Source of the DNA: Eubacteriales bacterium
GTDB taxonomy: Bacteria; Bacillota; Clostridia; Oscillospirales; CAG-272
DNA: 64,000 nucleotides
Direction: 5' to 3'
NCBI GenBank assembly: GCA_045594305.1
Contig: JAZNYH010000034.1
Span: 484 to 64,483 of the forward strand
Each line of letters starts with the position of its first letter. Position 1 is the stretch's first letter. Under the pieces are notes generated by a model. That model saw nothing but the letters and a program-made list of their open reading frames with translations, had not been told where the DNA came from and did not search any database. A program made the translations under genes and the position numbers. Shown one piece after another: positions 1 through 64,000 of the stretch.

Positions 1-201
1 CAGTTGCACACCCTCACTCCCCGTGAGGAGCACGTGATCAAGCTTCGCTTCGGTCTTTACGATGGCAGAACGCGTACACTGGAGGAGGTTGGCAAGGAAT
101 TTGACATCACCCGTGAGCGTATTCGTCAGATCGAGGCAAAGGCTCTCCGAAAACTGCGCCACCCCAGCCGCGCAAGACATTTGAAGGGATTTATGGAATA
201 A
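1..201 (+). CDS. sigA: Primary sigma-70 factor, C-terminal region 4 only (5' end lies outside the window)
   Basis: The translation [32 protein letters not shown] is the conserved region 4.2 HTH of RpoD/SigA. The frame is open at the window edge. Confidence 0.85.
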
Positions 202-382
202 AAATTATTTGTTTCGAATGAACAAATAAGAGCTGTATAATCTGTGCAGAAAGCCTAAAAAAACGGCAAAACTACACAAAACCAAGCTTCAAAATTGTGC
301 ATTGCGACAGATGTTTGTGAACGCAAAATGACCAAAAAGAAAAAAAGCTTTTTTCGGTGCGTGAACGTCACAAAAAATTCAC

Positions 383-411
383 TTGACATATTTTTGAAAA
401 TGGTGTAAAAT
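383..411 (+). promoter_or_regulatory. Sigma-A type promoter for the lipoprotein gene
   Basis: TTGACA (383-388), a 17-nt spacer, then TAAAAT (406-411). Confidence 0.5.
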
Positions 412-485
412 ATATAGGTATAAATGTACCCATGCGCTCCGAGGCTGTTTTCGGGCGGATGTGAACGATTTTGGGAGGAAACAAC

Positions 486-3428
486 ATGAAGAAAAGATGG
501 CTGTGCTTGTTTTTGTGCCTTGTCATGCTGCTTTCGGCGGTCTTGACGAGCTGCTCGAACAAGGAGGATGACGCAAAAGATGACATTTCGGAAGATGCTT
601 CTGCCAGTGCAATGACGCTTTCGATGTGGATCGTTTCGGAGGAGGAGATCTCTACCGAGGCGGCAAACGCTGTGACGAAGGCACTCAACGAGATTACCGA
701 ATCCAAGTTTAAAACGCGTCTTGCGGTCCACTATCTGACCGAGGACGAATACCGCGCAAAGCTGGAGCAGGCAATCGTGGATTACGAGGCCGCAAAGAAG
801 CAGGAGGCTGCTACCGAGACCGAGACCACGCTCCCCGAGGGTGAGTCGGCAAGCGAAACGGTGGTGACCGACGAGACCGAGACCAACGAGATCGGTATGA
901 CGGTGATCAAATATCCCGACGAGCTGAAGAATCAGGTGGATATCATCTACATCACCGGTGAGGATATGTATGTTGACTTCATCGAAAAGGGTTGGCTTGC
1001 GTCCTTGGACAGTGAGCTGGCAAACGCATCGCAGAAGATCAACGAGTACGTTTCGGCTACTCTGCTCAATTCCGCAAAGCACAACGGTGCGACCTACGCG
1101 ATCCCCAACAACCACGCGATCGGTCAGTACACCTATATGCTGCTCAACAAGAACCTGATGTCGAAGTATTCTCAGCAGGGCTACATCAAGACCGGAAAGA
1201 TCACCAGCTTCTACAGCGATCCGCTTCAGTCCTTCCTCAGTCTTGTAACCAAGCTTGAGAACTCCAACCAAGTGGTTGCAATCGATAATAAGGTTTACGA
1301 CAGTGCAAACCCCGAAAACACGGCAACGGCTTACGACTACTGCCTCAATCTGCTGGCACACTACTGGTCGATCGATCCCGAGTCCTACGATATGCTGAAG
1401 GAATTCTCTGTTATCGGTCACCATTACACCGACGGCGAGGAGCTCTCGCGCGGCAGCACGATCCTGGGCTACGAGAGCCTGTTTGAGAACGTGGACTTTA
1501 CCGCCGACTACCTCAAGCTGAATCAGTTCCGCTTCAACGGCTACTTTGGCGATGCCTCCGGTAAGACCGCGGCAATTCGGTTTATGACGGGCGACTACTC
1601 GGTGCAGACCAAGTTTGACGCCAACGGCGACTGCGTATACGTGCTGGACGGCGTAGAGTATTATCCTGTAGTTGTGGAATATCCTACCGCTACCGCCGAT
1701 GATATTTATGGCGACATGTTCGGTGTCTATGCAAAAACGAAGAACGTTGGACGTTGCATGGAGATCGTGACCTACCTCAACACCAATGCGGATTTCCGCA
1801 ACCTTCTCCAGTACGGTGTGCAAGGTGCGCACTATGAGCTTGTCAAGAACAACGACGGAACCACCTCCGTAAAGCGTCTTAACAATAGCTACATGATGGA
1901 TATTTTTGCTACCGGTAACGTATTCATCGCACATCCCGAGCCCGAGATGTCGGCAAACGTTTGGGAGACGGGAAAAGCACAAAACCGTCATTCTTTGGTG
2001 GATCCGCTTTTGGGACTTGATTTCTCCGAGTATTCGGAAAGCACTGGCGCGGCAGCTGCTACCGAGACGCTTCCCAAGGAGGGGTACAACCTTTCCTTTA
2101 CCACCGGTTACTCGACCGATGTGCTGAAGCAGGATGCAACCCTTGCAAAGTGGCTGGCAGACAGCGACACCGCAGGCAACGGCATCTATGTTTACGAGAC
2201 ATCTGTCACCGTGGGTCAGAACAAGACCTATCTCTACTACATCTATAAGAACGGCTTGACCAAGAACGTTGACTTCAACGTGACGGTTGACCGTGAGTTG
2301 AAGACCGAAGAGATCGACGGTGAGAAGATCACCACGCAGACAAGGCTTGACTTCATTTTGAATTACACCGACACCGAGAGTTCCTCCGGCACCGGATACG
2401 AGCTTTCTGTGATGCGTATCTATACCAGAAGAACTAATACCTTTAGAGTGCTTGCCACCGAAAACGAGGCTTCCGCAAATCTGAAGCTCACGCAGGAGTC
2501 CGAGCCTGACAAGGATGTAGATCAGTTCCTTAACTTTGATTTCTACAACACCGACGAGTATTCGATCGAGGTTTACAACACCTTGACCAAGGCAACGATG
2601 CGCAAGAACAAGCTCCTGACCTCTTGGTTTGCAAAATGTGATGCGGATATGAGTGAAGATCCCACCACTTATGTGCTTTCTTACGTGGATCCCGACACTA
2701 AGGTGACCACCTATGTGATCTACCGTACGGGATTGAAAGAAGTGACTACGCAGGTCGTGCAGGCAACCGGCGGCACGGGTGAATTGAATCTGAACCTGCT
2801 GTACACCTCCTCTGCCGACTATCCGTTGAACAGGGAAGAGATGAACTACCTTGTTTCCTACATTCGTGTAACCCCCGCAGATGGCGTGGAGCTGGATATT
2901 GATTACAACATCATCAGCAACGGTGAGAAGGAGAGCGTTCTCTCCTCCAACAAGATCGATGCTCCCTCCGATCCTGACTTTGAGATCGTTGGAAATCTTG
3001 ACACCGAGCTTGTGAAGTACTTTGCATCGCTCAATGACCTGCTTGTTGAAAAGCTGAACGCTTGCGAGGATTACACTACCTTTGCAGAGGTAGTTGCCGA
3101 AATGACCCTGTATCTCTCTACCGATGAAAATGTAAAGGTTTCTGCCTCTTCCTTCAAGCATCTGGCCGACATTGTTGCACAGTATCCCGTGAATGAGCTG
3201 AAAGCAAATCTGAAGAGTGCAACCTCTTACGAGATCGAAAAGCTGATGATTCCCGATCCCGATGCCGAGGTGGAAGAGGATACCCCCGAGGAAGATATCC
3301 CGATGATCGAGGCTCCGTACAAGGATTCCAATGGAAGATCCGAGCCGTACGTATACTTTGATTCTCCTTACGGAATCTACTATTCGTGGATGAACCAGTA
3401 CGGATATCTGCCCTCCACGAAAAAGTAA
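486..3428 (+). CDS. Very large lipoprotein with an N-terminal extracellular solute-binding-protein-like region
   Basis: RBS GGGAGGAA lies before the ATG at 486. The signal peptide is MKKRWLCLFLCLVMLLSAVLTSC, with lipobox LTSC. The segment ...NGATYAIPNN... resembles family-1 SBPs. No permease or ATPase gene is adjacent. Confidence 0.6.
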   Translation: MKKRWLCLFLCLVMLLSAVLTSCSNKEDDAKDDISEDASASAMTLSMWIVSEEEISTEAANAVTKALNEITESKFKTRLAVHYLTEDEYRAKLEQAIVDYEAAKKQEAATETETTLPEGESASETVVTDETETNEIGMTVIKYPDELKNQVDIIYITGEDMYVDFIEKGWLASLDSELANASQKINEYVSATLLNSAKHNGATYAIPNNHAIGQYTYMLLNKNLMSKYSQQGYIKTGKITSFYSDPLQSFLSLVTKLENSNQVVAIDNKVYDSANPENTATAYDYCLNLLAHYWSIDPESYDMLKEFSVIGHHYTDGEELSRGSTILGYESLFENVDFTADYLKLNQFRFNGYFGDASGKTAAIRFMTGDYSVQTKFDANGDCVYVLDGVEYYPVVVEYPTATADDIYGDMFGVYAKTKNVGRCMEIVTYLNTNADFRNLLQYGVQGAHYELVKNNDGTTSVKRLNNSYMMDIFATGNVFIAHPEPEMSANVWETGKAQNRHSLVDPLLGLDFSEYSESTGAAAATETLPKEGYNLSFTTGYSTDVLKQDATLAKWLADSDTAGNGIYVYETSVTVGQNKTYLYYIYKNGLTKNVDFNVTVDRELKTEEIDGEKITTQTRLDFILNYTDTESSSGTGYELSVMRIYTRRTNTFRVLATENEASANLKLTQESEPDKDVDQFLNFDFYNTDEYSIEVYNTLTKATMRKNKLLTSWFAKCDADMSEDPTTYVLSYVDPDTKVTTYVIYRTGLKEVTTQVVQATGGTGELNLNLLYTSSADYPLNREEMNYLVSYIRVTPADGVELDIDYNIISNGEKESVLSSNKIDAPSDPDFEIVGNLDTELVKYFASLNDLLVEKLNACEDYTTFAEVVAEMTLYLSTDENVKVSASSFKHLADIVAQYPVNELKANLKSATSYEIEKLMIPDPDAEVEEDTPEEDIPMIEAPYKDSNGRSEPYVYFDSPYGIYYSWMNQYGYLPSTKK

Positions 3429-3449
3429 ACAACAAATCAAAACCTACAG

Positions 3450-3490
3450 AGGCTGCCGCCGGCGTGAGCTTGCGGTAGCCTGTTTAATTT
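3450..3490 (+). terminator. Probable intrinsic terminator after the lipoprotein gene
   Basis: AGGCTGCCGC pairs with GCGGTAGCCT (one mismatch), followed by the T-rich TGTTTAATTTT. Confidence 0.45.
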
Positions 3491-3525
3491 TCTCGGTACA
3501 AGATACAAAAATTTTCGCATAGCTC

Positions 3526-3554
3526 TTGCAAAGCGCGTAAGAATATGTTACAAT
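3526..3554 (+). promoter_or_regulatory. Promoter of trpS
   Basis: TTGCAA (3526-3531), a 17-nt spacer, then TACAAT (3549-3554). Confidence 0.5.
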
Positions 3555-3600
3555 AAGACAAATGTTTTTCCCAAAACCAGAAAGGACCCTGTGTACAGTT

Positions 3601-4605
3601 ATGTTTGGTGAACAAAAAATTTCTTATTCCGGCGTTCAGCCTAGCGGAAATCTGACGATCGGAAACTATCTCGGTGCCATTCGCAATTTTGCCGAGTATT
3701 CGGAAAAATACAAGACCTTTTATTGCGTGGTGGATCAGCACGCAATTACGGTGCGCCAGGTTCCTGCAGAACTGCGTCGCCGTACCTACGAAACGCTGGC
3801 TTTGTATATGGCTTGCGGACTCGATCCCGAAAAAAATACCCTGTATGTGCAGTCGATGGTGCATGAGCACGCCGAGCTTGCATGGATCCTCAATTGCTTT
3901 ACCATGTTTGGCGAGCTTTCACGCATGACGCAGTTCAAGGATAAAAGCGCACGTCACGCCGATAATATCAACGCGGGGCTTTTCACCTATCCTGTTTTGA
4001 TGGCGGCGGATATTCTGCTATACCAAACCGACGTGGTGCCAGTTGGAATCGATCAGAAGCAGCATGTGGAGCTTTGCCGCGACATTGCTGAGCGCTTCAA
4101 TCAGCTCTATCCCGGAACCTTTACCGTGCCTGAGCCCATCGTCTCCAAGAGTGGTATGAAGATCATGTCGCTTGCCGAGCCCACCAAAAAAATGAGCAAA
4201 TCCGACGAAAACACCAATGCGGTGGTATATATTCTCGACGATCGGGACACAATTATCAGGAAGTTTAAGCGCGCGGTGACCGATTCGGGCGCGGAAGTGC
4301 GCTTTGATCCCGCCGAAAAGCCGGGCGTGAGCAACCTGATGAGCATTTACTCCTGTTTCAGCGGCAAGAGTTTTGAGGAGATCGAGCGTGAGTTTGCTGG
4401 GAAGGGCTACGGCGACTTCAAGCTGGCGGTTGGTGAGATCACGGCGGATGCGCTGGCACCCGTGCAGAAGAAGTTTTACGAGCTGCTCTCCGACAAGGCT
4501 TCCTTGGAAGCGCAGATGAAAAAGGGGGCAGAGGAAGCCTCGTGGTATGCGCGCCGCACGCTTTCCAGGGTGCAAAAAAAGCTTGGATTTTTGCAGATCA
4601 AGTAA
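3601..4605 (+). CDS. trpS: Tryptophan--tRNA ligase
   Basis: Class I motifs are present: SGVQPSGNLTIGNYLGA and KMSKS. The ORF opens at 3562. The ATG at 3601 gives a canonical N-terminus; 3562 is possible only if the mRNA is leaderless. Confidence 0.9.
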   Translation: MFGEQKISYSGVQPSGNLTIGNYLGAIRNFAEYSEKYKTFYCVVDQHAITVRQVPAELRRRTYETLALYMACGLDPEKNTLYVQSMVHEHAELAWILNCFTMFGELSRMTQFKDKSARHADNINAGLFTYPVLMAADILLYQTDVVPVGIDQKQHVELCRDIAERFNQLYPGTFTVPEPIVSKSGMKIMSLAEPTKKMSKSDENTNAVVYILDDRDTIIRKFKRAVTDSGAEVRFDPAEKPGVSNLMSIYSCFSGKSFEEIEREFAGKGYGDFKLAVGEITADALAPVQKKFYELLSDKASLEAQMKKGAEEASWYARRTLSRVQKKLGFLQIK

Positions 4606-4668
4606 TAAAGTACAGATTGATATCAACACCTCTCTACATATCTTCCGTGGGGGAGGTCGGTCAAAGGA

Positions 4669-4702
4669 CGGTTGCATCCCGCGATGGATGCAGCCGTTTT
4701 TT
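4669..4702 (+). terminator. Intrinsic terminator after trpS
   Basis: An 11-bp stem, CGGTTGCATCC / GGATGCAGCCG, is followed by TTTTTT. Confidence 0.7.
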
Positions 4703-4739
4703 ATTTTTTGTTTGGGTTTTCGGAAAGGAATTGGAAGCC

Positions 4740-5705
4740 ATGATTGTTTGGATTTGCTTGTTGGTGTTTGCTTTTTGTTTTGTATCGGTTCCGCCAGTGA
4801 TTGCGCTTGCGTGGCGGGTTGGAGCGGTGGACGTGCCGATGGATTGGCGGCGCATGCATCCCGAAAGCATTGCGCGTGCGGGGGGGATCAGTATTTACGC
4901 CTCGTTTTTAATTGGATGTATGCTACTGGGACGTCCGTCGCTGTTTTTGGCAAGTGCATTGGCAGGCGGCGCACTTTTGTTGGCGGTGGGGCTTGCCGAC
5001 GACATTTTTTGCCTTGGGGCGTGGACAAAGCTCTTTTTTCAGATTGCCGCGGCGACCGCAACCGTGCTGGGAAGCAGCGCGGTGCGCGGATGGAGCGCGT
5101 TTGCGGCGGTTTTGTGGGTGGTAACGCTTACCAATGCCCACAATTTTATCGATGGCTTGGACGGGCTTTTTGCAGGGTGTGCGGCGATCGAGAGTGCGCT
5201 TCTCGGCATTGCGTTTTTGTTTGGCGGCAGAACTTCAAATGCTTATCCAGTCTTTCTTCTCGCCGCCGCCTGTCTGGCGTTTCGCTATTACAACCGTTTT
5301 CCCGCACAGATTTTTGCGGGGGATTGCGGCTCGGGGACGGTCGGCTTTTTGTTGGGAGTGCTGTCGCTCCCATTGTTTCAAGACCACGGATTGCAATTTT
5401 CGGCACTTGCGCCCTTCTTCTTATTCGCCTATCCGCTCACCGATCTTATAACCGCTGTGGTACGACGCCTTATGCGCGGGAAAAGTCCGTTTGCCGCCGA
5501 CCGTGCGCATTTGCATCACCGCATCACAGCGGTGGGGCTTTTGCCGCCGCAATGTGACGGGGTACTGCTGTCTGTCACGGCGGCATTGGGGGGCATCGGC
5601 GTGTTGCTCAGCACCGAACGCTACCTGGCTCTTGCGGCTCTGTCTTGCTTGGGAGCGGCACTTTTGATGATGCGGATTCGACACTATATTTTAAACTTTG
5701 CGTGA
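4740..5705 (+). CDS. Glycosyltransferase family 4 polyprenyl-phosphate sugar-1-phosphate transferase (WecA/TagO/MraY-like)
   Basis: Polytopic membrane protein with the NAHNFIDGLDGL motif. The ATG at 4740 follows the trpS terminator, so the longer ORF from 4542 would run through that terminator. Confidence 0.75.
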   Translation: MIVWICLLVFAFCFVSVPPVIALAWRVGAVDVPMDWRRMHPESIARAGGISIYASFLIGCMLLGRPSLFLASALAGGALLLAVGLADDIFCLGAWTKLFFQIAAATATVLGSSAVRGWSAFAAVLWVVTLTNAHNFIDGLDGLFAGCAAIESALLGIAFLFGGRTSNAYPVFLLAAACLAFRYYNRFPAQIFAGDCGSGTVGFLLGVLSLPLFQDHGLQFSALAPFFLFAYPLTDLITAVVRRLMRGKSPFAADRAHLHHRITAVGLLPPQCDGVLLSVTAALGGIGVLLSTERYLALAALSCLGAALLMMRIRHYILNFA

Positions 5706-5795
5706 AGATGCTTGATTTTTTCCTCATGCCGTGCTATAATAAAACCAAAAAAACGCTTGTGTTTTTATCCATGGCACTTACGAAGGAGGTATTCT

Positions 5796-7472
5796 ATGAA
5801 ACACCGCATCCGTACGCTATCGCTATTTTTGGTTCTTTGCTTGCTTGTCGGTACGCTCTCGTCATGCTTTACCGTTTCGGATTGGATCGAGCCCCTGCCC
5901 GAGACCGAAAGCGGCTCCTCCATGGAAAGCACCACCGAGAAGGATTCAAGCAATGGTTCCGGACTTCCATCCGTGCTTGAATACACCCTGACACGCGGGT
6001 ACGTGGTGGATTTTATCGATCTTTTGGAGAGCTGCGAGGAGCTGACGCTTGTCGGTACCGATGTTGAGGCGATTGAGGCGGCTTGGCAAGAGGTGGAAGA
6101 ACAGTATTATCACATTGGCACGCAGCTGCAGATCGCCTACGTGCTGCTTTGCATTGACGAGACGAATGAGGAGTATTCGGATGCCTATTTGAAGGCTTCT
6201 GAACTGCAGGGAAAGGCTTATCACGCATACATGGAGGTTTGCCGTGCGATCGACAAGTCCGAGTCTCCGTATCGCGACGATTTTTTTTCGGATTGGACCG
6301 AGAGCGATTTGGAGAATATGCGCGGGTATTCCGAAAGTGCCGCAGAGCTGGATTTGCGCAACGATGAGATCCTTGTAGAATACCGCGCGCTTGATCTGAA
6401 TACGCAGGAAGAGAAGATGCTGCAGCTTTACTGCGAGTATGTACAAAATCTCAACGGTATTGCTGCAGAACAGGGATACGGCAACTATTACGACTACGCC
6501 ACCGACGAGGTGTATGATCGCGGATACGGAGAGGCAGAGCGCACTCGGTTCCGTACGTACGTCAGGGAAGTGGTACCGTCCTTGCTTTTTGAGGCGTACC
6601 AGCAGGTGTCTCTGCGCATCAATTCGCTCAATTACTTCCAATACAGCGTGGTGTTGGATTTTATCCAGGAATCCTACGACGAAATGGGTAAGGATTATGT
6701 AGCCCTGTATCTCGATTCATTTGATGGCGACACACGTGCCGTAATGCAATCGATGTTTGAGGAGAAGCACTCGTTTTTCACTGATTCGGATACCGCGCGC
6801 GCGGGCGCGTTTACCACCGAGTTGTACGAATACGACTCCGCCTTTTGCTATTTTGGCCCCGGGTATCAGTCAATCTGGACCGTGGTGCACGAGATGGGGC
6901 ACTTTTATGCAGCCGAGAGCCATGGCGACTCGATGGACCGCTTGGATCTTGCCGAAACGCATTCCCAAGGCAACGAGTGGTTGCTGATGGCGTTTTTGGA
7001 GCAAGAGGTGAGTGAGGCGGTGTATGAGACGATTTTGTATTACCAGCTCTACGAGTCCCTTTGTACGATCCTGGTCAGCACGATCGTGGACGAGTTTGAG
7101 GAAAAGGTCTACGAGAGGAATGCGGATATGGCTTTGACCGACTTTGATGCCATCATGGCATCGGTTTGCAAATCGTACGGCGGAATGGAGTTTTTGGAGA
7201 CCTACGTGGTGGGAGATATTCAGGCATATTGGAAATACGTGGTGATCGAAAGCCCTGTATATTATCTCAGCTATGCGGTCTCGGGGGTGGCGGCTTTGTC
7301 ACTCTATACAGCTGCCGAAGCCGATTATGACGAAGGACAAGAGATCTATTGCCGTTTGGTAGAGGATGCCGAGCTTTCCCATTCTTATCCCGAAATTCTG
7401 ACCGAAGCCGGTCTTGCCTCGCCGTTTGAAGCCGAGGTGTATGAGTCTTTATGGAACATTTTTGTCGATTGA
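5796..7472 (+). CDS. Lipoprotein, M3 (oligoendopeptidase F)-like zinc metallopeptidase
   Basis: RBS AAGGAGG at 5783-5789. Signal peptide plus lipobox: MKHRIRTLSLFLVLCLLVGTLSSC. The zinc motif HEMGH occurs in ...WTVVHEMGHFY.... Confidence 0.6.
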   Translation: MKHRIRTLSLFLVLCLLVGTLSSCFTVSDWIEPLPETESGSSMESTTEKDSSNGSGLPSVLEYTLTRGYVVDFIDLLESCEELTLVGTDVEAIEAAWQEVEEQYYHIGTQLQIAYVLLCIDETNEEYSDAYLKASELQGKAYHAYMEVCRAIDKSESPYRDDFFSDWTESDLENMRGYSESAAELDLRNDEILVEYRALDLNTQEEKMLQLYCEYVQNLNGIAAEQGYGNYYDYATDEVYDRGYGEAERTRFRTYVREVVPSLLFEAYQQVSLRINSLNYFQYSVVLDFIQESYDEMGKDYVALYLDSFDGDTRAVMQSMFEEKHSFFTDSDTARAGAFTTELYEYDSAFCYFGPGYQSIWTVVHEMGHFYAAESHGDSMDRLDLAETHSQGNEWLLMAFLEQEVSEAVYETILYYQLYESLCTILVSTIVDEFEEKVYERNADMALTDFDAIMASVCKSYGGMEFLETYVVGDIQAYWKYVVIESPVYYLSYAVSGVAALSLYTAAEADYDEGQEIYCRLVEDAELSHSYPEILTEAGLASPFEAEVYESLWNIFVD

Positions 7473-7502
7473 TCGGCATAATTTATATGGAGGGATTTTG
7501 TT

Positions 7503-8222
7503 ATGAACACTGTAAAAATTGAAAACAACGGCACGAAAATGGTAGCTCACCGCGGTGTGAGCGGACTCGAGCGCGAGAACACCAACCTTGCTTTTGTAGC
7601 GGCGGGGAACCGCTCCTACTTTGGAATCGAGACCGACATTCACTGCACGTCCGACGGAAACTTTGTGTTGCATCACGACGATACCACCACACGGTTGACG
7701 GGGATCGAGCGCGTGATCGAGGAGACCGATTTTGCCACTCTGCGAGCCATGCGCCTTTCGGACGTGGACGGCAGCTACGGGCGCGAGGATTTGGTCATGC
7801 CCACGCTGGAGGAGTACATCGGCATTTGCAAAAAATACGAAAAGGTTGCCGTGCTGGAGCTGAAGCGGCACATGGAAGAGGATCGGGTGCGCGCCATCAT
7901 CGACCGCATCGAAGCGATGGACTATCTCGGTGGGGTGATTTTTATATCCTTCGATTTTGAAAACCTTGTGTACGTACGCAATTACCGCCCCGAGCAGCCC
8001 GTACAGTTTTTGTTCTCCAAGCTCTCCGACGAGACTGTGGAAAAGATGATCGCGCATCGCTTTGATGCCGACGTGTATTTTAAAAGCGTTACACCGGAGT
8101 TTGTGCACATCATGCACGAAGCGGGACTTCTCGTCAACTGCTGGACGGTCGATACGCCCAAGGCTGCCGCCAACTTGATCGCCATGGGCGTGGACTTTAT
8201 TACCTCAAATATTTTGGAGTGA
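7503..8222 (+). CDS. Glycerophosphodiester phosphodiesterase family protein
   Basis: AHRGVSGLERENT...IETDIH is the GDPD signature. Confidence 0.8.
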   Translation: MNTVKIENNGTKMVAHRGVSGLERENTNLAFVAAGNRSYFGIETDIHCTSDGNFVLHHDDTTTRLTGIERVIEETDFATLRAMRLSDVDGSYGREDLVMPTLEEYIGICKKYEKVAVLELKRHMEEDRVRAIIDRIEAMDYLGGVIFISFDFENLVYVRNYRPEQPVQFLFSKLSDETVEKMIAHRFDADVYFKSVTPEFVHIMHEAGLLVNCWTVDTPKAAANLIAMGVDFITSNILE

Positions 8223-8258
8223 TGGAGTTTTTCCCTCGCCTCTTTCAAAACCGGAAAG

Positions 8259-8290
8259 AAAAAGGCGTTGCAATGCAACGCTTCTCATAA
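8259..8290 (+). repeat. Left arm of an imperfect inverted repeat; it also forms the GDPD terminator-like hairpin
   Basis: AAAAAGGCGTTGCAATGCAACGCTTCTCATAA. Its first 15 and last 10 nt are identical to the reverse complement of 9207-9237. Confidence 0.6.
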
Positions 8291-8394
8291 AGTTTTTTAT
8301 TACACGGTAGGGGCGAGATGTGTTCGCCCATACGAAAAATCGGCAGAGACCTTGTTTTCTCTGCCGATTTGTGTTATAATGGAGTTAACGAAAA

Positions 8395-8500
8395 GCCTCT
8401 CCCTTTGGGAGAGGTGGCGGCGTAGCCGACGGAGAGGGCAAATTGTTGCAACGACTACCCTCTCACCCGCTACCGCGGGAGCTCTCCCTGAGGGGGAGCC
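8395..8500 (+). repeat. GC-rich multi-hairpin element in the leader of the 8588 ORF
   Basis: Hairpins CCTCTCCC-TTTG-GGAGAGG, GAGAGGG...CCCTCTC and CTCCC-TGA-GGGGGAG. The local ORFs translate to low-complexity peptides such as LSLWERWRRSRRRG. Confidence 0.5.
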
Positions 8501-8587
8501 TTAAGATATGTGCAACTTTAGGGGTATGGGCTTTGCCCCTGTGCCTTTGTATTACAAAGGCGAAACTGGCGATAACGGAGGTTACAT

Positions 8588-9091
8588 ATGTTTTCTATCA
8601 GTGTATCCAATCTTCATTGGATGGAAGGGGTAGATTCCATCGAGGATCTGTGTCTTCACGGAAATGCAAAAGCGATCATAGGACATGAAGTTTTGGAATA
8701 TGATGACGCAACAGTCAGTTCTACCGCATTGTATTTGCTGAAATCCTTGAAGGAAGATCATAAAATATATGAGAGTAATCAAATGCTTCCTTGCTGTGGC
8801 TTTTTTATGATAGCAAATGAAGAACTTTCAAAAGTTGATATTTGCGGTTGCCCTAACGGAGTTGATTGGTCGGTTTTGCACGAAAACGGCAATGTTGTTT
8901 TAGTTACAGAAGCAGGAGAAAGAACGGAAATATTATTTGATGAATATAAAACAACCGTCTTTGCATTTGCAGACCAAGTAGAAGCATTTTATAATGCCGC
9001 TGCAGATAAAAAATTACCCGAAGATGAATTTGATCGAAACGGTTATATTGCCTTTTGGAACGAATGGAAGGCAATACGTTACGGAATATGA
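8588..9091 (+). CDS. Hypothetical protein (167 aa), AT-rich orphan
   Basis: RBS GGAGG lies before the ATG at 8588. The gene is clearly AT-richer than its flanks. I recognise no family. Confidence 0.6.
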   Translation: MFSISVSNLHWMEGVDSIEDLCLHGNAKAIIGHEVLEYDDATVSSTALYLLKSLKEDHKIYESNQMLPCCGFFMIANEELSKVDICGCPNGVDWSVLHENGNVVLVTEAGERTEILFDEYKTTVFAFADQVEAFYNAAADKKLPEDEFDRNGYIAFWNEWKAIRYGI

Positions 9092-9094
9092 TAA

Positions 9095-9127
9095 AACCCC
9101 AACAGATTTGTAAAATCTGTTGGGGTT
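9095..9127 (+). terminator. Stem-loop terminator after the orphan ORF
   Basis: AACCCCAACAGATTT / AAATCTGTTGGGGTT, a 15-bp stem. Confidence 0.6.
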
Positions 9128-9206
9128 AATTATTTGTTTCCTGCATAGCAAAATATATCTCGGACCGTCGAGGACGCCGATCCCTACAAAGAGAGATTAA
9201 ACTTCC

Positions 9207-9237
9207 TTATGAGAAGTCCGCTTTGCAACGCCTTTTT
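9207..9237 (-). repeat. Right arm of the imperfect inverted repeat
   Basis: The reverse complement reads AAAAAGGCGTTGCAAAGCGGACTTCTCATAA, which matches 8259-8290. Confidence 0.6.
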
Positions 9238-9252
9238 ATTTATATTTTTTAT

Positions 9253-10227
9253 TCAATCCCCAATGGGATAGGAGATGACCTTGTCGGCAAAGAAGAGCTT
9301 GCCGACGATGTACTTGTTGCACGCCGATTCAAAGCTGACGATCACGCGGTTACCCACGACGTCCAGATCCTCGCTGAAGGCGGGCATTTTCAGCGTCTTT
9401 TGATGGTTGGAGGAGTCGAGATAATAGAGAGGTACGTCCTTGCCCGAAACGCCGATCGTTTTGCCGCTGTCCTTCAGTCCTTCATAAAACTCAAGCGTGG
9501 AGGAGTTGAGTGCCCAGGAGCGAGAGAGCATATATACGTCGTCTTTTACGGCAAAGCCTTGTACAAGTCCCGTGACCGAGATCGAATACAACGGATATTC
9601 GTCGGCAATCGAGCCGTCCTCACTGAGTGGATAGCAGGAGATCAGTGCACGGTGCTCGTCGCCCGCGGGGGTAGTGTAGCTGTGGGAGAGATCGATCTCG
9701 TATTTGTCGGCGATGTAAAATTCACCCACATAGATATGTGTTTCGTTGGCAAAGCAGAAGGATGCCTCAGTGTCCACGGGGAAGATGCCCGTAGGTGCGA
9801 CCTTGTCGCCGTCCTTGGCATTTTTTAACTCGGAGAGCGAGAAGATATACAGCTTGCCCTCGCTTGCAATGTAAACGAAGTCCTTGGCACTCGTAATTCC
9901 GCCGCCGTGACCTACCAGAGCCTTGCCGTTTTGGTCAACCGGCAGGATCTGCTTTCCAACACCGTTCTGTGAGAGATAGAGCGAGAGCATGTTGTCGCCG
10001 TGGTAGCCCGAGAAGAGATAGGTGTCGCCCTCTACATGATCCAACCCTTGCGGCACGTAGCCCTCATGGATGCCGGGAATGGTGCAAACGGTTTCCTTGT
10101 TGTCCATGTAGTCGGGGTAGACGATCAGCTTTGCAATCAAGAGACCGATCCACGCCACCAAAAGCAACATGAGCAAAGAGAATAACAAATGGAGCAAAAT
10201 TGCGCCAAGCTTTTTCAATATTTTCAT
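9253..10227 (-). CDS. Hypothetical membrane-anchored protein
   Basis: RBS AAGGAG lies before MKILKKLGAILLHLLFSLLMLLLVAWIGLLIA, a single N-terminal TM helix. GC-rich codon usage matches the left block. Confidence 0.65.
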   Translation of the reverse strand: MKILKKLGAILLHLLFSLLMLLLVAWIGLLIAKLIVYPDYMDNKETVCTIPGIHEGYVPQGLDHVEGDTYLFSGYHGDNMLSLYLSQNGVGKQILPVDQNGKALVGHGGGITSAKDFVYIASEGKLYIFSLSELKNAKDGDKVAPTGIFPVDTEASFCFANETHIYVGEFYIADKYEIDLSHSYTTPAGDEHRALISCYPLSEDGSIADEYPLYSISVTGLVQGFAVKDDVYMLSRSWALNSSTLEFYEGLKDSGKTIGVSGKDVPLYYLDSSNHQKTLKMPAFSEDLDVVGNRVIVSFESACNKYIVGKLFFADKVISYPIGD

Positions 10228-10353
10228 AACGATCTCCTTTTGAAGTAATTCGGACTGTATCACCATTATACCAATCATGTGCCCTTTTGTCAACCGATTT
10301 TTGCATAACTTTGCGCCGAAAAAGAAAAAAGTATAATTTTTTTCAATTTTCTA

Positions 10354-10382
10354 TTGACAAAAAAACAAGGTTGTGGTATAAT
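10354..10382 (+). promoter_or_regulatory. Promoter of the tRNA cluster
   Basis: TTGACA (10354-10359), a 17-nt spacer, then TATAAT (10377-10382). Confidence 0.65.
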
Positions 10383-10411
10383 AGCAAGGCACCTGTTGAA
10401 AAACGGGGGAT

Positions 10412-10485
10412 GCGAGTGTAGTTCAATGGTAGAATCCCAGCCTTCCAAGCTGGTCGCGTGGGTTCGATTCCCATCACTCGCTCCA
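10412..10485 (+). tRNA. tRNA-Gly (anticodon TCC)
   Basis: The hand-folded cloverleaf has acceptor GCGAGTG/CACTCGC and anticodon loop CTTCCAA. CCA is encoded. Confidence 0.9.
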
Positions 10486-10486
10486 A

Positions 10487-10520
10487 AGAAATTGCTTCTC
10501 ATTTTCGGGAAGCAATTTCT
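10487..10520 (+). other. Perfect 12-bp stem-loop between tRNA-Gly and the tRNA-Arg-like gene
   Basis: AGAAATTGCTTC (10487-10498) pairs with GAAGCAATTTCT (10509-10520) around a 10-nt loop. There is no T-tract. Confidence 0.6.
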
Positions 10521-10524
10521 TGAT

Positions 10525-10601
<77 letters not shown>

Positions 10602-10615
10602 ATTTTATATATTAT

Positions 10616-10693
10616 GGTGGATGTAGCTCAGTTGGTTAGAGTGCCAGGTTGTGGCCCTGGAGGTCGTCGGTTCGACCCCGATCATCCACCCCA
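10616..10693 (+). tRNA. tRNA-His (anticodon GTG), with the encoded G-1
   Basis: Acceptor GTGGATG/CATCCAC, an extra 5' G opposite C73, anticodon loop TTGTGGC, and encoded CCA. Confidence 0.9.
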
Positions 10694-10714
10694 TTTTTTT
10701 ATTTACATATATTT

Positions 10715-10789
10715 AGGGATGTAGCCAAGCGGTAAGGCAACGGACTTTGACTCCGTCACGCGTGAGTTCGAATCTCGCCATCCCTGCCA
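10715..10789 (+). tRNA. tRNA-Gln (anticodon TTG)
   Basis: Acceptor AGGGATG/CATCCCT, anticodon arm ACGGA-CTTTGAC-TCCGT, and encoded CCA. Confidence 0.9.
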
Positions 10790-10790
10790 A

Positions 10791-10821
10791 AAAATCTCGT
10801 TCCTCAGAACGAGATTTTTTT
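10791..10821 (+). terminator. Intrinsic terminator of the tRNA cluster
   Basis: ATCTCGTTC-CTCA-GAACGAGAT followed by TTTTTT. Confidence 0.8.
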
Positions 10822-10822
10822 A

Positions 10823-10996
10823 TCCATTGCGAAAGCAATGGGATATCATCACGCTTTAGCGTGTATCTCATCACCGAAGGTGTATATCATCAGCCGCAGT
10901 CTGTATTCGCTTTCGCAATGATGATATACAACGGCGAGCCGTTGGTGATATACAATTCCTTTGGAATTGATGATATACACGCCTTCGGCGTGATTT
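10823..10996. repeat. Array of about 7 short hairpins separated by a TATATCAT-type spacer, in mirror-symmetric orientation
   Basis: Examples are CCATTGC-GAAA-GCAATGG, CACGC-TTTA-GCGTG, CAACGG-CGAG-CCGTTG, AATTCC-TTT-GGAATT and CACGCC-TTCG-GCGTG. Spacers read ATATCAT/TATATCAT in the left half and ATGATATAC/GTGATATAC in the right half. Confidence 0.65.
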
Positions 10997-11060
10997 GGCA
11001 CAACGGTCTTGAAATCTCTACGATTTTATGCTATACTAATTCCAGAAAGGCGGTGGGGAT

Positions 11061-11444
11061 ATGAAATGGTTAAAATCAATATTCAAAAAGAAAAAAGTTG
11101 ATATAGCTCCTATGCCTCCTTACGATGAAATTGTAAAATCATTATATGACAAAGAGTTTAATTATCCTGACTCAATTAAAATTTGCCAAGTTATATATAG
11201 CAAGGATAAGTCAAAAAGATTTGTTGTTTTGAAAAGCAACAAAGGCTTTTTTAAGTACGCTTATGAGGAAGTATGCGTTTTTGACGAGCTTGATTGGACT
11301 TCTCATTACGCCTACATAGAGAATATACAACCCGGTTGGTGGGAATCTAAAGATCGTTCGTTTGCTTATTCGTTTTTTGGAACGGAACAAGAAGCGGTTG
11401 AAGCATTAAAACGCGAAACTGAATACAAGCAGTTTTTCGAATAA
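11061..11444 (+). CDS. Hypothetical protein (127 aa), AT-rich orphan
   Basis: RBS GGTGGGG lies before the ATG at 11061. I recognise no family. Confidence 0.55.
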   Translation: MKWLKSIFKKKKVDIAPMPPYDEIVKSLYDKEFNYPDSIKICQVIYSKDKSKRFVVLKSNKGFFKYAYEEVCVFDELDWTSHYAYIENIQPGWWESKDRSFAYSFFGTEQEAVEALKRETEYKQFFE

Positions 11445-11515
11445 ATTTTCCTCGGGTTCAAAACCTTAATACAAAACACAAGAATATCTTTTTCGTAGTC
11501 TTTACACATAAACGG

Positions 11516-11541
11516 AAAAGGCACCACACGGTGCCTTTTTT
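11516..11541. terminator. Bidirectional hairpin terminator
   Basis: AAAAGGCACCACACGGTGCCTTTTTT. This is a near-identical twin of 13348-13374. Confidence 0.7.
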
Positions 11542-11738
11542 GTTTATCACAATATAGAAGGATTTGAACGCAGGCGTTAAGAAACGATTAATAATCGTTT
11601 TAGCCGGTGACCGAAGGATTTTGCAAGGCACTTGCTTTATTCCTGTTTTATGTCCTTGCAAAATTCAAGAGCAATATTCTTCTTCCCTTTTTTATTTTTT
11701 GTATTGACAAATATGTAAAAATCGTGTACAATTACTTA

Positions 11739-11846
11739 CAAGGTAGCGAACTCAACCGAAAGGTTGTTTAAGTCGGCTTTGTTCCGGCCCCGCAGAGCGG
11801 AAACGAAAACGTTTCTGCGCCGAGACATTATTGTCTCGGCTTTTTT
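11739..11846 (+). ncRNA. Candidate small RNA A, with its own promoter and terminator
   Basis: Promoter: TTGACA 11704-11709, 17 nt, TACAAT 11727-11732. Internal hairpins CAACC-GAAA-GGTTG and GAAACG-AAAA-CGTTTC. Terminator GCCGAGACA-TTAT-TGTCTCGGC plus T6. There is no RBS or ATG. Confidence 0.4.
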
Positions 11847-11896
11847 CTTTTTTATTTTGTATTGACAAATGTGTGAAAATAGAGTACAATATTTAC

Positions 11897-11971
11897 GAAA
11901 ACGGCATCCCTGGTCCTTAAATTAACGGGCAAGAGTGTGGAGTCGCACGATTGTGCACCGTTTTCTTTTTT
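11897..11971 (+). ncRNA. Candidate small RNA B
   Basis: Promoter: TTGACA 11862-11867, 17 nt, TACAAT 11885-11890. The closing stem GAAAACGG (11897-11904) / CCGTTTTC (11958-11965) is followed by a T-tract. Inner hairpin GCAC-GATT-GTGC. Confidence 0.4.
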
Positions 11972-12014
11972 ATTTTGTATTGACTTTTAAAAAAGTATAG
12001 TATATATTCTTAAT

Positions 12015-12087
12015 AAGAAGATAAGTGAAGTTACTACATTTAGGTAACTACTGAGGAACTTCCTCAATTGGCTTATCTTCTTTTTTT
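12015..12087 (+). ncRNA. Candidate small RNA C
   Basis: Promoter: TTGACT 11980-11985, 17 nt, TATATT 12003-12008. An 11-bp closing stem, AAGAAGATAAG (12015-12025) / CTTATCTTCTT (12072-12082), encloses two hairpins (AGTTAC...GTAACT and TGAGGAA-C-TTCCTCA). A T-tract follows. Confidence 0.4.
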
Positions 12088-12106
12088 ATTTTGTATTGAT
12101 TTTGTA

Positions 12107-12136
12107 TTGACATTTACATTTAGATAATGGTAAAAT
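12107..12136 (+). promoter_or_regulatory. Fourth copy of the repeated promoter, driving the oxidoreductase gene
   Basis: TTTTGTATTGA is duplicated, followed by TTGACA (12107-12112), 18 nt, then TAAAAT (12131-12136). Confidence 0.5.
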
Positions 12137-12171
12137 GATTGTGGTTATAAAATATATTTTGGAGGGTTTTT

Positions 12172-13335
12172 ATGGCTAAAAAGGATAGTATGAGCATTAT
12201 GAATGAATTCAAAAATGCTCCTAAAAAGGAAACAATCAAATCGGAGAGAAAGCTCAAGGTTGCAATTATCGGTACGGGCTGGATTGCTGATGCGCACATT
12301 AACAGATACAAGGAGATGATCGATGTTGAGGTTGTCGCTCTTGCTGACCTTGTACCCGGTAAGGCTGAAAAATTTGCCGAGAAATGGGAAATTACAGGCG
12401 CTCGTTGCTACCTTTCTCACAAGGAGCTTCTTGATGCTGAAACAGACCTTGATGCAGTTTCTATTTGCACATATAACAGAACACACGCAGAGTGCACAAT
12501 TTATGCTCTTAAAAAGGGTGTAAATGTTCTTTGCGAGAAGCCTATGTCCGTAACTCTTGAGGAAGCGGTTGAAATGCGCCGTGCTGAAAAGGAAAGCGGA
12601 AAAATTCTTTCTATTGGCTTCCAACCAAGAATGGATCCAAATATGAAGAAGATTAAGGAAATCGTAGAGTCCGGCGTGCTTGGTGATATTTACTACATTC
12701 AAACAGGTGGCGGACGCAGAAGAGGTATCCCTACTCCGTTTGGCACAACCTTTATCGAGGACAAGACCGCAGGAATTGGAGCAATGGGTGACATTGGATG
12801 CTACTCTCTTGATATGGTGCTCAATGCTATTGGTTATCCAAAGCCTCTTACTGTAAGTGGATATAAGTCCGATTTCTTTGGAAAGGATCCAAAAACCTAC
12901 CCTTGGCACCCAGAATATGCAGAGGTGTTTGGTGTTGAGGATTTTGCAGCAGGCTTTATCCGTCTTGAGGGTGGAATTATTCTCGACTTCCGTATTGCGT
13001 GGGCTATGAATCTTGACACCCCTGGTGACACTATTATTATGGGCAAGAAGGGCTCTCTCCGTATCCCATCAACAGAGTGCTGGAACGGTTCAGTAGGTGG
13101 ACCTATGAAGGTATATAGCGAGATGGCAGGCTCTCAGGTATGCACAGAAATTCCTATCATTCCTTCTCCTGACATTTTCCACGAAAAGATACGCTCGTTC
13201 CTTGATGCTATAATCACAGGTGGCAAGGCTCCTGTTCCAAGTGAGCAAATCATCATAAACCAAGCTATTATAGATGGTATTATTAAGTCAGCAGAGCTTG
13301 GCAAGGAAATTGAGGTTACTATCCCTGAGGTTTAA
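12172..13335 (+). CDS. Gfo/Idh/MocA family oxidoreductase
   Basis: N-terminal Rossmann motif KVAIIGTGWIADAHI and the EKPMS motif. Confidence 0.85.
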   Translation: MAKKDSMSIMNEFKNAPKKETIKSERKLKVAIIGTGWIADAHINRYKEMIDVEVVALADLVPGKAEKFAEKWEITGARCYLSHKELLDAETDLDAVSICTYNRTHAECTIYALKKGVNVLCEKPMSVTLEEAVEMRRAEKESGKILSIGFQPRMDPNMKKIKEIVESGVLGDIYYIQTGGGRRRGIPTPFGTTFIEDKTAGIGAMGDIGCYSLDMVLNAIGYPKPLTVSGYKSDFFGKDPKTYPWHPEYAEVFGVEDFAAGFIRLEGGIILDFRIAWAMNLDTPGDTIIMGKKGSLRIPSTECWNGSVGGPMKVYSEMAGSQVCTEIPIIPSPDIFHEKIRSFLDAIITGGKAPVPSEQIIINQAIIDGIIKSAELGKEIEVTIPEV

Positions 13336-13347
13336 TTCGGTTATAAT

Positions 13348-13374
13348 AAAAAGGCACCACATGGTGCCTTTTTT
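13348..13374. terminator. Bidirectional hairpin terminator
   Basis: AAAAAGGCACCACATGGTGCCTTTTTT. Confidence 0.75.
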
Positions 13375-14371
13375 AGTCCTTTTTGTACTTTTCTCTATAC
13401 TTTTTTAGAGCGTAATAATGGTAGTTACGCATTGCTATTCCAAGCTTTTTGGGAGATAGAATTAAGGCACTATCGCCAAAACGCTCAAAGTAATAAAGTG
13501 CTTGGTTTGCAGAGCAATTAAAATAATAAATATTGCCCTCTATTTTTTGTGGGATTGGTCTATACAGGTATATCTTTTGAAATAGCTTCTTACCTCTTTC
13601 GCTTAGCTCAACCTTTATGGGCTCATCATCTGATGGATAAAACGGATATTGAACGCCATTTTCAAGCTGTTTTTTAAACAGCTCGATATTTTTTTGCGGT
13701 ATTACTGCCTTACTTGACAAAAGCGAAACCGAGCTTATGCTGGCGAGGCGTACTGTGTGATTATCCTTATCGCTATATGAAAGCAAATAATTAAACAGCT
13801 CATCTCTTGACGAGGCGAGTGCATATAGCGACAAATTATTATACACATGTCCTGTTTTGAGCACGACGCAAGCCTGTACTCCCTTTGAAATTGCTTTATT
13901 TAAAAGCTCAAAATTTTCCTTGTGTATGATTTTTTCTCTATCGTTCTTAGGCTTTTTCGAGTATCTAATGAAAAGCCTTCTATAAAACGATGAGATTGCC
14001 TCATTTTTTATGAGAACATTTTCAATAAAGCTAATCTCTCTTTGTGATTGCTTTGTAGGCTTAAAGGAAAGCGTGGCACTTTCCTTTTTTGTTTTTTCCT
14101 CATCCACGCCTCTCTTAGAAAGAACCTTGACTATTCCCTCAAAGGCACGCATTTTATATTGCTCTGGCACGCAAAAAAGTGCTTCCTTAATTTCATCGTG
14201 TAGCCTCTCCTCGCTCGAAGAAAACTCCTCGTAAAAATTAACAATGAGCGTGTTTATAAAAGCATTAAAATTGCTCTCGCCATTTTCCTTTAATATTTTA
14301 AAGTCCTCGCAATCCTTTTTTAAAAGCAATAGGGTTTGCTTGGGTAGGCTGACCTTTATTTTTTCCTCCAT
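13373..14371 (-). CDS. Putative RHH-WYL domain transcriptional regulator
   Basis: The N-terminus IKVSLPKQTLLLLKKDCEDF...NFNAFINTLIVNFYEEF looks ribbon-helix-helix. The segment LSLYALASSRDELFNYLLSYSDKDNHTVRLASISSVSLL fits the WYL pattern (P..L...WYL......R.FRL.RI). The C-terminal YYFERFGDSALILSPKKL resembles the WYL C-terminal extension. Confidence 0.5.
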   Translation of the reverse strand: MEEKIKVSLPKQTLLLLKKDCEDFKILKENGESNFNAFINTLIVNFYEEFSSSEERLHDEIKEALFCVPEQYKMRAFEGIVKVLSKRGVDEEKTKKESATLSFKPTKQSQREISFIENVLIKNEAISSFYRRLFIRYSKKPKNDREKIIHKENFELLNKAISKGVQACVVLKTGHVYNNLSLYALASSRDELFNYLLSYSDKDNHTVRLASISSVSLLSSKAVIPQKNIELFKKQLENGVQYPFYPSDDEPIKVELSERGKKLFQKIYLYRPIPQKIEGNIYYFNCSANQALYYFERFGDSALILSPKKLGIAMRNYHYYALKKYREKYKKD

Positions 14372-14550
14372 AATATCACCTCTTAAAAATATTGTACACT
14401 AAAAGGGGGCATTTTGTCAATATATAATCGCATAAATACTAAGTTTATATCGTTTTTTAGGGGGCAAAAAATTTTTAAATATTGCCAATTTAATTCGACA
14501 CCATTTTGCAATATAATGGAAATATCAAGAAAAAAGCGAGGTGTTGAAGA

Positions 14551-15021
14551 ATGAAATGGACTTCCTACTACACAATATCTAAGAGCAAAAGCAGATATGA
14601 TATTGTAGAGGTTAATTTGAAAGAAAAAAGCTATTGTCTTTATTTAGGCTGTAATGATTTTGATGCGTGTCTAACTGGCGGAAAGCCTGTATATTTATGT
14701 CGTGAGGAATTTGACAAGGTGCTCTCTGCTTACAAGCAGAGTGAGGTGCTTGATTTGTCGAAATACAACCCCGAGGATTACACTCGCTTTTACAGAGAAA
14801 GCATTTATGATTGCTACACTGTAGATATGATAGAAATCAATTCTGTAACTAAGGAATACACTCTACGCTTTGACATAAGCGATTCAAACACGGACGGGTG
14901 CGATGTGTTGGGGAACGAAATCTACTCTACCTATGTAGGAGATTTGATTTTTGATGCGATTGTAGAGGGTATTAAGATAAGTGGCTTTAAGGAGGTGTCA
15001 GAGTTCAATGACATTTCATGA
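14551..15021 (+). CDS. Hypothetical protein (156 aa) with two copies of a ~70-aa module
   Basis: RBS GAGGTG is present. The C-terminal DLIFDAIVEGIKISGF is paralogous to the next ORF. Confidence 0.6.
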   Translation: MKWTSYYTISKSKSRYDIVEVNLKEKSYCLYLGCNDFDACLTGGKPVYLCREEFDKVLSAYKQSEVLDLSKYNPEDYTRFYRESIYDCYTVDMIEINSVTKEYTLRFDISDSNTDGCDVLGNEIYSTYVGDLIFDAIVEGIKISGFKEVSEFNDIS

Positions 15022-15238
15022 CGGAGAATGCATTGAGATTTTTTGTGCTGTTTCCGAGCTCGATTCTAACACATGCGATTATCTTTTCGTATCCGAGCTA
15101 CAAGAAGGAGAATATTTCTTATTAAAACAGCAACGCCCTTTTTTTGATGTTGAAATCACAAATCGTGCAATTTTCGATGCGATAGTGAGTGGACTTCAAA
15201 AATTAGGCTTAAAGCAAAGAGAGCTAAAAATAATTTGA
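15008..15238 (+). CDS. Hypothetical protein (76 aa), a single copy of the same module
   Basis: RBS AAGGAGGTG lies 9 nt before the ATG at 15008, which overlaps the upstream stop by 14 nt. RAIFDAIVSGLQKLGL matches the ORF1 C-terminus. Confidence 0.55.
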   Translation: MTFHDGECIEIFCAVSELDSNTCDYLFVSELQEGEYFLLKQQRPFFDVEITNRAIFDAIVSGLQKLGLKQRELKII

Positions 15239-15263
15239 CAATTATAAAAAAGGAGATGATTAT

Positions 15264-16259
15264 ATGACTTACACAGTACCAAAAAAGGTTTTCTCAAAGA
15301 ATAGCGTAATACAAAAAATGGAAATCCATTTTCTAAATGGAGATTTTGTAACCATTAGAAAAAATGAAATTTGCAATATCTCGATAGCCTTCTACGATAT
15401 GCTATTTAGGCACAAGGATAAGCTTTATCCTATTGCCCGCAATGGATTTGTAAAGCTTAGAATACAAGACGGAAAAGCAAAGCACGAGAAAATCTCATTA
15501 CACAATGAGCACGAATACAAATCGGGAAGAAAGAGTTACATAGAGCACAGATGTCTCTGCGAGGAGCCTATCAAGTTCATAAAGCTATACAACCAAAACA
15601 ACTGGTCAGACAATATCTATGGCGATATTCAAGTGGTATTAGAGGGCTATTATCTCTTCTTGAAATTCAAGCCAAACGATACACTTGGCCCTTGGGAGAG
15701 CGATGAGCATTTTGTTAATTTGGCTCACCCATCTAAGGATCAAATCTTTAAGATGAGATTGGACTTTGAAAACTGCGATGGCATCGATGTCTACAACTCC
15801 GAAATTATTGATATGAACTTAGCTTTCGACAAAAGGCTCGAATGGATAAGCTCTGGCTACACACGCACTGTAAGAGGTGGATTTATAAAAATTAAGCTTA
15901 GTGAGGACTTTGATTGTAGGTACTTTAATATTTTCAATGACGGAAAAAGAGTGAAATTGAAGCATCTCGAAAGGCGAATTTGCGGAAACGGGCGTGATTC
16001 GGTTGACATTTGCAATTTATATCTTGATTTTTATTGTGGGTATGAATTGAGTGGAGAGCACATATGTGTTGATAGCATTTATCGAACCTATGATGATAGG
16101 CTCGATCCATACGCCGACTTTGACTCGCATTATTACGACAGCATTGACTATGAGGATGAGGGCGAGGACGACGATGATGACTATTACGAGTGCTTTGAAA
16201 GTGGCTTTGCACAAAGGCTTGATGACGGCTCAATTAAGATTGTTTTTGGCAAGCCATAA
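15264..16259 (+). CDS. Hypothetical protein (331 aa) with an internal duplication and an acidic, aromatic C-terminal tail
   Basis: RBS AAGGAGA is present. IQKMEIHFLNGDFVTIRKNEICNISIAF aligns with IFKMRLDFENCDGIDVYNSEIIDMNLAF. The tail reads YEDEGEDDDDDYYECFESGF. Confidence 0.6.
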   Translation: MTYTVPKKVFSKNSVIQKMEIHFLNGDFVTIRKNEICNISIAFYDMLFRHKDKLYPIARNGFVKLRIQDGKAKHEKISLHNEHEYKSGRKSYIEHRCLCEEPIKFIKLYNQNNWSDNIYGDIQVVLEGYYLFLKFKPNDTLGPWESDEHFVNLAHPSKDQIFKMRLDFENCDGIDVYNSEIIDMNLAFDKRLEWISSGYTRTVRGGFIKIKLSEDFDCRYFNIFNDGKRVKLKHLERRICGNGRDSVDICNLYLDFYCGYELSGEHICVDSIYRTYDDRLDPYADFDSHYYDSIDYEDEGEDDDDDYYECFESGFAQRLDDGSIKIVFGKP

Positions 16260-16287
16260 AAGCCATAGCAAGCGTGCTATAACAAAG

Positions 16288-16315
16288 AAAGAACCGACAT
16301 TGTCGGTTCTTTTTT
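16288..16315. terminator. Bidirectional terminator
   Basis: GAACCGAC-ATT-GTCGGTTC flanked by an A-run and a T-run. Confidence 0.7.
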
Positions 16316-17126
16316 AGCGTTTGGTGGGTGGAGTGCCGAAGCGTTTTTTGTAAAGACGATAGAAGGCTGAGTAGTCACGAAAGCCACACTCATGGCAAGC
16401 CTCTAAGACGCCCATTCCCTTGTCGAGCTTTTTATTGAATAGAATTAGTCGCTTTGTGATTATGTAGTTATGTATAGAGGTGTTTGTTGCCCTCTTAAAA
16501 AGCCTTGACACCTGTGAGGGGCTTATGTGCAGGCTTGTGGCTATTTTTTCGATTGTGATATCCTCTGTTAGATGCTCATTGACAAGGGCGATTAGCTCCT
16601 TTTCCATTTGGTTTTCTGCAATATGTGTTTCTCCCTTTTTATTAAAAGCCACATTTATTTCGCTAAGGAGCGAAAGGAGTGAGGATAAAACCGCATCTCT
16701 TGGCGAAAGATATTCCCCCTCTGCAAACATTTTTTCAAAGTAGACAGACGGGGCTATATGGTCAAGCTCCTCAGCAAGGTACATATTCTTCTCTCCTAAG
16801 CCTCTTTTTCTAAACGGAGCGAGCATATCCCTTGAAAAGCCTGCATCTAAAATTAAGCTCGGCGTGAAGTTAAGAACATATCTTTCATATTCGGTATTTT
16901 TATTTATGATTAGGTTGTGCGTTTCGCTTGGTCGCATCAGCATAACTGCTCCCTGATGGAGCTTATAGAGGTTGCCCTCTACCATATAATCAACCTTTCC
17001 CTTAACAAGGCACAAAAGCTCATAGCTGTCGTGAATATGCGAGGTGAAGTCGCTATTTTTGGGTTGCTCATCAAGTGAGTGAGATAGGCTAAAGCCCTCG
17101 CCGTTTATTGATTTTAAAATGCCCAT
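16314..17126 (-). CDS. AraC family transcriptional regulator (cupin domain plus HTH)
   Basis: The C-terminal ...ACHECGFRDYSAFYRLYKKRFGTPP is an AraC HTH. RBS AAAGGAGAGG lies before MGILKS. Confidence 0.8.
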   Translation of the reverse strand: MGILKSINGEGFSLSHSLDEQPKNSDFTSHIHDSYELLCLVKGKVDYMVEGNLYKLHQGAVMLMRPSETHNLIINKNTEYERYVLNFTPSLILDAGFSRDMLAPFRKRGLGEKNMYLAEELDHIAPSVYFEKMFAEGEYLSPRDAVLSSLLSLLSEINVAFNKKGETHIAENQMEKELIALVNEHLTEDITIEKIATSLHISPSQVSRLFKRATNTSIHNYIITKRLILFNKKLDKGMGVLEACHECGFRDYSAFYRLYKKRFGTPPTKR

Positions 17127-17266
17127 TTGACCTCTCCTTTTCGTTTCTATCATTATTTTATCGCATTATGACAAGAAATACAATATATTTTGATAAAAAA
17201 AGCAATTGTATTGCAAATTTATTTATTGTATAATATTATTAAAGACTTTATATTTAAGGAGATATT

Positions 17267-18319
17267 ATGAAGCTTACATTTCGTTGGTATGGTGATACAG
17301 ATCCCGTAACGCTCGACAAGATACGACAAATTCCAAAAATGAGTGGTATTGTGTCTGCGATTTACAATGTTGCTCCTGGTCAGGTATGGTCAAACGAGAG
17401 CATCTTAGAGCTTAAACGCAAGGCAAACGAAAATGGTCTTGAATTTGAGGTGGTTGAGAGCGTTCCTGTGCCTGAGGAAATAAAATACGGTGGCGAGAAC
17501 GCACCACAGCTTATTGAAAACTACTGTGAAAATGTTCGCCGTCTTGGCAAGGCAGGTGTTAAGTGCATTTGCTACAACTTTATGCCTGTGTTTGACTGGC
17601 TAAGGAGCGAGCTTGAAAGGCAGAGCGAGGACGGCTCAAATTCTCTTGCCTATAACGAGGAAACTGTTCTCTCTATGAACCCTCTAACGAGCGAGCTTTC
17701 CTTGCCCGGTTGGGATGAGAGCTACTCTAAGGCTGAGCTTAGCAAGCTTATAGAAAAGTACAAGAAAATCGGCAAGGACGGGCTTTGGAAAAACCTTACC
17801 GCCTTTCTTGAAAGGGTTATTCCCGTCGCTCACGAGGCAGGGGTAAATATGGCTATTCACCCTGATGATCCACCGTGGGATATATTTGGTCTTCCAAGAA
17901 TTATTACAAGCATTGAGAATATTAGACGCTTCCTTAGCATTGTTCCAATGAAGGAAAATGGCATTACCTTCTGCACAGGCTCTCTTGGTGCGTCAAGGGA
18001 TAACGACCTTGTCGCTATGGCTGGTGAGCTTGCAGAGCGTGTTCATTTCCTGCACCTAAGAAACATTCTTATAACGGGCGAGCGTGAGTTCCACGAGGTT
18101 GGACACCCTACTGATTGTGGCTCTCTTGATATGTTCGGCATTGTTAAGGCTCTTGTTGAAAACGGCTTTGACGGCTATGTGCGTCCCGACCACGGAAGAA
18201 TGATTTGGGGTGAGCGTGGCAGATATGGATATGGTCTATACGATAGAGCTCTTGGTGCGTGCTACATAACAGGTCTTTTCGAGGGCATTGAAAAGATGAG
18301 AGGTGCGTGCAATGGTTAA
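17267..18319 (+). CDS. uxuA: Mannonate dehydratase
   Basis: MKLTFRWYGDTDPVTLDKIRQIP is a typical UxuA N-terminus, and the 350-aa length fits. Confidence 0.85.
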   Translation: MKLTFRWYGDTDPVTLDKIRQIPKMSGIVSAIYNVAPGQVWSNESILELKRKANENGLEFEVVESVPVPEEIKYGGENAPQLIENYCENVRRLGKAGVKCICYNFMPVFDWLRSELERQSEDGSNSLAYNEETVLSMNPLTSELSLPGWDESYSKAELSKLIEKYKKIGKDGLWKNLTAFLERVIPVAHEAGVNMAIHPDDPPWDIFGLPRIITSIENIRRFLSIVPMKENGITFCTGSLGASRDNDLVAMAGELAERVHFLHLRNILITGEREFHEVGHPTDCGSLDMFGIVKALVENGFDGYVRPDHGRMIWGERGRYGYGLYDRALGACYITGLFEGIEKMRGACNG

Positions 18320-19328
18320 TTCTCGACACATAGATGATTATTTTGTGCTTGATGGCAAGCCTATTACCTCTCTTGACGCTTGGAAAATCAGGCGTGAGGA
18401 ATTAAAAAATGCCTTTCAAAGGCATCAATACGGCTTTCGCCCCGAGCATATCACTCCAAGCATAAGAGTTAGTGACGGACCTCTTAGCTTTGCATCAAAG
18501 GTACGCTGGGATGAGGTATATTTCACCTTTGAAAGAGGCGACAAAAGTCACACAGTAAAGGCAAATCTTTTGCTCCCTAAGGGCAAGGACAAGGTTCCTA
18601 TGTTCTTGGATATTAGCTTTTTAAGAGAGGTGCCTCACAAGTATCTACCTCTTGAAGAAATTATAGATAATGGCTTTGGCGTTTTCTCGTTTTGCTACGA
18701 GGATGTAACAACAGATAATGGCGATTTTGAAAATGGTCTTGCAGGACTTTTTGAGGGTGACTATGGAAAGCTTAGCCTTTGGTCCTATATGGCATCAATT
18801 TGTATGGATTATCTCTGCACAAGAGATGAGGTTGACAAGGACAATGTGGCTATAATTGGACATTCCCGTCTTGGTAAAACTGCTCTTTTGACCTCTGCCC
18901 TTGATGAGAGATTTATTCTCACCTGCTCAAATGAAAGTGGTTGCTGTGGGGCTGCGATTTCAAGAGAAAAGCCAAGCGATGCAGAGGCTCTTTCTGATAT
19001 AATTGGGACATTCCCGTTTTGGTTTATTCGCTCATTTTCAAGCGATGCGTCTGTTCTTCCGTTTGATCAGCATATGCTCCTTGCTCTTATCGCTCCAAGA
19101 TATGTAATGATTGGTGCTGCAATAGAGGATGTGTGGGCAGATAACGAGGGACAGCTACTCTCTTGTCAGCTTGCCTCCAAGGCTTGGGGCTATTACGGCA
19201 AGGGTGGATTATCAGCTGACCTTGACAGTGGCGAGGTTGCCTTCTACACAAGAGGTGGCTCTCACTTCCTAAGTCGTGAGGATTGGCAAAGATATATGAA
19301 AAAATTCAAGGAAATTATTAAGAGGTAA
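18312..19328 (+). CDS. Alpha/beta hydrolase, glucuronoyl-esterase (CE15)-like
   Basis: The IIGHSRLGKTAL motif resembles the CE15 G-x-S-R-x-G nucleophile elbow, and the gene sits beside uxuA. RBS GAGAGG lies 8 nt before the ATG at 18312. Confidence 0.5.
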   Translation: MVNSRHIDDYFVLDGKPITSLDAWKIRREELKNAFQRHQYGFRPEHITPSIRVSDGPLSFASKVRWDEVYFTFERGDKSHTVKANLLLPKGKDKVPMFLDISFLREVPHKYLPLEEIIDNGFGVFSFCYEDVTTDNGDFENGLAGLFEGDYGKLSLWSYMASICMDYLCTRDEVDKDNVAIIGHSRLGKTALLTSALDERFILTCSNESGCCGAAISREKPSDAEALSDIIGTFPFWFIRSFSSDASVLPFDQHMLLALIAPRYVMIGAAIEDVWADNEGQLLSCQLASKAWGYYGKGGLSADLDSGEVAFYTRGGSHFLSREDWQRYMKKFKEIIKR

Positions 19329-19332
19329 CGCT

Positions 19333-20157
19333 ATGATAGATAATAAGCTTATTGTAATTACCGGTGCTGGTGGAGTTTTGTGCTCATCATTTGCAAGGGA
19401 GCTTGCTAAAAATGGTGCAAGGGTTGCTCTGCTTGATATAAACGAGCAGGCAATTAAGGAGCTTGCTGATGAGATTAATGCCGAGGGTGGCTGTGCTCAC
19501 GCCTACGCTTGTAGCGTGCTTGACAAGGCGTCTCTTGAGGGTGTGCACGAGAAAATTCTAAGCGAGCTTGGAAAATGTGATATTTTGATAAATGGCGCAG
19601 GTGGAAACAGTCCAAGATGCACGCTTGCAAACGAATATTACGAAAAGGGGCTTGAAGCACGAGAGGACATCAAAACCTTCTTCAATATTGATATGAACGA
19701 TTTTGGCTTTGTGTTCGACCTCAACATTGTTGGTACGCTTTTACCGACACAGGTATTCTCCGTTGACATGCTAAATGGCGAGGGTGTTATCATAAATATC
19801 TCCTCTATGAACGCATTTAGACCTCTTACTAAAATACCCGCTTACAGCTGTGCTAAGAGTGCGGTTTCTAACCTTACTATGTGGCTTGCAGTTCACTTTG
19901 CAGCCGCCAATATAAGAGTAAACGCAATTGCTCCTGGCTTCTTTGTGACTAAGCAAAACAAGGATTTGCTTTTCCAAGACGGAAAGCCAACTCAGCGTAC
20001 AGAAAAAATTCTTAACGCTACACCTATGGGACGCTTTGGCAAGCCTGAGGAGCTACTTGGAACTCTCTTGTGGCTCTGCGACAATGAAAAATCGGGCTTT
20101 GTTACTGGCATTGTAGTTCCTGTTGATGGTGGATTTAGTGCTTATTCGGGGGTATAA
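19333..20157 (+). CDS. SDR family oxidoreductase (UxuB-like position)
   Basis: Contains ITGAGGVLCSSFA and the YSCAK catalytic motif. Confidence 0.75.
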   Translation: MIDNKLIVITGAGGVLCSSFARELAKNGARVALLDINEQAIKELADEINAEGGCAHAYACSVLDKASLEGVHEKILSELGKCDILINGAGGNSPRCTLANEYYEKGLEAREDIKTFFNIDMNDFGFVFDLNIVGTLLPTQVFSVDMLNGEGVIINISSMNAFRPLTKIPAYSCAKSAVSNLTMWLAVHFAAANIRVNAIAPGFFVTKQNKDLLFQDGKPTQRTEKILNATPMGRFGKPEELLGTLLWLCDNEKSGFVTGIVVPVDGGFSAYSGV

Positions 20158-20158
20158 T

Positions 20159-20980
20159 ATGAGACTTTGTGCTTTTGCAGACGAGGCAAGCGTTGACCTC
20201 GCAGGTCAAATTAATGCCCTCAAAAGAAATGGTATAGAAATGCTTGAAATTCGTGGTGTTGACGGCGATAATATCAAGGATATTCCTCACTCGAAAATCA
20301 AGGAAATCAAAAGGGCTCTTGATGAAAATGGTCTTAGGGTGTGGTCGATTGGCTCTCCCTGTGGAAAGGCTGACCCTTGTGTGGATTTTGGCAAGCAATT
20401 GGATAGCTTTAAGCACATATGCGAGAGTGCTCAAATTCTCGGTGCTAAGAGAATTAGATTATTTAGCTTCTTCACAAATGATGAAGCTATTGCAATTGAC
20501 AGACTTAGACAGCTTTTGATGGCTAAGCCAAGTGATATTATTCTCTGCCACGAGAACGAAAAGGGTATCTTTGGCGACACGGCTGAGCGTTGCGAGATAA
20601 TTCACAAGGCTTTGCCCGAGATTAAGGCAATATTCGACCCTGCGAACTTTGTTCAATGCGATGTCGACACTATGCATGCGTGGGAGCTTTTGCACCCATA
20701 CATTGAATATATGCACATAAAGGACGCCTTGAAGGATAAAAGGGTTGTTCGTGCAGGATATGGTATTGGAAATATTGAATATCTTGTGGGCGAGTATGCT
20801 AAGCTGGGTGGCGAGGTGCTAACCCTTGAGCCTCATCTTATGGAATTTTGTGGTCTTGCAGAGCTTGAAAATGGCGAGAGTGTGTCGCAAATTCCAACAT
20901 ACAAGACAAACGACGAGGCGTTTGATGCAGGTGCTGATGCCTTAAAGGAAATTTTAATTCGAGGTGGATTATGGAAATAG
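20159..20980 (+). CDS. Sugar phosphate isomerase/epimerase (xylose-isomerase-like TIM barrel)
   Basis: MRLCAFADEAS...HIKD... is family-typical. The start is placed just after the SDR stop. Confidence 0.7.
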   Translation: MRLCAFADEASVDLAGQINALKRNGIEMLEIRGVDGDNIKDIPHSKIKEIKRALDENGLRVWSIGSPCGKADPCVDFGKQLDSFKHICESAQILGAKRIRLFSFFTNDEAIAIDRLRQLLMAKPSDIILCHENEKGIFGDTAERCEIIHKALPEIKAIFDPANFVQCDVDTMHAWELLHPYIEYMHIKDALKDKRVVRAGYGIGNIEYLVGEYAKLGGEVLTLEPHLMEFCGLAELENGESVSQIPTYKTNDEAFDAGADALKEILIRGGLWK

Positions 20981-21726
20981 GAGCTCAATTTTATACATTG
21001 AGAGATCATTGCACTAATCTTGATGATTTTGCTCTATCTCTTAAAAGGATAGCTGAGATTGGCTATAAGGTAGTACAAATTTCAGGTGTTTGCCCATATG
21101 AGCCAGAGTGGCTTGATGAGCAGTTAAAGAAAAATGGTTTAAGATGCGTGCTTACACACTTTGATGCACAAAAAATCAAGGACACACCCGAGGCTGTGGT
21201 TGATTTTCACAACACCTTTGGCTGTAAGTGCATCGGTCTTGGCTCTATGCCAAATGGCGTAGTTACCGAGCAAAGCTGTGAAGATTTCATTCGTGATTAC
21301 AAAGGCAGTGCTAAGGCAATAAAGGAAAAGGGCTCTTCTCTTTTCTATCACAACCACAACTGGGAGTTTACAAGACGCTCTGACGGAAAATGGATTATCG
21401 AAAGGCTTGCAGAGGCGTTTGAGCCTGATGAGCTACAATTCACCCTCGACACCTACTGGGTTCAGCACGGTGGAGCTGATGTTTGTGATGTTATTGATAT
21501 GCTAAGTGGCAGACTTAAATGTGTTCACTTGAAGGATATGGCAACTGTTGACGGCGAGCAAAGAATGGCTCCTGTCGGCAGAGGAAATCTCAACTTTAAA
21601 AAGATAATTAAGCATCTTAAGGACGCAGGCTGCGAGTATATGCTCGTTGAGCAGGACAACTGCTATGGCGAGGACCCGTTTGAGTGTCTTAAAGAAAGCT
21701 ATGAATATTTAAGGAGCATACTATGA
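20971..21726 (+). CDS. Sugar phosphate isomerase/epimerase (xylose-isomerase-like TIM barrel)
   Basis: GAQFYTLRD...VHLKD...LVEQD is typical of the family. It overlaps both neighbouring genes. Confidence 0.7.
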   Translation: MEIGAQFYTLRDHCTNLDDFALSLKRIAEIGYKVVQISGVCPYEPEWLDEQLKKNGLRCVLTHFDAQKIKDTPEAVVDFHNTFGCKCIGLGSMPNGVVTEQSCEDFIRDYKGSAKAIKEKGSSLFYHNHNWEFTRRSDGKWIIERLAEAFEPDELQFTLDTYWVQHGGADVCDVIDMLSGRLKCVHLKDMATVDGEQRMAPVGRGNLNFKKIIKHLKDAGCEYMLVEQDNCYGEDPFECLKESYEYLRSIL

Positions 21727-22907
21727 AAAAGATAAAGCTTGGAATTATTGGTTTTGGTAATATCGGTATGGTTCACACCGACAACATTATAAATGGCAAG
21801 TGCGAAAGCGTTGAGCTTGTTGCTGTTTGCGACATAAAAGATGAAAAGCTCGCTATGGCAAGGGAAAAGTCTGCTGACATTCTTCTCTTTAAGGACGCTG
21901 AGGAAATGATGGACAGTGGAAAAATTGATTCCGTGCTCGTTTGCGTCCCTCACTACGACCACCCAAAATATGCTATTATGGCAATGCAAAAGGGACTCCA
22001 CACTCTTATTGAAAAGCCCGCAGGTGTATACACAAAGCAGGTTATCGAGATGAATGAGGTTGCAAAAAGGAGCAATGTTGTCTTTGGAATTATGATGAAC
22101 CAAAGAACAAACTGCATCTATCGTAAGATGCGTGAGATTGTAAAGAGTGGCCGTCTTGGTGAAATCAAGAGAACCAATCTTATTATAACCGACTGGTATA
22201 GATCTCAAATTTACTATGACTCAGGCGATTGGCGTGCTACCTGGTCAGGCGAGGGTGGTGGAGTTCTTCTCAACCAATGCCCACACAACCTTGACCTTTG
22301 GCAATGGATTTGTGGTATGCCAACTAAGGTAGAGGCTAAGCTTCACTTTGGAAAATGGCACGATATCGAGGTTGAGGACGATGTTAGTGCGTATGTTGAA
22401 TATGCGAATGGCGCAACTGGTCTATTCGTTACCTCAACTGGTGACTCTCTTGGAACTAACCGCTTTGAGATAACTCTTGAAAAGGGTAAGCTTGTTGCTG
22501 AGGGTGGCGAGCTTAAAATGTGGGAGAGCGAGATTAGTGAGAAGGAATTTTCTAAGATTAATGAAAATCCATTCGCAGCACCAAGCTCAACCTTCTCTAT
22601 TGTTGAAACTGATGGCGAAAATCCTCAGCACGCAGGCGTTCTTAATGCGTTTGCATCTGCTATCCTTAATGGAACTGAGCTTGTCGCAAGAGGCGAGGAG
22701 GGTATAAATGGTCTTACCCTTTCAAATGCTATGCACCTCTCTGCTTGGCTCGGCAAGGAAATTACCATTGCAGAGTTTGACCACGACCTATTTTACGAGG
22801 AGCTTAAAAAGCGTATTGACACATCAAGACGCAAGACAACCGTCGCAAGCGTTGGTAAGATTGATATGCAGGACTCCTTTGTCGCTAAGCACTATAAGAC
22901 AACCTAA
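21723..22907 (+). CDS. Gfo/Idh/MocA family oxidoreductase
   Basis: KLGIIGFGNIGMVH Rossmann motif and EKPAG. Confidence 0.85.
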   Translation: MKKIKLGIIGFGNIGMVHTDNIINGKCESVELVAVCDIKDEKLAMAREKSADILLFKDAEEMMDSGKIDSVLVCVPHYDHPKYAIMAMQKGLHTLIEKPAGVYTKQVIEMNEVAKRSNVVFGIMMNQRTNCIYRKMREIVKSGRLGEIKRTNLIITDWYRSQIYYDSGDWRATWSGEGGGVLLNQCPHNLDLWQWICGMPTKVEAKLHFGKWHDIEVEDDVSAYVEYANGATGLFVTSTGDSLGTNRFEITLEKGKLVAEGGELKMWESEISEKEFSKINENPFAAPSSTFSIVETDGENPQHAGVLNAFASAILNGTELVARGEEGINGLTLSNAMHLSAWLGKEITIAEFDHDLFYEELKKRIDTSRRKTTVASVGKIDMQDSFVAKHYKTT

Positions 22908-22910
22908 CAT

Positions 22911-22945
22911 AAAAAGCAATCGAGCGTGGCTCGATTGCTTTTTTA
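22911..22945. terminator. Bidirectional terminator
   Basis: AGCAATCGAGC-GTG-GCTCGATTGCT flanked by A/T runs. Confidence 0.7.
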
Positions 22946-24100
22946 TTTTGCAGTTTTTCTTAGCATTACCTCAAAAAGAGCTATCATTGCTATTGTGAGT
23001 ATTCCTATATACACAGGGAAAAGCGATGCCGATATATGCTCTGCGATAAGTCCAAAGAGTGGTGGCATAAGGCAGGTGCCTGTGTACGCACTCGCCATTT
23101 GCACGCCTATCATTGCCTGAGATTTATCCGCTCCAAAGCGTACAGGCGTGGAGTGGATTATACAGGGATATACAGGTGCACTTCCTAAGCCAAACACAAT
23201 TATTCCTACAAAGGAAACGGCATTGATTGGAGCAAAGAGCATTACAAGACCAAGGAGCATTATTCCCTCGCCTAAGCGTGTCATTTGAATATCGTTTAGC
23301 TTCATTGAAATAAAGCCACTTATTGCTCTGCCAAGCGTGATGCCAAGCAGGTAAAGGCTACCCCAAAACGCAGAGGTATCTGCATCTATTCCCCTCACCT
23401 CATTGAAGTAGGTGCTTGCCCACAAAATTGCAGTTGCTTCAAGTGCACAATAGCAAAAGAAGGTTACCATTATTGCCTTTGCACCCTTGATTGACAAAAT
23501 TTCCTTTAATTTGATTGGTGGCAAGGACTCCTTTTGCTCGTTCTGCTCCTTCATTGGCTTTTTCCAAAGAGGCATTGATGCGAAAATTATTACGCAAATT
23601 ACCACTTGAATTGCAGATATTATTATGTAGCCCTTGTGCCAGCCAAGAGAGCTTGTAAGTGCATAGCCCATTATTGTAGGACCTACTGCTGCGCCTATTC
23701 CCCACATACAATGTAGCCAGCTCATATGCTTGCTTTCAAAGTGAAGGGATACATAGTTGTTAAGGGCAGCGTCTACGCTTCCTGCTCCAAGTCCGTATGG
23801 TATAGCAAGCACGCACAGGTGCCAAAAGCTACTGCTAAGACCAAAGCCCAAAAGTGCAAGTGCTGTTATAAGGGTGCTTATTGCCGTTGTTTTCGATGCA
23901 CCAAAGCGCTTAGTTATTCTATCGCTCATTAGACTTGAAAAAATAGTGCCTGCGGCAATTATTGCAGAAATTATTCCTGCATATGATATATTTGCTCCTA
24001 TCTCCTCGTGCATAGACGGCCAAGCTGAGCCGAGCACCGAGTCAGGTAGTCCAAGGCTTATAAAGGTAAGATACAAGATTGCAAGTAATAGTGTTAGCAT
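22943..24100 (-). CDS. MFS transporter
   Basis: About 12 hydrophobic segments, with a family-like N-terminus (LGLPDSVLGSAWPSM). Confidence 0.75.
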   Translation of the reverse strand: MLTLLLAILYLTFISLGLPDSVLGSAWPSMHEEIGANISYAGIISAIIAAGTIFSSLMSDRITKRFGASKTTAISTLITALALLGFGLSSSFWHLCVLAIPYGLGAGSVDAALNNYVSLHFESKHMSWLHCMWGIGAAVGPTIMGYALTSSLGWHKGYIIISAIQVVICVIIFASMPLWKKPMKEQNEQKESLPPIKLKEILSIKGAKAIMVTFFCYCALEATAILWASTYFNEVRGIDADTSAFWGSLYLLGITLGRAISGFISMKLNDIQMTRLGEGIMLLGLVMLFAPINAVSFVGIIVFGLGSAPVYPCIIHSTPVRFGADKSQAMIGVQMASAYTGTCLMPPLFGLIAEHISASLFPVYIGILTIAMIALFEVMLRKTAK

Positions 24101-24258
24101 AGCCTCTCCTAATTAGTTTTTTGTTCCCTCATATTCTATCATTAAAAGCACTGTCTTTCAAGAAATTTTTAAAAAAATTTGAATATCTTTACAAATATTG
24201 AAAAATAATGTATAATGTGATTAAAGCTCATGCTTTATTCTTTTTCAGAGGTGAATTT

Positions 24259-26049
24259 ATGAAAATTACAAACGATATTAAGTACATTGGTGTAAACGAC
24301 CACAAGATTGACCTTTTTGAGGGACAATATGTTGTGCCAGAGGGAATGAGCTACAACTCATATGCTATTATAGATGAAAAAATCGCAATTATGGATACGG
24401 TTGACGCTATGTTCACTCACGAGTGGCTCGACAACATTCAAAACACCTTGGGTGAAAAATCACCCGATTACCTAATCGTTCAGCATATGGAGCCTGACCA
24501 CTCTGCAAATATTGCAAGCTTTGTAAGGGCTTATCCAAGTGCTAAAATCGTTTCCTCTGCTAAGGCGTTTGCTATGATGAAGGGCTTTTTTGGAACTGAC
24601 TTTTCAGCAAAGCAAATCGTAGTTGGCGAGGGAGATACGCTTTGCCTTGGCAAGCACACCCTTACCTTCGTAACCGCTCCTATGGTGCATTGGCCAGAGG
24701 TTATTGTAACCTATGATAGCACGGACAAGGTTCTTTTCTCTGCTGACGGCTTTGGAAAGTTCGGTGCTATTGACACATATGATGGTGATTGGGCGTGCGA
24801 GGCAAGACGCTACTACTTCGGTATTGTTGGAAAATATGGCGTACAGGTTCAAAATCTACTTAAAAAGGCATCTGGTCTTGATATTCAAATCATATGCCCA
24901 CTACACGGTCCTGTGCTTAGTGAAAATCTCGGCTATTATCTCGGTCTTTACAACACATGGTCGAGCTATCAGCCCGAGGAGGAGGGTATTGTTATTGCGT
25001 ACACCTCTGTTTACGGAAACACAAAAAGAGCTGTTTTACAGCTTGCTGACAAGCTAAGAGAGCGTGGCTGTCCTAAGGTTGTTATAAATGACCTTGCAAG
25101 ATGCGATATGCACGAGGCTATCGAGGACGCCTTCCGTTATAACAAGCTTGTTTTGGCTACAACAACCTACAATGCAGAGATTTTCCCATATATGCGTGAG
25201 TTTATCTCTCATTTAACCGAGCGTAATTTTAGCAATCGTACAATTGCTCTTATTGAAAATGGAAGCTGGGCTCCTATGGCGATAAGGGTTATGCGTGGTA
25301 TGCTTGAAAAATGCAAGAATATAACCTATGCTGAAAACACGGTGAAGATAATGTCCGCTCTTAATGATGAAAGCACCGCTCAGCTAAATGCCTTGGCTGA
25401 TGAGCTTTGCAAGGAATATGTTGCTATTAGCGATGAGGCAAATAAAAATGACCTTAATGCTCTATTCAATATCGGCTACGGCTTGTATGTTGTAACCTCT
25501 AATGACGGCAAGAAGGACAATGGTCTTATCGTAAATACAATTACACAGGTGACAAATACGCCTAACAGAGTGGCTGTAACCATCAACAAGGAAAACTACT
25601 CTCACCATGTAATCAAGCAAAGTGGTATTATGAATATCAACTGTCTAAGCGTTGACGCTCCGTTTGCTGTGTTTGAAAAATTCGGCTTTACAAGTGGTAG
25701 AAATACAGATAAATTCGAGGGCTGTGAGCCACTACGCTCCGATAATGGTCTTATCTTCCTACCAAGATATATAAACTCATTTATGTCATTGAGGGTTGAG
25801 CAATATATAGACCTTGACACTCACGGAATGTTTATATGCTCTATTACCGAGGCAAGAGTTCTATCCGACAAGGAAACAATGACCTACTCCTACTATCACG
25901 AGAATGTAAAGCCCAAGCCTGAGACGGCAGGGGTTAAGGGATATGTGTGCAAGATTTGTGGATATATCTACGAGGGCGATGTGCTTCCTGATGATATTGT
26001 TTGTCCTCTTTGCAAGCACGGAGCTGCTGATTTTGAAAAAATAAAATAA
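24259..26049 (+). CDS. Multidomain flavodiiron protein (metallo-beta-lactamase-like diiron, flavodoxin, flavin-reductase-like and rubredoxin domains)
   Basis: The HMEPDH diiron motif is present. The C-terminal [12 protein letters not shown]...CPLCKHG is a rubredoxin. Confidence 0.8.
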
Positions 26050-26074
26050 TTTTAATATAGAGGAGATTTTAATT

Positions 26075-26236
26075 ATGAGTAAGTATGTATGCGATGTATG
26101 TGGTTGGGAATACGATGAGGAGCTTGGCGATCCAGAAAACGGCATCGCTCCCGGCACTAAGTTCGAGGACCTTGGAGATGATTTCGTTTGCCCTCTTTGT
26201 GGAGTTGGCAAGGAAGACTTTTCAAAGGAGGACTAA
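26075..26236 (+). CDS. Rubredoxin (53 aa; below the ORF-track length cutoff)
   Basis: RBS GAGGAG is present. The translation is [53 protein letters not shown], with two CxxC pairs. Confidence 0.85.
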
Positions 26237-26251
26237 TAGTCCTAAGCTAAT

Positions 26252-26285
26252 AAAAAACCGAGGCGATTGCCTCGGTTTTGTTTTT
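26252..26285. terminator. Bidirectional terminator between rubredoxin and mscL
   Basis: CCGAGGC-GATT-GCCTCGG flanked by A/T runs. Confidence 0.75.
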
Positions 26286-26904
26286 ATTTGGTTTCCATAA
26301 CAGCCAAAATCTTTTTGAGAAGGTCCTCTGTGGTTGGATTAGCTTCTCTTTCAAGGCGAGCCTTTTCATCAGCCTCAGCCTTTGCCTTAGCCTCATCCTC
26401 TGCCTTCTTTGCAAAGTAAGCGTCAACTGCTTCCTTGTCGCTGAGCTTAATGCCCTGAGCCTTCATAGCCTTCTTGTCTTCCTTAGAATACTTGCCTGGC
26501 TTGATTGTCTTGCCTTCCTTAACATTGTTGATAACTCTAACAATGCAGAAAAGAACAAGTGCGATAAGAATGAAGTTGATAATTGCGTTAATGAATGAGC
26601 CCCAGTCAATGTAGTAGGAGTTTGCAAGGTCAATCTCGCTACCGATAATGTTGCCTTCCTTGTCTAATACATCCTTCATAGCAGGCTCGCCAAGGTATGT
26701 ATAGATCTCTGTCAAGCCCTTCTTTGTTCCTGTGATCCAGAACATAACGGTTGCGATTACGAAGTTAACAATTGGCTTCAAGATAAAGTTGGAAAGACCA
26801 TTAACTATTGCAGTGAATGCTCCACCAACGATAACACCAACAGCCATGTCAACAACATTGCCACGAGTGATGAATTTTTTGAATTCAGCAAAAAATTTCT
26901 TCAT
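26284..26904 (-). CDS. mscL: Large-conductance mechanosensitive channel, long variant
   Basis: FKKFITRGNVVDMAVGVIVGGAFTAIVNGL is the MscL signature. At 206 aa it has an extended loop and a charged tail. Confidence 0.8.
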   Translation of the reverse strand: MKKFFAEFKKFITRGNVVDMAVGVIVGGAFTAIVNGLSNFILKPIVNFVIATVMFWITGTKKGLTEIYTYLGEPAMKDVLDKEGNIIGSEIDLANSYYIDWGSFINAIINFILIALVLFCIVRVINNVKEGKTIKPGKYSKEDKKAMKAQGIKLSDKEAVDAYFAKKAEDEAKAKAEADEKARLEREANPTTEDLLKKILAVMETK

Positions 26905-26998
26905 CTTTGTATCTCCTTTTTTAATTTATAACAAAATTATACACCCATCGACATAAAATGTCAATAGCTTATTTTATCCTTTAAAAGCGGTTTTTGCA

Positions 26999-28567
26999 TT
27001 ATTTGAGCCAGTAATATTCCTTAACAATAAGAGTTCCTGTTTCAAGTAGCACTCCGTTATTTGTTACAAATGCAGAATTATATATATTTTTCGAGGTTGT
27101 AATAAGAGTACCATTTATTGAGTAATAGTTATAATTATTGCCTACCTTAAAGACAATATACTCATCGCTTGCATTGAAAAACTTAGCTGTTATACTATTT
27201 GCAAAAAGCTCCTTTGTTTCTCCGTTTGTGTAGAGATAATAGCTATACTCTGTTGCGGAGCCCTTAGGCTTAACCTCCTTGACAAGCACGATGTAGTCCT
27301 CGCCTGCGTATTCAACTGTAAGCTCCTTTTCTTCAAGGTCAAGCTTTTCGTTGAGATTGAGGTCGTACACCTTGTTATCAAGAAGAATATAGCTACCCTT
27401 TACTGCACTTTGGTTATATGCATTTGTGATGTCGCCTATCTTCTCGCCTCTTTCGTCAAGAAGGAGTGTTTTTCCGTCCTTGCAAACTGCGATAAAGCGA
27501 TTGTCTGCGATAAGAACTAATGCTGTTGCTTGACCTGACACATACTCATCAACATACTCATCAATCCTACCACTATTCTTCAAGGTTACTGTTCTTGGAG
27601 CGTTAAGGTCAATTCTCTTGTCCTCTATCTCGCAAATAACTGCACAATTGTCAACCTTGTCGTTGAACATATCTCTAAAATCCTCTGAGTTTATCTCATT
27701 TGTTATGTAGAGAGCCATATATTTTAGGTTCTTTTCACTTGTCTTACCGTTCTTTGCCTTTACAATAAGTGAGGTAAGTGTGAACTTTTCTCCGTCCTCA
27801 TCAACAATGTCGTAGGACTTAGCATCAGATGGTTGCTTTACAAGGTATTGAACGAAAATATTTCCGTTCTCCAAAACAAAGATTGTAGAATCATCTGCAT
27901 ATGTTGGAACCTGATACGAGGAAACGAGATTATATTTATCATCATATACCCAAACGCCATCGTCAACAACATAGTTATACTCATCAGTTAGGTAGTCACA
28001 CTCAGGGATTTTTGCTGAAAGTGGAGAAGCATCAAAGGCGTATGATATAGTGTCCTTGTCTACTCTGTATGCCTTGTTATCAAAGATTACAAGGTCGTTT
28101 ACAACTGTTGCCCTTTCAATTAACTCTCCCCTGTGTGAGGCAATCTCCTTACCGTCGGCGCTATGTAGGACTGTTATAACCTCCATTTTGCCTGTTTCGG
28201 CGTTCTTTGCCTCGGTATATACAGTATAAGCATCTCCCTCTCCGTCAGCAACAGAATAGAGGCTTACGCCTACCTCTGTGTCATTAAGATCGGCAATTTG
28301 CTGTACTATGCTTCCAGTTCTTGCATTGAAAATTATAAACTTATTTGCAGGGCTTGGTCTTATATCCTCAAAGAGGATAAGCACCTCTCCCTCTTCGCTA
28401 ATCATCATTCCTGTTGTGCCATTGATGGCTTCAATTGTGCTAAGCACACTGCCCTCGGTGTAATCCGTTTCATAGAGCTTAGTTGGTTTTGGAGCACACG
28501 CTACAAGCGTCACACACAAGAGTATGGCAATAGCAAGTGCTAAAAATAGCTTTTTCTTCATTTTCAT
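26999..28567 (-). CDS. Hypothetical lipoprotein
   Basis: Signal peptide plus lipobox: MKMKKKLFLALAIAILLCVTLVAC. Confidence 0.65.
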   Translation of the reverse strand: MKMKKKLFLALAIAILLCVTLVACAPKPTKLYETDYTEGSVLSTIEAINGTTGMMISEEGEVLILFEDIRPSPANKFIIFNARTGSIVQQIADLNDTEVGVSLYSVADGEGDAYTVYTEAKNAETGKMEVITVLHSADGKEIASHRGELIERATVVNDLVIFDNKAYRVDKDTISYAFDASPLSAKIPECDYLTDEYNYVVDDGVWVYDDKYNLVSSYQVPTYADDSTIFVLENGNIFVQYLVKQPSDAKSYDIVDEDGEKFTLTSLIVKAKNGKTSEKNLKYMALYITNEINSEDFRDMFNDKVDNCAVICEIEDKRIDLNAPRTVTLKNSGRIDEYVDEYVSGQATALVLIADNRFIAVCKDGKTLLLDERGEKIGDITNAYNQSAVKGSYILLDNKVYDLNLNEKLDLEEKELTVEYAGEDYIVLVKEVKPKGSATEYSYYLYTNGETKELFANSITAKFFNASDEYIVFKVGNNYNYYSINGTLITTSKNIYNSAFVTNNGVLLETGTLIVKEYYWLK

Positions 28568-28662
28568 TCTCCTATCGTTGATTTTAAGCTAATTTAAGTA
28601 TACCAAAAAGCCTTGTTTTTGTCAATATTATTAATAATATAAGTGCATAAATAATATTTTTA

Positions 28663-28691
28663 TTGACTATGGCGTTTTTTTGTGTTATACT
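28663..28691 (+). promoter_or_regulatory. Candidate rsmA promoter located upstream of the antisense tRNA-Thr
   Basis: TTGACT (28663-28668), 17 nt, then TGT-TATACT (-10 at 28686-28691). Confidence 0.4.
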
Positions 28692-28703
28692 TTTGCCATA
28701 AGA

Positions 28704-28730
28704 TAAAAAAAGCAGACCACAAGGTCTGCC
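28704..28730 (-). terminator. Terminator of tRNA-Thr (minus strand only)
   Basis: GCAGACC-ACAA-GGTCTGC has a U-run only on the minus-strand reading. Confidence 0.65.
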
Positions 28731-28736
28731 TTGATA

Positions 28737-28811
28737 TGGAGCTGGTGATGAGATTTGAACTCATGACCTGCTGGTTACGAGTCAGCTGCACTACCCCTGT
28801 GCTACACCAGC
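28737..28811 (-). tRNA. tRNA-Thr (anticodon CGT)
   Basis: The reverse complement folds with acceptor GCTGGTG/CACCAGC, anticodon loop CTCGTAA, T loop TTCAAAT, and encoded CCA. Confidence 0.85.
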
Positions 28812-28864
28812 GTATATCACATTTTACTACAAAGCACTATCGTTTGTCAAGAGGTTTTAATAAA

Positions 28865-29755
28865 ATGAACTTATGTAATATAAAAACAGTAAAAGCCCTT
28901 TTGGCAAAGTATTCCACGGATACAAAAAAGGGCTTTGGGCAGAACTTTTTAATAAATCCTGCCGTTCCCTTTGATATTGCAGAGGAAAGCTACACATACC
29001 ATATGAGCGTTACTAATAGCGATTGCTCCTGCGCCCTTGAAATCGGTCCTGGTGTGGGTGCATTAGCGAGTGAGCTTTGCCAGCGATACGACAAGGTTGT
29101 CGCAGTTGAGATTGACCGCACACTCATTCCCCTTCTTGGCGAGGCTATGGCTGAGCACGACAACTTCGCCCTTGTAAACGAGGACTTTTTAAGGCTTGAC
29201 CTTGATAGCTTTTTAAATGAGCACTTTGGTAATGAGCGTGTGTCTGTTTGTGCAAATTTGCCGTATTACATAACAACCCCTATAATTATGAAGCTTCTTG
29301 AGGAGGCAAGGGGACGCTTGGCATCTATTACTGTTATGGTTCAGCGTGAGGTTGCTATGCGTCTTTGTGCTGACGCCAAAAGCTCCGAGTATGGTGCTAT
29401 TACTGCCTCGGTTAATTACTATGGCAGGGTTAAGCGTCTTTTTGATGTTTCTCCGTCTAATTTTCTCCCTGCTCCAAGCGTCACCTCGACTGTAATAAGG
29501 ATTGAGCTTTTTGAAGAAAGCCCGTACACAGTAAGCGATGAAAAAACGCTTTTCGAGGTTATCTCAGGTGCATTTGCTCAAAGGAGAAAAACGCTCCTTA
29601 ATTCCCTCTCGTCCTCTCTTGGTTGGGTATCCAAGGCAAGAATTGGAGAGATTATAGAGGCGTGTGGCTTTGATATTAACATTCGTGGCGAGCGACTTTC
29701 GATTGATGATTTCTGCACGCTTGCAAACGAGCTTTTTAAGGAAAAAACAAAATGA
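28865..29755 (+). CDS. rsmA: 16S rRNA (adenine1518/1519-N6)-dimethyltransferase
   Basis: KKGFGQNFLINP and the EIGPGVGALA SAM motif. The ORF-track start at 28682 would read through the tRNA gene. Confidence 0.85.
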   Translation: MNLCNIKTVKALLAKYSTDTKKGFGQNFLINPAVPFDIAEESYTYHMSVTNSDCSCALEIGPGVGALASELCQRYDKVVAVEIDRTLIPLLGEAMAEHDNFALVNEDFLRLDLDSFLNEHFGNERVSVCANLPYYITTPIIMKLLEEARGRLASITVMVQREVAMRLCADAKSSEYGAITASVNYYGRVKRLFDVSPSNFLPAPSVTSTVIRIELFEESPYTVSDEKTLFEVISGAFAQRRKTLLNSLSSSLGWVSKARIGEIIEACGFDINIRGERLSIDDFCTLANELFKEKTK

Positions 29756-30513
29756 TTTTTTTAGGAACTATTGTAAATTCGCTTGGAATTTTAGTAGGTG
29801 GTCTTATAGGCTTTTTCCTATCGGGACTTTTTGCAAGGAGCAAACGACTACAAGCAATCCCTGACGCTCTTATGAAGGCTGTTGGGCTTTGCGTAATGTA
29901 TATTGGAATTTCAGGTGTTATATCAAATATGTCAAGTGCTGGCGTGGCATTTGGCGATTATGCCTTGCTTATAATGATAGGCTGTGTTGCTATTGGCACT
30001 CTGCTTGGCGAGCTTATAGATATTGACAAGGCAATTTCCCGTCTTGGCTCTGCTATTGAGGCTAAGGTTACAAAATCTCACGCAGGCGACGAGGGCGAGG
30101 GTGCTTCGCAAAAGAGCATTGCTCGTGGCTTTGTGAGTGCAACTATTCTCTTCTGCGTTGGAGCTATGGCTATAACAGGCTCTATTGAAAGCGGTCTTAC
30201 GGGTGGAGCGTCTCAGGGCACTCTATTTGCAAAGAGCGTGCTCGACTTTATAAGCTCTATTGTCTTTGGAGCAACTCTTGGAATTGGCACTATCTTTTCC
30301 TCTATATCTGTTTTCATCTATCAGGGCTTAATTGAGCTTTTAGCTATTTTCCTCGGTAACTTTTTAGCGTCCTCGGTGGCGTCTCTTATGAGTGCAACCG
30401 GCTCGCTTCTTATATTCGCTATCGGTCTTAATATGGTAGGCGTTACAAAATTAAAGGTCGCTAATATGCTCCCTGCTATTTTTCTACCACTTATCGCCTG
30501 CTTTTTCATTTAA
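29752..30513 (+). CDS. DUF554 family membrane protein
   Basis: GTIVNSLGILVGGLIG N-terminus and a polytopic profile. Confidence 0.6.
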   Translation: MIFLGTIVNSLGILVGGLIGFFLSGLFARSKRLQAIPDALMKAVGLCVMYIGISGVISNMSSAGVAFGDYALLIMIGCVAIGTLLGELIDIDKAISRLGSAIEAKVTKSHAGDEGEGASQKSIARGFVSATILFCVGAMAITGSIESGLTGGASQGTLFAKSVLDFISSIVFGATLGIGTIFSSISVFIYQGLIELLAIFLGNFLASSVASLMSATGSLLIFAIGLNMVGVTKLKVANMLPAIFLPLIACFFI

Positions 30514-30537
30514 TCATTCACCAAAAGAGGACACGAA

Positions 30538-31521
30538 ATGGAAATTTTAAGAAAAATATTGTATAGAATATCGCACATCGGTCTTTTGCCGACTGTTCTT
30601 GGAATTTTGATTTCCGCTGTGCTCATATTCGTTACAATTGAATTTAATGTAAGCGTTGGTCTACATATCTTTACTGCTTTTCTTACTGCGTTTACGCTGA
30701 TAAATATTATTGTTCCCTTGCCCGACCATGTATACAAGGTAAAGGCAATAATTTACAAAAACAAGTTCGCAACAAGATATGTTTATGACTACGAGTATCG
30801 CTCAAATATAGTTATGCAAATAGGCTTTATAGGAAATACTGCCTATGCTCTTATAAACCTTTTCCTTGGTCTTATAACAAAGCAGGTTTGGTTTGTTTCT
30901 ATTGGAGTATTCTACACGATATTCGGCTTTCTCAAATTCGCTCTTCTCGCTAAGCAGGCTCACATTTTAAAGAGCGATAATATGAGAGAGCGTAAGGCAA
31001 CCTCACTTAGGGTTTGGCGCTTCTTTGGTGCATCTATGTTTATTATAACAATCCCTACCACTATTATGGTTGCACAAATGATTTACAACAACAAAAACTA
31101 CTATTATAGTCAAATAATAACCTTTGGATATTTCGTTTATACGGCTATTTATCTTGTTGCTGCAATTGTAAAGGTTTTTCAAGCGAGAATGCGTAAAAAT
31201 CCTATCTTCACGGCGTACTCTAATATGAGCTTCTGTGGTGCTCTTATGTCGGTTTTGGCACTTCAAACGGCAATGATTACCGCCTTCCATCTTGACGACT
31301 CAACAAGGCGTATTATCAACACAATCACGGGTGCTATCGTTATTGCGACCTTCTACATAATCTCAATAGTTGTAATAATAAGCACAACCCTTCAATTAAA
31401 GAAAAACTATCCCGAGCTTAGCACCTATGCTAAGCACAAGGAATACAAGGCACACTCTGGCACAATATTTGACAGAACTCTTGAATACGACACGGGTACA
31501 ACCTCATTTATATCAAAATAA
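30538..31521 (+). CDS. Hypothetical polytopic membrane protein
   Basis: Multiple hydrophobic segments. I recognise no family. Confidence 0.55.
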   Translation: MEILRKILYRISHIGLLPTVLGILISAVLIFVTIEFNVSVGLHIFTAFLTAFTLINIIVPLPDHVYKVKAIIYKNKFATRYVYDYEYRSNIVMQIGFIGNTAYALINLFLGLITKQVWFVSIGVFYTIFGFLKFALLAKQAHILKSDNMRERKATSLRVWRFFGASMFIITIPTTIMVAQMIYNNKNYYYSQIITFGYFVYTAIYLVAAIVKVFQARMRKNPIFTAYSNMSFCGALMSVLALQTAMITAFHLDDSTRRIINTITGAIVIATFYIISIVVIISTTLQLKKNYPELSTYAKHKEYKAHSGTIFDRTLEYDTGTTSFISK

Positions 31522-31549
31522 AAAAGTCTCTGCGATTGCAGAGGCTTTT

Positions 31550-32356
31550 TCATATTTTATCAAAAATTTCAAGACCTGATTTTTTAAGAACCCTTGTTAT
31601 TATTGCAGGGCCAAGGCGTGGGAAAAGCTTGTAAAGGAAATTCATAAGGTGGGCATCTAAGCCTACTATTATGCGTCCCTTACGGCGTTTTATTTTTTTG
31701 ATTATCTTATTTACGGTTTTTTGCAGATCTGCGCTTATTTTTGAGAACACAGCCACATCGTGCTCGCTTGCCCCTTGGGATTTCATAATATCGGTTTTGA
31801 CAAAGCCGTTCATTACTGATGCGACATAGATTTTCTTATTTTCCCTTGCAAGGCACTCAAAATACGCCCTTGATGCACTCTTTGAGGCACAGTACGCACT
31901 AACGCCACCAAACGGACAAAGTGCACTTGATGACGAAAATGAAATTATCGCACCCTGTGTTGATTTTTCAATGCTTGGCAAAAACGCATCGGTTGCATAC
32001 ACCTGTGAGAGGAAGTTTATCTCCATAGTGCTCAAAAGCTCATCTGGTGTGCTATTTTCAACTGATGCAAGCTTGGGTAAAACGCCTGCACAATTAATGA
32101 GCATATCTACCACCACGCCCTCGCTATCAAGCCTTTTGGCAAGGCGTGTCCATTCCTCTCTTATAGAGGCGTCAAAGGGGGTGGGGATAAAGTGGTCGCC
32201 TGCCTCTTTTGATATTTCATCAAGAAGGGTGGCACGACGGGCAACGGCGTAAACCGTGCAATTATATTTTGTTACAAGGCGTGTCGCTAATTCACGGCCT
32301 ATTCCACTCGACGCACCTGTTATTACAACTGTTTTATTATTTAAATCGTATCTCAT
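31550..32356 (-). CDS. SDR family oxidoreductase
   Basis: ITGASSGIGRELA and YCASK motifs. Confidence 0.8.
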   Translation of the reverse strand: MRYDLNNKTVVITGASSGIGRELATRLVTKYNCTVYAVARRATLLDEISKEAGDHFIPTPFDASIREEWTRLAKRLDSEGVVVDMLINCAGVLPKLASVENSTPDELLSTMEINFLSQVYATDAFLPSIEKSTQGAIISFSSSSALCPFGGVSAYCASKSASRAYFECLARENKKIYVASVMNGFVKTDIMKSQGASEHDVAVFSKISADLQKTVNKIIKKIKRRKGRIIVGLDAHLMNFLYKLFPRLGPAIITRVLKKSGLEIFDKI

Positions 32357-32403
32357 ATTTTTTCAAAAAGCCACACCGTAATAGTGTGGCTTTGCTTGTT
32401 TAT

Positions 32404-33429
32404 TTATCTTTGAACACGGCCACTTCCGCCACCCTTGATAAGTCCCTCAACCTCTTTTACAGATACAAGGTTATAGTCACCTATAATGGTGTGCTTGAGG
32501 CACGATGCTGCTACTGCAAATTCGATAACATCCTGTGGGGCCTTTTCCATAAGTGAAGCGTAGATAAGTCCACCACCAAAGGAGTCGCCACCGCCTACAC
32601 GGTCAACAATGTGAATGTCGTAGGAGCGTGAGAAGAAGTAGTCGTTTTCCTTTGCGTCGTAGAGCATTGCTGCCCACTTATTGTCGTTTGCAGAGATGCT
32701 TGTGCGAAGGGTGATTGCTACTCTCTTGAAGCCAAAGCGCTCGCTAAGCTGCTTTGCAACGCTCTTGTAGCCGTCGTGGTTTACAACGCCCTTATCAACA
32801 TCGGTGTTTTCAGCCTTAATGCCGAATACCTTCTCTGCATCCTCCTCGTTTGCAATGCAAACATCAACAAGCTTCATAAGCTCGCCCATTGTTTTGCCTG
32901 CCTGCTCACTTGTCCAAAGGTTCTTTCTAAAATTGAGGTCACAGCTTGTGGTAATTCCCTTTTCACGGCACGCCTTAAGTGCGTCCATACAAATCTCAGG
33001 AAGTTCACCACCAAGTGCTGGTGTGATGCCTGTGAAGTGGAACCAATTTGCTCCTTCAAGAATTTTATTCCAATCAAAGTCAGCTCGCTTAGCAAGTGCA
33101 ATTGCAGAATAAGCACGGTCATAGATAACCTTTGAGGGACGCTGTGATGCGCCTGTTTCAAGGTAATAAATACCTACTCTATCGCCACCTCTTACAATGT
33201 CGCTTGTATCAACGCCATAGCGTCTGAGTGAATTTACCGCTGCTTGACCGATTTCGTGTGCGGGAAGCTTGGTTACATAAGATGCATCAATGCCATAGTT
33301 AGCCAAGGAAACGGCAACATTTGCCTCTCCACCGCCATATGTAGCACCAAAGGTGTCAGTTTGAATAAATCTTGTGTAGCCTGCGGGATTAAGTCTTAGC
33401 ATTATTTCGCCAAAGCATACTGTTTTCAT
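32404..33429 (-). CDS. kdgK: 2-dehydro-3-deoxygluconokinase (PfkB family)
   Basis: FGEIMLRLNP...GGGEANVAVSLANYG is typical of KdgK. The GGGDSF motif is present. Confidence 0.75.
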   Translation of the reverse strand: MKTVCFGEIMLRLNPAGYTRFIQTDTFGATYGGGEANVAVSLANYGIDASYVTKLPAHEIGQAAVNSLRRYGVDTSDIVRGGDRVGIYYLETGASQRPSKVIYDRAYSAIALAKRADFDWNKILEGANWFHFTGITPALGGELPEICMDALKACREKGITTSCDLNFRKNLWTSEQAGKTMGELMKLVDVCIANEEDAEKVFGIKAENTDVDKGVVNHDGYKSVAKQLSERFGFKRVAITLRTSISANDNKWAAMLYDAKENDYFFSRSYDIHIVDRVGGGDSFGGGLIYASLMEKAPQDVIEFAVAASCLKHTIIGDYNLVSVKEVEGLIKGGGSGRVQR

Positions 33430-33491
33430 TGATATTACTTCCTTTTTTGAAAAATTTTACATAAATATTTTACTATGATTTGAATTAATAG

Positions 33492-34370
33492 TCAAGAGTT
33501 TTGGTTGTATTTCTCGTAATAAAATAGGTATTGCTGTGCAATTCCTGCATTTTTACCGAGGGATATGTAATCAAAGCCATTTGGAAAGTTTTTTTCAAGC
33601 GTACGCTTCATATGAACATCTATTGGAAACGCCTCGCCCCTGCCTGCACCAAAAAGAAGTGCACAGCTTGCCACCTTTAAGCCTATTCCCTTTATTTTGC
33701 AAAGACTTTCAAGGCTTTTTTTGTAGTCATCAGCCTTTATACGAGAGAGCATATCCAAGTCCGCTGATACAACCCTACACGCATCGTAAATGTACCTTGC
33801 ACGAAAGCCCATTCTAAGCTCATAAAGCTCGTCCACGCTTGCTACGGAAAGGGCGTCTGGTGTTGGGAAGGAATAATAACGCTCACCCCTAAATTCAACC
33901 ACCTCTCCGTATTTTTCGCAAATCGCAGATACAATTTTCTTTATCCTTGGAATGTTATTGTTTTGGGAGATGATAAAGGAAATTACACATTCCCAAGCAT
34001 CCTGCGACAGTATTCTTATTCCGGAGCCGTATTCTACTGCCCTTTTCATATGCTCGTCCTTGATTTTCGACAAAATGTCCTTATCGATTTCATCGTAGTC
34101 GACATCAAGTGACAAATAGGAACACCAAATATCAAAAAAGTCCTGTCTTGTCGAGTTGTAGATTATAAGCTCGCTTTCGCTATTTTGAGCAAAGACAACA
34201 TATCTGCCAAATGCAACCCCTGCGACCTCGTACTTATTACCAAAGAGTGACACAGGCTCAAAGCGAAAGCATTGACCACAATCAAAGGTCTTAAAGAGGC
34301 TGATTTTTGGGGCGTTTATTATTTGCACGGCATCTATGCCGTCAATTGTTTTAAATTCCTTTATTTCCAT
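33492..34370 (-). CDS. ogg: 8-oxoguanine DNA glycosylase / HhH-GPD family
   Basis: FDCGQCFRF N-domain motif and an HhH-GPD region (KIKGIGLKVASCALLF...PIDVH). The start overlaps the ribU stop (TGATG). Confidence 0.7.
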   Translation of the reverse strand: MEIKEFKTIDGIDAVQIINAPKISLFKTFDCGQCFRFEPVSLFGNKYEVAGVAFGRYVVFAQNSESELIIYNSTRQDFFDIWCSYLSLDVDYDEIDKDILSKIKDEHMKRAVEYGSGIRILSQDAWECVISFIISQNNNIPRIKKIVSAICEKYGEVVEFRGERYYSFPTPDALSVASVDELYELRMGFRARYIYDACRVVSADLDMLSRIKADDYKKSLESLCKIKGIGLKVASCALLFGAGRGEAFPIDVHMKRTLEKNFPNGFDYISLGKNAGIAQQYLFYYEKYNQNS

Positions 34371-35023
34371 CAAATCACTCCACCTAATATCAAAAGTCCA
34401 AGCACGCAAATTGCTATTACCATAACACAGCTAACTATAAGTAGCACCTTGACATCGCTCTTTTTTGCTTCAACCCTGTCAAGCAGGCGTGCACCTCGCA
34501 TAGCCCTTACAACAGGCTTATAAAGAAGCATTGCAAGCGAGGCGTTAAGTGAGCCCTTTACAAGGTTAAAGGGTAAAAATACTGTTGGGAGCATTTTTGC
34601 CACCGCCTCTCGTGTCACGGTCATATAAAGAGGTGTTATAAGATAATTCCAAAGCATCATAGCTACGCACATTGCTAAAACGCCACTTATAATTCCTATA
34701 ATTGCACCCGAGAAGGTGCGTCTTTTTTGATAAATGATAGAGGCTGTGCAGGCAAAAAATGCGCTTGAAATTATATTCATTGCAAAGCCTATTATTCCTG
34801 TTGTGCTTATTGTGATAAGCTCCAAAAGGGCTGTTATAACCGTGATTATAAGAGCAGATACAGGCCCTAAAATAAAGCCCGCTATCACTATTATTATATC
34901 CTTGGGATCGTAATCAAGAAAGCCTGCAACCTTGATTGGTATAAGATTGCCAAGGCAGGTCATCACAAAGGCGAGTGCTGAAAAAACGCCTATCATTACT
35001 ATTCTTCTTGTGTCAAATTTCAT
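34370..35023 (-). CDS. ribU: ECF transporter S component, riboflavin-type
   Basis: A membrane protein with about 5-6 TM helices, placed directly downstream of an FMN riboswitch. Confidence 0.7.
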   Translation of the reverse strand: MKFDTRRIVMIGVFSALAFVMTCLGNLIPIKVAGFLDYDPKDIIIVIAGFILGPVSALIITVITALLELITISTTGIIGFAMNIISSAFFACTASIIYQKRRTFSGAIIGIISGVLAMCVAMMLWNYLITPLYMTVTREAVAKMLPTVFLPFNLVKGSLNASLAMLLYKPVVRAMRGARLLDRVEAKKSDVKVLLIVSCVMVIAICVLGLLILGGVI

Positions 35024-35044
35024 AAAGCTCCTTTAAATCCTCAA

Positions 35045-35200
35045 ACAAAAAATCGCCCTCTTAGGGCGATACGAAGCAATATGCGCTATGCGCAAATCCT
35101 CTTTCATTCAGACTTTACTGCCGGTTTTGGAATTTAACCAAATCTGCTTTCGCTTGCGGACTTTACCGCCGATCGGGAATTTCACCCTGCCCTGAAGATT
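35045..35200 (-). promoter_or_regulatory. FMN riboswitch (RFN element) with an intrinsic terminator
   Basis: The minus strand reads CTTCAGGGCAGGGTGAAATTCCCGATCGGCGGTAAAGTCCGCAAGC...GGTTAAATTCCAAAACCGGCAGTAAAGTCTGAATGAAAGAGGA, followed by ATCGCCC-TAAGA-GGGCGAT and T6. Confidence 0.85.
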
Positions 35201-35360
35201 TATTACATTTAATTTTTATAATAAGATTATATTCCCATTTTTCTCGTTTGTCAAGCCTTTATAAAAAATTACAAAAAATCTCAAAAAATTACGAAATATC
35301 TATTGATATTTAAAATACCTTGTGATAAAATATTTTTATCAAAAATTGGGGGTAATAATT

Positions 35361-36362
35361 ATGAACTCAAATGTTAGACCAGAAAATATGGCACGCATCA
35401 CTACGCCAGAGCTTGCAAATGCATTTATTGATGAGCAGATTGCTGAAATTAAAGCTCAGGTTGGCTCAAAAAAGGTTCTCCTTGCTCTTTCGGGTGGTGT
35501 TGATTCAAGCGTTGTTGCTGCACTTCTTATCAAAGCTATTGGTAAGCAGCTTGTTTGTGTGCATGTAAATCACGGACTTATGCGTAAGGGCGAGAGCGAG
35601 CAGGTTATCGAGGTTTTCGGTAAGCAGCTTGATGCAAATCTCGTTTATATAGATGCTACTGACCGTTATCTTGACAAGCTCGCAGGCGTTAGCGACCCTG
35701 AGAGAAAGAGAAAGATAATTGGTGAGGAGTTTATTCGTATCTTTGAGGAGGAGGCAAGAAAGCTTGAGGGCGTTGATTTCCTCGCTCAGGGTACTATTTA
35801 TCCAGACATTCTTGAAAGCTTTAAGCAGGCAGAGGGCAAGAAGGCTGTTAAGTCTCACCACAATGTTGGTGGTCTTCCAGAGGACCTTAAATTCGAGCTT
35901 GTTGAGCCTATTAAGCTTCTTTTCAAGGATGAGGTAAGAGTTGTTGGTAAGGCACTTGGCTTGCCTGCTGAAATGGTTGATCGTCAGCCATTCCCAGGTC
36001 CTGGTCTTGGTGTTAGATGCCTTGGCGCTATCACAAGAGATAGACTTCACGCTCTTCGTGAGGCTGATGCTATCCTTCGTGAGGAGTTTGGCCTCGCTGG
36101 TCTTAACTTGAAGGTATGGCAATACTTTGTTGTTATTCCTGATATTAAGAGCGTTGGCGTAAAGAATGAGAGCCGTTATGAGGGCTGGCCTGCAATTATT
36201 CGTGCAGTAAACACTACCGATGCTATGAGTGCTACAATTGAGGAAATTCCGTACGCACTTCTCCACAAAATCACAGCAAGAATCACAAGCGAGGTTGAGG
36301 GCATTAACCGTGTTCTCTACGACCTTACTCCAAAGCCTGTTGGAACTATCGAGTGGGAATAA
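35361..36362 (+). CDS. guaA: GMP synthase ATP-pyrophosphatase plus dimerisation domains only (no GATase domain)
   Basis: SGGVDSSV P-loop, HHNVGGLPE, and a C-terminal ...GTIEWE. The N-terminus starts directly at the PPase domain. Confidence 0.8.
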   Translation: MNSNVRPENMARITTPELANAFIDEQIAEIKAQVGSKKVLLALSGGVDSSVVAALLIKAIGKQLVCVHVNHGLMRKGESEQVIEVFGKQLDANLVYIDATDRYLDKLAGVSDPERKRKIIGEEFIRIFEEEARKLEGVDFLAQGTIYPDILESFKQAEGKKAVKSHHNVGGLPEDLKFELVEPIKLLFKDEVRVVGKALGLPAEMVDRQPFPGPGLGVRCLGAITRDRLHALREADAILREEFGLAGLNLKVWQYFVVIPDIKSVGVKNESRYEGWPAIIRAVNTTDAMSATIEEIPYALLHKITARITSEVEGINRVLYDLTPKPVGTIEWE

Positions 36363-36540
36363 TATATTACCAAAATACACTGACATCCTTCAAAAAGCCT
36401 CGCATCAGCGAGGCTTTTTTATTGGAGCGTGCTTAGGTGATTATTTTGCAATTGTTAATTTTTCTTCTTACTTATTGACTTTAACAAATTAATGTGATAA
36501 ACTTATATTGTACAGATATTTTAATTTTAGGAGAGATTTT

Positions 36541-38307
36541 ATGAAAAAGCGACTATTATTTATTGCTGTTTGTCTTGCACTTTTTGTAGCACTTACAATT
36601 TGTGCCAGTGCGGCAACAACAAATGAATGGGGTACAGTTGAAACAAGCACCACAATTGACCTTACCGGCATGGCAACAGACACGGATTTGAGAGTTGTGC
36701 TTTTTGATGGAACAGAATATCACACATATCCTGCTCAATACATTGTAACAAGTGCAACTGACATTACCCTTGACTTTTCAAAAATCAATTCGGCGTTTGG
36801 TAAGGAGTATTCAACTGCAAACAACAGTGTAATCCGCATTGAAATACCAAGACATGTGCTGACTATTGTAAGCGGAGTTTTCAACTATGGCAAGAACAAC
36901 AATCTTGTTGAGGTATTCTTCCCCAAAGATTCAAAGGTCACAAAATTCAATTGGGGTTGCTTCGAAAAGAACACAGGACTTCAAAAAATCAATATTCCAG
37001 CGAGTCTTATCGAATACAATGGTAGCAATCATTTCGCAAAGTGCTCAAATCTTACTGAGATAACCTTTGATGAGGGTTATTCGGTCAGTTATATTCCTGC
37101 CAATTTTCTCCAAACCTGCTCTTCACTTGAATACCTTAAGTTTCCAAACTGTGTAACAGAGATTGGAGGCGGTGCTTTTGGTTCCTGTTCTAAGCTTAAA
37201 ACGATTATTTTTGGTGATAACCTACAGACTATGGGCGGATCTATGTCCGACTGCGCAACAAGTGGCTCTGTATGGTACTTGCCTGCAAGCTTTTATGCAT
37301 CAAATGTAACCGCAACTCCTCCGTCGGATATGTTCCACTGGGCAGGAACTCAAACAAATGGTGTCAGCGGAAACAGCAACAACCCAAAGAATATAACCTT
37401 TGTTTATACAGGCACTAAGGCTGAGGCGGAGGCGCTTCAGGCAAAATTTAAGGCTGCGGATGCTGCAACGGGTGAAAACTGTGTTGGTCTTTTAAGGCTT
37501 TACAATGCTACCCTCTGCACAGAGGAAGAATACGAGCAATTGACCGGCAAGAAAATTGGCGAAATTGCAACAGGATATTATCTTGTTTATGGCTACAACA
37601 GGTGTAAAGCGTTCTACGAAAACGAGCACGCTTTAAACGGCACAGGCTCTTGCCTTGACGGTGCAAGCTGTTCAAAATGTGGCTATTCAATCGGCAAAAA
37701 GACTGAGCACACTATATTTGAAACGCTCACCTACAAAAGCTACACCACTCAAGGTAGCTGGTGCTATGGTTGCTCAAATGAGGGTTGTGTTGTTATTGAC
37801 GCATCAAGCAAAACGCCTGCTATCTTTGTAGCAAGTGCTGCAAATGGCTTCTCTACAAACGGCAGAGGTGGTATTGCCTTTGGTGGCTTTAATGTTAATG
37901 TTTCTGCATTAGATGAATTTAATCGTGTAAACAAGGATAAGCCTCTTGTGTTTGGAATCATGCTTGTTAACCCTGCGTTTGTCGGTGATACATTTATGAA
38001 AAATGGTGAGGTTAATGCTCAAGGTGCCTTCTTACGGTTTGACCTTAGCAACACCAAATACACAAATATTGGAATAATGATGAACGGCTTTAACGAGGAA
38101 GCGGAAAAGCTTGCTCTTGTAATCTCACTTTATGCATACACTGACGCATCAAGCGTTGAGTACATTCAATCCGCTGATACTGCTTGTGCAAGTGCTAAGG
38201 TTACTAAGCAGGACGCTACCCTTTATACAATTACAGCAGAGTCAGTTATGAATAAGCCATATGGCTCAATTGAGGCTCTACCTGAATTCAAAAAGGACGA
38301 GGAATAA
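36541..38307 (+). CDS. Secreted BspA-type leucine-rich-repeat protein
   Basis: Signal peptide MKKRLLFIAVCLALFVALTICASA. LRR_5-like repeats (IPASLIEYNGSNHFAKCSNLTEITF...). Paralogous to 53471-54964. Confidence 0.65.
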   Translation: MKKRLLFIAVCLALFVALTICASAATTNEWGTVETSTTIDLTGMATDTDLRVVLFDGTEYHTYPAQYIVTSATDITLDFSKINSAFGKEYSTANNSVIRIEIPRHVLTIVSGVFNYGKNNNLVEVFFPKDSKVTKFNWGCFEKNTGLQKINIPASLIEYNGSNHFAKCSNLTEITFDEGYSVSYIPANFLQTCSSLEYLKFPNCVTEIGGGAFGSCSKLKTIIFGDNLQTMGGSMSDCATSGSVWYLPASFYASNVTATPPSDMFHWAGTQTNGVSGNSNNPKNITFVYTGTKAEAEALQAKFKAADAATGENCVGLLRLYNATLCTEEEYEQLTGKKIGEIATGYYLVYGYNRCKAFYENEHALNGTGSCLDGASCSKCGYSIGKKTEHTIFETLTYKSYTTQGSWCYGCSNEGCVVIDASSKTPAIFVASAANGFSTNGRGGIAFGGFNVNVSALDEFNRVNKDKPLVFGIMLVNPAFVGDTFMKNGEVNAQGAFLRFDLSNTKYTNIGIMMNGFNEEAEKLALVISLYAYTDASSVEYIQSADTACASAKVTKQDATLYTITAESVMNKPYGSIEALPEFKKDEE

Positions 38308-38348
38308 TATACAAAAGGCTGTCGCTAATGCGACAGCCTTTTTGCTTG

Positions 38349-39680
38349 TTAATATGTAGTTGAGTCGCCAAAGGGCTCCTTTGAATATGCCTTTGCACAA
38401 AATTGTGCAAGCACAGTATTCTCTATCTTTTGTCCGTTTAGGGTGCTTGCTCCTGCTCCTATTGCAAAGATTGGCACATTTTTATTGGTGTGATTATATG
38501 AGCCAAAATAGTAGTTGCCTGGGGTTGTGGGAACGAGGTTGCCCGTTTCGTGGTCAGCAGTTACAATAAGTGCGACATCAGGGTGACAAAGTGTATACTG
38601 TGTAGCGTATGCGACGGCATCGTTGAAGCGAAGCACGGTATCCATAACTCCGTCTGCCTCCTTTGCGTGAGCGTGCTTATCAATTATGCCCTCCTCTATC
38701 ATAACAAAGAACGCTGAGCCATCAGCTGACACAGTTGAAATTGCCTGCCTTGTGTGCATAGTTAGGTCGTTTCCTACATCGCCCTGACAATAATTTATAA
38801 GTCCTGAGGCGGTAAGGGCGTTTATTTGAGTTGTAAGCTCATCGGTGCTATCTCGTGATATGCTATGACACATATAAGAGCTTGGAGTTGCTCCCGTTAT
38901 AAGGTCGGTTGTTACAACTGCCGTTTTAGCCCCGCTTTCGTGTGCAAGCTCTCGTACATTTTTAATTGGCAAGCCGTCCTTGTTAAGACCTATGTAGCCG
39001 TTAATTGTCTTGTAGCCCGTCGCCATTGCAGTTGCCGAGGCGGCACTATCCGTGAATTTTGCCTCGCCACTTATAACCGAATATGAGCGAGTTACTGATA
39101 TGCCTTGATTTGGGAACGATGACGCCACAAACGCCACGCCCTTTTTCTCAACCGTCATATCAATATGAGTCTGCCCCATTCCGTCGCCTATCATAAAAAT
39201 AACGCTACGATAGGTGTCGCTTGGAGTGTAATTTAGCACCTGCTCGGTGGTTGGGAGTGCTGAAATATCAAGCCCCTTGTCTGTTATTTTGGCGTATTTG
39301 TTTAGAAAATCGCCACAGGCAGAGCCTATATATATTCCATAGCCCTTCATAACAATTTTGTCACCACTTTTAAACAGAAGATATTGTCCGTCTGCAAGGA
39401 TAGCACTTGTTTTCGAGGCTGTTCTATTAGTTTCGCCAATCAAAATCTCACACTCACGCTCGCTTTCGCTATCGGTGACAATTTTAAGCTCCTCTCCTGT
39501 TTTTTCCTTAGCAAGGGAGCTTAGGCACTCTGCCGAGTAGGTTGTGGTTGCGTCGGCACCGCTTGGGATTACTATAAAATAATCTCCGAGGTCTATTTCA
39601 TTATCCTTGACACAGGAAAATAGCGACAAGGAGCTAAGAATCATAACAAGCGTCAGTAAAACGCAAAGTAGCCTTTTCAT
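38349..39680 (-). CDS. Alkaline phosphatase family lipoprotein
   Basis: Lipobox LSLFSC, plus the GDGMGQTH and DSAASATAMATG motifs. Confidence 0.8.
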   Translation of the reverse strand: MKRLLCVLLTLVMILSSLSLFSCVKDNEIDLGDYFIVIPSGADATTTYSAECLSSLAKEKTGEELKIVTDSESERECEILIGETNRTASKTSAILADGQYLLFKSGDKIVMKGYGIYIGSACGDFLNKYAKITDKGLDISALPTTEQVLNYTPSDTYRSVIFMIGDGMGQTHIDMTVEKKGVAFVASSFPNQGISVTRSYSVISGEAKFTDSAASATAMATGYKTINGYIGLNKDGLPIKNVRELAHESGAKTAVVTTDLITGATPSSYMCHSISRDSTDELTTQINALTASGLINYCQGDVGNDLTMHTRQAISTVSADGSAFFVMIEEGIIDKHAHAKEADGVMDTVLRFNDAVAYATQYTLCHPDVALIVTADHETGNLVPTTPGNYYFGSYNHTNKNVPIFAIGAGASTLNGQKIENTVLAQFCAKAYSKEPFGDSTTY

Positions 39681-39814
39681 AACAAAATCCTTTCCTTAGT
39701 TTCTTTATTTAGTTTATCATAGTTTTTAAAGAAAATCAACATTACATAGCGAAATGTGTCTATTTTAATGGTATGATTTAAAAAATCCTTGCGAAATTCG
39801 CAAGGATTTTTGTC

Positions 39815-42616
39815 TTATATAATTGTTTTTACAAAGGCGTATTTGTCTACATAGTCCTTGCTTTTGCCATCTGGTGTCCAGCTTCCAAAGCGTTCAAAGC
39901 TATCGGGAGAGGTCCAGCCACTCTCCTGCTGAATTGTATGGAAGGGACCATATAGGTTTCTGTTGCTTACTGTGAGAGTAAGGGTTAGCTCGTTTTCGCC
40001 TTTTTTTAGATACGGGGTGAGGTCAAGTCGCTTTTTCAGCATCATTCTGCCTGCATCCTTGCCATTGACAGCTACATCAATAAGCTGAAATGGCTTATCA
40101 ATTACAAGCTCGGCATTTGTATTCTCTACAAATATTTTTTGCTTCAAGGAAATCTCGCCTGCAAGGAAGGGATAGCCCTCTCTTATAAGGTCGCTAATCG
40201 TCCTTTTTTGCTCGCCTATTTTAAAGCCCTCGCCTAAAACGAGGCTATCGTCCTTGCCTCTTTCAAAGGTGCCATATACGCCAAAATCGCCTCGCAAATA
40301 AATCGGCTCAATTTCCGTGTCAAAGGCAAGACAGTTTTTAAGCCCCTCGGTAACGCCATCGCCAAAGAGGGCAAGATATACATTATCCCCTTGGTAGTAG
40401 CTCAGCTTTAAAATAATCTCGTTTTTGCCAAGGACAAGCTTATCTGCCACATTGTAGCCGACTGTTGCTACCTCGTAGGTGTATCTTCTGCTCGGCTCTA
40501 CCCTGATGCCATTTACATAAACCTCAGCCTCAAGCTCGCAAAGAAGCTCGCATTTTGAGGGTAGAGTGTCGATAATTGGCTCATATTTTAGATACAAGTC
40601 GCCCTTGTATCGCTCATTTAGAAGTCTATCGAGCACGCACATATGGTAGAATGGTTCCTCATAGGTCTTTCCATCAAAGGAATAGCTACACAAGTCAAGG
40701 GTGAGGTAGTTTTCAACCTCGCCTACAACCTCAAAGGTGTTGCCAAGGCGTATTTGGTCAAGTGGTGCTTTTTGCTTGGGTGTGTCGCTTGTTGGATATA
40801 AAATATACGCATCTGCAAAATCAAAGTGAATGGTATTTGGTATTACCTCGTAGGTGTCGCTCATTATATCGTAGGAGCTAAATGCACTCACATTATCCAT
40901 TGATATTTCAACAGTCTGCTCATCCCCTACATTAACTGCGTATATAAATTCTCTGCCGTCGCTTTCTCGCCTATATGCTATACGCACGCCGTTATTGTTC
41001 TTTATTTTAACGGGTGACTCCTCTACTATCATATCGAGGCTTGTGTTCGATTTTAGGTAGGTATAGGTATGACGCTTGCCCTCTAAATACCTTGGGAGTG
41101 TGTCGTAAATAAGGATTTTTCCACCATTTTCTACATACTGCTCCAAAAGGGCATTAGTTGTCTTATCCATTGTATAAATTTTAGGAATAATTACGGTGCT
41201 ATATCGACATTTTCCAACAACAAGCTCCTTGCCCTCTACCCTTGCGTGCCTTGCCATTATGGTTTCGTCAAGAAGGTGGTAGCCTATGCCAAGGGTGTTA
41301 AGGTCGTTTTGAAGCCTACTAAATGAGCCTTCAAGCTTAGCAAGGTTGTGATAATCCCTCTCGGGGAAGCGCTTATAATCAAGGTATGCACTTCTTATTG
41401 GATGCAGAACGCCTACGCTTACAAGCTCCTCGCTATTTGCAAGCATCTGCCCAAGAGCCGAGAAATAATAGTTAAAGTCGCCAAAGCCCTTGCGTATCCA
41501 AGGATTTACGCTTGAAAAATGTGCAGGATAATCACGCTTTCTTTGTCCGTGCTCAGCATATGGCAAAAGGTGCTGACACATAAGGTTTACTCCACCTACA
41601 TATTGTGCCTCGGCAAGCCTTTTTAGCTCCATTGGTGTTATATGCCAGCTACATGCGGCAAAGGTTTCGGTAAGCACCTGAGATTTGCCAAGCTGTGAGG
41701 CAACGCTTGATACCTGTCTTGCTGAAATGCCAGAGTCAACCCATCTTCCAAGGTAGTCAATGCCCGGAATGTGCTCGTACTCGTAAAATGGCATTATTCC
41801 TCCACAGCAAAGCATCTGAGCACAAAGGCAGTTTTCCTCTATGTAGTGACCTGTTAGCTTATAGCCACGCTCGCTACACCAATCATAGATTTTTTTGCTA
41901 AAGCTATTAAGCATAAGCTCCTGCATAGCTCTCCAAAACTTATAACGGAAATCTCGATAGCCTCTCTTTTCTACAAACAAAAGTCCAAGCCCGTCAAGAA
42001 TGTCCTCGCCATAATTATTTTTGAAGTATTCGGGGAGCATTTTGGTATATGGGGTTGCCCAACGATAATACTGTGGCTCATCGGTAAAGAAGCCCTTTAA
42101 GCCGTGCTTATCTCTCTTTGCGTATTCCTCGTGGGTAAGAGCAATAAACTTATCAACAACCTCGGGGTTTAGAATGTCTACGGTTGAGGCTGAATAGTGC
42201 TCATAGATATTAAGACACTCCTTCCCCTCGCTTACTCTTTTGAGTGCTCTTGTGCGAGTGTCGTATGATACAAGTGCGTCCTTGTCATACTCGCCTATTT
42301 TATAGGTTAGGTATCTGTCGTGATTTTCTATGTCTTCAAGAAGCTTGCCACCGACAAAGCCACTCGGCCAGCCGTTTTCATCGTAAGCGTATGCCTCCAT
42401 TCCAAGCTCGCTTGCTCTCTTTGAGCATGCCTCTATACACTCGAACCATTCCTTGCCAAGATATTTAGTTTTTAGTCCTCCACGGGCGTGCATAAAAAAG
42501 CCACCTATGCCGACCTCGTTCATCCATTCGACCTGCCTTACAAGCTCATCCTTGTTTAGCTTGTCATTCCACGACCAAAATGGAAGGCTCTTATATTTTG
42601 AATCTATTTTTTTCAT
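39815..42616 (-). CDS. Large cytoplasmic glycoside-hydrolase-like protein
   Basis: The N-terminal PFWSWNDKLNKDEL...GIGGFFMHARGGL pattern is one I associate with uncharacterised glycosidase families. There is no signal peptide. Confidence 0.5.
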   Translation of the reverse strand: MKKIDSKYKSLPFWSWNDKLNKDELVRQVEWMNEVGIGGFFMHARGGLKTKYLGKEWFECIEACSKRASELGMEAYAYDENGWPSGFVGGKLLEDIENHDRYLTYKIGEYDKDALVSYDTRTRALKRVSEGKECLNIYEHYSASTVDILNPEVVDKFIALTHEEYAKRDKHGLKGFFTDEPQYYRWATPYTKMLPEYFKNNYGEDILDGLGLLFVEKRGYRDFRYKFWRAMQELMLNSFSKKIYDWCSERGYKLTGHYIEENCLCAQMLCCGGIMPFYEYEHIPGIDYLGRWVDSGISARQVSSVASQLGKSQVLTETFAACSWHITPMELKRLAEAQYVGGVNLMCQHLLPYAEHGQRKRDYPAHFSSVNPWIRKGFGDFNYYFSALGQMLANSEELVSVGVLHPIRSAYLDYKRFPERDYHNLAKLEGSFSRLQNDLNTLGIGYHLLDETIMARHARVEGKELVVGKCRYSTVIIPKIYTMDKTTNALLEQYVENGGKILIYDTLPRYLEGKRHTYTYLKSNTSLDMIVEESPVKIKNNNGVRIAYRRESDGREFIYAVNVGDEQTVEISMDNVSAFSSYDIMSDTYEVIPNTIHFDFADAYILYPTSDTPKQKAPLDQIRLGNTFEVVGEVENYLTLDLCSYSFDGKTYEEPFYHMCVLDRLLNERYKGDLYLKYEPIIDTLPSKCELLCELEAEVYVNGIRVEPSRRYTYEVATVGYNVADKLVLGKNEIILKLSYYQGDNVYLALFGDGVTEGLKNCLAFDTEIEPIYLRGDFGVYGTFERGKDDSLVLGEGFKIGEQKRTISDLIREGYPFLAGEISLKQKIFVENTNAELVIDKPFQLIDVAVNGKDAGRMMLKKRLDLTPYLKKGENELTLTLTVSNRNLYGPFHTIQQESGWTSPDSFERFGSWTPDGKSKDYVDKYAFVKTII

Positions 42617-42705
42617 AGCAAGCTCCTTTGAAAAATCCTATTTTTATTTTAGCATATATACATAATAAAAGCAACAAAAAAGAGCAGAATATCTGCTCTT
42701 TATTT

Positions 42706-43245
42706 TTATAGAAGCTCAGGATTATACACTGCTCTTTCACCACCAATGAATTTCGGGCGTACACGGGCACAAACGAGGCTCGCCTCACCGATTTTATTTA
42801 TTGACAAGCGAACGGGAACGGCAACTCTTTTAAGGTGCATACCGATAAGGGTATTTCCTATATCCATTCCTGCTTCTGCCTTTATTTCCTCGATTACAAC
42901 AGGATTTTCATAGCTTGCGTATGCCACGGTTGCAAGTGAGCCTCCTGCCTTCTTTTGTGGCACTACATTTACTCCCTCTGCATATGGCACAGCCTCACGC
43001 TCGGTAACTATTGCACGATTAAGATGCTCACAGCATTGAACGGCAAGGTATATTCCAAGGGGCTTAAGAACCGAATAAATTCCCTCAAAGATTTCCTTTG
43101 CAGTATCGGGGTCGGAGTTCGTTCCTATCTTAGAGCCAACTACCTCACTTGTTGAGCAACCAACCACCATTATATCGCCCTTTTTAAGCCCTGCTATCTT
43201 ACATAGCTCTGTTGTCGCCTTTATACATTCTTCTCTTACGCTCAT
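42706..43245 (-). CDS. DUF436 / TIGR01440 family protein
   Basis: VVGCSTSEV...QCCEHLNRA motifs. Confidence 0.65.
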   Translation of the reverse strand: MSVREECIKATTELCKIAGLKKGDIMVVGCSTSEVVGSKIGTNSDPDTAKEIFEGIYSVLKPLGIYLAVQCCEHLNRAIVTEREAVPYAEGVNVVPQKKAGGSLATVAYASYENPVVIEEIKAEAGMDIGNTLIGMHLKRVAVPVRLSINKIGEASLVCARVRPKFIGGERAVYNPELL

Positions 43246-43391
43246 AGTACACCTCACAAATAGCTTTTAAAACATTTTATCACTATTATAAAAAAATGTC
43301 AATATTTTTGTGTTTGTTCACAGTTTATTCACATTTTTAGTATATACTATTATAGGTATAAAAATTATAATATACATAAAGGAGATTAAAA

Positions 43392-45041
43392 ATGGCAAAG
43401 CTTAACAAACTTAAAAATCAAATTGGCGTTAAGGGTCCTGTGCTCACTATCGTTATGGACGGTGTTGGTATTGCTCCCGAGGGCGCTGGAAATGCAGTAA
43501 CAAGCGCATATACACCTACTCTTGATATGCTTATGCAGAGCTATCCTTGGGTAAAGCTTAAGGCTCACGGAACAGCTGTTGGTCTTCCTGGTGATGATGA
43601 TATGGGTAACTCAGAGGTTGGTCACAACGCTCTTGGCTCAGGTCAGGTATTCGCTCAGGGTGCTAAGCTCGTTTCACAATCAATCGAAAACGGCAAGATG
43701 TTCGCATCTGATACCTGGAAGGCTATTATCTCAAATGTAAAGGGCAACGATAGCGTTCTTCACTTTATCGGTCTTTTCTCTGATGGTAATGTTCACTCTC
43801 ACATAGACCACCTCAAGGCTATGATTGAGCAGGCTAAGCGTGAGGGCGTTAAGACTGTAAGAATCCACACTCTTATTGATGGTCGTGATGTTGGCGAAAC
43901 AAGTGCTCTTGACTACATTGAGCCATTTGAGGAGTTTATCGCATCTCTTCGTGATGATAGCTTTGATATTATGATTGCATCAGGTGGTGGCCGTATGGTT
44001 ATCACAATGGATAGATATGAGGCTAACTGGAAGATGGTTGAGGACGGCTGGAGGACTCATGTTCTTGGCGAGGGCAGACAGTTCTGCTGTGCTAAGAAGG
44101 CTATTGAGACCTATCGTGAGGAGCTTAAGGTTATCGACCAAGACCTTCCACCATTTGTTATTGCTAAGGACGGAGTGCCTGTTGGTACAATTAATGATGG
44201 CGATAGCGTAATCTTCTATAACTTCCGTGGCGACCGTTCTATTGAAATTTCAAAGGCGTTTGATGATGCTGACTTTGATAAGTTCGACAGAGTTCGCTAT
44301 CCTAAGGTTGTTTATGCTGGTATGCTTGAATATGATGGTGACCTTCACATTCCTTCAAGATATCTTGTAAATCCACCTGAAATCACAAATACAATGGGCG
44401 AGTATCTTACTGATACAGGCATTTCGCAGCTCGCTATCTCCGAGACACAAAAGTACGGACATGTTACCTACTTCTGGAACGGAAACAAGAGTGGAAAGTT
44501 CAGCGAGGAGCTTGAAACATATATCGAGATTTTATCCGATGTTGTTCCTTTTGAGCAAAGACCTTGGATGAAGTGTGCTGAAATCACAGATAAGCTCATC
44601 GAGTGTCTAAGAAGTGGCAAGTACGATTGCCTAAGAGTTAACTTCCCTAATGGCGATATGGTTGGACACACAGGTAACCTTTTGGCTACTCGTTGCTCTA
44701 TGGAGGCCCTTGACCTTCAATTGAAGAGAATCCTTGATGTTGTTGACGAGCTTGGTGGTGTTGCAGTAATCACCGCTGACCACGGAAACGCTGATGAGAT
44801 GTACGAGGTTGACAAGAAGGGGGCTCCTAAGACCGACAAAAATGGCAAGTTCAAGGCTAAAACAAGCCACACTCTCAATCCTGTTCCTTGCATTATCTAT
44901 GATAACTTCTACAAGGATAAGTACGAGGTAAAGGCTGACAATGGCGAGTTTGGACTTAGCGATGTTGCGGCAACAGTTGTAAACCTTCTCGGCTATGAGG
45001 CTCCTGCTATGTGGGATACCTCTCTTATCGAGGTTAAATAA
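43392..45041 (+). CDS. gpmI: 2,3-bisphosphoglycerate-independent phosphoglycerate mutase
   Basis: MGNSEVGHNALG and ADHGNA motifs; 549 aa. Confidence 0.85.
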   Translation: MAKLNKLKNQIGVKGPVLTIVMDGVGIAPEGAGNAVTSAYTPTLDMLMQSYPWVKLKAHGTAVGLPGDDDMGNSEVGHNALGSGQVFAQGAKLVSQSIENGKMFASDTWKAIISNVKGNDSVLHFIGLFSDGNVHSHIDHLKAMIEQAKREGVKTVRIHTLIDGRDVGETSALDYIEPFEEFIASLRDDSFDIMIASGGGRMVITMDRYEANWKMVEDGWRTHVLGEGRQFCCAKKAIETYREELKVIDQDLPPFVIAKDGVPVGTINDGDSVIFYNFRGDRSIEISKAFDDADFDKFDRVRYPKVVYAGMLEYDGDLHIPSRYLVNPPEITNTMGEYLTDTGISQLAISETQKYGHVTYFWNGNKSGKFSEELETYIEILSDVVPFEQRPWMKCAEITDKLIECLRSGKYDCLRVNFPNGDMVGHTGNLLATRCSMEALDLQLKRILDVVDELGGVAVITADHGNADEMYEVDKKGAPKTDKNGKFKAKTSHTLNPVPCIIYDNFYKDKYEVKADNGEFGLSDVAATVVNLLGYEAPAMWDTSLIEVK

Positions 45042-45049
45042 TATTCACA

Positions 45050-45075
45050 GGGGGCGTTTTTGCCCCCTTTGCTTT
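45050..45075 (+). terminator. Terminator after gpmI
   Basis: GGGGGC-GTTTTT-GCCCCC followed by TTTGCTTT. Confidence 0.65.
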
Positions 45076-45086
45076 AAGAGGTATTT

Positions 45087-45749
45087 ATGGAAACGCTCTA
45101 TATTGACAAGGATATAATCGTGTGCGAAAAGGAATATGGCGTTGCCTCGCAGGCAGGACATAGTCCTAATATGCTTGAAATAATAAAAAGGGAGCATGGT
45201 GTGTCTGCATTTGTGGTGCATCGCCTTGATATTAAGACATCGGGGCTTATGGTTTATGCTCTAAATGATAGCTCTGCCTCCTCTCTTAGCTCACAAATTT
45301 CAAACGGTCTTTTTGAAAAGGAATATCTTGCAATCGTTCACGGGCAAACGCCTACGAGTGTCGATATGTGCGACCTTTTGTATCACGACAAGACCACAAA
45401 TAAGTCCTTTGTTGTCGACACAAGGCGTAAGGGAGCAAAGGAAGCGAGGCTTTCTCTTACCACTCTTTCAACCGTCACGCACGAGGGAAAGGTGCTTTCG
45501 CTTGTTAAAATCCGTCTTTACACAGGACGCACGCATCAAATACGAGTTCAGCTCTCTTCAAGAAACTTTCCTCTTTATGGCGATGGAAAATACGGTGCTC
45601 GTGACAATGATAAAATAGCACTTTATTCACACACCCTTGCCTTTTCTCACCCTAAGACGGGAAAGAAAATGAGCTTTGGTGCATTACCCTGCGTCGATGG
45701 TGCGTGGGCTTTATTTGCCGATGTGCTAAATGGCATTATGCCTATTTGA
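45087..45749 (+). CDS. RluA family pseudouridine synthase
   Basis: HRLDIKTSGLMVYA catalytic motif and GRTHQIRVQL. Confidence 0.85.
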   Translation: METLYIDKDIIVCEKEYGVASQAGHSPNMLEIIKREHGVSAFVVHRLDIKTSGLMVYALNDSSASSLSSQISNGLFEKEYLAIVHGQTPTSVDMCDLLYHDKTTNKSFVVDTRRKGAKEARLSLTTLSTVTHEGKVLSLVKIRLYTGRTHQIRVQLSSRNFPLYGDGKYGARDNDKIALYSHTLAFSHPKTGKKMSFGALPCVDGAWALFADVLNGIMPI

Positions 45750-45756
45750 TAGATTA

Positions 45757-45784
45757 AAGGAACAGATTTTCTGTTCCTTTTTTG
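45757..45784 (+). terminator. Terminator after the pseudouridine synthase gene
   Basis: AAGGAACAG-ATTTT-CTGTTCCTT followed by a T-run. Confidence 0.75.
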
Positions 45785-45803
45785 CTTATATTTGCCTAAT
45801 TAC

Positions 45804-45832
45804 TTGAAAAGCTATATAATATATGATAAAAT
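45804..45832 (+). promoter_or_regulatory. Promoter of the TIR-fusion operon
   Basis: TTGAAA (45804-45809), 17 nt, then TAAAAT (45827-45832). Confidence 0.5.
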
Positions 45833-45876
45833 AATTATATGCGTATTACCACACTAAAATCGTTAAGGAGAATGCT

Positions 45877-48873
45877 ATGAAGGACGCTATTATTAATAAT
45901 AATCCGCCTGTTTCGGGCGATGACAAGAGCTTTATATTCATTTCCTATTCACACATGGACAAGGAAATGGTGTATGAGGACCTTTGGGCGTTGCACGAAA
46001 AAGGCTTTGCCTTTTGGTATGATAATGGAATAACCGCAGGAGAGGTTTGGAACGAGGTTGTTGAGGAGAAAATAAACCATCCAAGCTGTAAGCTTGCTAT
46101 CTTTTTCGTGTCCGAGAACACAATAAAAAGCCCTGCTATTAGGCGTGAAATGCAGCTCGTTCAGGATAGGAAGGTGCCCTTCTTTACCATAAACACAACT
46201 GGCACAATGGTTCAAACGCTTGTTGGTCAGGCACTTGTTGAGGGCAGTGTTAGTCTTACTGACATTTCTCTTTATCAATCCTTCTTCCATAATGACATAA
46301 TCTACATAAGCCGTAGTGAGGCTGGCTATATGGACAATGTCGCTATTCAGTGCATGCGTCACGGTCTTGAAGCAAGCTTTGAGGTTGTCAATGTAAGAAA
46401 CACCACAAAGAAGATACTTATAATCTGCAAAAACAGTAGCTTTTCTAACTCTATTATCAATGGAGTGTACGACTTCTTCTCTATGAAGGAGAATGTAATA
46501 GTCGACAAAAAGCTCGTTGACAAGAACCTAAACAGGCTTGAATGTGCAACAGAGTTTAGCCGTATTTTGCAGGAAAACATAAATGAATACGACGGCTTTA
46601 TTCTTCGTGTTCCCGAAAAGTATAACGACCAGCTCCTTAGCTACATCAACAAGATTATGGAGCTTGGAAAGAGAGTTGTTTTGCTCGATATTGAGCTAAG
46701 CCCCGACAAGCTAAATGGTGCGACCACAATTCCATCATATGTTGGTAGCGACTTTGTAACTGGTGGCATGCTCCTTGGCGAAAGAATGGGAGATCTTGCA
46801 ATCAAGCTCGGTCCAAACAACACAAGCATTGTGCTTTTTGAGGGTCCTTACGCAAATCCATCTGCAAAGATAAGATGCGATAGCCTTTATAGCAAGCTTA
46901 TTTCAACCGCTCCAAACGCCTCTATTCTTCGCTATAATTTGCCCTCTCTTACTGCCTCGACAGCCATTAACTACATAAAGGATCAGGCAAGCGATTGGGA
47001 AAAGAACAGAGCCTTAGCGGGCAAGAATGTCATCCTATTTTGTGGCATTGACAATATTGCCGTAGAGGTTATGCGTACGCTTGCAAGAAACGAGGACTTC
47101 AACCCTATAAACACAGTTTTAAAGGGTGCTAAAAAGCTCATTGTTGTTGGCTATGATGGTATTCGTGATGCCAATAACGAGGTTGTTCTCAAAAACTACG
47201 GAATTGATTTCCTAACAATAGATGTTGTTCCCTTTAAGCAGGGTGTAAATGCTGGCGAAAAGATGTTCTCTATGCTCTTTAAGCACGAGGAAAACGGCAA
47301 GCTTCTTACACAGCCTGAGCTTATTGAGTACATAAAATTCAACACAGAAAAGTTTGATAATGCACAGGACATTAAATTCCTTCTCAATGACAAAAAGGCG
47401 TTTATTTTCGACCTTGATGGCACAATTGCAGATACGGAAACGCTACACTGGGAGGCGTATAATGTTCTTCTTGCAGAGCATAATGTTCACCTGTCAAATA
47501 ATGATATAAGCAGGTATATTGGAAACTCCGAGGTGCGTATTTATGAGATGATAAAGCGTGACTTTGGTATTGATTTTGATGAGGATGATTTTCTTGAAAG
47601 GCGTATTGGTATTTACCTTGACCTTGTTGAGAAAAAGAATTTAAGACCATTTCCATTTATCTATGATATTTTGAAGATGTCAAATGGCAAAAATGCTATT
47701 GTAACCTCTCAAATTCCATTGGTTGTAAATAAGCTTTTAACCCTTTGGGGGCTTGATGATTACTTCCCTGCTAATATGCGCTTCTGTTGTCACGATGGCA
47801 GATATGTAAAGAAGGAAATCTACAAGAGCGTCGGCTCATATCTCGGCTTTAATCATCCCGTAAGCCCAAGAGATGTTGTTTTGTTTGAGGACTCTGTCCA
47901 TTATATTGCAGAGGCTAAAAAGCTCGGAATTACGGTTGTTGGTGTTGAGCATAAATTCAACAGACACACCTTAAAGGCGTGTGACGCTATTATGTCTGCA
48001 AGCCTACACAGAGGAGCATTTGTCGGTCTTTGTGGCTTAGATGTTGTTTATTATGGAACGACAGGTATGCCCGAGGAGGACTCAAAGATGAGCGTGCGTG
48101 ACTTCTCCTTTGAGGTTGGTGGCCCTGCTGCAAACGCTGCTATTACTTATGCTAAGCTCGGTGGAGAGGCGTATCTTGTAACTCGCATTGGCGATAGTGC
48201 CGAGGGGCTTTTGCTCAAATCCAAATTGAAGGAGCTTAATGTAAGGGTTATTGACATTGATGCCGATAACAAGGAGCGTAAGTGTAATGCGTCCTTTGTA
48301 TACATAAATCAATCAAACGCAACTCGAACAATATTTAGTGGTCAAATTCCACCCGCAGAGTCGTGCGATATTGACTTTGAGGAGATTGTTAAGCGTGCTG
48401 ATTTTGTCCTCTATGACGGCAATTTGCCAAGGGCTGAGGATAAGCTGATAAAGTATGTAGAATATTATGACAAGGACCTCATAATTGATGCAGGAAGCTA
48501 CAAGGCAGGATTTCCCGAGTGCTTCTATCGTGCAAGCACAGTAATATCCTCTGAGAGCTTTAAGGACCAATCTGGTGCAGATGTGTTTGAGCTACAAGGA
48601 AGATACGGATTTAGATACGCTGCAAAGACTCGTGGTGGCAAGTCAGTTATATATAATACTGCCACAGGTAGGGGCGAAATACCCGTTGAGAGCGTCAAGG
48701 CCATTGACACCCTTGGTGCTGGCGATATTATTCACGGTGCGTATTGCTATTTCTATTATGTAAAGAAGCTACCATTTGAAAAGGCTCTTGAAAATGCCTC
48801 TCGTATTGCAACCCTTAGCGTTACTAAGCGTGGTGTTGTAAATGGTCTTAAATATGCTATTGATAAGCTTTAA
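45877..48873 (+). CDS. Four-domain fusion: TIR-like, periplasmic-binding-protein (LacI-type) sugar-binding, HAD-IA phosphatase and PfkB carbohydrate kinase
   Basis: aa 18-140: FIFISYSHMD...GEVW...AIFFVSENTIKSPAIRRE. aa 178-485: VGSDFVTGG, FEGP, VVGYDG. aa 507-695: DLDGT (nt 47410), VTSQ, FEDS. aa 713-998: GGPAANAA and DTLGAGD (nt 48706). Confidence 0.7.
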   Translation: MKDAIINNNPPVSGDDKSFIFISYSHMDKEMVYEDLWALHEKGFAFWYDNGITAGEVWNEVVEEKINHPSCKLAIFFVSENTIKSPAIRREMQLVQDRKVPFFTINTTGTMVQTLVGQALVEGSVSLTDISLYQSFFHNDIIYISRSEAGYMDNVAIQCMRHGLEASFEVVNVRNTTKKILIICKNSSFSNSIINGVYDFFSMKENVIVDKKLVDKNLNRLECATEFSRILQENINEYDGFILRVPEKYNDQLLSYINKIMELGKRVVLLDIELSPDKLNGATTIPSYVGSDFVTGGMLLGERMGDLAIKLGPNNTSIVLFEGPYANPSAKIRCDSLYSKLISTAPNASILRYNLPSLTASTAINYIKDQASDWEKNRALAGKNVILFCGIDNIAVEVMRTLARNEDFNPINTVLKGAKKLIVVGYDGIRDANNEVVLKNYGIDFLTIDVVPFKQGVNAGEKMFSMLFKHEENGKLLTQPELIEYIKFNTEKFDNAQDIKFLLNDKKAFIFDLDGTIADTETLHWEAYNVLLAEHNVHLSNNDISRYIGNSEVRIYEMIKRDFGIDFDEDDFLERRIGIYLDLVEKKNLRPFPFIYDILKMSNGKNAIVTSQIPLVVNKLLTLWGLDDYFPANMRFCCHDGRYVKKEIYKSVGSYLGFNHPVSPRDVVLFEDSVHYIAEAKKLGITVVGVEHKFNRHTLKACDAIMSASLHRGAFVGLCGLDVVYYGTTGMPEEDSKMSVRDFSFEVGGPAANAAITYAKLGGEAYLVTRIGDSAEGLLLKSKLKELNVRVIDIDADNKERKCNASFVYINQSNATRTIFSGQIPPAESCDIDFEEIVKRADFVLYDGNLPRAEDKLIKYVEYYDKDLIIDAGSYKAGFPECFYRASTVISSESFKDQSGADVFELQGRYGFRYAAKTRGGKSVIYNTATGRGEIPVESVKAIDTLGAGDIIHGAYCYFYYVKKLPFEKALENASRIATLSVTKRGVVNGLKYAIDKL

Positions 48874-48885
48874 AGGAGATTTATT

Positions 48886-49332
48886 ATGAAAATTGCTATT
48901 GGAAACGATCATGTTGCTCTCGACTTGAAAAATCACATAAAGGGCTATCTTGAAGAAAAGGGCTACGAGGTGGTTGATTTTGGCACATATACCTCTGAGC
49001 GTACTGACTATCCTATCTACGCTAAAAGGGTTGCTGATGCTATTGTCGCTAAGGAGTGCGAGCTTGGTATTTTGATTTGTGGAACGGGTGTTGGTATTTC
49101 TATTGCTGCAAACAAGGTTGACGGTATTCGTGCTGCTGTTTGCTCAGAGCCATACTCTGCTGCTCTTACCCGTCAGCACAATAATGCAAACATTATTGCG
49201 TTTGGTGCAAGGGTTATTGGTACTGCTACTGCTGAAATGATTGTAGATGCGTTTCTTAATGCTGAATACGAGGGTGGCAGACACCAAAATCGTGTTGATA
49301 TGATAACAAAGATTGAAAAGGGAGAGCTTTAA
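48886..49332 (+). CDS. rpiB: Ribose-5-phosphate isomerase B
   Basis: MKIAIGNDHVALDLK...ILICGTGVGISIAANK. Confidence 0.9.
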   Translation: MKIAIGNDHVALDLKNHIKGYLEEKGYEVVDFGTYTSERTDYPIYAKRVADAIVAKECELGILICGTGVGISIAANKVDGIRAAVCSEPYSAALTRQHNNANIIAFGARVIGTATAEMIVDAFLNAEYEGGRHQNRVDMITKIEKGEL

Positions 49333-49333
49333 T

Positions 49334-50224
49334 ATGTATTGCTTAGGTCTTGATGTTGGTGGAACTAAAATCAACATCGGTATTCTTAATGAGGAATACA
49401 AGCTCGTAGCTATAAAAAAGCTATATATTAGCGACATTGTCGAGCCTACTGCCGATATTAAGAGTGCCGTTTTACAGCTTTGCAAGGAATGTGGGGTTGA
49501 CTATGGCGAGCTTTCGTCGTGTGGAGTTGGCGTACCTGGAACTGTAAGTGCTGACGGCAAAACGCTTATAAAGGCTCCTAACATTGATATTCTCACCTCG
49601 GATTTTGCGACAAGGCTTGAGGCGGTGCTTAAAATTCCCGTATTTATGATGCAGGATTCAAGGGCTGCTGCGTGGGGTGAATACCTTTGCGGTGCAGGCG
49701 TTGGCTCTAAGACCTTAGTGTGTATAACCATTGGCACAGGCATTGGCACGGGCATTGTTATAGACGGAAAAATATACAATGGTGCTCTTGGTACGGCTGG
49801 CGAGCTTGGACATGTGCCCGTTGTTGAAAATGGCAGGCCCTGTGGCTGTGGCAAGGTTGGTTGTATGGAAAAATACTGCGCAGGCAGAGGTCTTGATATT
49901 ACTGCGAGCGAGCTTCTTTATGAGGGAGCTGATGCCTCAGCTCTATTCGAGGCTTCAAGGAACGGCAATGAGGACGCTAAGCGTGCTATTGACAATGCAA
50001 TTATGCTCCTTGGAAGCACCTTGGTTTCGGCAGTTAATCTTCTCTCGCCCGATTGTATGCTATTTAGCGGTGGAATGAGCGAGCAGGAGGAGCTATTCTT
50101 AAACCCTCTTATCGAATACATATCCTCACATTGCTACTCCTCGGGCACTCTTGTTCGAATGGAAAAGGCTAAGCTTGGAGAGTATGCCCCTTTAATTGGA
50201 GCAGGTCTTGGTAGCAGGCAATAA
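49334..50224 (+). CDS. ROK family sugar kinase
   Basis: LGLDVGGTKINIG and GELGH...C.CG..GC ROK zinc motif. The ATG lies 2 nt after the rpiB stop. Confidence 0.8.
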   Translation: MYCLGLDVGGTKINIGILNEEYKLVAIKKLYISDIVEPTADIKSAVLQLCKECGVDYGELSSCGVGVPGTVSADGKTLIKAPNIDILTSDFATRLEAVLKIPVFMMQDSRAAAWGEYLCGAGVGSKTLVCITIGTGIGTGIVIDGKIYNGALGTAGELGHVPVVENGRPCGCGKVGCMEKYCAGRGLDITASELLYEGADASALFEASRNGNEDAKRAIDNAIMLLGSTLVSAVNLLSPDCMLFSGGMSEQEELFLNPLIEYISSHCYSSGTLVRMEKAKLGEYAPLIGAGLGSRQ

Positions 50225-50233
50225 TTAGATAAT

Positions 50234-50264
50234 AAAAAAAGCAGACCAAACGGTCTGCTTTTTT
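50234..50264. terminator. Bidirectional terminator
   Basis: GCAGACC-AAAC-GGTCTGC flanked by A7 and T6. Confidence 0.75.
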
Positions 50265-50289
50265 GCTGCTATTGTGGTTAAGAGCTGGC

Positions 50290-50484
50290 TTACTTGCTCT
50301 TTTTTTCCTCACTCTGCTCGCCGTGGCATATACCAGACATTGCACAGTTAGAGCAACCACATCCACAAGAGGATTTGCCCTGCTTTTTGTTTTTTACAAG
50401 CCTTACGATTATTGCGACTACAACGCCCAGAAGGAGAATTGATATAGCGATTGTAGCGAGGTTATTTGTTATAAATTCAATCAC
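50290..50484 (-). CDS. FeoB-associated Cys-rich membrane protein
   Basis: One TM helix followed by SSCGCGCSNCAMSGIC. It lies immediately downstream of feoB. Confidence 0.7.
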   Translation of the reverse strand: MIEFITNNLATIAISILLLGVVVAIIVRLVKNKKQGKSSCGCGCSNCAMSGICHGEQSEEKKSK

Positions 50485-50505
50485 AGAGCCTTACCTCTCT
50501 TTCTT

Positions 50506-52947
50506 TTATTTTTTTGCCCTTACAAGTCCCTTTGCCTTTTCGATTAGTGAAAAGTCCTTAGGTCTTGCTATCATATATACAATAAATGCCAAAGCAAGTA
50601 TTGCAGAAATTAGTCCAAGTGTGCTTGCTACTGGTGAAATTACTCCAAAGAGATTTCCACTAACAAGTGAGCCGAACCAATAGATGATGAGTGCTACAAG
50701 GTATGCAAAGCCACACTGATAGCCAATTGCGAACCAAGTCCATTTTGCTGAGTTCATCTCACGCTTGATTGCACCGATTGCTGCGAAGCAAGGAGCACAA
50801 AGTAGGTTAAATGCAAGGAAGGAATAGCCTGCTATCTTTGTCATCTCAAAGAAGTCAAGAACTCCAAATACTGCAACAACCTCCTCCTTAGCTACAAGTC
50901 CCATAAAGGTTGCAACTGTTGCCTCAATGCTACCAAAGCCAATTGGAGCAAAGAGCCATTTAAGAGCGTTTCCTATGTATCCGAGGATACTGTCGGCAAG
51001 CTCCATTTCAAGAGCGAAGCCAAAGCCGTCGCCTGTGTTTCCAATGTGTGATACGATCCAAATTACTATTGTTGAAAGAAGGATTATTGTTCCTGCCTTC
51101 TTAATGAATGACCAGCCACGCTCCCACATGCTACGAAGAATGTTTTTAAGTGTTGGCATATGGTATGCAGGAAGCTCCATTATAAAGGGGGACGGATCTC
51201 CTGCAAAGGGCTTTGTCTTTTTAAGGATAAGTCCTGATATTACAACTGCTACAATTCCAAGGAAGTATGCACTTGGTGCTACCCACCACGCTCCTCCAAA
51301 GAGTGCACTTGCGATAAGTCCAATTACTGGAAGCTTTGCTCCACAGGGGATAAAGCTTGTTGTCATTATGGTCATTCTTCTGTCTCTTAGGTTCTCTATT
51401 GTTCTTGATGCCATAATGCCTGGAACGCTACATCCTGTGCCGATAAGCATAGGTATAAAGGACTTTCCGCTAAGTCCAAGCTTTCTAAATATTCTATCCA
51501 TTACAAAGGCAATTCTTGCCATATAGCCACACGCTTCAAGGAATGCCAAAAGAAGGAATAGAACAAGGATTTGTGGTACGAAGCCAAGAACTGCTCCTAC
51601 ACCACCTACAATACCGTCAACGATAAGTGAGTAGAGCCACTCTGCAATTGTTAGCTCGCCCTCATCGTTTGTAAAGAGCTTTTCAAAGAGAACGGGAACG
51701 CCATTTATCCATACACCATACTCTGATGGGTCGGGGGCGGTTTCTATCATTCCTGCAAGGAAGGACGCAGTTATTGGATCGTGCATTGCAAGTGCCTCAC
51801 CATAGGAGCCAAACGCCTCCTCTAAGGCACCGAAGTCCTCATCGTTTATGGCGTTAAGGATTTCCTCTGCGCCGACAACCTCATTTTTAACTGCGATTTC
51901 AAGTGCGCCCTTAGTTGCATCGTTCCATATCGGCTTTGCGTGCTCCTCGACAACCTCCTCGTACTCTCCACTCATTCCAAAGAGGTGGAAGCCGTCGCCA
52001 AAGACACCGTCGTTTGCCCAATCCGTTGCCCATGTTCCAATTGTTGTTACTGAAATAAAGTAAACAAGGAACATAATAAGTGCGAATATTGGGAGTGCGA
52101 GCCACTTGTTTGTTACTATTTTGTCGATTTTCTCTGTTACGGTTGGCTTGCCATCGTTCTTCTTTTTAAGACACTTAGCGGTTACATCTGTAACAAAGTT
52201 ATATCTTTCGTTTGTTATAATGCTCTCTGCGTCATCATCAAAGCTCTTTTCAAGCTCTGCGCTGATTTGCTCGATTTTTGCAAGAGCCTCATCGTTTAAG
52301 CCAAGGGATTTAATTACCCTTTCATCACGCTCAATAAGCTTTATTGCGTACCATCTTTTCTTGTTCTCAGGTACAAGGTCGCAAATCAGATTGCATACGC
52401 TCTTAATTGCTCCCTCAACCTCTGATGAGAAGCGATGAACGGCACTTGTCTGCTCGCCCGACTTAGCACTCTCGATAACTACATCAGCAGCCTCCATAAT
52501 GCCTGTGCCTTTAAGAGCAGATATTTCTACGATTTTACAGCCGATAAGCCTTGATAGCTTATTAATGTCTATCTCGTCGCCTGTTTTTCTTATTATATCG
52601 ACCATATTTATCGCAACAACAACAGGCACACCAAGCTCGGTAAGCTGAGTTGTGAGATAAAGGTTTCTTTCAAGGTTTGTTCCGTCAACTATGTTAAGAA
52701 TGGCATTTGGCTTTTCATTCAAAATATAGTTTCTTGCCACTACCTCCTCAAGTGAGTATGGCGAAAGGGAATAAATTCCTGGTAGGTCAGTAAGGATAAT
52801 ATCCTCGTGCCTTTTGATTTTTCCCTCTTTTTTCTCTACTGTAACGCCAGGCCAGTTTCCTACGAACTGATTTGCGCCTGTAAGTGCATTAAAGAGAGTT
52901 GTTTTTCCCGAGTTCGGGTTGCCCGCTAAGGCAATCTTGTATTCCAT
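50506..52947 (-). CDS. feoB: Ferrous iron transporter B
   Basis: The N-terminal G-domain IALAGNPNSGKTTLFNALTG is followed by a large polytopic membrane domain. Confidence 0.9.
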   Translation of the reverse strand: MEYKIALAGNPNSGKTTLFNALTGANQFVGNWPGVTVEKKEGKIKRHEDIILTDLPGIYSLSPYSLEEVVARNYILNEKPNAILNIVDGTNLERNLYLTTQLTELGVPVVVAINMVDIIRKTGDEIDINKLSRLIGCKIVEISALKGTGIMEAADVVIESAKSGEQTSAVHRFSSEVEGAIKSVCNLICDLVPENKKRWYAIKLIERDERVIKSLGLNDEALAKIEQISAELEKSFDDDAESIITNERYNFVTDVTAKCLKKKNDGKPTVTEKIDKIVTNKWLALPIFALIMFLVYFISVTTIGTWATDWANDGVFGDGFHLFGMSGEYEEVVEEHAKPIWNDATKGALEIAVKNEVVGAEEILNAINDEDFGALEEAFGSYGEALAMHDPITASFLAGMIETAPDPSEYGVWINGVPVLFEKLFTNDEGELTIAEWLYSLIVDGIVGGVGAVLGFVPQILVLFLLLAFLEACGYMARIAFVMDRIFRKLGLSGKSFIPMLIGTGCSVPGIMASRTIENLRDRRMTIMTTSFIPCGAKLPVIGLIASALFGGAWWVAPSAYFLGIVAVVISGLILKKTKPFAGDPSPFIMELPAYHMPTLKNILRSMWERGWSFIKKAGTIILLSTIVIWIVSHIGNTGDGFGFALEMELADSILGYIGNALKWLFAPIGFGSIEATVATFMGLVAKEEVVAVFGVLDFFEMTKIAGYSFLAFNLLCAPCFAAIGAIKREMNSAKWTWFAIGYQCGFAYLVALIIYWFGSLVSGNLFGVISPVASTLGLISAILALAFIVYMIARPKDFSLIEKAKGLVRAKK

Positions 52948-52965
52948 ATGTACCTCTTTATAGTG

Positions 52966-52981
52966 GTTAGCGTTGACTAAC
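52966..52981. promoter_or_regulatory. Palindromic box GTTAGCGTTGACTAAC between feoA and feoB
   Basis: It has the same GTTAG...CTAAC half-sites as the two boxes upstream of feoA. Confidence 0.4.
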
Positions 52982-52995
52982 TGTTTTACAAAAAA

Positions 52996-53217
52996 TTATT
53001 CTACCTCTATCATAGAAGCATCCTCTTTACGAATGGAAAGCTGATAGCCTCTTACGGTTAGCTCCATAGGGTCTCCTAAGGGGGCAAGCCTTCTTACCTC
53101 AACCTCAATTCCCTTGGTAATTCCCATATCCATTATACGGCGTCTTAACGCACCCTCACCGTGAAGCTTAACTACTCTTGCACTTGAGCCTACGGCAATA
53201 TCCTTGAGAGTTTTCAT
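52996..53217 (-). CDS. feoA: FeoA family protein
   Basis: A 73-aa SH3-like protein (...RRIMDMGITKGIEVEV...). Confidence 0.85.
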   Translation of the reverse strand: MKTLKDIAVGSSARVVKLHGEGALRRRIMDMGITKGIEVEVRRLAPLGDPMELTVRGYQLSIRKEDASMIEVE

Positions 53218-53236
53218 TCTGCATTAGCTCCTTTTA

Positions 53237-53252
53237 GTTAGCATATGCTAAC
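53237..53252. promoter_or_regulatory. Candidate metalloregulator operator GTTAGCATATGCTAAC
   Basis: A perfect 16-bp palindrome between the feoA promoter and its RBS. Confidence 0.5.
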
Positions 53253-53270
53253 AGTTGGTTAAAATTATGA

Positions 53271-53286
53271 GTTAGCCTCTGCTAAC
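53271..53286. promoter_or_regulatory. Candidate metalloregulator operator GTTAGCCTCTGCTAAC
   Basis: Palindromic half-sites lie just downstream of the -10 element. Confidence 0.5.
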
Positions 53287-53295
53287 TACACGATA

Positions 53296-53324
53296 ATAAT
53301 ATCACAATATTTACCTGTTGTCAA
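53296..53324 (-). promoter_or_regulatory. feoA promoter
   Basis: On the minus strand: TTGACA, 17 nt, then TATTAT. Confidence 0.55.
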
Positions 53325-53470
53325 TACCTTTTTTTAAATTTTTGGAAAAATTTTTTCAGGATTTTTTGAACGATTTTCTTCCTTATTTATTATACTATTA
53401 TAATTAAGCGAAATATTACACAAAAAATCAATTGAGCGACCTTTTAAGGGTCGCTCAATTATCGCTATTG

Positions 53471-54964
53471 TTATGATTGTGAGGTTGGGTAGTAAATGTT
53501 ATTTGCGCTTACGATATTGAAGTCGATTTCTTCAATGGTAATTGTGGTGTTAGGAGAATTCTTGAGTCCCGCTTGAACATAGTGAACTCCATCCTCTGTC
53601 TTAACCGCAATCGCTGTGATAAGAGTAAGGGTGTAGAAGCTTCCCTTATCGGTGCTATCGTCAAAGCCTCTTGCCTCTATACTTATGTTTGTGTAGTTAA
53701 CAGATTCAATCTTTACATTTATTCCCTTTACGCCATCAACAAGCTCAAGTGTTTCTCCGTCAAGAATTTTTTCAATGTTGGCATTTTGGTTCTTTGAGTT
53801 TACCATAAAGAGCGCAAGGCTTGCATCAACCTCATTAAGCTCGTTATAAAGTGTAAGTAGCTCCTTGTCAATTCTAAAGCCCGCATTTATTCCCTTATAG
53901 CTTGCATGCTCAGGCACAGAGTAGCCTTTAAATGTGATAATTGCGCCTGCCTTTTCGTCTGTGCTTATTTCATCGCAACCAACGCGAGCGCATTGAATGT
54001 GCTTTGTTCCCTCGCCATCAAAGCTTTCATAAGTAAGACCTACGAGCTTTGCACCATTTGCAATTGCAAAATCGTGACCAAGCGCTGGTGTTTTTATAAG
54101 ACCGCAACGAACGCAAGCGATAGCGTCAATACAGGTAAGCTTTTCGCTATTTTTGTGTGTAGAGCCATAATACACATCGCAGTGATTTACATACTTAACG
54201 CTTGATGGCTGATATGTCCATCCTGCTACTGTTCCCTCTGCTCCTGTAAAATTGATAGTAAAACTTGCCCATTGCGAGACTTCAAAGGTTGTAACAGACT
54301 TAGGAACAGTAAGCTCCAGATTAAGGCTAACGAAAGCATTTGATTGAATTGTTGTAAGATTTTCAGGAAGAACTATGCTTGTAAGCTTTTTACAGTTATA
54401 GAAGCCGTTAGTTCTCATTTCTGTTATTTGAGAGCCAGCTTCAAAATCAATTCCAACAAGCGACGTGCAAGCGTAAAAAATCGAAGCCTCCTTATTTCCG
54501 TTTTTTCCAACAAGGGCAGTCATACTCGCAGGAATATAAGCATATGTCATAGGAGTTCCCTCGCAAACAAAATTGAGCTTTTGAGGTCCGTTTCCATCTG
54601 CGTGCTTAATTCCATCAAGGTTCATAATCATAACGTTGCCACTCCAAGCTCCAGCCTTCAATCCGTCGTAGGAATAGCAAAGATAGTAGTCATCATTTAC
54701 ATAAGCTGCAATCTTAGTCTTTACACTTACAATATAGTAGGTATTTTCGCCAGATACATAAGTATAATATGTACCATTTGTTGGCTCGGTTGTTACTCTG
54801 TACCAAGTGAGAGAGTCTCCGTCGCTATCGTAGGTAGGAAGCACTATTGGGTTTCCACTTGTGTCGGTAAGACCCGTGTTAATGTCCTTTGCGAATGCAC
54901 TCAGTGCAAGCACAAGCACGAAAACGAGCATCATCGTTAGAGTAATGATTAGTCTTTTTTTCAT
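53471..54964 (-). CDS. Secreted BspA-type leucine-rich-repeat protein (paralogue of 36541-38307)
   Basis: RBS AAGGAGA lies before MKKRLIITLTMMLVFVLVLALSAFA. It has LRR_5-like repeats and a shared Cys-motif C-terminal domain. Confidence 0.65.
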   Translation of the reverse strand: MKKRLIITLTMMLVFVLVLALSAFAKDINTGLTDTSGNPIVLPTYDSDGDSLTWYRVTTEPTNGTYYTYVSGENTYYIVSVKTKIAAYVNDDYYLCYSYDGLKAGAWSGNVMIMNLDGIKHADGNGPQKLNFVCEGTPMTYAYIPASMTALVGKNGNKEASIFYACTSLVGIDFEAGSQITEMRTNGFYNCKKLTSIVLPENLTTIQSNAFVSLNLELTVPKSVTTFEVSQWASFTINFTGAEGTVAGWTYQPSSVKYVNHCDVYYGSTHKNSEKLTCIDAIACVRCGLIKTPALGHDFAIANGAKLVGLTYESFDGEGTKHIQCARVGCDEISTDEKAGAIITFKGYSVPEHASYKGINAGFRIDKELLTLYNELNEVDASLALFMVNSKNQNANIEKILDGETLELVDGVKGINVKIESVNYTNISIEARGFDDSTDKGSFYTLTLITAIAVKTEDGVHYVQAGLKNSPNTTITIEEIDFNIVSANNIYYPTSQS

Positions 54965-55040
54965 AAAATTTCTCCTTACTTTAATTAGTGGTTGATTTGT
55001 CGTTTTGTTTGTGATAAAATTGATTACAGGGGGTGATGCC

Positions 55041-55850
55041 ATGATTATTGCTTCACGCATAAGCAGACCTAATATTATTGTACACTATATCGATTTCACC
55101 GACTTGCCCATCACTGTTTGCGAGCTTGGCTGGGAGAAAACCTCTCCTAATCACACTTGGTCACCAAACGGCAGACCAAGATATCTTATTCACCTTATAA
55201 AAAGTGGCAAGTGTACCATTGAACGAAATGGTGTAATAACTCATTTGTCGCGTGGAGATTGCTTTATAAATTGTCCCGATGAGTCAAGCATTATAAAGAC
55301 TGATTTTGCAGAGCCCTGTGAGTATTATTGGATTGCCTTCAACGGAGCTTACGCAAAGCAAATTTTACGAGAAGCAACCGAAAATCTATATCCAAAATTC
55401 AAAGAAAGCGGGCTTATAGCAATAGATACTCTACTCAAAAATGAAAATTACGACCACATAAGCTCTCTTAGCACTCTTTTTTCCGTGCTCAATTCAATAA
55501 AGGATGAAAGCAAGCAAGAAACAATAGATTTCGTAAAAAGCGCGACAATTTATATTGAAAACAATTATTTTGAAGCCTTCAATGTAAGTAACTACGCAAA
55601 GCAAATTGGAATTTCACGCGCGCATTTTACAACCATTTTTACCAAAAGAGTTGGAATATCCCCTTACGATTATCTTATTAAAACACGAATCGCAGTTGCT
55701 ATGCGATATTTAAAAGAAAACAAGCTTTCAATTTCGCAAATTGCATACAAGGTTGGCTTTTCCTCCCTTGACCGATTTGGTAAAATATTCAAAAAGATAA
55801 CAGGTAAATCTCCAAAAGAATATAAATCTTCTATTTTAAGTATAACATAA
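55041..55850 (+). CDS. AraC family transcriptional regulator
   Basis: The C-terminal ISQIAYKVGFSSLDRFGKIFKKITGKSPKEY is an AraC HTH. Confidence 0.8.
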   Translation: MIIASRISRPNIIVHYIDFTDLPITVCELGWEKTSPNHTWSPNGRPRYLIHLIKSGKCTIERNGVITHLSRGDCFINCPDESSIIKTDFAEPCEYYWIAFNGAYAKQILREATENLYPKFKESGLIAIDTLLKNENYDHISSLSTLFSVLNSIKDESKQETIDFVKSATIYIENNYFEAFNVSNYAKQIGISRAHFTTIFTKRVGISPYDYLIKTRIAVAMRYLKENKLSISQIAYKVGFSSLDRFGKIFKKITGKSPKEYKSSILSIT

Positions 55851-56127
55851 ATATATTTTAATAGTCTATATCTCATTGTTTTAAAAATTCATCGTATTGT
55901 TCGACTTTATTTAATATATAATAAAAAATCCCAACGGAGTCCGTTGGGATTTTATTGATATTATTGCTCCTCAGGGCTTGTGCCTGATACTGAGTAATAG
56001 GTTACTGTTGTAAGGCTTGCGCCACCGTTGGAACGTTTTCCTCAGCAAAGGCAACCATTGAAAGTGCCGAGATAAGAGCAAGTGCCAATGCAAGGGTGAA
56101 TAGTAATCTTTTTTCGTTTTATTCTCC

Positions 56128-56502
56128 CTATTTTTTATTAAAATATTCCTTTAGCTTTTCGAAGGTTTCGTCACTTATAACATGCTCTATTTTGCATGCG
56201 TCCTCGGATGCGACCTCATCGCTTACGCCAATTGACTTTAAAAGTGATGTTAGAAGGACATGCCTTTCGTATACCTTCTTGGCAACAGCCTTGCCGTTTT
56301 CGGTAAGCTCAATTCCACCGTCCTTTGATACGGTAATATAGCCACCGTCCCTTAAAAGTCCCATAGCACGGCTTACGCTTGGCTTAGAAAAGCCCATATA
56401 CTCGCAAACATCAATGGCTCTTACAAAGCCCTTTTCCTCTTTTAGGCGTGATATGGATTCAAGATACATCTCGCCAGATTCTTGAAGCTGCATAAAAGAC
56501 AC
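56128..56502 (-). CDS. DtxR/MntR family metal-dependent transcriptional regulator (short form)
   Basis: EMYLESI...VRAIDVCEYMGFSKPSVSRAM...HVLLTSLL...ACKIEHVIS. Confidence 0.8.
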   Translation of the reverse strand: MSFMQLQESGEMYLESISRLKEEKGFVRAIDVCEYMGFSKPSVSRAMGLLRDGGYITVSKDGGIELTENGKAVAKKVYERHVLLTSLLKSIGVSDEVASEDACKIEHVISDETFEKLKEYFNKK

Positions 56503-56528
56503 TCCTTTCCTTGAATTTTAATTTTGTC

Positions 56529-58199
56529 TTATGCGTTGATTATTGCATTGATTATGCTACGACGGGCTTCAAGCACGCTTGTTGCCTCGTCCTTGTTATT
56601 TCCTCTTACTGAATAGTAAACCTTAATCTTTGGCTCTGTTCCAGAGGGGCGAATTGCAATCCATGAGCCGTCTGCAAATACGAATTTAAGAACATCGGAC
56701 TTAGGAAGGTCCTCAACGCCCTTTTCGTAGTCGTAAACTGTGACAATGCCATCAATTAGGTCCTTGCCCTTTTTTCTCATTTCCTTCATAATCGCTTGGA
56801 TTCTCTCTACGCCGTCAATTCCTTTAAGGGTAAAGCTATCAAGCTTATCAAGATAGTAGCCGTATTTGTCGTAGATTTCGTTCATCACATCGATAAGGGT
56901 TTTACCTTGGTTCTTGTAGTAGCAAGCCATCTCACAAATAAGCATAGATGCAACAACTGCATCCTTATCTCTTGCGTGCATTCCTACAAGGTAGCCATAG
57001 CTCTCCTCGTAGCCGATAACGAACTTATAGCCTGTTCTTTCGTAAATGCCCATTTGCTCGCCAATGAACTTAAAGCCTGTTAGGGTTTCAACAACACGAC
57101 AGCCATTTGCCTTAGCGATTGCAGCACCAAGCTCACTTGTAACTACTGTCTTTACAACGGTAGAGGTAGAGTCAATGTCTGCCTTGTTCATTTTAATTAC
57201 ATAGTCAACGAGAAGTGCTCCTACTTGATTTCCTGTGAGAAGCTTCATTCCGTCCTTTGTGTTTACGGCAATACCAACACGGTCACAGTCCGGGTCAGTT
57301 CCGAGAATAAGGTCAGCACCTATTTCCTCGCAAAGCTTAATTCCCATGCTAAGAGCCTCTGCGTTTTCGGGGTTTGGAGAAACAACTGTTGGGAAGTCTC
57401 CATTCTTTTGTTCCTGAGCCTTTACTACGGTAACATCATAGCCAAGCTCGCTGAGCACTCTGCGTACAGGTACATTTCCTGTTCCGTGGAGTGGTGTGTA
57501 TACTATTTTTGCACTCTTTGCTCCTACATCGTGAGCCTGTGATTTTACACACTCATTAAACTTATCAAGGACACAGCTACAAACGCTTTTTAGCATTCCG
57601 CTTTCTCTTGCGTCCTTTTCGTCAGCTACGGGGATAGAGGTAATATCCTCGATTGCGTTTACATAGGAGATTATCTTATTTGCATCATCTATAAGAACCT
57701 GACAGCCCTCATTATCGTATACCTTGTAGCCGTTATACTCTCTTGGGTTATGGCTTGCAGTAACAACAATTCCACCAACACAGCCAAGCTCTCTTACTGT
57801 AAATGAAAGCACGGGTGTAGGCTCAAGCTGATCGTAGAGATGAGCTGGTATTCCTGCTGCAACGAGGGTAAGTGCCGCCTCGAGTGCGAAGGAATCCGAG
57901 TTATTTCTTGAATCATAGCCTATGGCAACGCCCTTTGAAACTGCCTCGCCATATTTATCGTTTAGATAGTTTGCAAAGCCTCTTGTTGCTTTTCTTATGA
58001 TATACTTATTCATTCGGTTGGTGCCTGCGCCCATTACGCCACGAAGTCCACCTGTTCCAAATTCAAGATCACGCCAAAAGCGATCCTCTATTTCCTTTTC
58101 ATCAAGACCAGCATTTAGCTCTTCTCTTGTTTGCTCATCGAAAAATTCGTTTGTACGCCAAAGCTCGTAGGTATCAAGGATTTTCTTTGAAAGTGCCAT
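56529..58199 (-). CDS. Phosphoglucomutase / phosphomannomutase family protein
   Basis: TASHNPREYNGYKVY active-site loop and GTDPDCDR. Confidence 0.85.
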   Translation of the reverse strand: MALSKKILDTYELWRTNEFFDEQTREELNAGLDEKEIEDRFWRDLEFGTGGLRGVMGAGTNRMNKYIIRKATRGFANYLNDKYGEAVSKGVAIGYDSRNNSDSFALEAALTLVAAGIPAHLYDQLEPTPVLSFTVRELGCVGGIVVTASHNPREYNGYKVYDNEGCQVLIDDANKIISYVNAIEDITSIPVADEKDARESGMLKSVCSCVLDKFNECVKSQAHDVGAKSAKIVYTPLHGTGNVPVRRVLSELGYDVTVVKAQEQKNGDFPTVVSPNPENAEALSMGIKLCEEIGADLILGTDPDCDRVGIAVNTKDGMKLLTGNQVGALLVDYVIKMNKADIDSTSTVVKTVVTSELGAAIAKANGCRVVETLTGFKFIGEQMGIYERTGYKFVIGYEESYGYLVGMHARDKDAVVASMLICEMACYYKNQGKTLIDVMNEIYDKYGYYLDKLDSFTLKGIDGVERIQAIMKEMRKKGKDLIDGIVTVYDYEKGVEDLPKSDVLKFVFADGSWIAIRPSGTEPKIKVYYSVRGNNKDEATSVLEARRSIINAIINA

Positions 58200-58252
58200 A
58201 GTTATTCTCCTTTTATATTATTCAATATAATTTTATACAGTACGCCCTTGGA

Positions 58253-60171
58253 TTATTCACCCTTGGTGTAAGCCAAAAGTCCGCCTGCTCTCAAAATGTC
58301 GATTTGTCTCTTAGTATAATTGCATACAACGGGAATTTCATCGCTTCCACTTCTAAGGATAATTCTTCCGTTCTCCATTCCCTCAAATACATTTTCAAGA
58401 GAAAGGGTTGTGTTTTGTACGCACTTATCATAATCATCAGGATTTTCAAAGGTAAGTGGCAAAATTCCTGCGTTTATAAGGTTTGCAGCGTGTATTCTTG
58501 CAAAGCTCTTTGCTACAACTGCCTTTACGCCAAGGTAAAGTGGAACGAGGGCAGCGTGCTCTCTTGATGAGCCCTGACCATAGTTTGTACCACCGACAAT
58601 TATGCTGTTCTTTGCTTCAAGTGCTCTCTGAGCAAAGCTCTCATCACATACTGCAAAGCAGAATTTTGAAAGATATGGAATATTTGAACGATATGGCAAA
58701 ATCTTAGCTCCTGCTGGCATAATATGGTCAGTTGTGATATTGTCACCAACCTTGAGGGTGAGATTTGCCTCTATTCTGTTTTCAAGCTTTTTGGTTTCTG
58801 GGAATGGCTTAATGTAGGACCACGAAGCACCTCTACACTCTTTGCCTCCTCTGGGGTAGCTGGCATAAGAACTGCGCTATCGTCAATCTTAAATGCGTCA
58901 GGCATTTCGATTTCCTTGTATTCGCCAAGGGTTCTTGGATCTGTTATATAGCCTGTAAGAGCTGATGCAACTGCAACCTCGGGGGATACAAGGTATACCT
59001 GTCCGTCCTTAGTTCCGCTTCTGCCCTCAAAGTTACGATTAAAGGTTCTAAGCGATACGCCTGCTGAGTTTGGCGAAAAGCCCATACCAATACAAGGTCC
59101 ACATGCACATTCAAGAACACGAGCACCTGCTGACAATATGTCGCTAAGAGCGCCACAGTCTGCGAGCATTGAAAGAACCTGCTTTGAGCCTGGGGATACT
59201 GAAAGGCTTACGCTGTCATCAATTTTCTTGCCCTTGAGCATGCTTGCAACTCTGAGCATATCACGGAGTGATGAGTTGGTGCAGGAGCCGATACACACCT
59301 GATCAACCTTAATGTGTGAAAGCTCCTCTGCGCTCTTTATGTTATCAGGGCTATGTGGGCACGCAAGAAGTGGCTTAAGCTCTGAAAGGTTAATGTCGAT
59401 TATTCTATCGTATACTGCATCAGGATCGCTTTCGAGAGCAACGAATGCGTCGCCTCTGCCCTGTGCTTCAAGGAATGCCTTAGTGATTTCATCAGATGGG
59501 AAGATTGAGGTTGTAGCTCCAAGCTCTGTTCCCATATTGGTAATAGTAGCTCTTTCGGGAACTGAAAGGGTTTTAATACCCTCGCCACCCCACTCGATAA
59601 TAGCTCCTACACCACCCTTTACGGAAAGGATACGAAGGATTTCAAGGCTGACATCCTTTGCACTTACCCAAGGCTGAAGCTTGCCTGTAAGGTTTACCTT
59701 ATACATCTTTGGCATGGTGATATAGTATTCACCACCACCCATTGCAACTGCAACATCAAGTCCGCCTGCACCCATAGCGAGCATACCAATACCACCTGCT
59801 GTTGGAGTGTGGCTATCAGAGCCGATAAGTGTCATGCCAGGAACGCCAAAGCGTTCAAGGTGAACCTGATGGCAAATTCCGTTTCCTGGGCGTGAGAAGC
59901 GAATACCGTATTTCTTTGCTACGGATTGAATGTATCTATGGTCATCTGCGTTCTCGAAGCCTGATTGAAGGGTGTTATGGTCTATGTATGCAACTGAAAG
60001 CTTTGTTCTTACCCTCTCGATGCCGATTGACTCAAATTCAAGGTAAGCCATTGTGCCTGTTGCATCCTGTGTAAGGGTTTGGTCTATTCTAAGTGCGATT
60101 TCCTCGCCAACCCTCATCTCGCCTGATACAAGGTGATTTTTAATGATTTTTTGTGCTATTGTAAGTCCCAT
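58253..60171 (-). pseudogene. Aconitate hydratase (monomeric clostridial type, about 640 aa) interrupted by a 1-nt frameshift near 58814
   Basis: The 466-aa ORF ends EVLRGPTLSHSQKPKSLKTE*. Shifting frame after GP gives IKPFPETKKLENRIEANLTLKVGDNITTDHIMPAGAK, which runs straight into the 155-aa ORF. Confidence 0.75.
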
Positions 60172-60183
60172 GGATATTTCCTC

Positions 60184-61542
60184 TTATTTTTTAAGTTCTT
60201 TTACCTTTGCCTCAAGCTCTGCATCAGTGATTGTGGTTTGTCTACCATTTTCGTATTCCTCGTCAACCCACTCTTTAAGTGCGACAACGATAGGGCTACG
60301 CTTGTCTACTGATTCCTCGCCCTTGAGCTTATAATGCTCGTTCATCCAATATGCGATGCCTGCAAGACCTGATGTCTTAGTTACTGCAACGCCTGCGGGA
60401 CGGTTGAGAAGCTTGCTTGTATTGAATATGTTATAGATTTCCTCATCCTTCAAAAGACCGTCAGCGTGGATTCCTGCCTTGGTCACATTGAAGTTTGCTC
60501 CAACGAATGGTGTCATTGGTGGAATGTTGTAGCCAATCTTCTCCTTGAAGAAGTCTGCAATCTCGGTGATAACGGTTGAGTCCATACCATCAAGTGTTCC
60601 CTTTAATGATGCGTATTCAAATACCATTGCTTCAAGTGGAACATTACCTGTACGCTCACCAATACCAAGAAGCGAGCAGTTAACTGCACTTGCACCATAG
60701 AGCCAAGCGGTTGTCGCATTTGTTACCGCCTTATAGAAATCGTTATGTCCGTGCCATTCGAGCATATCGCTTGGAATGTCGGAGTAGTGCTGTAAGCCGT
60801 AGATAATTCCAGGAACGCTTCGTGGAAGGGCAACCTCAGTATATGGAACGCCGTAGCCCATTGTGTCGCACGCACGGATTTTTACCGGAATCTTTGCGTC
60901 CTGAGACATCTTTTGAAGCTCATTTACAAATGGCACAACAAAGCCATAAAAGTCCGCTCTTGTGATATCCTCAAGGTGGCATCTTGGGCGAACTCCTGCC
61001 TCAAATGCGTCATAAACTGCTGAAAGATAAAGCTTCATAGCCTCTGAACGGCTCATTTTGAGCTTCTTAAAGATATGGTAGTCAGAGGAGCTTACAAGAA
61101 TACCTGTTTCCTTAATACCAAGGTTACGAACGAGCTTGAAGTCCTCCTTGTTCGCTCTTATCCAAGTGGTAATCTCGGGAAATTCAAGACCGAGGTCTTG
61201 ACATCTTTCGATAGCCTCCCTGTCCTTTTTACTGTATACAAAGAACTCAGTTTGACGAATCTTGCCCTTAGGTCCACCAAGGCGTGAGAGATACTTATAG
61301 ATTTGTACTATCTCATCAACGCTATATGGCTCAACAGCCTGCTGACCGTCACGAAGAGTGGTGTCGGTAATCCATATTTCCTCTGGCATACCGATTGGAA
61401 CTCTACGGTGGTTAAATGGTGTCTTTGGCACCTCGTCATAGCTATATATTTCTCTGTAAAGATTTGGCTCTTTTACATCTTGAAGCTGATATTTATACGA
61501 CTTTTGCTCAAGTAGATTTGTCTTCGATGAAATTTCAAGCAT
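60184..61542 (-). CDS. Homocitrate/isopropylmalate-synthase family enzyme, Re-citrate-synthase-like
   Basis: An HMGL-like barrel (ITDTTLRDGQQ) with a long N-terminal extension. It lies 12 nt upstream of the aconitase gene. Confidence 0.6.
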   Translation of the reverse strand: MLEISSKTNLLEQKSYKYQLQDVKEPNLYREIYSYDEVPKTPFNHRRVPIGMPEEIWITDTTLRDGQQAVEPYSVDEIVQIYKYLSRLGGPKGKIRQTEFFVYSKKDREAIERCQDLGLEFPEITTWIRANKEDFKLVRNLGIKETGILVSSSDYHIFKKLKMSRSEAMKLYLSAVYDAFEAGVRPRCHLEDITRADFYGFVVPFVNELQKMSQDAKIPVKIRACDTMGYGVPYTEVALPRSVPGIIYGLQHYSDIPSDMLEWHGHNDFYKAVTNATTAWLYGASAVNCSLLGIGERTGNVPLEAMVFEYASLKGTLDGMDSTVITEIADFFKEKIGYNIPPMTPFVGANFNVTKAGIHADGLLKDEEIYNIFNTSKLLNRPAGVAVTKTSGLAGIAYWMNEHYKLKGEESVDKRSPIVVALKEWVDEEYENGRQTTITDAELEAKVKELKK

Positions 61543-61760
61543 ATTTTTTCCTCCTATTTGGTAAAGATTATTAATATTTTATATTATATTATAACAAATT
61601 TCGCACGCTATGTCAAGAAAAAACATTATTGTAATATATTTTTTACTAATTGCTATAAATTGAGGTTGATTTTTGTACCTTGTTTTGATATAATTAATAA
61701 AGTGAATACTCTCACACCGATTTTATCGGCGTTTTTATATATCCCCACAAAGGAGAAGAA

Positions 61761-63383
61761 ATGTTTAAAAGAATTTTCGGTGCTAAAACCGTTTTAAAGG
61801 AAAAGCTACTGGAATCGGCAAAGAGCGTTTTACCAATTTCGGCAATAGTTCTTATTCTTTGCCTTACAGTTGCTCCCATTGAGATTTCTCAATTTACATC
61901 ATTTTTATTTGGCACTGCCCTGCTTATATTGGGAATTAGTCTATTTACGCTTGGTGCAGAGGTTTCTATGACGCCTATGGGTGAGTATGTCGGTGCTCAA
62001 ATGACACGCTCGAAGAAGATTTGGCTTATCGTTGTGCTCTCGTTCATTGTAGGCTTTATGATAACAATGTCCGAGCCTGACCTTCAATTGCTTGCCACAT
62101 ATGTACCATCAATCAGCCCAAGCATTTTGCTTGTTGCCTCTGTTGCAGGTGGCGTTGGAATCTTCCTTGTTATTGCGATGCTTCGTATTTTGTTTCGTAT
62201 CAACCTTAAATGGCTGTTACTTGGCTTTTACATTATCGCATTCACGCTTTCCTGCTTTGTTCCAACCGATTTTTGGGCAGTTGCCTTTGACTCGGGTGGA
62301 GTTACAACTGGACCTATGACCGTGCCATTTATTATGGCTCTTGGCGTGGGCGTGTCATCTATACGCTCCGACTCTAAGGAGTCCTCTGATTCGTTCGGTC
62401 TTGTTTCTCTTTGCTCGATAGGTCCTATAATTTCAGTTCTTATTTTAGGTCTTATTTATAAGCCACACAGCACAAGCTCGGAGCTTTTCTCGTTTGCGAG
62501 CATGCTAACCTCAATTGACCTTGGCTGGAACTACATATCAAGCCTTCCACACTACCTTTTAGAGGTTGCTAAGGCAGTTTTGCCTATTGTCGTATTTTTC
62601 TTTGTTTATCAAGCGTTTACAAAGCCTCTTGGCAAAAAGGCGCTTCTTAAAATTCTTATCGGTCTTGCCTATACCTTTATAGGCTTAGTTCTATTCCTTA
62701 CAGGAGCTAATGTAGGCTTTATGCCTGTTGGATATTTGCTTGGCTCATCCTTTGGTTCAAGCTCCCTTGCCTTTGTGGTAATTCCAATTGGAATGATAAT
62801 TGGCTACTTTATTGTTGCGGCAGAGCCTGCGGTACAGGTTTTACAGACACAGGTTGAGGATGTTACCTCGGGTGCTATTCCTAAGAGGGCTCTTGCGTTC
62901 GCTCTTGAAATAGGCGTTGCTATCTCTGTTGGAATTGCAATGCTAAGAGCACTTACGGGCGTTTCAATTATGTATTTCTTAATCCCTGGCTACATACTTG
63001 CATTTGTGCTTACCTTCTTTGTGCCAGAGATATTTACCTCAATAGCGTTTGACTCGGGTGGAGTTGCCTCAGGTGCTATGACCTCATCGTTCCTTTTACC
63101 CTTCGCTATTGGCGTTTGCACAGCCTCGGGCAACAATGTTGCAACTGACGCCTTTGGAACGGTTGCTATGGTTGCTATGACTCCTCTTATCGCTATTCAA
63201 ATTCTTGGCGTTGTCTACAAGCTTAGAATCGCTAAGATTAGTAGTGCTACTCCTTCTCGTGAGGAGATTATCGATATGCAAATCGACGCACCTGTGTACG
63301 AGTTTGCCGATGAAAATGACGAAATTCAAATTATTTCTATAAACGAACCAACAATTGACGATGAAATCATCGAATTTGATTAA
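61761..63383 (+). CDS. DUF1538 family membrane protein with an internal duplication
   Basis: Two halves each carry FDSGGV(T/A)(T/S)G(P/A)MT. The protein is polytopic. Confidence 0.65.
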   Translation: MFKRIFGAKTVLKEKLLESAKSVLPISAIVLILCLTVAPIEISQFTSFLFGTALLILGISLFTLGAEVSMTPMGEYVGAQMTRSKKIWLIVVLSFIVGFMITMSEPDLQLLATYVPSISPSILLVASVAGGVGIFLVIAMLRILFRINLKWLLLGFYIIAFTLSCFVPTDFWAVAFDSGGVTTGPMTVPFIMALGVGVSSIRSDSKESSDSFGLVSLCSIGPIISVLILGLIYKPHSTSSELFSFASMLTSIDLGWNYISSLPHYLLEVAKAVLPIVVFFFVYQAFTKPLGKKALLKILIGLAYTFIGLVLFLTGANVGFMPVGYLLGSSFGSSSLAFVVIPIGMIIGYFIVAAEPAVQVLQTQVEDVTSGAIPKRALAFALEIGVAISVGIAMLRALTGVSIMYFLIPGYILAFVLTFFVPEIFTSIAFDSGGVASGAMTSSFLLPFAIGVCTASGNNVATDAFGTVAMVAMTPLIAIQILGVVYKLRIAKISSATPSREEIIDMQIDAPVYEFADENDEIQIISINEPTIDDEIIEFD

Positions 63384-63395
63384 AGGGGGTATTGT

Positions 63396-64000
63396 ATGCA
63401 AAAGATGTATCTTTTAATAACCATCACAAATCGTGCAGATAGTGATGAGTTTACAGGCTTTTTTAGCTCTAAGGAAATACCTATTATGTACAGCACCACC
63501 GCACTCGGCACGGCACGAGAAAAAACGCTTGCTCTATTTGGAATTGAGGAATCAACCAAGAGCGTTCATTACTGTATAGTTACTGAAAACAAAAAGGCAG
63601 AGCTTATTAAGGCTCTGACCAAGGAAATGGCAATTGACCTACCTAATAGAGGAATTTCAGTTGCCGTTCCCCTATCAAGCATAGGTGGTAAAAAAACTCT
63701 TGAAGCGTTTGCTAATGGTCATCAGGACGACGAAATTGAAAACGAGGTGAAAAGCATGTCAGAATGCACAACTGAGCTTATTGTTGTTATTTGCGCTAAG
63801 GGACACACCGACGAGATTATGGATGCTGCTCGCTCCGCAGGGGCAGGTGGTGGAACTGTTGTTCACGCAAAGGGCACAGGCTCTCAATATACTAACAAGT
63901 TCTTCGGCGTTTCTATTGCCGATGAGAAGGAAATGATTTATATAGTTTCCACAAAGGAAAACAAAAACGGAATTATGAAGGCGATTATGGACGGCGCAGG
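63396..64000 (+). CDS. Tandem P-II-like domain protein (3' end lies outside the window)
   Basis: The frame is open from the ATG at 63396 to the window end. ...ELIVVICAKGHTDEIMDAARSAGAGGGTVVHAKGTG... is P-II-like. This ORF is absent from the ORF track. Confidence 0.55.
   Translation, partial: MQKMYLLITITNRADSDEFTGFFSSKEIPIMYSTTALGTAREKTLALFGIEESTKSVHYCIVTENKKAELIKALTKEMAIDLPNRGISVAVPLSSIGGKKTLEAFANGHQDDEIENEVKSMSECTTELIVVICAKGHTDEIMDAARSAGAGGGTVVHAKGTGSQYTNKFFGVSIADEKEMIYIVSTKENKNGIMKAIMDGA

Follow-up and report, generated by a model that had tools for sequence, protein, structure and literature searches.

A 2.9-kb AT-rich segment from an uncultured gut Clostridia bacterium appears to be a compact accessory cassette, in which a control module is coupled to exchangeable cargo and which would have an inducible role in conflict or stress rather than in metabolism (probability about 0.55). 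The segment lies within the 64-kb stretch of DNA analyzed here (the window) and consists of a minus-strand regulator gene placed back-to-back with three divergent genes, ORF1, ORF2 and ORF3 (Table 1). A sequence-only reading had described it as sitting between two bidirectional terminators, AT-rich, and holding three tightly coupled genes, and each of these points was borne out. Both flanking hairpins were recovered; they are considered bidirectional because each has an A-run and a T-run. A 96%-identical copy of the left hairpin occurs at 11516–11541. G+C content is 36.7% in the segment versus 43.0% in the whole window, and the line counts quoted originally (17/60 and 24/60) were exact. Only 0.5% of 2887-bp stretches are equally AT-rich, the lowest ones all overlapping the cassette, and G+C falls below that of the flanks in 10 of 10 loci containing ORF1. 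The ORFs, their overlap and the gap were confirmed; the genes are conserved, and all four are preceded by Shine–Dalgarno sequences. For ORF2, a longer alternative with a GTG start begins at 14981, and a GGAGGTG Shine–Dalgarno sequence precedes the ATG at 15008.

Table 1. Features of the cassette and its control region, in window coordinates
Feature	Position	Strand	Description
Left terminator hairpin	13348–13373		AAAAAGGCACC-ACAT-GGTGCCTTTTT; 11-pair stem with 5 GC pairs; overlaps regulator stop codon
WYL1-family sensor-regulator (by profile match)	13373–14371	−	332 aa, pI 9.3
Predicted regulator promoter	14391–14420	−	TTGACA (14420–14415), 18-nt spacer, TACAAT (14396–14391)
Box 1	14401–14412	+	AAAAGGGGGCAT, core GGGGGC at 14405–14410; within spacer of regulator promoter; putative autorepression operator
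Box 2	14456–14470	+	TTTAGGGGGCAAAAA, core GGGGGC at 14460–14465; putative operator/activator site for cargo promoter
TTGCCA element	14482–14487	+	Conserved; 24 nt upstream of −10; TTGCGG in AAA-linked loci
Predicted −10 of cargo operon, TATAAT	14512–14517	+	Conserved
Cargo Shine–Dalgarno, GAGGTG	14538–14543	+	
ORF1	14551–15021	+	156 aa, pI 4.4; two copies of ~70-aa beta3-alpha-beta module
ORF2	15008–15238	+	76 aa, pI 4.5; single copy of ORF1-type module; overlaps ORF1 by 14 nt
ORF3	15264–16259	+	331 aa, pI 5.3; internally duplicated, almost all-beta; 25-nt gap after ORF2
ORF3 acidic/aromatic loop	16059–16199	+	Residues ~266–312; 19 D/E and 10 Y/F/W in 47 aa
Right terminator hairpin	16288–16312		11-pair stem; shared by cassette and convergent AraC-family gene

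The regulator and its control region

On its profile matches, the minus-strand protein is a member of the WYL1 family. PADLOC WYL model PDLC01652 matched residues 149–315 (E = 3.2e-7), and WYL1 (6OAW) was the sole significant PDB match, both for the single sequence (E = 5.9e-5) and for a 29-sequence profile of the family (E = 2.8e-13). The profile alignment spans the WYL domain as well as the CTD and reaches residue 390 of 393 in the 6OAW chain, taking in the conserved YYFeRFG...ILSP block; by this alignment, the regulator has a C-terminal dimerization domain homologous to that of WYL1. Pfam's WYL model, PF13280, matched only one of the 29 members, so the family lies outside that model. Homologues were found in 29 GTDB species at 36–69% identity, with values of 53–69% in Clostridia-type MAGs and 36–39% in the three most distant loci.

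The protein had been proposed as an RHH-WYL-type regulator. The WYL part of this claim stood, and is specifically WYL1-like, whereas no sequence profile confirms an RHH domain: residues 1–80 drew no match from any Pfam or PDB profile. There was also no match to an HTH family, and only 2 of the 29 members matched WCX, with E = 0.011. At the pattern level only, two RHH-like strand motifs (KIKVSL and LSFKP) precede the WYL barrel and the dimerization-type domain. Across the family the first strand keeps an invariant K4-x-K6-x-S8 pattern and the second reads FSFKP, both placed analogously to the tandem RHH1 and RHH2 of RspWYL1. An alternating basic/polar strand is canonical for a DNA-reading RHH and is missing in RHH2 of RspWYL1 (PMC6547453).

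The regulator gene and ORF1 are separated by 179 bp, within which promoters and operators were assigned by consensus matching and conservation alone. The predicted regulator promoter has 11 of 12 consensus matches, the best of the region, and is conserved in an alignment of 17 intergenic regions. These share invariant blocks, and the columns of box 1 are among the invariant ones. The TGTAC/TACAAT part of conserved block I recurs at other promoters of the window, so conservation of this block partly reflects generic promoter sequence.

Box 2 lies 55 nt downstream of box 1 in the same orientation, and the cargo −10 follows after another ~45 nt. When boxes were counted in 30 homologous intergenic regions, 26 had exactly two GGGG(G/T)C boxes in forward orientation, with the reverse strand free of them, a density of 10.8 per kb versus 0.17 per kb in a 1.19-Mb background. 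The spacing is 44–45 or 55–56 nt in 25 of these 26 regions (51 nt in the other), two classes that differ by one helical turn. This layout is kept with regulators only 36–41% identical and with other cargo. In the TTGCCA element, alignment columns T112, G113 and C114 vary hardly or not at all. The element is too distant from the −10 for a canonical −35, and is probably part of a regulator site or an element of an activator-dependent promoter.

Cargo proteins and their exchange

ORF1 and ORF2 had been read as sharing a ~70-aa module, in 2 + 1 copies, that ends in FDAIV.G. Profile–profile alignment with hhalign supported the copies: the N- and C-terminal halves of ORF1 matched each other (probability 95%, E = 2.7e-8), as did ORF2 and the C-terminal module of ORF1 (98%, E = 6.7e-15). 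The FDAIV.G ending is confined to that C-terminal module and ORF2. A TDG(Y/C)D loop is conserved in the ORF1 module, and the AlphaFold2 model of ORF1 (pLDDT 85) matched no PDB fold. The module proteins evolve fast and vary in copy number, ORF2 being optional (it is absent in L008, L011, L012 and L013).

The internal duplication proposed for ORF3 was likewise upheld (N-half versus C-half, probability 97.6%, E = 3e-12), and the AlphaFold2 models of the duplicated proteins show a corresponding repeat in their secondary structure. ORF3 was modeled with pLDDT 89 and pTM 0.84, and has the invariant motifs NGD, YD, LDFENC, RRICG and DIC.LY. Its acidic stretch, described earlier as a tail reminiscent of DNA mimics, is instead an internal loop. 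It forms a disordered insertion (pLDDT below 50 at 292–307) ahead of the last beta-hairpin, which is conserved and confidently modeled at residues 314–328. Across the ORF3 family the length of the stretch varies between 18 and 55 aa, distant homologues having a short one, which weakens the DNA-mimic reading. Ocr and ArdA are rigid charge arrays, and a mimic of their kind should present structured, conserved surface carboxylates in imitation of the DNA backbone; the low pLDDT of the stretch, its variable length and the lack of a PDB match count against this. PilZ-type proteins were the top PDB fold hits of ORF3. PilZ c-di-GMP receptors carry RxxxR and (D/N)xSxxG motifs, which are not in conserved columns of the ORF3 alignment, and with a best Foldseek E of 0.025 and TM of 0.18–0.25 this candidate was also discarded.

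The claim that the three proteins belong to no recognizable family held in part. None of ORF1–3 matched a Pfam or NCBIfam model or any PDB fold, and a search of PADLOC-DB v2 returned no family at E ≤ 1. ORF3, however, has relatives among phage proteins. The phrog_2349 profile matched 12 of 28 ORF3-family members at E ≤ 0.01 (best 5.6e-6), and the window ORF3 itself at only E = 0.33. One ORF3 repeat unit matched uncharacterized phage proteins in BFVD (Foldseek E 4e-5 to 1e-3, probability 1.0, TM 0.5–0.59 normalized to target), and tblastn found no ORF3 match in GenBank phages. The phage proteins (phrog_2349 and uncharacterized proteins of ~130–160 aa from Acinetobacter phages Acj9 and 133, Cronobacter GAP32 and Lactobacillus SAC12B) are single units, whereas ORF3 is duplicated in tandem and has an acidic loop. 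In many genomes, ORF3 homologues (~36% identity) stand by themselves, with their own promoters and without the regulator or ORF1; thus ORF3 does not need the cassette. The cassette proteins are conserved across 30–100% identity; their polar motifs include invariant ones, and AlphaFold2 modeled them with confidence. As first noted, no enzymatic motif was found in ORF1–3; all three products are soluble and acidic, and most likely act by stoichiometric binding, given that they lack catalytic motifs.

Outside this genome, the block was found again in at least nine loci of metagenomes and MAGs, with varying neighborhoods. In the related loci, the control module is linked to different cargo: ORF1 (with or without ORF2) and ORF3; ORF1 and ORF2 with an AAA+ ATPase whose FtsH-type protease domain is dead; the same ATPase by itself; a DUF2828/DUF7788 protein; and a 705-aa orphan. 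Two collinear loci, L009 and L041, differ only in the third gene: one has ORF3 there, the other AAA+M41. Amino acid identity between them is 64% for Lactamase_B, 79% for the regulator, 53% for ORF1, 55% for ORF2 and 71% for a fucosidase, and their nucleotides cease to align exactly where the third gene lies. The identity matrices of regulator, ORF1 and ORF3 are mutually discordant. The neighbor-joining (NJ) tree of the regulator (29 genome loci, each from a different assembly) separates cleanly by cargo type.

The AAA-type cargo, absent from the window, matches Pfam AAA at about 1e-26 and Peptidase_M41 at about 1e-7 to 1e-10, domains that it shares with FtsH-type AAA+/M41 proteases. It differs from those proteases in being soluble, in lacking the HExxH zinc site (missing in 20 of 20 regulator-adjacent AAA-pseudoM41 copies and retained by the second AAA gene of L033) and in having a D/E/Y-rich insert between its domains (20 of 20). 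This insert is analogous to the ORF3 loop and is thus common to both alternative effectors. PADLOC gave only generic AAA-type matches (IetA, DolB, TRIP13), and the gene mostly lacks an adjacent module protein.

Possible roles of the cassette

The locus had been put forward as a regulator-controlled accessory system for defence or anti-defence, of a kind whose regulators typically sit beside defence operons. The accessory part of this proposal is strengthened by the two-box operator and by cargo swapping; a role in defence is plausible but unproven. The regulator matched a PADLOC WYL model and the cargo matched nothing there. None of the ORF1/ORF3 loci lies in a recognizable defence island, and their neighbors are sugar-metabolism genes (GFO/IDH, AraC, UxuA and similar). 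Among relatives of the regulator, one lies beside Cas9 (L033) and one on a conjugative element (L035).

We propose a model in which a regulator with a basic nucleic-acid-binding N-terminal region, a ligand-sensing WYL barrel and a dimerization domain would bind both boxes as a dimer on one helix face. Occupancy of the boxes would repress the regulator gene and gate the cargo promoter. A nucleic-acid-type ligand in the WYL domain may then turn on the operon; derepression is one route, and class-II-like activation another, since no canonical −35 is present in the cargo promoter. ORF3, as a two-lobed beta protein, would fill a terminal, exchangeable effector slot, which at the same chromosomal site of a sister genome is taken by the AAA+ ATPase with its inactivated FtsH-type protease domain. 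Such an operon would most likely respond to attack by phage or mobile elements, or to nucleic-acid damage. Known WYL transcription factors respond to ssDNA or another nucleic-acid signal and regulate the stress or defence genes next to them, as for DriD (PMC9186387), BrxR (PMC9122601), CapW (PMC9122588) and SiwR (PMC10693628).

It is possible, though we doubt it, that the cassette is instead a core regulon for stress or DNA damage, inherited vertically and operating in the manner of DriD or PafBC rather than in phage defence. The WYL regulator would sense damage-derived ssDNA or ssRNA and induce local small proteins (e.g. cell-cycle or chaperone-type), and cargo differences would be ordinary lineage divergence. 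Activation of damage responses by WYL proteins is established, and DriD, PafBC and SiwR, activators of SOS-independent damage responses, make ssDNA sensing by the WYL domain a plausible trigger here too (PMC9186387, PMC10693628). A good −10, no canonical −35 and box 2 upstream suit activation of their kind. The separate assemblies of the 29 genome loci and the cargo-wise tree fit vertical inheritance as well, and good conservation of the regulator and the housekeeping or sugar-gene neighborhoods point the same way. Yet these activators have HTH domains and DNA-repair or division targets, unlike the regulator and orphan cargo of the window, and the window regulator also overlaps its own promoter. 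Replacement of the effector in situ between collinear loci, discordant gene trees, persistent AT-richness, the fast-evolving module proteins of variable copy number, the Cas9-adjacent and conjugative relatives and the phage affinity of the ORF3 repeat all argue against such a regulon. We also consider it quite improbable that the WYL1-like protein is an ssRNA-binding accessory that, like RspWYL1, gives a protein partner a direct boost, the intergenic blocks being only promoter elements. RspWYL1, the sole solved relative, does bind ssRNA with high affinity, disfavors dsDNA and contacts Cas13d, acting on a protein rather than a promoter (PMC6547453); the unconfirmed RHH and the recurrence of TGTAC/TACAAT are in line with such a role. 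However, none of the GGGG(G/T)C boxes is a promoter hexamer, and they are paired, same-strand, helically phased and kept down to 36% regulator identity; the invariant K4, K6 and S8 of the first strand follow the DNA-reading RHH pattern (PMC6547453); and the window has no Cas13d-like gene among its large ORFs.

The small acidic proteins encoded directly upstream of a larger gene, overlapping or tightly coupled, recall a toxin–antitoxin-like or addiction module, in which the terminal gene would inhibit growth, the module proteins neutralize it and the regulator set the expression level. An exchangeable downstream partner behind conserved upstream genes of variable copy number would also fit. This is nevertheless improbable: ORF3 stands alone in many genomes with no ORF1/2 partner, is itself acidic and has no toxin-like motif, most AAA-pseudoM41 loci lack an adjacent module protein, and a separate dedicated regulator is atypical of type II systems. 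Least credible is an anti-defence function in which ORF3, through DNA mimicry by its acidic aromatic stretch, would block restriction or other proteins that bind nucleic acids. Net charges of −11 to −14, the 19 D/E in 47 aa and the structural similarity of the repeat unit to small phage proteins are suggestive, but the stretch is disordered, of variable length and short in distant homologues, forms no rigid charge array and matches no PDB DNA-mimic fold; the locus is chromosomal, with no relatives found in IMG/VR or GenBank phages.

WYL-regulated accessory cassettes are a kind already known, of which the window cassette appears to be a new version. As with BrxR and CapW, one WYL regulator family adjoins, and presumably controls, varied cargo types (PMC9122601, PMC9122588). 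BrxR and CapW, however, are wHTH-WYL-WCX transcription factors that neighbor BREX, CBASS and further defence systems and use an inverted repeat, whereas the window regulator has no winged HTH, its putative operator consists of two asymmetric direct boxes and its cargo is no known defence system. The regulator resembles RspWYL1, of the type VI-D CRISPR-Cas13d system of Ruminococcus, in length and three-part layout, and both come from gut Clostridia. Identity is low, though, with the N-terminal ~110 residues unaligned, and the regulator is divergent from non-CRISPR cargo; there is no CRISPR array in the 64-kb window and no Cas13d-like gene among its large ORFs. The conserved boxes in the regulator's own promoter would imply transcription-factor activity, not shown for WYL1.

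Because the same regulator and control sites drive different cargo, the cassette is a candidate for a new stress- or phage-response module. A bolder version, which we regard as rather unlikely, is that it represents undescribed inducible conflict cassettes of Christensenellales-like gut Clostridia, which combine a tandem-RHH, WYL1-type DNA-binding sensor with an exchangeable effector, adaptors and a mimic insert. A single-chain tandem RHH would read the two asymmetric, helically phased boxes, and the slot would hold either the two-lobed ORF3 protein, built from a phage-derived domain, or the AAA+ ATPase with a dead protease domain. Subunits for specificity or adaptor function would be provided by the fast-evolving proteins of the 70-aa module. 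The disordered D/E/Y-rich insert of both otherwise unrelated effectors would be a nucleic-acid-mimicking peptide that contacts the basic WYL regulator or a target, closing a feedback loop. If this were true, transcription control would be the ancestral role of WYL1, the helper of Cas13d.

Gene layout and identity of the regulator

The sequence-only reading had described a minus-strand regulator divergent from three plus-strand genes, ORF1 to ORF3, within an AT-rich islet bounded by terminators. An ORF listing returned all four genes at the positions that it gave (see the table). The operon is tightly coupled, with the 14-nt overlap of ORF1 and ORF2 and the 25-nt gap before ORF3 reported earlier, and Shine–Dalgarno sequences precede all four starts. 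Both flanking terminators are genuine hairpins with 11-pair stems, flanked by A- and T-runs. G+C content is 36.7% in the islet versus 43.0% window-wide, and the two 60-nt counts cited for the difference were exact. No 2.9-kb stretch in the 64 kb is more AT-rich; windows of this size with equally low G+C make up 0.5%.

Coordinates of features in the window
Feature	Position	Strand	Remarks
Regulator	13373-14371	-	332 aa
ORF1	14551-15021	+	156 aa
ORF2	15008-15238	+	76 aa; ATG start after GGAGGTG
ORF3	15264-16259	+	331 aa
Left terminator hairpin	13348-13373		
Right terminator hairpin	16288-16312		
Predicted regulator promoter, TTGACA	14420-14415	-	best promoter match in the intergenic region
Predicted regulator promoter, TACAAT	14396-14391	-	
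Box 1 core	14405-14410		within the 18-nt spacer of the predicted regulator promoter
Box 2 core	14460-14465		
TTGCCA element	14482-14487		
TATAAT (predicted cargo -10)	14512-14517		33 nt ahead of the ORF1 start
Second copy of left hairpin	11516-11541		
43-nt promoter-like units	11690-12110		three to four copies
Weaker 43-nt unit	10340-10382		ahead of the tRNA cluster
Partial tRNA	10532-10590	+	between tRNA-Gly and tRNA-His
AT-rich orphan ORF	11061-11444	+	127 aa, 33% G+C
Overlapping ORF	255-3440	-	
Overlapping ORF	471-3428	+	985 aa
TIR fusion ORF	45877-48873	+	998 aa

Several features lie near the islet. A tRNA cluster is only 2.6 kb away, and just 3' of it is a small orphan ORF with no Pfam match; its low G+C means that the AT-rich zone begins at ~10790, ahead of the reported islet. 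Within the cluster, Rfam detected a partial tRNA (50.5 bits, model positions 8-63) that ARAGORN did not call and that may be truncated or atypical. The left-boundary hairpin (here 13349-13374) has a second copy 1.8 kb upstream (96% identity, 26 nt), and the two copies bracket a promoter-repeat stretch and a GFO/IDH oxidoreductase gene. Att-like direct repeats were sought around the islet, and the only pair was this duplicated hairpin (11516, 13349), which brackets the GFO/IDH gene and not the islet. Elsewhere in the window, an unusual fusion ORF joins a TIR_2 domain (E 6e-11) with both a HAD hydrolase and a PfkB-type sugar/nucleoside kinase, and could be a defence or NAD-signalling gene. Two ORFs of about 1000 aa overlap on opposite strands; one must be spurious and the real one a large orphan protein. 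The plus-strand member has no Pfam match.

The regulator had been read as an RHH-WYL protein. Its WYL part stood, and its RHH part gained no sequence-profile support. Pfam and NCBIfam scans gave no match, the PADLOC WYL model matched residues 149-315 (E 3.2e-7), and the top match among all PDB sequences was 6OAW (E 5.9e-5), the Cas13d accessory protein RspWYL1. A profile of 29 homologues matched 6OAW only (E 2.8e-13), through both the WYL barrel and the C-terminal dimerisation domain, which on profile evidence places the regulator in the WYL1 branch of WYL proteins. A profile of the N-terminus gave no match in the PDB. The regulator alignment does contain two short strand-like motifs, placed where RspWYL1 has the strands of its tandem RHH1 and RHH2: K4-I-K6-I-S8-L, in which K4, K6 and S8 are invariant, and (F/L)SFKP, with F103 and P105 invariant. 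RspWYL1 is a dimer that favours ssRNA over dsDNA, partly via an arginine at a normally polar strand position (PMC6547453). An alternating basic/polar pattern is canonical for DNA-reading RHH strands (PMC6547453), and motif 1 appears to carry it. Neither a CRISPR array nor a Cas13d-sized HEPN protein was found within the window, and the regulator showed no association with a type VI-D CRISPR locus.

Plasmid-borne relatives of the regulator, sought by tblastn, came to just two distant (27%) Fusobacterium 'WYL domain-containing protein' genes. The one examined, which is the nearest (L042, Fusobacterium animalis pSB029A 155379-156233; 27% identity), lies directly 3' of hflX on the same strand, with no divergent cargo, and was uninformative.

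Conserved elements between regulator and cargo

Alignment of 17 divergent intergenic regions, with both regulator clades represented, showed four conserved blocks in otherwise diverged DNA: TGTAC.CTAAAAGGGG(G/T)CA (block I), A(A/T)AGGGG(G/T)CA(A/T)AA, TTGC(C/G) and TATAAT. Exactly two GGGG(G/T)C boxes on the cargo strand, and none on the opposite strand, occur in 26 of 30 intergenic regions, at a density of 10.8 per kb versus 0.17 per kb in 1.19 Mb of background. They are spaced by 44-45 or 55-56 nt (51 nt in one case), two classes that differ by one helical turn. This layout is kept with regulators just 36-41% identical to the window's and with other cargo. Such asymmetric direct-repeat boxes would be the expected target of a dimer of single-chain pseudo-dimeric RHH domains. 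As a regulon test, the whole window was scanned for further boxes; matches did not exceed chance (6 versus 2.8 +/- 1.7 expected), the other five each having a mismatch.

TTGCCA was ruled out as the cargo -35 element, as the spacer would be 24 nt. At that distance from the -10, the cargo promoter looks, from its sequence, activator-dependent or overlapped by a binding site. A sigma-54 reading of the GGGGC...TTGC elements was also rejected: they are about 20 nt apart, versus about 12 nt in the sigma-54 consensus.

Part of block I (TGTACAAT, opposite strand) recurs in a promoter-like repeat at 11690-12008, and so belongs to the general promoter sequence of this genome. No GGGG(G/T)C box is repeated there. 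The repeated unit of 43 nt (TTGACA-N17-TACAAT after a T-run) recurs every 118-158 nt in an ORF-free, AT-rich stretch 5' of the GFO/IDH gene. These units may be stacked promoters or small RNA genes; an Rfam scan of the stretch found nothing.

The cargo proteins and their exchange

Profile–profile comparison upheld the proposed internal repeats. The N- and C-terminal halves of ORF1 match each other (95% probability, E 2.7e-8), ORF2 matches the C-terminal module of ORF1 (98%, E 6.7e-15), and the halves of ORF3 are likewise duplicates (97.6%, E 3e-12). By hhalign, the module of ORF1 and ORF2 is unrelated to the ORF3 repeats (probability below 3%). All three proteins are soluble and acidic, with pI values of 4.4, 4.5 and 5.3, and lack a hydrophobic segment. 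That they belong to no recognisable family was also borne out: Pfam, NCBIfam and PADLOC gave nothing at E<=1 above noise, PHROGs gave only weak phrog matches, and phmmer searches of PDB sequences with ORF1 and ORF3 found nothing meaningful.

The AlphaFold2 model of ORF3, from a 28-sequence alignment, is confident (pLDDT 89, pTM 0.84) and almost all beta. It contains two copies of a unit built from about six strands, one helix and a further three to four strands. The halves mirror invariant polar residues (NGD/ENC(D), E35/E180 and GFIK.K twice), and the motifs RRICG and DIC.LY do not vary either. This pattern suggests a pair of related binding pockets and not a recognisable catalytic site. ORF1 was modelled as two beta3-alpha-beta modules (pLDDT 85). 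Foldseek searches of the PDB gave nothing significant for ORF3 (best E 0.025, TM at most 0.25) and no match for ORF1 (best E 0.09), with TM below 0.32 throughout; resemblances to PilZ, Hcp/tail-tube and gelsolin proteins were dropped as insignificant. ORF1/2 and ORF3 represent two small families with confident models and no solved-structure relatives.

In BFVD, the ORF3 model had 12 Foldseek matches at E<=1e-3. All 12 are uncharacterised phage proteins of 120-260 aa (most 120-175 aa) that cover one repeat unit, with target-normalised TM up to 0.59. In addition, 12 of 28 ORF3-family members matched phrog_2349, an uncharacterised phage protein family, to which the ORF3 family is thereby linked. 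The window's own ORF3 scored E 0.33 against it. By tblastn, 50,697 GenBank phages contained no match to ORF3, to a divergent ORF3 homologue or to the regulator. Profiles of ORF3 and of the regulator found no relatives in IMG/VR, so a prophage origin is not supported.

The acidic, aromatic stretch of ORF3 proposed from sequence is present but does not form a tail. It lies internally, as a loop (about residues 266-312) that is predicted to be disordered and is followed by a conserved, confidently modelled beta-hairpin. In a small sample confounded by phylogeny, the loop is 42-55 aa in six cassette-linked members of known context and 18-37 aa in 15 more distant members, three of which have known context and are standalone.

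A word-indexed search with ORF3 gave 30 clusters, none of them named and every one derived from Clostridia MAGs or gut metagenomes; an exhaustive HMMER search of 1.84 billion representatives gave 215, nearly all of 300-340 aa. Fusion partners among these representatives were uninformative, being just a double-length tandem and insert variants. The ORF1/2 module family is tiny (about 14 clusters even with a profile query), and its members vary in copy number and diverge fast. The order regulator(-) / ORF1 / [ORF2] / [extra two-module paralogue] / ORF3 recurs in L001/L002, L007, L008/L015, L009, L011, L012 and L013, homologous loci whose flanking genes vary. Since ORF2 is missing from four of them and L001 carries an extra two-module gene (172 aa), the core is the regulator, ORF1 and ORF3. 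More distant ORF3 homologues, at about 36% identity, occur by themselves and lack both the regulator and ORF1; two lie directly 3' of a tRNA gene with their own promoter (L003:~7850-7930 and L005:~7760-7840).

When one genome was scanned for each GTDB species, 29 regulator loci turned up, each in a different assembly. Hosts are Christensenellales-like uncultured animal-gut Clostridia (Ca. Coproplasma, Scatosoma, Limadaptatus, Ornithoclostridium, 'Christensenella'), with a few distant loci from Mollicutes-type or Solobacterium MAGs. At about 18 of the 29 loci, the divergent neighbour is not ORF1-3. It is instead a soluble protein of ~470 aa with Pfam AAA (2e-26) and FtsH-type Peptidase_M41 (4e-7) domains, here called AAA-pseudoM41. 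This commonest cargo of the regulator family adjoins the regulator in L014, L016-L031, L033, L034, L038, L040 and L041. All 20 regulator-adjacent copies (18 genome loci plus L040 and L041) have lost the HExxH zinc site and carry an interdomain insert rich in D/E/Y (12-22 acidic residues per 30), a striking parallel to the loop of the unrelated ORF3. A second AAA-M41 gene further upstream in L033 keeps HExxH. We know of no described equivalent of this pseudo-protease family. In other loci this position is taken by a DUF2828+DUF7788 protein or by an orphan of 705 aa. In a neighbour-joining tree, ORF1/ORF3-linked regulators form one clade, sister to the AAA-linked regulators.

Two loci reached via ORF1 homologues, L040 and L041, combine the cargos: regulator / ORF1-like / ORF2-like / [two-module gene] / AAA-pseudoM41. 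L041 is collinear with L009 from a Lactamase_B gene through an alpha-L-fucosidase gene, with amino-acid identities of 64% (Lactamase_B), 79% (regulator), 53% (ORF1), 55% (ORF2) and 71% (fucosidase). Their nucleotide alignment is interrupted precisely around the operon's third gene, ORF3 in L009 and AAA-pseudoM41 in L041, so the two fill the same cassette slot at the same chromosomal site. Identity matrices for regulator, ORF1 and ORF3 are also discordant (nearest to the window are L011/L012, L007 and L013/L001, respectively), which points to recombination between cassettes. All 10 ORF1-containing loci have a cassette G+C 3-10 points below that of the flanks.

Possible role of the cassette

We favour, at slightly better than even odds (about 0.55), a regulated cassette with exchangeable cargo. 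A regulator dimer would occupy both boxes, repress its own gene and gate the cargo promoter. Binding of a nucleic-acid-type ligand by the WYL domain would turn the operon on, by analogy with the WYL regulators DriD, BrxR, CapW and SiwR (PMC9186387, PMC9122601, PMC9122588, PMC10693628). ORF1 and ORF2 would be adaptor or specificity subunits, and ORF3 a stoichiometric binding effector.

Such a cassette could act against phages or mobile elements, or serve purely in damage or stress responses; we consider the first somewhat more likely. Cargo swapping under shared control is typical of conflict systems that exchange their effectors, and the discordant gene trees, AT-richness and kinship of the ORF3 repeat with phage proteins fit the same role. 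Regulator relatives also occur beside two AAA-M41 genes and a Cas9 gene (L033:780-4790) and, in a Mollicutes-type MAG, next to ClpP and a coupling protein of type IV secretion, the mark of a conjugative element (L035:2935-6808; this relative is distant). However, the cassette has no defence neighbours, its cargo has no PADLOC matches, ORF3 homologues exist by themselves, and each locus comes from a different assembly, giving no sign of several copies per genome. These points weigh against the conflict role.

The cassette resembles BrxR and CapW systems in that one regulator family serves many cargos. It differs in that the regulator lacks a wHTH, and is therefore not a BrxR/CapW member. The cargo is outside every described defence, toxin–antitoxin or DNA-mimic family. 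In the open-access literature we found nothing on this cassette, nor on a WYL1-type protein as an operator-binding transcription factor. We regard the locus as a WYL-regulated accessory cassette with two orphan protein families; no new principle is evident from it so far.

Bacterial immune and damage responses increasingly prove to have WYL-domain regulators as their switches. To our knowledge, action on DNA has been demonstrated only for HTH-type members, and WYL1 is known solely as an RNA-binding protein that boosts Cas13d. With its roughly 35 relatives, the locus provides a concrete WYL1-type protein whose conserved, phased two-box putative operator can be tested. The relatives also constitute a natural swap experiment, in which the same control module, even at the same chromosomal site, would govern either the two-lobed orphan beta protein or the AAA+ pseudo-protease. 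The gut Clostridia that host the cassette are poorly studied. If a response to phage or nucleic-acid stress proves true, their defence catalogue would gain from the cassette an effector type that is not enzymatic, along with a new regulator architecture.

What the first reader, a model, noticed from the sequence alone, without database searches (positions are those of the whole stretch)
45877..50224. TIR / sugar-binding PBP / HAD phosphatase / PfkB kinase in one 998-aa protein, co-transcribed with rpiB and a ROK kinase
A single uninterrupted ORF strings together four modules.
- aa 18-140 look like a bacterial TIR domain: FIFISYSHMD, GEVW, and AIFFVSENTIKSPAIRRE with a candidate catalytic Glu91 at nt 46147.
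- aa 178-485 look like a LacI/RbsB-type ligand-binding fold.
- aa 507-695 are a HAD-IA phosphatase (DLDGT, VTSQ, FEDS).
- aa 713-998 are a PfkB/ribokinase-type kinase (DTLGAGD).
The gene has its own promoter (45804-45832) after a strong terminator. It is followed 12 nt later by rpiB and then by a ROK kinase that starts 2 nt after the rpiB stop, so the three genes look like one transcription unit.
Bacterial TIR domains are known as NAD+-cleaving or signal-generating enzymes in anti-phage systems such as Thoeris. I know of no described architecture that couples a TIR to a small-molecule sensor domain plus a phosphatase and a sugar kinase.
My inference is that an N-glycosidase (acting on NAD+ or a nucleotide) is coupled to (phospho)ribose processing under ligand control. 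That could mean a signalling or defence module, or a new ribosyl-salvage route. No ThsA/SLOG, Macro or NUDIX partner is visible in the window.
Basis: partly seen in the sequence, partly recalled or inferred. Interest (0 to 1): 0.85.

Follow-up and report, generated by a model that had tools for sequence, protein, structure and literature searches.

The report
TIR–sugar-sensor–phosphatase–kinase fusion protein
A gut Clostridia-type bacterium encodes a real, conserved 998-residue protein that joins an NAD-cleaving TIR "immune" domain to a sugar-binding sensor, a sugar-phosphate phosphatase and a sugar kinase; I found no published description of this combination, and it probably couples NAD breakdown to a sugar signal.

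Summary
ORF 45877-48873 (+) is uninterrupted and has four modules:
- a canonical TIR domain (Pfam above cutoff; the structure model matches almost only TIR NADases; Glu91 is invariant and aligns with the catalytic Glu);
- an RbsB/LacI-type sugar-binding fold;
- a HAD-IA phosphatase with motifs I-IV intact;
- a PfkB kinase closest to E. coli sulfofructose kinase YihV, not to ribokinase.

It is not an assembly artefact. The architecture recurs in about 30 protein clusters (32-72% identity) from independent assemblies, and every catalytic or ligand-binding residue I checked is invariant in a 21-sequence sample.

rpiB and a ROK kinase follow in an apparent operon. That linkage holds only in the window's subclade. 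Distant members instead carry a sugar O-acetyltransferase and a roughly 690-aa membrane protein. In relatives the TIR is replaced by a two-helix membrane hairpin.

There is no Thoeris partner and no PADLOC system match. I found nothing on plasmids or viral contigs, only one weak partial phage hit, and no literature on this architecture.

Best reading (about 0.4): a sugar-gated TIR NADase whose attached kinase and phosphatase set or consume the ligand. I rate it a new variant of a known kind, function untested.

The parts
45756..45780 (+). Terminator-like hairpin (11-bp stem plus T run) ending the upstream pseudouridine-synthase gene
   Evidence: sequence
45792..45832 (+). Two overlapping sigma-70-like promoter matches (TTGCCT-17-TATAAT; TTGAAA-17-TAAAAT with an extended TG)
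   Evidence: These are consensus matches only, not proof of function.
45877..48873 (+). 998-aa TIR / PBP-like / HAD / PfkB fusion gene (RBS AAGGAG at 45866-45871)
45928..46359 (+). TIR domain (aa 18-161). The Glu91 codon is at 46147-46149.
   Evidence: Pfam TIR_2 43.3 bits. The domain model has pLDDT 88.6 and pTM 0.85. Foldseek top hits are nearly all TIR domains: RPP1, RPS4, SPARTA, AbTir, BtpA. In profile alignments E91 pairs with the conserved Glu of ThsB and TLR TIRs. E91 is invariant.
46408..47346 (+). Cytoplasmic type-I periplasmic-binding-protein-like (RbsB/LacI-like) sugar-binding module (aa 178-490)
   Evidence: The profile hits the PDB ribose-, galactose- and allose-binding proteins (E 9e-8 to 1e-4). 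Pfam is weak here but above cutoff in the relative P0049. Invariant positions: K185 S187 F189 R244 D271 S291 R333 D392 D427 Q455. No hydrophobic segment is present.
47395..47961 (+). HAD-IA phosphatase (aa 507-695). Motif I is D512-x-D514-G-T, motif II S611, motif III K645, motif IV E671-D672.
   Evidence: (best PDB match is the TM_1254 sugar-phosphate phosphatase)
48010..48870 (+). PfkB-family kinase (aa 712-998) with G748-G749 and G949-D950 (GAGD), closest to YihV
   Evidence: 7ag6, E 1e-13; 7ag6, Foldseek E 9e-18, TMt 0.80
48886..49332 (+). rpiB, ribose-5-phosphate isomerase B (148 aa)
   Evidence: TIGR01120 212 bits against a cutoff of 138.65. It is 81-90% identical in the related cassettes.
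49334..50224 (+). ROK-family sugar kinase (296 aa from the ATG), specificity unassigned
   Evidence: PF00480 222 bits. It falls below every NCBIfam equivalog cutoff. ATG position.
50235..50264 (.). 13-bp hairpin with A/T runs on both sides (the scan scored it on the minus strand); it probably ends the three-gene unit

Best explanation
The gene encodes a cytoplasmic multi-enzyme. A catalytically competent TIR NAD(P)+ glycohydrolase or cyclase is joined to a sugar-binding sensor of the RbsB/LacI type. Two enzymes in the same chain follow: a YihV-like PfkB kinase and a HAD-IA sugar-phosphate phosphatase.

Proposed mechanism (inferred, not shown): the PBP-like module binds a monosaccharide or its phosphate. 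The attached kinase and phosphatase interconvert the phosphorylated and unphosphorylated forms and so set the ligand level. Ligand-driven closure of the PBP, or a change in oligomerisation, switches TIR self-association on or off, and with it NAD+ cleavage.

In the window's subclade, RpiB and a ROK kinase are co-transcribed. They would feed or drain the same sugar-phosphate pool.

Shown: the domains, the intact catalytic and ligand-binding residues, the family conservation, and the operon layout.
Inferred: the NADase activity, the gating by a sugar, the identity of the sugar, and the physiological role. The role could be a stress or conflict effector, or a metabolic checkpoint.
For: - TIR identity and the catalytic Glu.
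- All four modules are under similar purifying selection. Mean pairwise identity is TIR 0.35, PBP 0.35, HAD 0.47 and PfkB 0.43, against 0.19 for the linker. E91, the HAD motifs, GAGD and the PBP pocket-type residues are invariant.
- The PBP module resembles ribose-, galactose- and allose-binding proteins. It occupies the position after an N-terminal output module, as in LacI-type regulators.
- In relatives the N-terminal TIR is replaced by a two-helix hydrophobic hairpin, while PBP-HAD(-PfkB) is kept. P0038 is followed by a separate PfkB that is 39% identical; P0049 is another example. By established knowledge, TIR/TM swapping in front of a ligand sensor is typical of signal-gated effectors (TIR- or TM-SAVED, -STING, Pycsar effectors).
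- The gene looks accessory. It is rare: about 30 clusters at 90% or 50% identity in libraries built from about 15 billion proteins, and one GTDB species. Its flanks differ in every lineage examined.
- One member sits beside a TIR-TPR protein. The closest non-family TIR lies in a multi-TIR array.
- Accessory neighbours are enzymes for free sugars: a ROK kinase, and a Maa/LacA-type O-acetyltransferase.
Against: - There is no biochemical evidence.
- The full-length model has pTM 0.53, so the inter-domain geometry that would support allosteric gating is not established.
- PADLOC gives no system-level hit, only weak TIR matches.
- In the window the neighbours are housekeeping genes (iPGM, RluA-type synthase, FeoB, PGM), and GC content is the same as the surroundings.
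- A kinase and a phosphatase in one chain may instead act in sequence on different positions, as HldE and GmhB do. That would point to biosynthesis rather than ligand control.
- The conserved rpiB link in four lineages fits a metabolic route.
Confidence: 0.4

Rival explanations
1. Ribosyl or NAD-derived metabolite salvage. The TIR acts as an N-glycosidase on NAD+, NMN or a nucleotide. The HAD and PfkB modules trim and re-phosphorylate the released ribosyl product. RpiB passes ribose-5-phosphate into the pentose-phosphate pathway. The PBP module holds or channels the ribose.
For: - rpiB is directly co-transcribed in four lineages, with a 4-nt overlap in L001.
- The PBP profile matches ribose- and allose-binding proteins.
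- In the P0003 lineage the gene sits at the end of a same-strand array of nucleotide phosphatases: Metallophos/5'-nucleotidase, HD, two DHH-DHHA1, SurE.
- Published comparative genomics notes ADPr-releasing enzymes coupled to HD, calcineurin-like and HAD phosphatases (PMC9503650).
Against: - The kinase fails the ribokinase equivalog (76.8 against 299.65 bits) and is closest to YihV.
- rpiB and ROK are missing from 6 of the 10 lineages examined.
- No Nudix or other enzyme that would free ribose-5-P from ADPR is present in the scanned part of the window.
- The nucleotide-phosphatase array is absent from the window.
- The family is very rare for a salvage pathway.
- rpiB may simply be the genome's housekeeping copy, inherited next to an old insertion. 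It is more conserved (81-90%) than the fusion (63-72%).
Confidence: 0.2
2. A sugar-phosphate remodelling or biosynthetic enzyme. ROK and RpiB make a sugar-6(5)-phosphate or ketose phosphate. The PfkB module phosphorylates C1. The HAD module removes the distal phosphate. This is the logic of GmhA/HldE/GmhB in ADP-heptose synthesis, or of LacAB/LacC. The TIR then uses NAD+ as an ADP-ribosyl donor to build a new glycoside, or serves only as an oligomerisation scaffold.
For: - PfkB-kinase plus HAD-phosphatase plus isomerase is an established three-step motif (HldE/GmhB/GmhA; established knowledge).
- There are weak NCBIfam hits to heptose-7-P kinase domain I (26.5 bits).
- YihV, the closest solved relative, phosphorylates C1 of a ketose (established knowledge).
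- HAD-PfkB fusions without TIR or PBP exist (P0036, P0041).
- An acetyltransferase and a membrane protein flank distant members.
Against: - There is no nucleotidyltransferase, aldolase or glycosyltransferase in the unit.
- The invariant catalytic Glu argues against a purely structural TIR.
- An ADP-ribosyl transfer onto a free sugar phosphate by a TIR has, to my knowledge, not been described.
Confidence: 0.15
3. An artefact: an assembly chimera or a read-through of separate genes.
For: None found.
Against: - The same uninterrupted four-domain protein occurs in independent assemblies from NCBI, ENA, Logan and JGI, at 32-100% identity.
- The linkers are variable while the domains are conserved.
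Confidence: 0.01

Closest known systems
Sensor-fused TIR NADase effectors (TIR-SAVED, TIR-STING, Pycsar PycTIR, CRISPR Cat1 CARF-TIR, SARM1)
   Same: A TIR with the catalytic Glu sits in one polypeptide with a small-molecule-binding domain. Relatives swap the TIR for a short membrane hairpin, as in the TM- and TIR- versions of SAVED, STING and Pycsar effectors (established knowledge).
   Different: The sensor here is a type-I PBP (RbsB/LacI-like) sugar-binding fold, not a nucleotide sensor. Two intact metabolic enzymes (HAD, PfkB) are in the same chain. No separate signal-generating cyclase is adjacent. There is no PADLOC system match.
Thoeris ThsB (TIR signal synthase)
   Same: The TIR profile's best PDB sequence match is a ThsB (9uv0, E 3.4e-5), with the Glu aligned.
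   Different: No ThsA (SIR2-SLOG or TM-Macro) partner was found among the window genes scanned. The PADLOC ThsB models are not hit. The protein is about five times larger than ThsB.
LacI/RbsB-family sugar-binding modules
   Same: The profile matches ribose-, galactose- and allose-binding proteins. The module follows an N-terminal output domain, as in LacI regulators.
   Different: There is no HTH and no signal peptide. Sequence similarity is remote: Pfam is below cutoff for this protein.
E. coli sulfofructose kinase YihV (PfkB family)
   Same: It is the best sequence match (E 1e-13) and the best fold match (E 9e-18, TMt 0.80). The N-terminal 'GGPAA' and the GAGD motifs are shared.
   Different: Identity is only 22-24%. 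No sulfoglycolysis genes were found among the neighbours scanned. Substrate specificity cannot be transferred at this distance.
Kinase/phosphatase pairs acting on sugar phosphates (HldE-GmhB; PFK-2/FBPase-2)
   Same: A sugar kinase and a phosphatase are combined, either to move a phosphate or to set the level of a regulatory sugar phosphate (established knowledge).
   Different: The relationship is by logic only. PFK-2/FBPase-2 uses unrelated folds. HldE matches are far below cutoff.
E. coli als/rpiB locus (AlsK ROK kinase, RpiB/AlsI, AlsB allose-binding protein)
   Same: It has the same set of family types: a ROK kinase, RpiB and an RbsB-like binding fold.
   Different: The ROK protein is below the allose-kinase cutoff (148.6 against 253 bits). 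No AlsE epimerase or ABC transporter is adjacent. The TIR, HAD and PfkB modules have no counterpart there.

Membership tests
TIR domain (Pfam PF13676 TIR_2), enzymatic class | HMM score above the curated cutoff | tested here: met
   43.3 bits against a cutoff of 28
TIR domain (Pfam PF13676 TIR_2), enzymatic class | Flavodoxin-like TIR fold | tested here: met
   The domain model has pLDDT 88.6. Nearly all of the 50 listed Foldseek PDB hits are TIR domains, TM 0.56-0.66.
TIR domain (Pfam PF13676 TIR_2), enzymatic class | Catalytic Glu on helix alpha-C | tested here: met
   E91 aligns with the conserved Glu of ThsB (9uv0, 3hyn) and TLR TIRs. It is invariant in 21-23 family members. This rests on sequence alignment only, with no residue-level structural superposition.
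TIR domain (Pfam PF13676 TIR_2), enzymatic class | NAD+ cleavage activity | not testable with these tools
   Needs an enzyme assay
Thoeris defence system | Adjacent ThsA effector (SIR2-SLOG or TM-Macro) | tested here: not met
   Pfam on neighbours across 39.8-63.4 kb and PADLOC on the three operon genes show none
Any catalogued anti-phage system (PADLOC-DB 2.0) | Match to a system-specific model | tested here: not met
   Only weak TIR-region hits (24.8, 22.4 and 14.9 bits) and none for rpiB or ROK
Type-I periplasmic binding protein fold (Peripla_BP_4 / RbsB-LacI) | Profile-level homology to sugar-binding PBPs | tested here: met
   The single sequence is below the Pfam cutoff (17.5 against 35.1). 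The family profile hits 2ioy at 9e-8, plus MglB, RbsB and AlsB. The relative P0049 scores 39.2 bits.
Type-I periplasmic binding protein fold (Peripla_BP_4 / RbsB-LacI) | Binding of a sugar ligand | not testable with these tools
   Pocket-type residues are invariant, but the ligand is unknown
HAD-IA phosphatase | Motifs I-IV (DxDxT, S/T, K, E/D-D) and a cap | tested here: met
   HAD_2 63.2 bits. D512, D514, T516, S611, K645, E671 and D672 are invariant.
PfkB carbohydrate kinase family | HMM above cutoff, GG motif and GAGD catalytic base | tested here: met
   76.2 bits against 25.8. G748, G749, G949 and D950 are invariant. The fold matches YihV and ribokinases.
Ribokinase (TIGR02152 equivalog) | Score above the equivalog cutoff | tested here: not met
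   76.8 bits against a cutoff of 299.65
RpiB (TIGR01120) for the downstream gene | Score above the equivalog cutoff | tested here: met
   212.1 bits against 138.65
ROK glucokinase / allose kinase for the third gene | Score above the subfamily or equivalog cutoff | tested here: not met
   152.6 against 260.35, and 148.6 against 253. Only general ROK family membership is met (222 bits).

The most novel reading that the evidence does not exclude
The protein is a self-contained signalling effector that uses a phosphosugar instead of a nucleotide as its messenger. The PfkB module makes the signal and the HAD module resets it. The PBP module senses it. The N-terminal module executes the response: a TIR NADase here, a membrane hairpin in relatives. 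This would be an abortive-infection or stress response. It would also be the first TIR immune-type effector gated by a sugar-binding PBP fold.
Probability: 0.13. Interest if true: 0.9.

Novelty: new variant of a known kind. Interest (0 to 1): 0.62.

Why it matters
TIR domains are the shared NAD-cleaving engine of bacterial, plant and animal immunity. What switches them on is the central question for each system. Known bacterial switches are nucleotides or nucleic acids.

A conserved family in which an intact TIR is joined to a sugar-binding sensor and to an intact sugar kinase and phosphatase would link NAD+ destruction, or NAD-derived signal synthesis, to carbohydrate status. One possibility is a new trigger class for TIR effectors. 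The other is a new route that makes or recycles NAD-derived ribosyl compounds in gut anaerobes.

The family is small and self-contained, and it needs no partner protein in most lineages. That makes it a tractable single-protein system for biochemistry.

Tried and rejected
1. Assembly-fusion artefact: rejected.
2. Metagenome scan for more contexts. The patterns fell in the PfkB domain and returned 80 standalone PfkB loci. None has an adjacent TIR, PBP or HAD relative. Uninformative.
3. Mobile-element origin. There is no plasmid match, no viral-contig match, and one weak phage hit (25% identity over the TIR only).
4. I read a Nudix box in the C-terminus of the TIR relative P0091. Pfam, NCBIfam and PDB searches found nothing, so I dropped the idea.
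5. I suspected that the roughly 690-aa membrane partner of distant members is RyR-like, as is the neighbour of P0091. phmmer was not significant, so this is left as an unverified motif resemblance.
6. A weak YAcAr/SLOG hit next to P0026 (E 3e-4, below cutoff) is too weak to use, and PADLOC found nothing.
7. The nucleotide-phosphatase array seen upstream in the P0003 lineage is not present in the window.
8. There is no riboswitch or other Rfam element upstream of the gene.
9. Source annotations give no name for any member.

Full report
**The observation**

The window carries an uninterrupted ORF at 45877-48873 (+) of 998 codons.
- It starts with an ATG preceded by AAGGAG.
- A hairpin with a T run at 45756-45780 ends the upstream RluA-type pseudouridine-synthase gene. 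Two overlapping promoter-like matches lie at 45792-45832.
- rpiB (48886-49332) starts 12 nt after the stop.
- A ROK-family gene starts at 49334, one base after the rpiB stop.
- A 13-bp hairpin at 50235-50264 follows.

The promoter and terminator calls are consensus matches only.

**The four modules**

Pfam gives TIR_2 (aa 20-97, 43.3 bits, cutoff 28), HAD_2 (510-690, 63.2 bits) and PfkB (76.2 bits). It gives only a sub-threshold Peripla_BP_4 hit (17.5 against 35.1 bits).

TIR:
- A model of residues 1-172, built on 23 family sequences, has pLDDT 88.6 and pTM 0.85.
- Its Foldseek matches in the PDB are almost exclusively TIR domains. They include plant RPP1, RPS4, SNC1 and RUN1, SPARTA TIR-APAZ, AbTir, BtpA and PdTIR, over about 160 columns with TM about 0.6.
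- A family profile hits a ThsB (9uv0, E 3.4e-5), AbTir and TLR TIR domains. In these alignments Glu91 (nt 46147-46149) pairs with their conserved Glu.

Middle module:
- A profile of 18 sequences hits periplasmic ribose-, galactose/glucose- and allose-binding proteins (2ioy at 9e-8, then MglB, RbsB, AlsB).
- The relative P0049 passes the Pfam cutoff.
- The protein has no hydrophobic segment. This is therefore a cytoplasmic sensor-type PBP fold, as in LacI regulators.

HAD:
- It resembles sugar-phosphate phosphatases (TM_1254; the beta-PGM/YqaB group).

Kinase:
- It is not a ribokinase by NCBI's equivalog model (76.8 against 299.65 bits).
- Its closest solved relative is E. coli sulfofructose kinase YihV, by sequence (E 1e-13) and by fold (E 9e-18, TMt 0.80). 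Identity is only 22-24%, so no substrate can be assigned.

**A real, conserved family**

- A word-indexed search found 17 full-length clusters at 51-72% identity.
- An exhaustive profile search found about a dozen further 50%-identity clusters with the same end-to-end architecture, down to about 32% identity.
- They come from NCBI, ENA, Logan and JGI assemblies, so a chimera is excluded.
- In a 21-sequence alignment the following are invariant:
  - TIR: G43, Y48, S85, E91.
  - PBP, at positions that correspond to the sugar-contacting loops of RbsB-type proteins: K185, S187, F189, R244, D271, S291, R333, D392, D427, Q455.
  - HAD motifs I-IV: D512, D514, T516, S611, K645, E671, D672.
  - PfkB: G748, G749, N849, D871, G949, D950.
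- Mean pairwise identity is similar across modules: TIR 0.35, PBP 0.35, HAD 0.47, PfkB 0.43. The TIR-PBP linker is free to vary (0.19).

All four parts are therefore maintained as working units.

**Distribution and context**

- Only one of 185,579 GTDB species genomes gave a full-length hit, a Eubacteriales MAG. That scan finds close relatives only.
- I found nothing on plasmids or viral contigs. One weak TIR-only phage hit appeared.
- No source gives the protein a name.
- Within the window the neighbours are ordinary: iPGM, a pseudouridine synthase, FeoB, PGM, LeuC-like. GC content is not anomalous.
- Across lineages the flanks differ every time.

The rpiB-ROK pair follows the gene in the window, in P0002 and in P0003. 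The RpiB proteins are 84-90% identical and the ROK proteins 68-74%. In the Eubacteriales MAG only rpiB follows, overlapping the fusion's stop. P0013, P0016 and P0018 have neither gene.

Two distant lineages (P0028, P0030) instead have a Maa/LacA-type sugar O-acetyltransferase overlapping the start codon. P0030 and P0026 share a roughly 690-aa membrane protein downstream (E 1e-31).

One member (P0018) lies next to a TIR-TPR protein, a WYL protein and a T4SS coupling protein. In the P0003 lineage the gene ends a same-strand array of nucleotide phosphatases. That array is not in the window.

**Modularity**

- Relatives exist as HAD-PfkB only (P0036, P0041).
- Others consist of a two-helix hydrophobic hairpin plus PBP-HAD, followed by a separate PfkB that is 39% identical (P0038).
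- P0049 is a tandem [hairpin-PBP]x2.
- The TIR itself, including its C-terminal helical extension, recurs fused to an unidentified domain in P0091. That gene sits in an array of TIR proteins.

PBP-HAD-PfkB is thus a unit whose N-terminal module is exchangeable between a TIR and a membrane hairpin.

**Interpretation**

The features fit best with a sensor-gated TIR effector. The TIR is intact. A ligand-binding fold follows it directly. TIR/TM exchange is the pattern seen in SAVED-, STING- and cNMP-gated effectors (established knowledge). The gene is rare and its position varies.

The attached kinase and phosphatase, and the sugar-acting neighbours (ROK kinase, RpiB, O-acetyltransferase), point to a monosaccharide or sugar phosphate as the controlling ligand. 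I put this at about 0.4. The gating, the ligand and the physiological role are inferences.

- For it: rpiB is linked in four lineages, the PBP resembles ribose- and allose-binding proteins, and ADPr-releasing enzymes are known to be coupled to phosphatases (PMC9503650).
- Against it: the kinase is not a ribokinase, rpiB is absent from most lineages, nothing in the unit would release ribose-5-P from ADPR, and the family is rare.

A remodelling or biosynthetic reading gets about 0.15. In it the PfkB adds a C1 phosphate and the HAD removes the distal one, as HldE and GmhB do, perhaps feeding a TIR-made NAD-derived glycoside.

**Comparison with known systems**

It is not Thoeris, because there is no ThsA. 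It matches no PADLOC system.

Seven literature searches and two targeted reads found no description of a TIR joined to a PBP, HAD or PfkB module. The library does not cover all subscription journals, so absence is not proof.

I classify it as a new variant of a known kind: a ligand-sensor-fused TIR enzyme with a new sensor class and in-cis metabolic enzymes.

**Limits**

- The full-length model has pTM 0.53, so the domain arrangement is unknown.
- The Glu91 equivalence rests on profile alignments and fold matches, not on a residue-level superposition.
- Context evidence comes from about ten lineages, many on short contigs.

Noticed in passing
window 255-3440 (and GC over 1-8000): About 3.2 kb in which long ORFs are open on both strands (1061 aa on the minus strand, 985 aa on the plus strand), with no Pfam match. 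The first 8 kb of the window is 0.49-0.53 GC against about 0.41 elsewhere. It could be a repetitive or foreign gene.
   Followed up: partly
window 35092-35203 (-): FMN riboswitch, 108 bits.
   Followed up: no
window 10412-10789 (+): A tRNA cluster (Gly, His, Gln). Rfam also calls a partial tRNA at 10532-10590 (model positions 8-63) that ARAGORN does not report. It may be a degenerate tRNA.
   Followed up: no
window 50290-50484 (-): A 64-aa protein with one hydrophobic helix and a CGCGCSNC...C motif, encoded immediately downstream of feoB (50506-52947, minus strand). It looks like the small Cys-rich membrane protein often found with FeoB; that identification is from my own knowledge.
   Followed up: partly
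window 36508-38307 (+) and 53471-55060 (-): Two BspA-type LRR_5 proteins. The closest TIR hits outside the family (P0020-P0023) are TIR plus LRR fusion proteins, two of them with LRR_5.
   Followed up: no
L017:1022-10524: An array of TIR proteins on one contig: TIR fused to an unknown domain (P0091), a 702-aa RyR-domain protein, a methyltransferase, TIR-Cupin, and TIR-NPHP3_N-TPR.
   Followed up: partly
L099:8549-10618 and L098:7313-9406: A roughly 690-aa protein with N-terminal hydrophobic helices, conserved downstream of two distant family members (22% identity, E 1e-31). Its C-terminal 'EHxRWN...GW' motif recalls the RyR domain, but no search confirmed this.
   Followed up: partly
L099:4998-5540, L101:1952-2488: A Maa/LacA-type sugar O-acetyltransferase overlaps the start of the fusion gene in two distant lineages. 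The two copies are about 50% identical to each other. The best NCBIfam match is maltose O-acetyltransferase (154 bits, below cutoff).
   Followed up: partly
L003:2572-9957: A same-strand array directly upstream of the fusion gene in the P0003 lineage: Metallophos/5'-nucleotidase, HD, two DHH-DHHA1, SurE, a metallo-beta-lactamase-fold protein and ThuA. It is absent from the window.
   Followed up: partly
L098:5933-6451: A 172-aa protein next to the P0026 family member, with a weak sub-threshold hit to the YAcAr (YspA/cpYpsA-related SLOG) family (E 3e-4, 20.9 against 28.2 bits). PADLOC and NCBIfam found nothing.
   Followed up: partly
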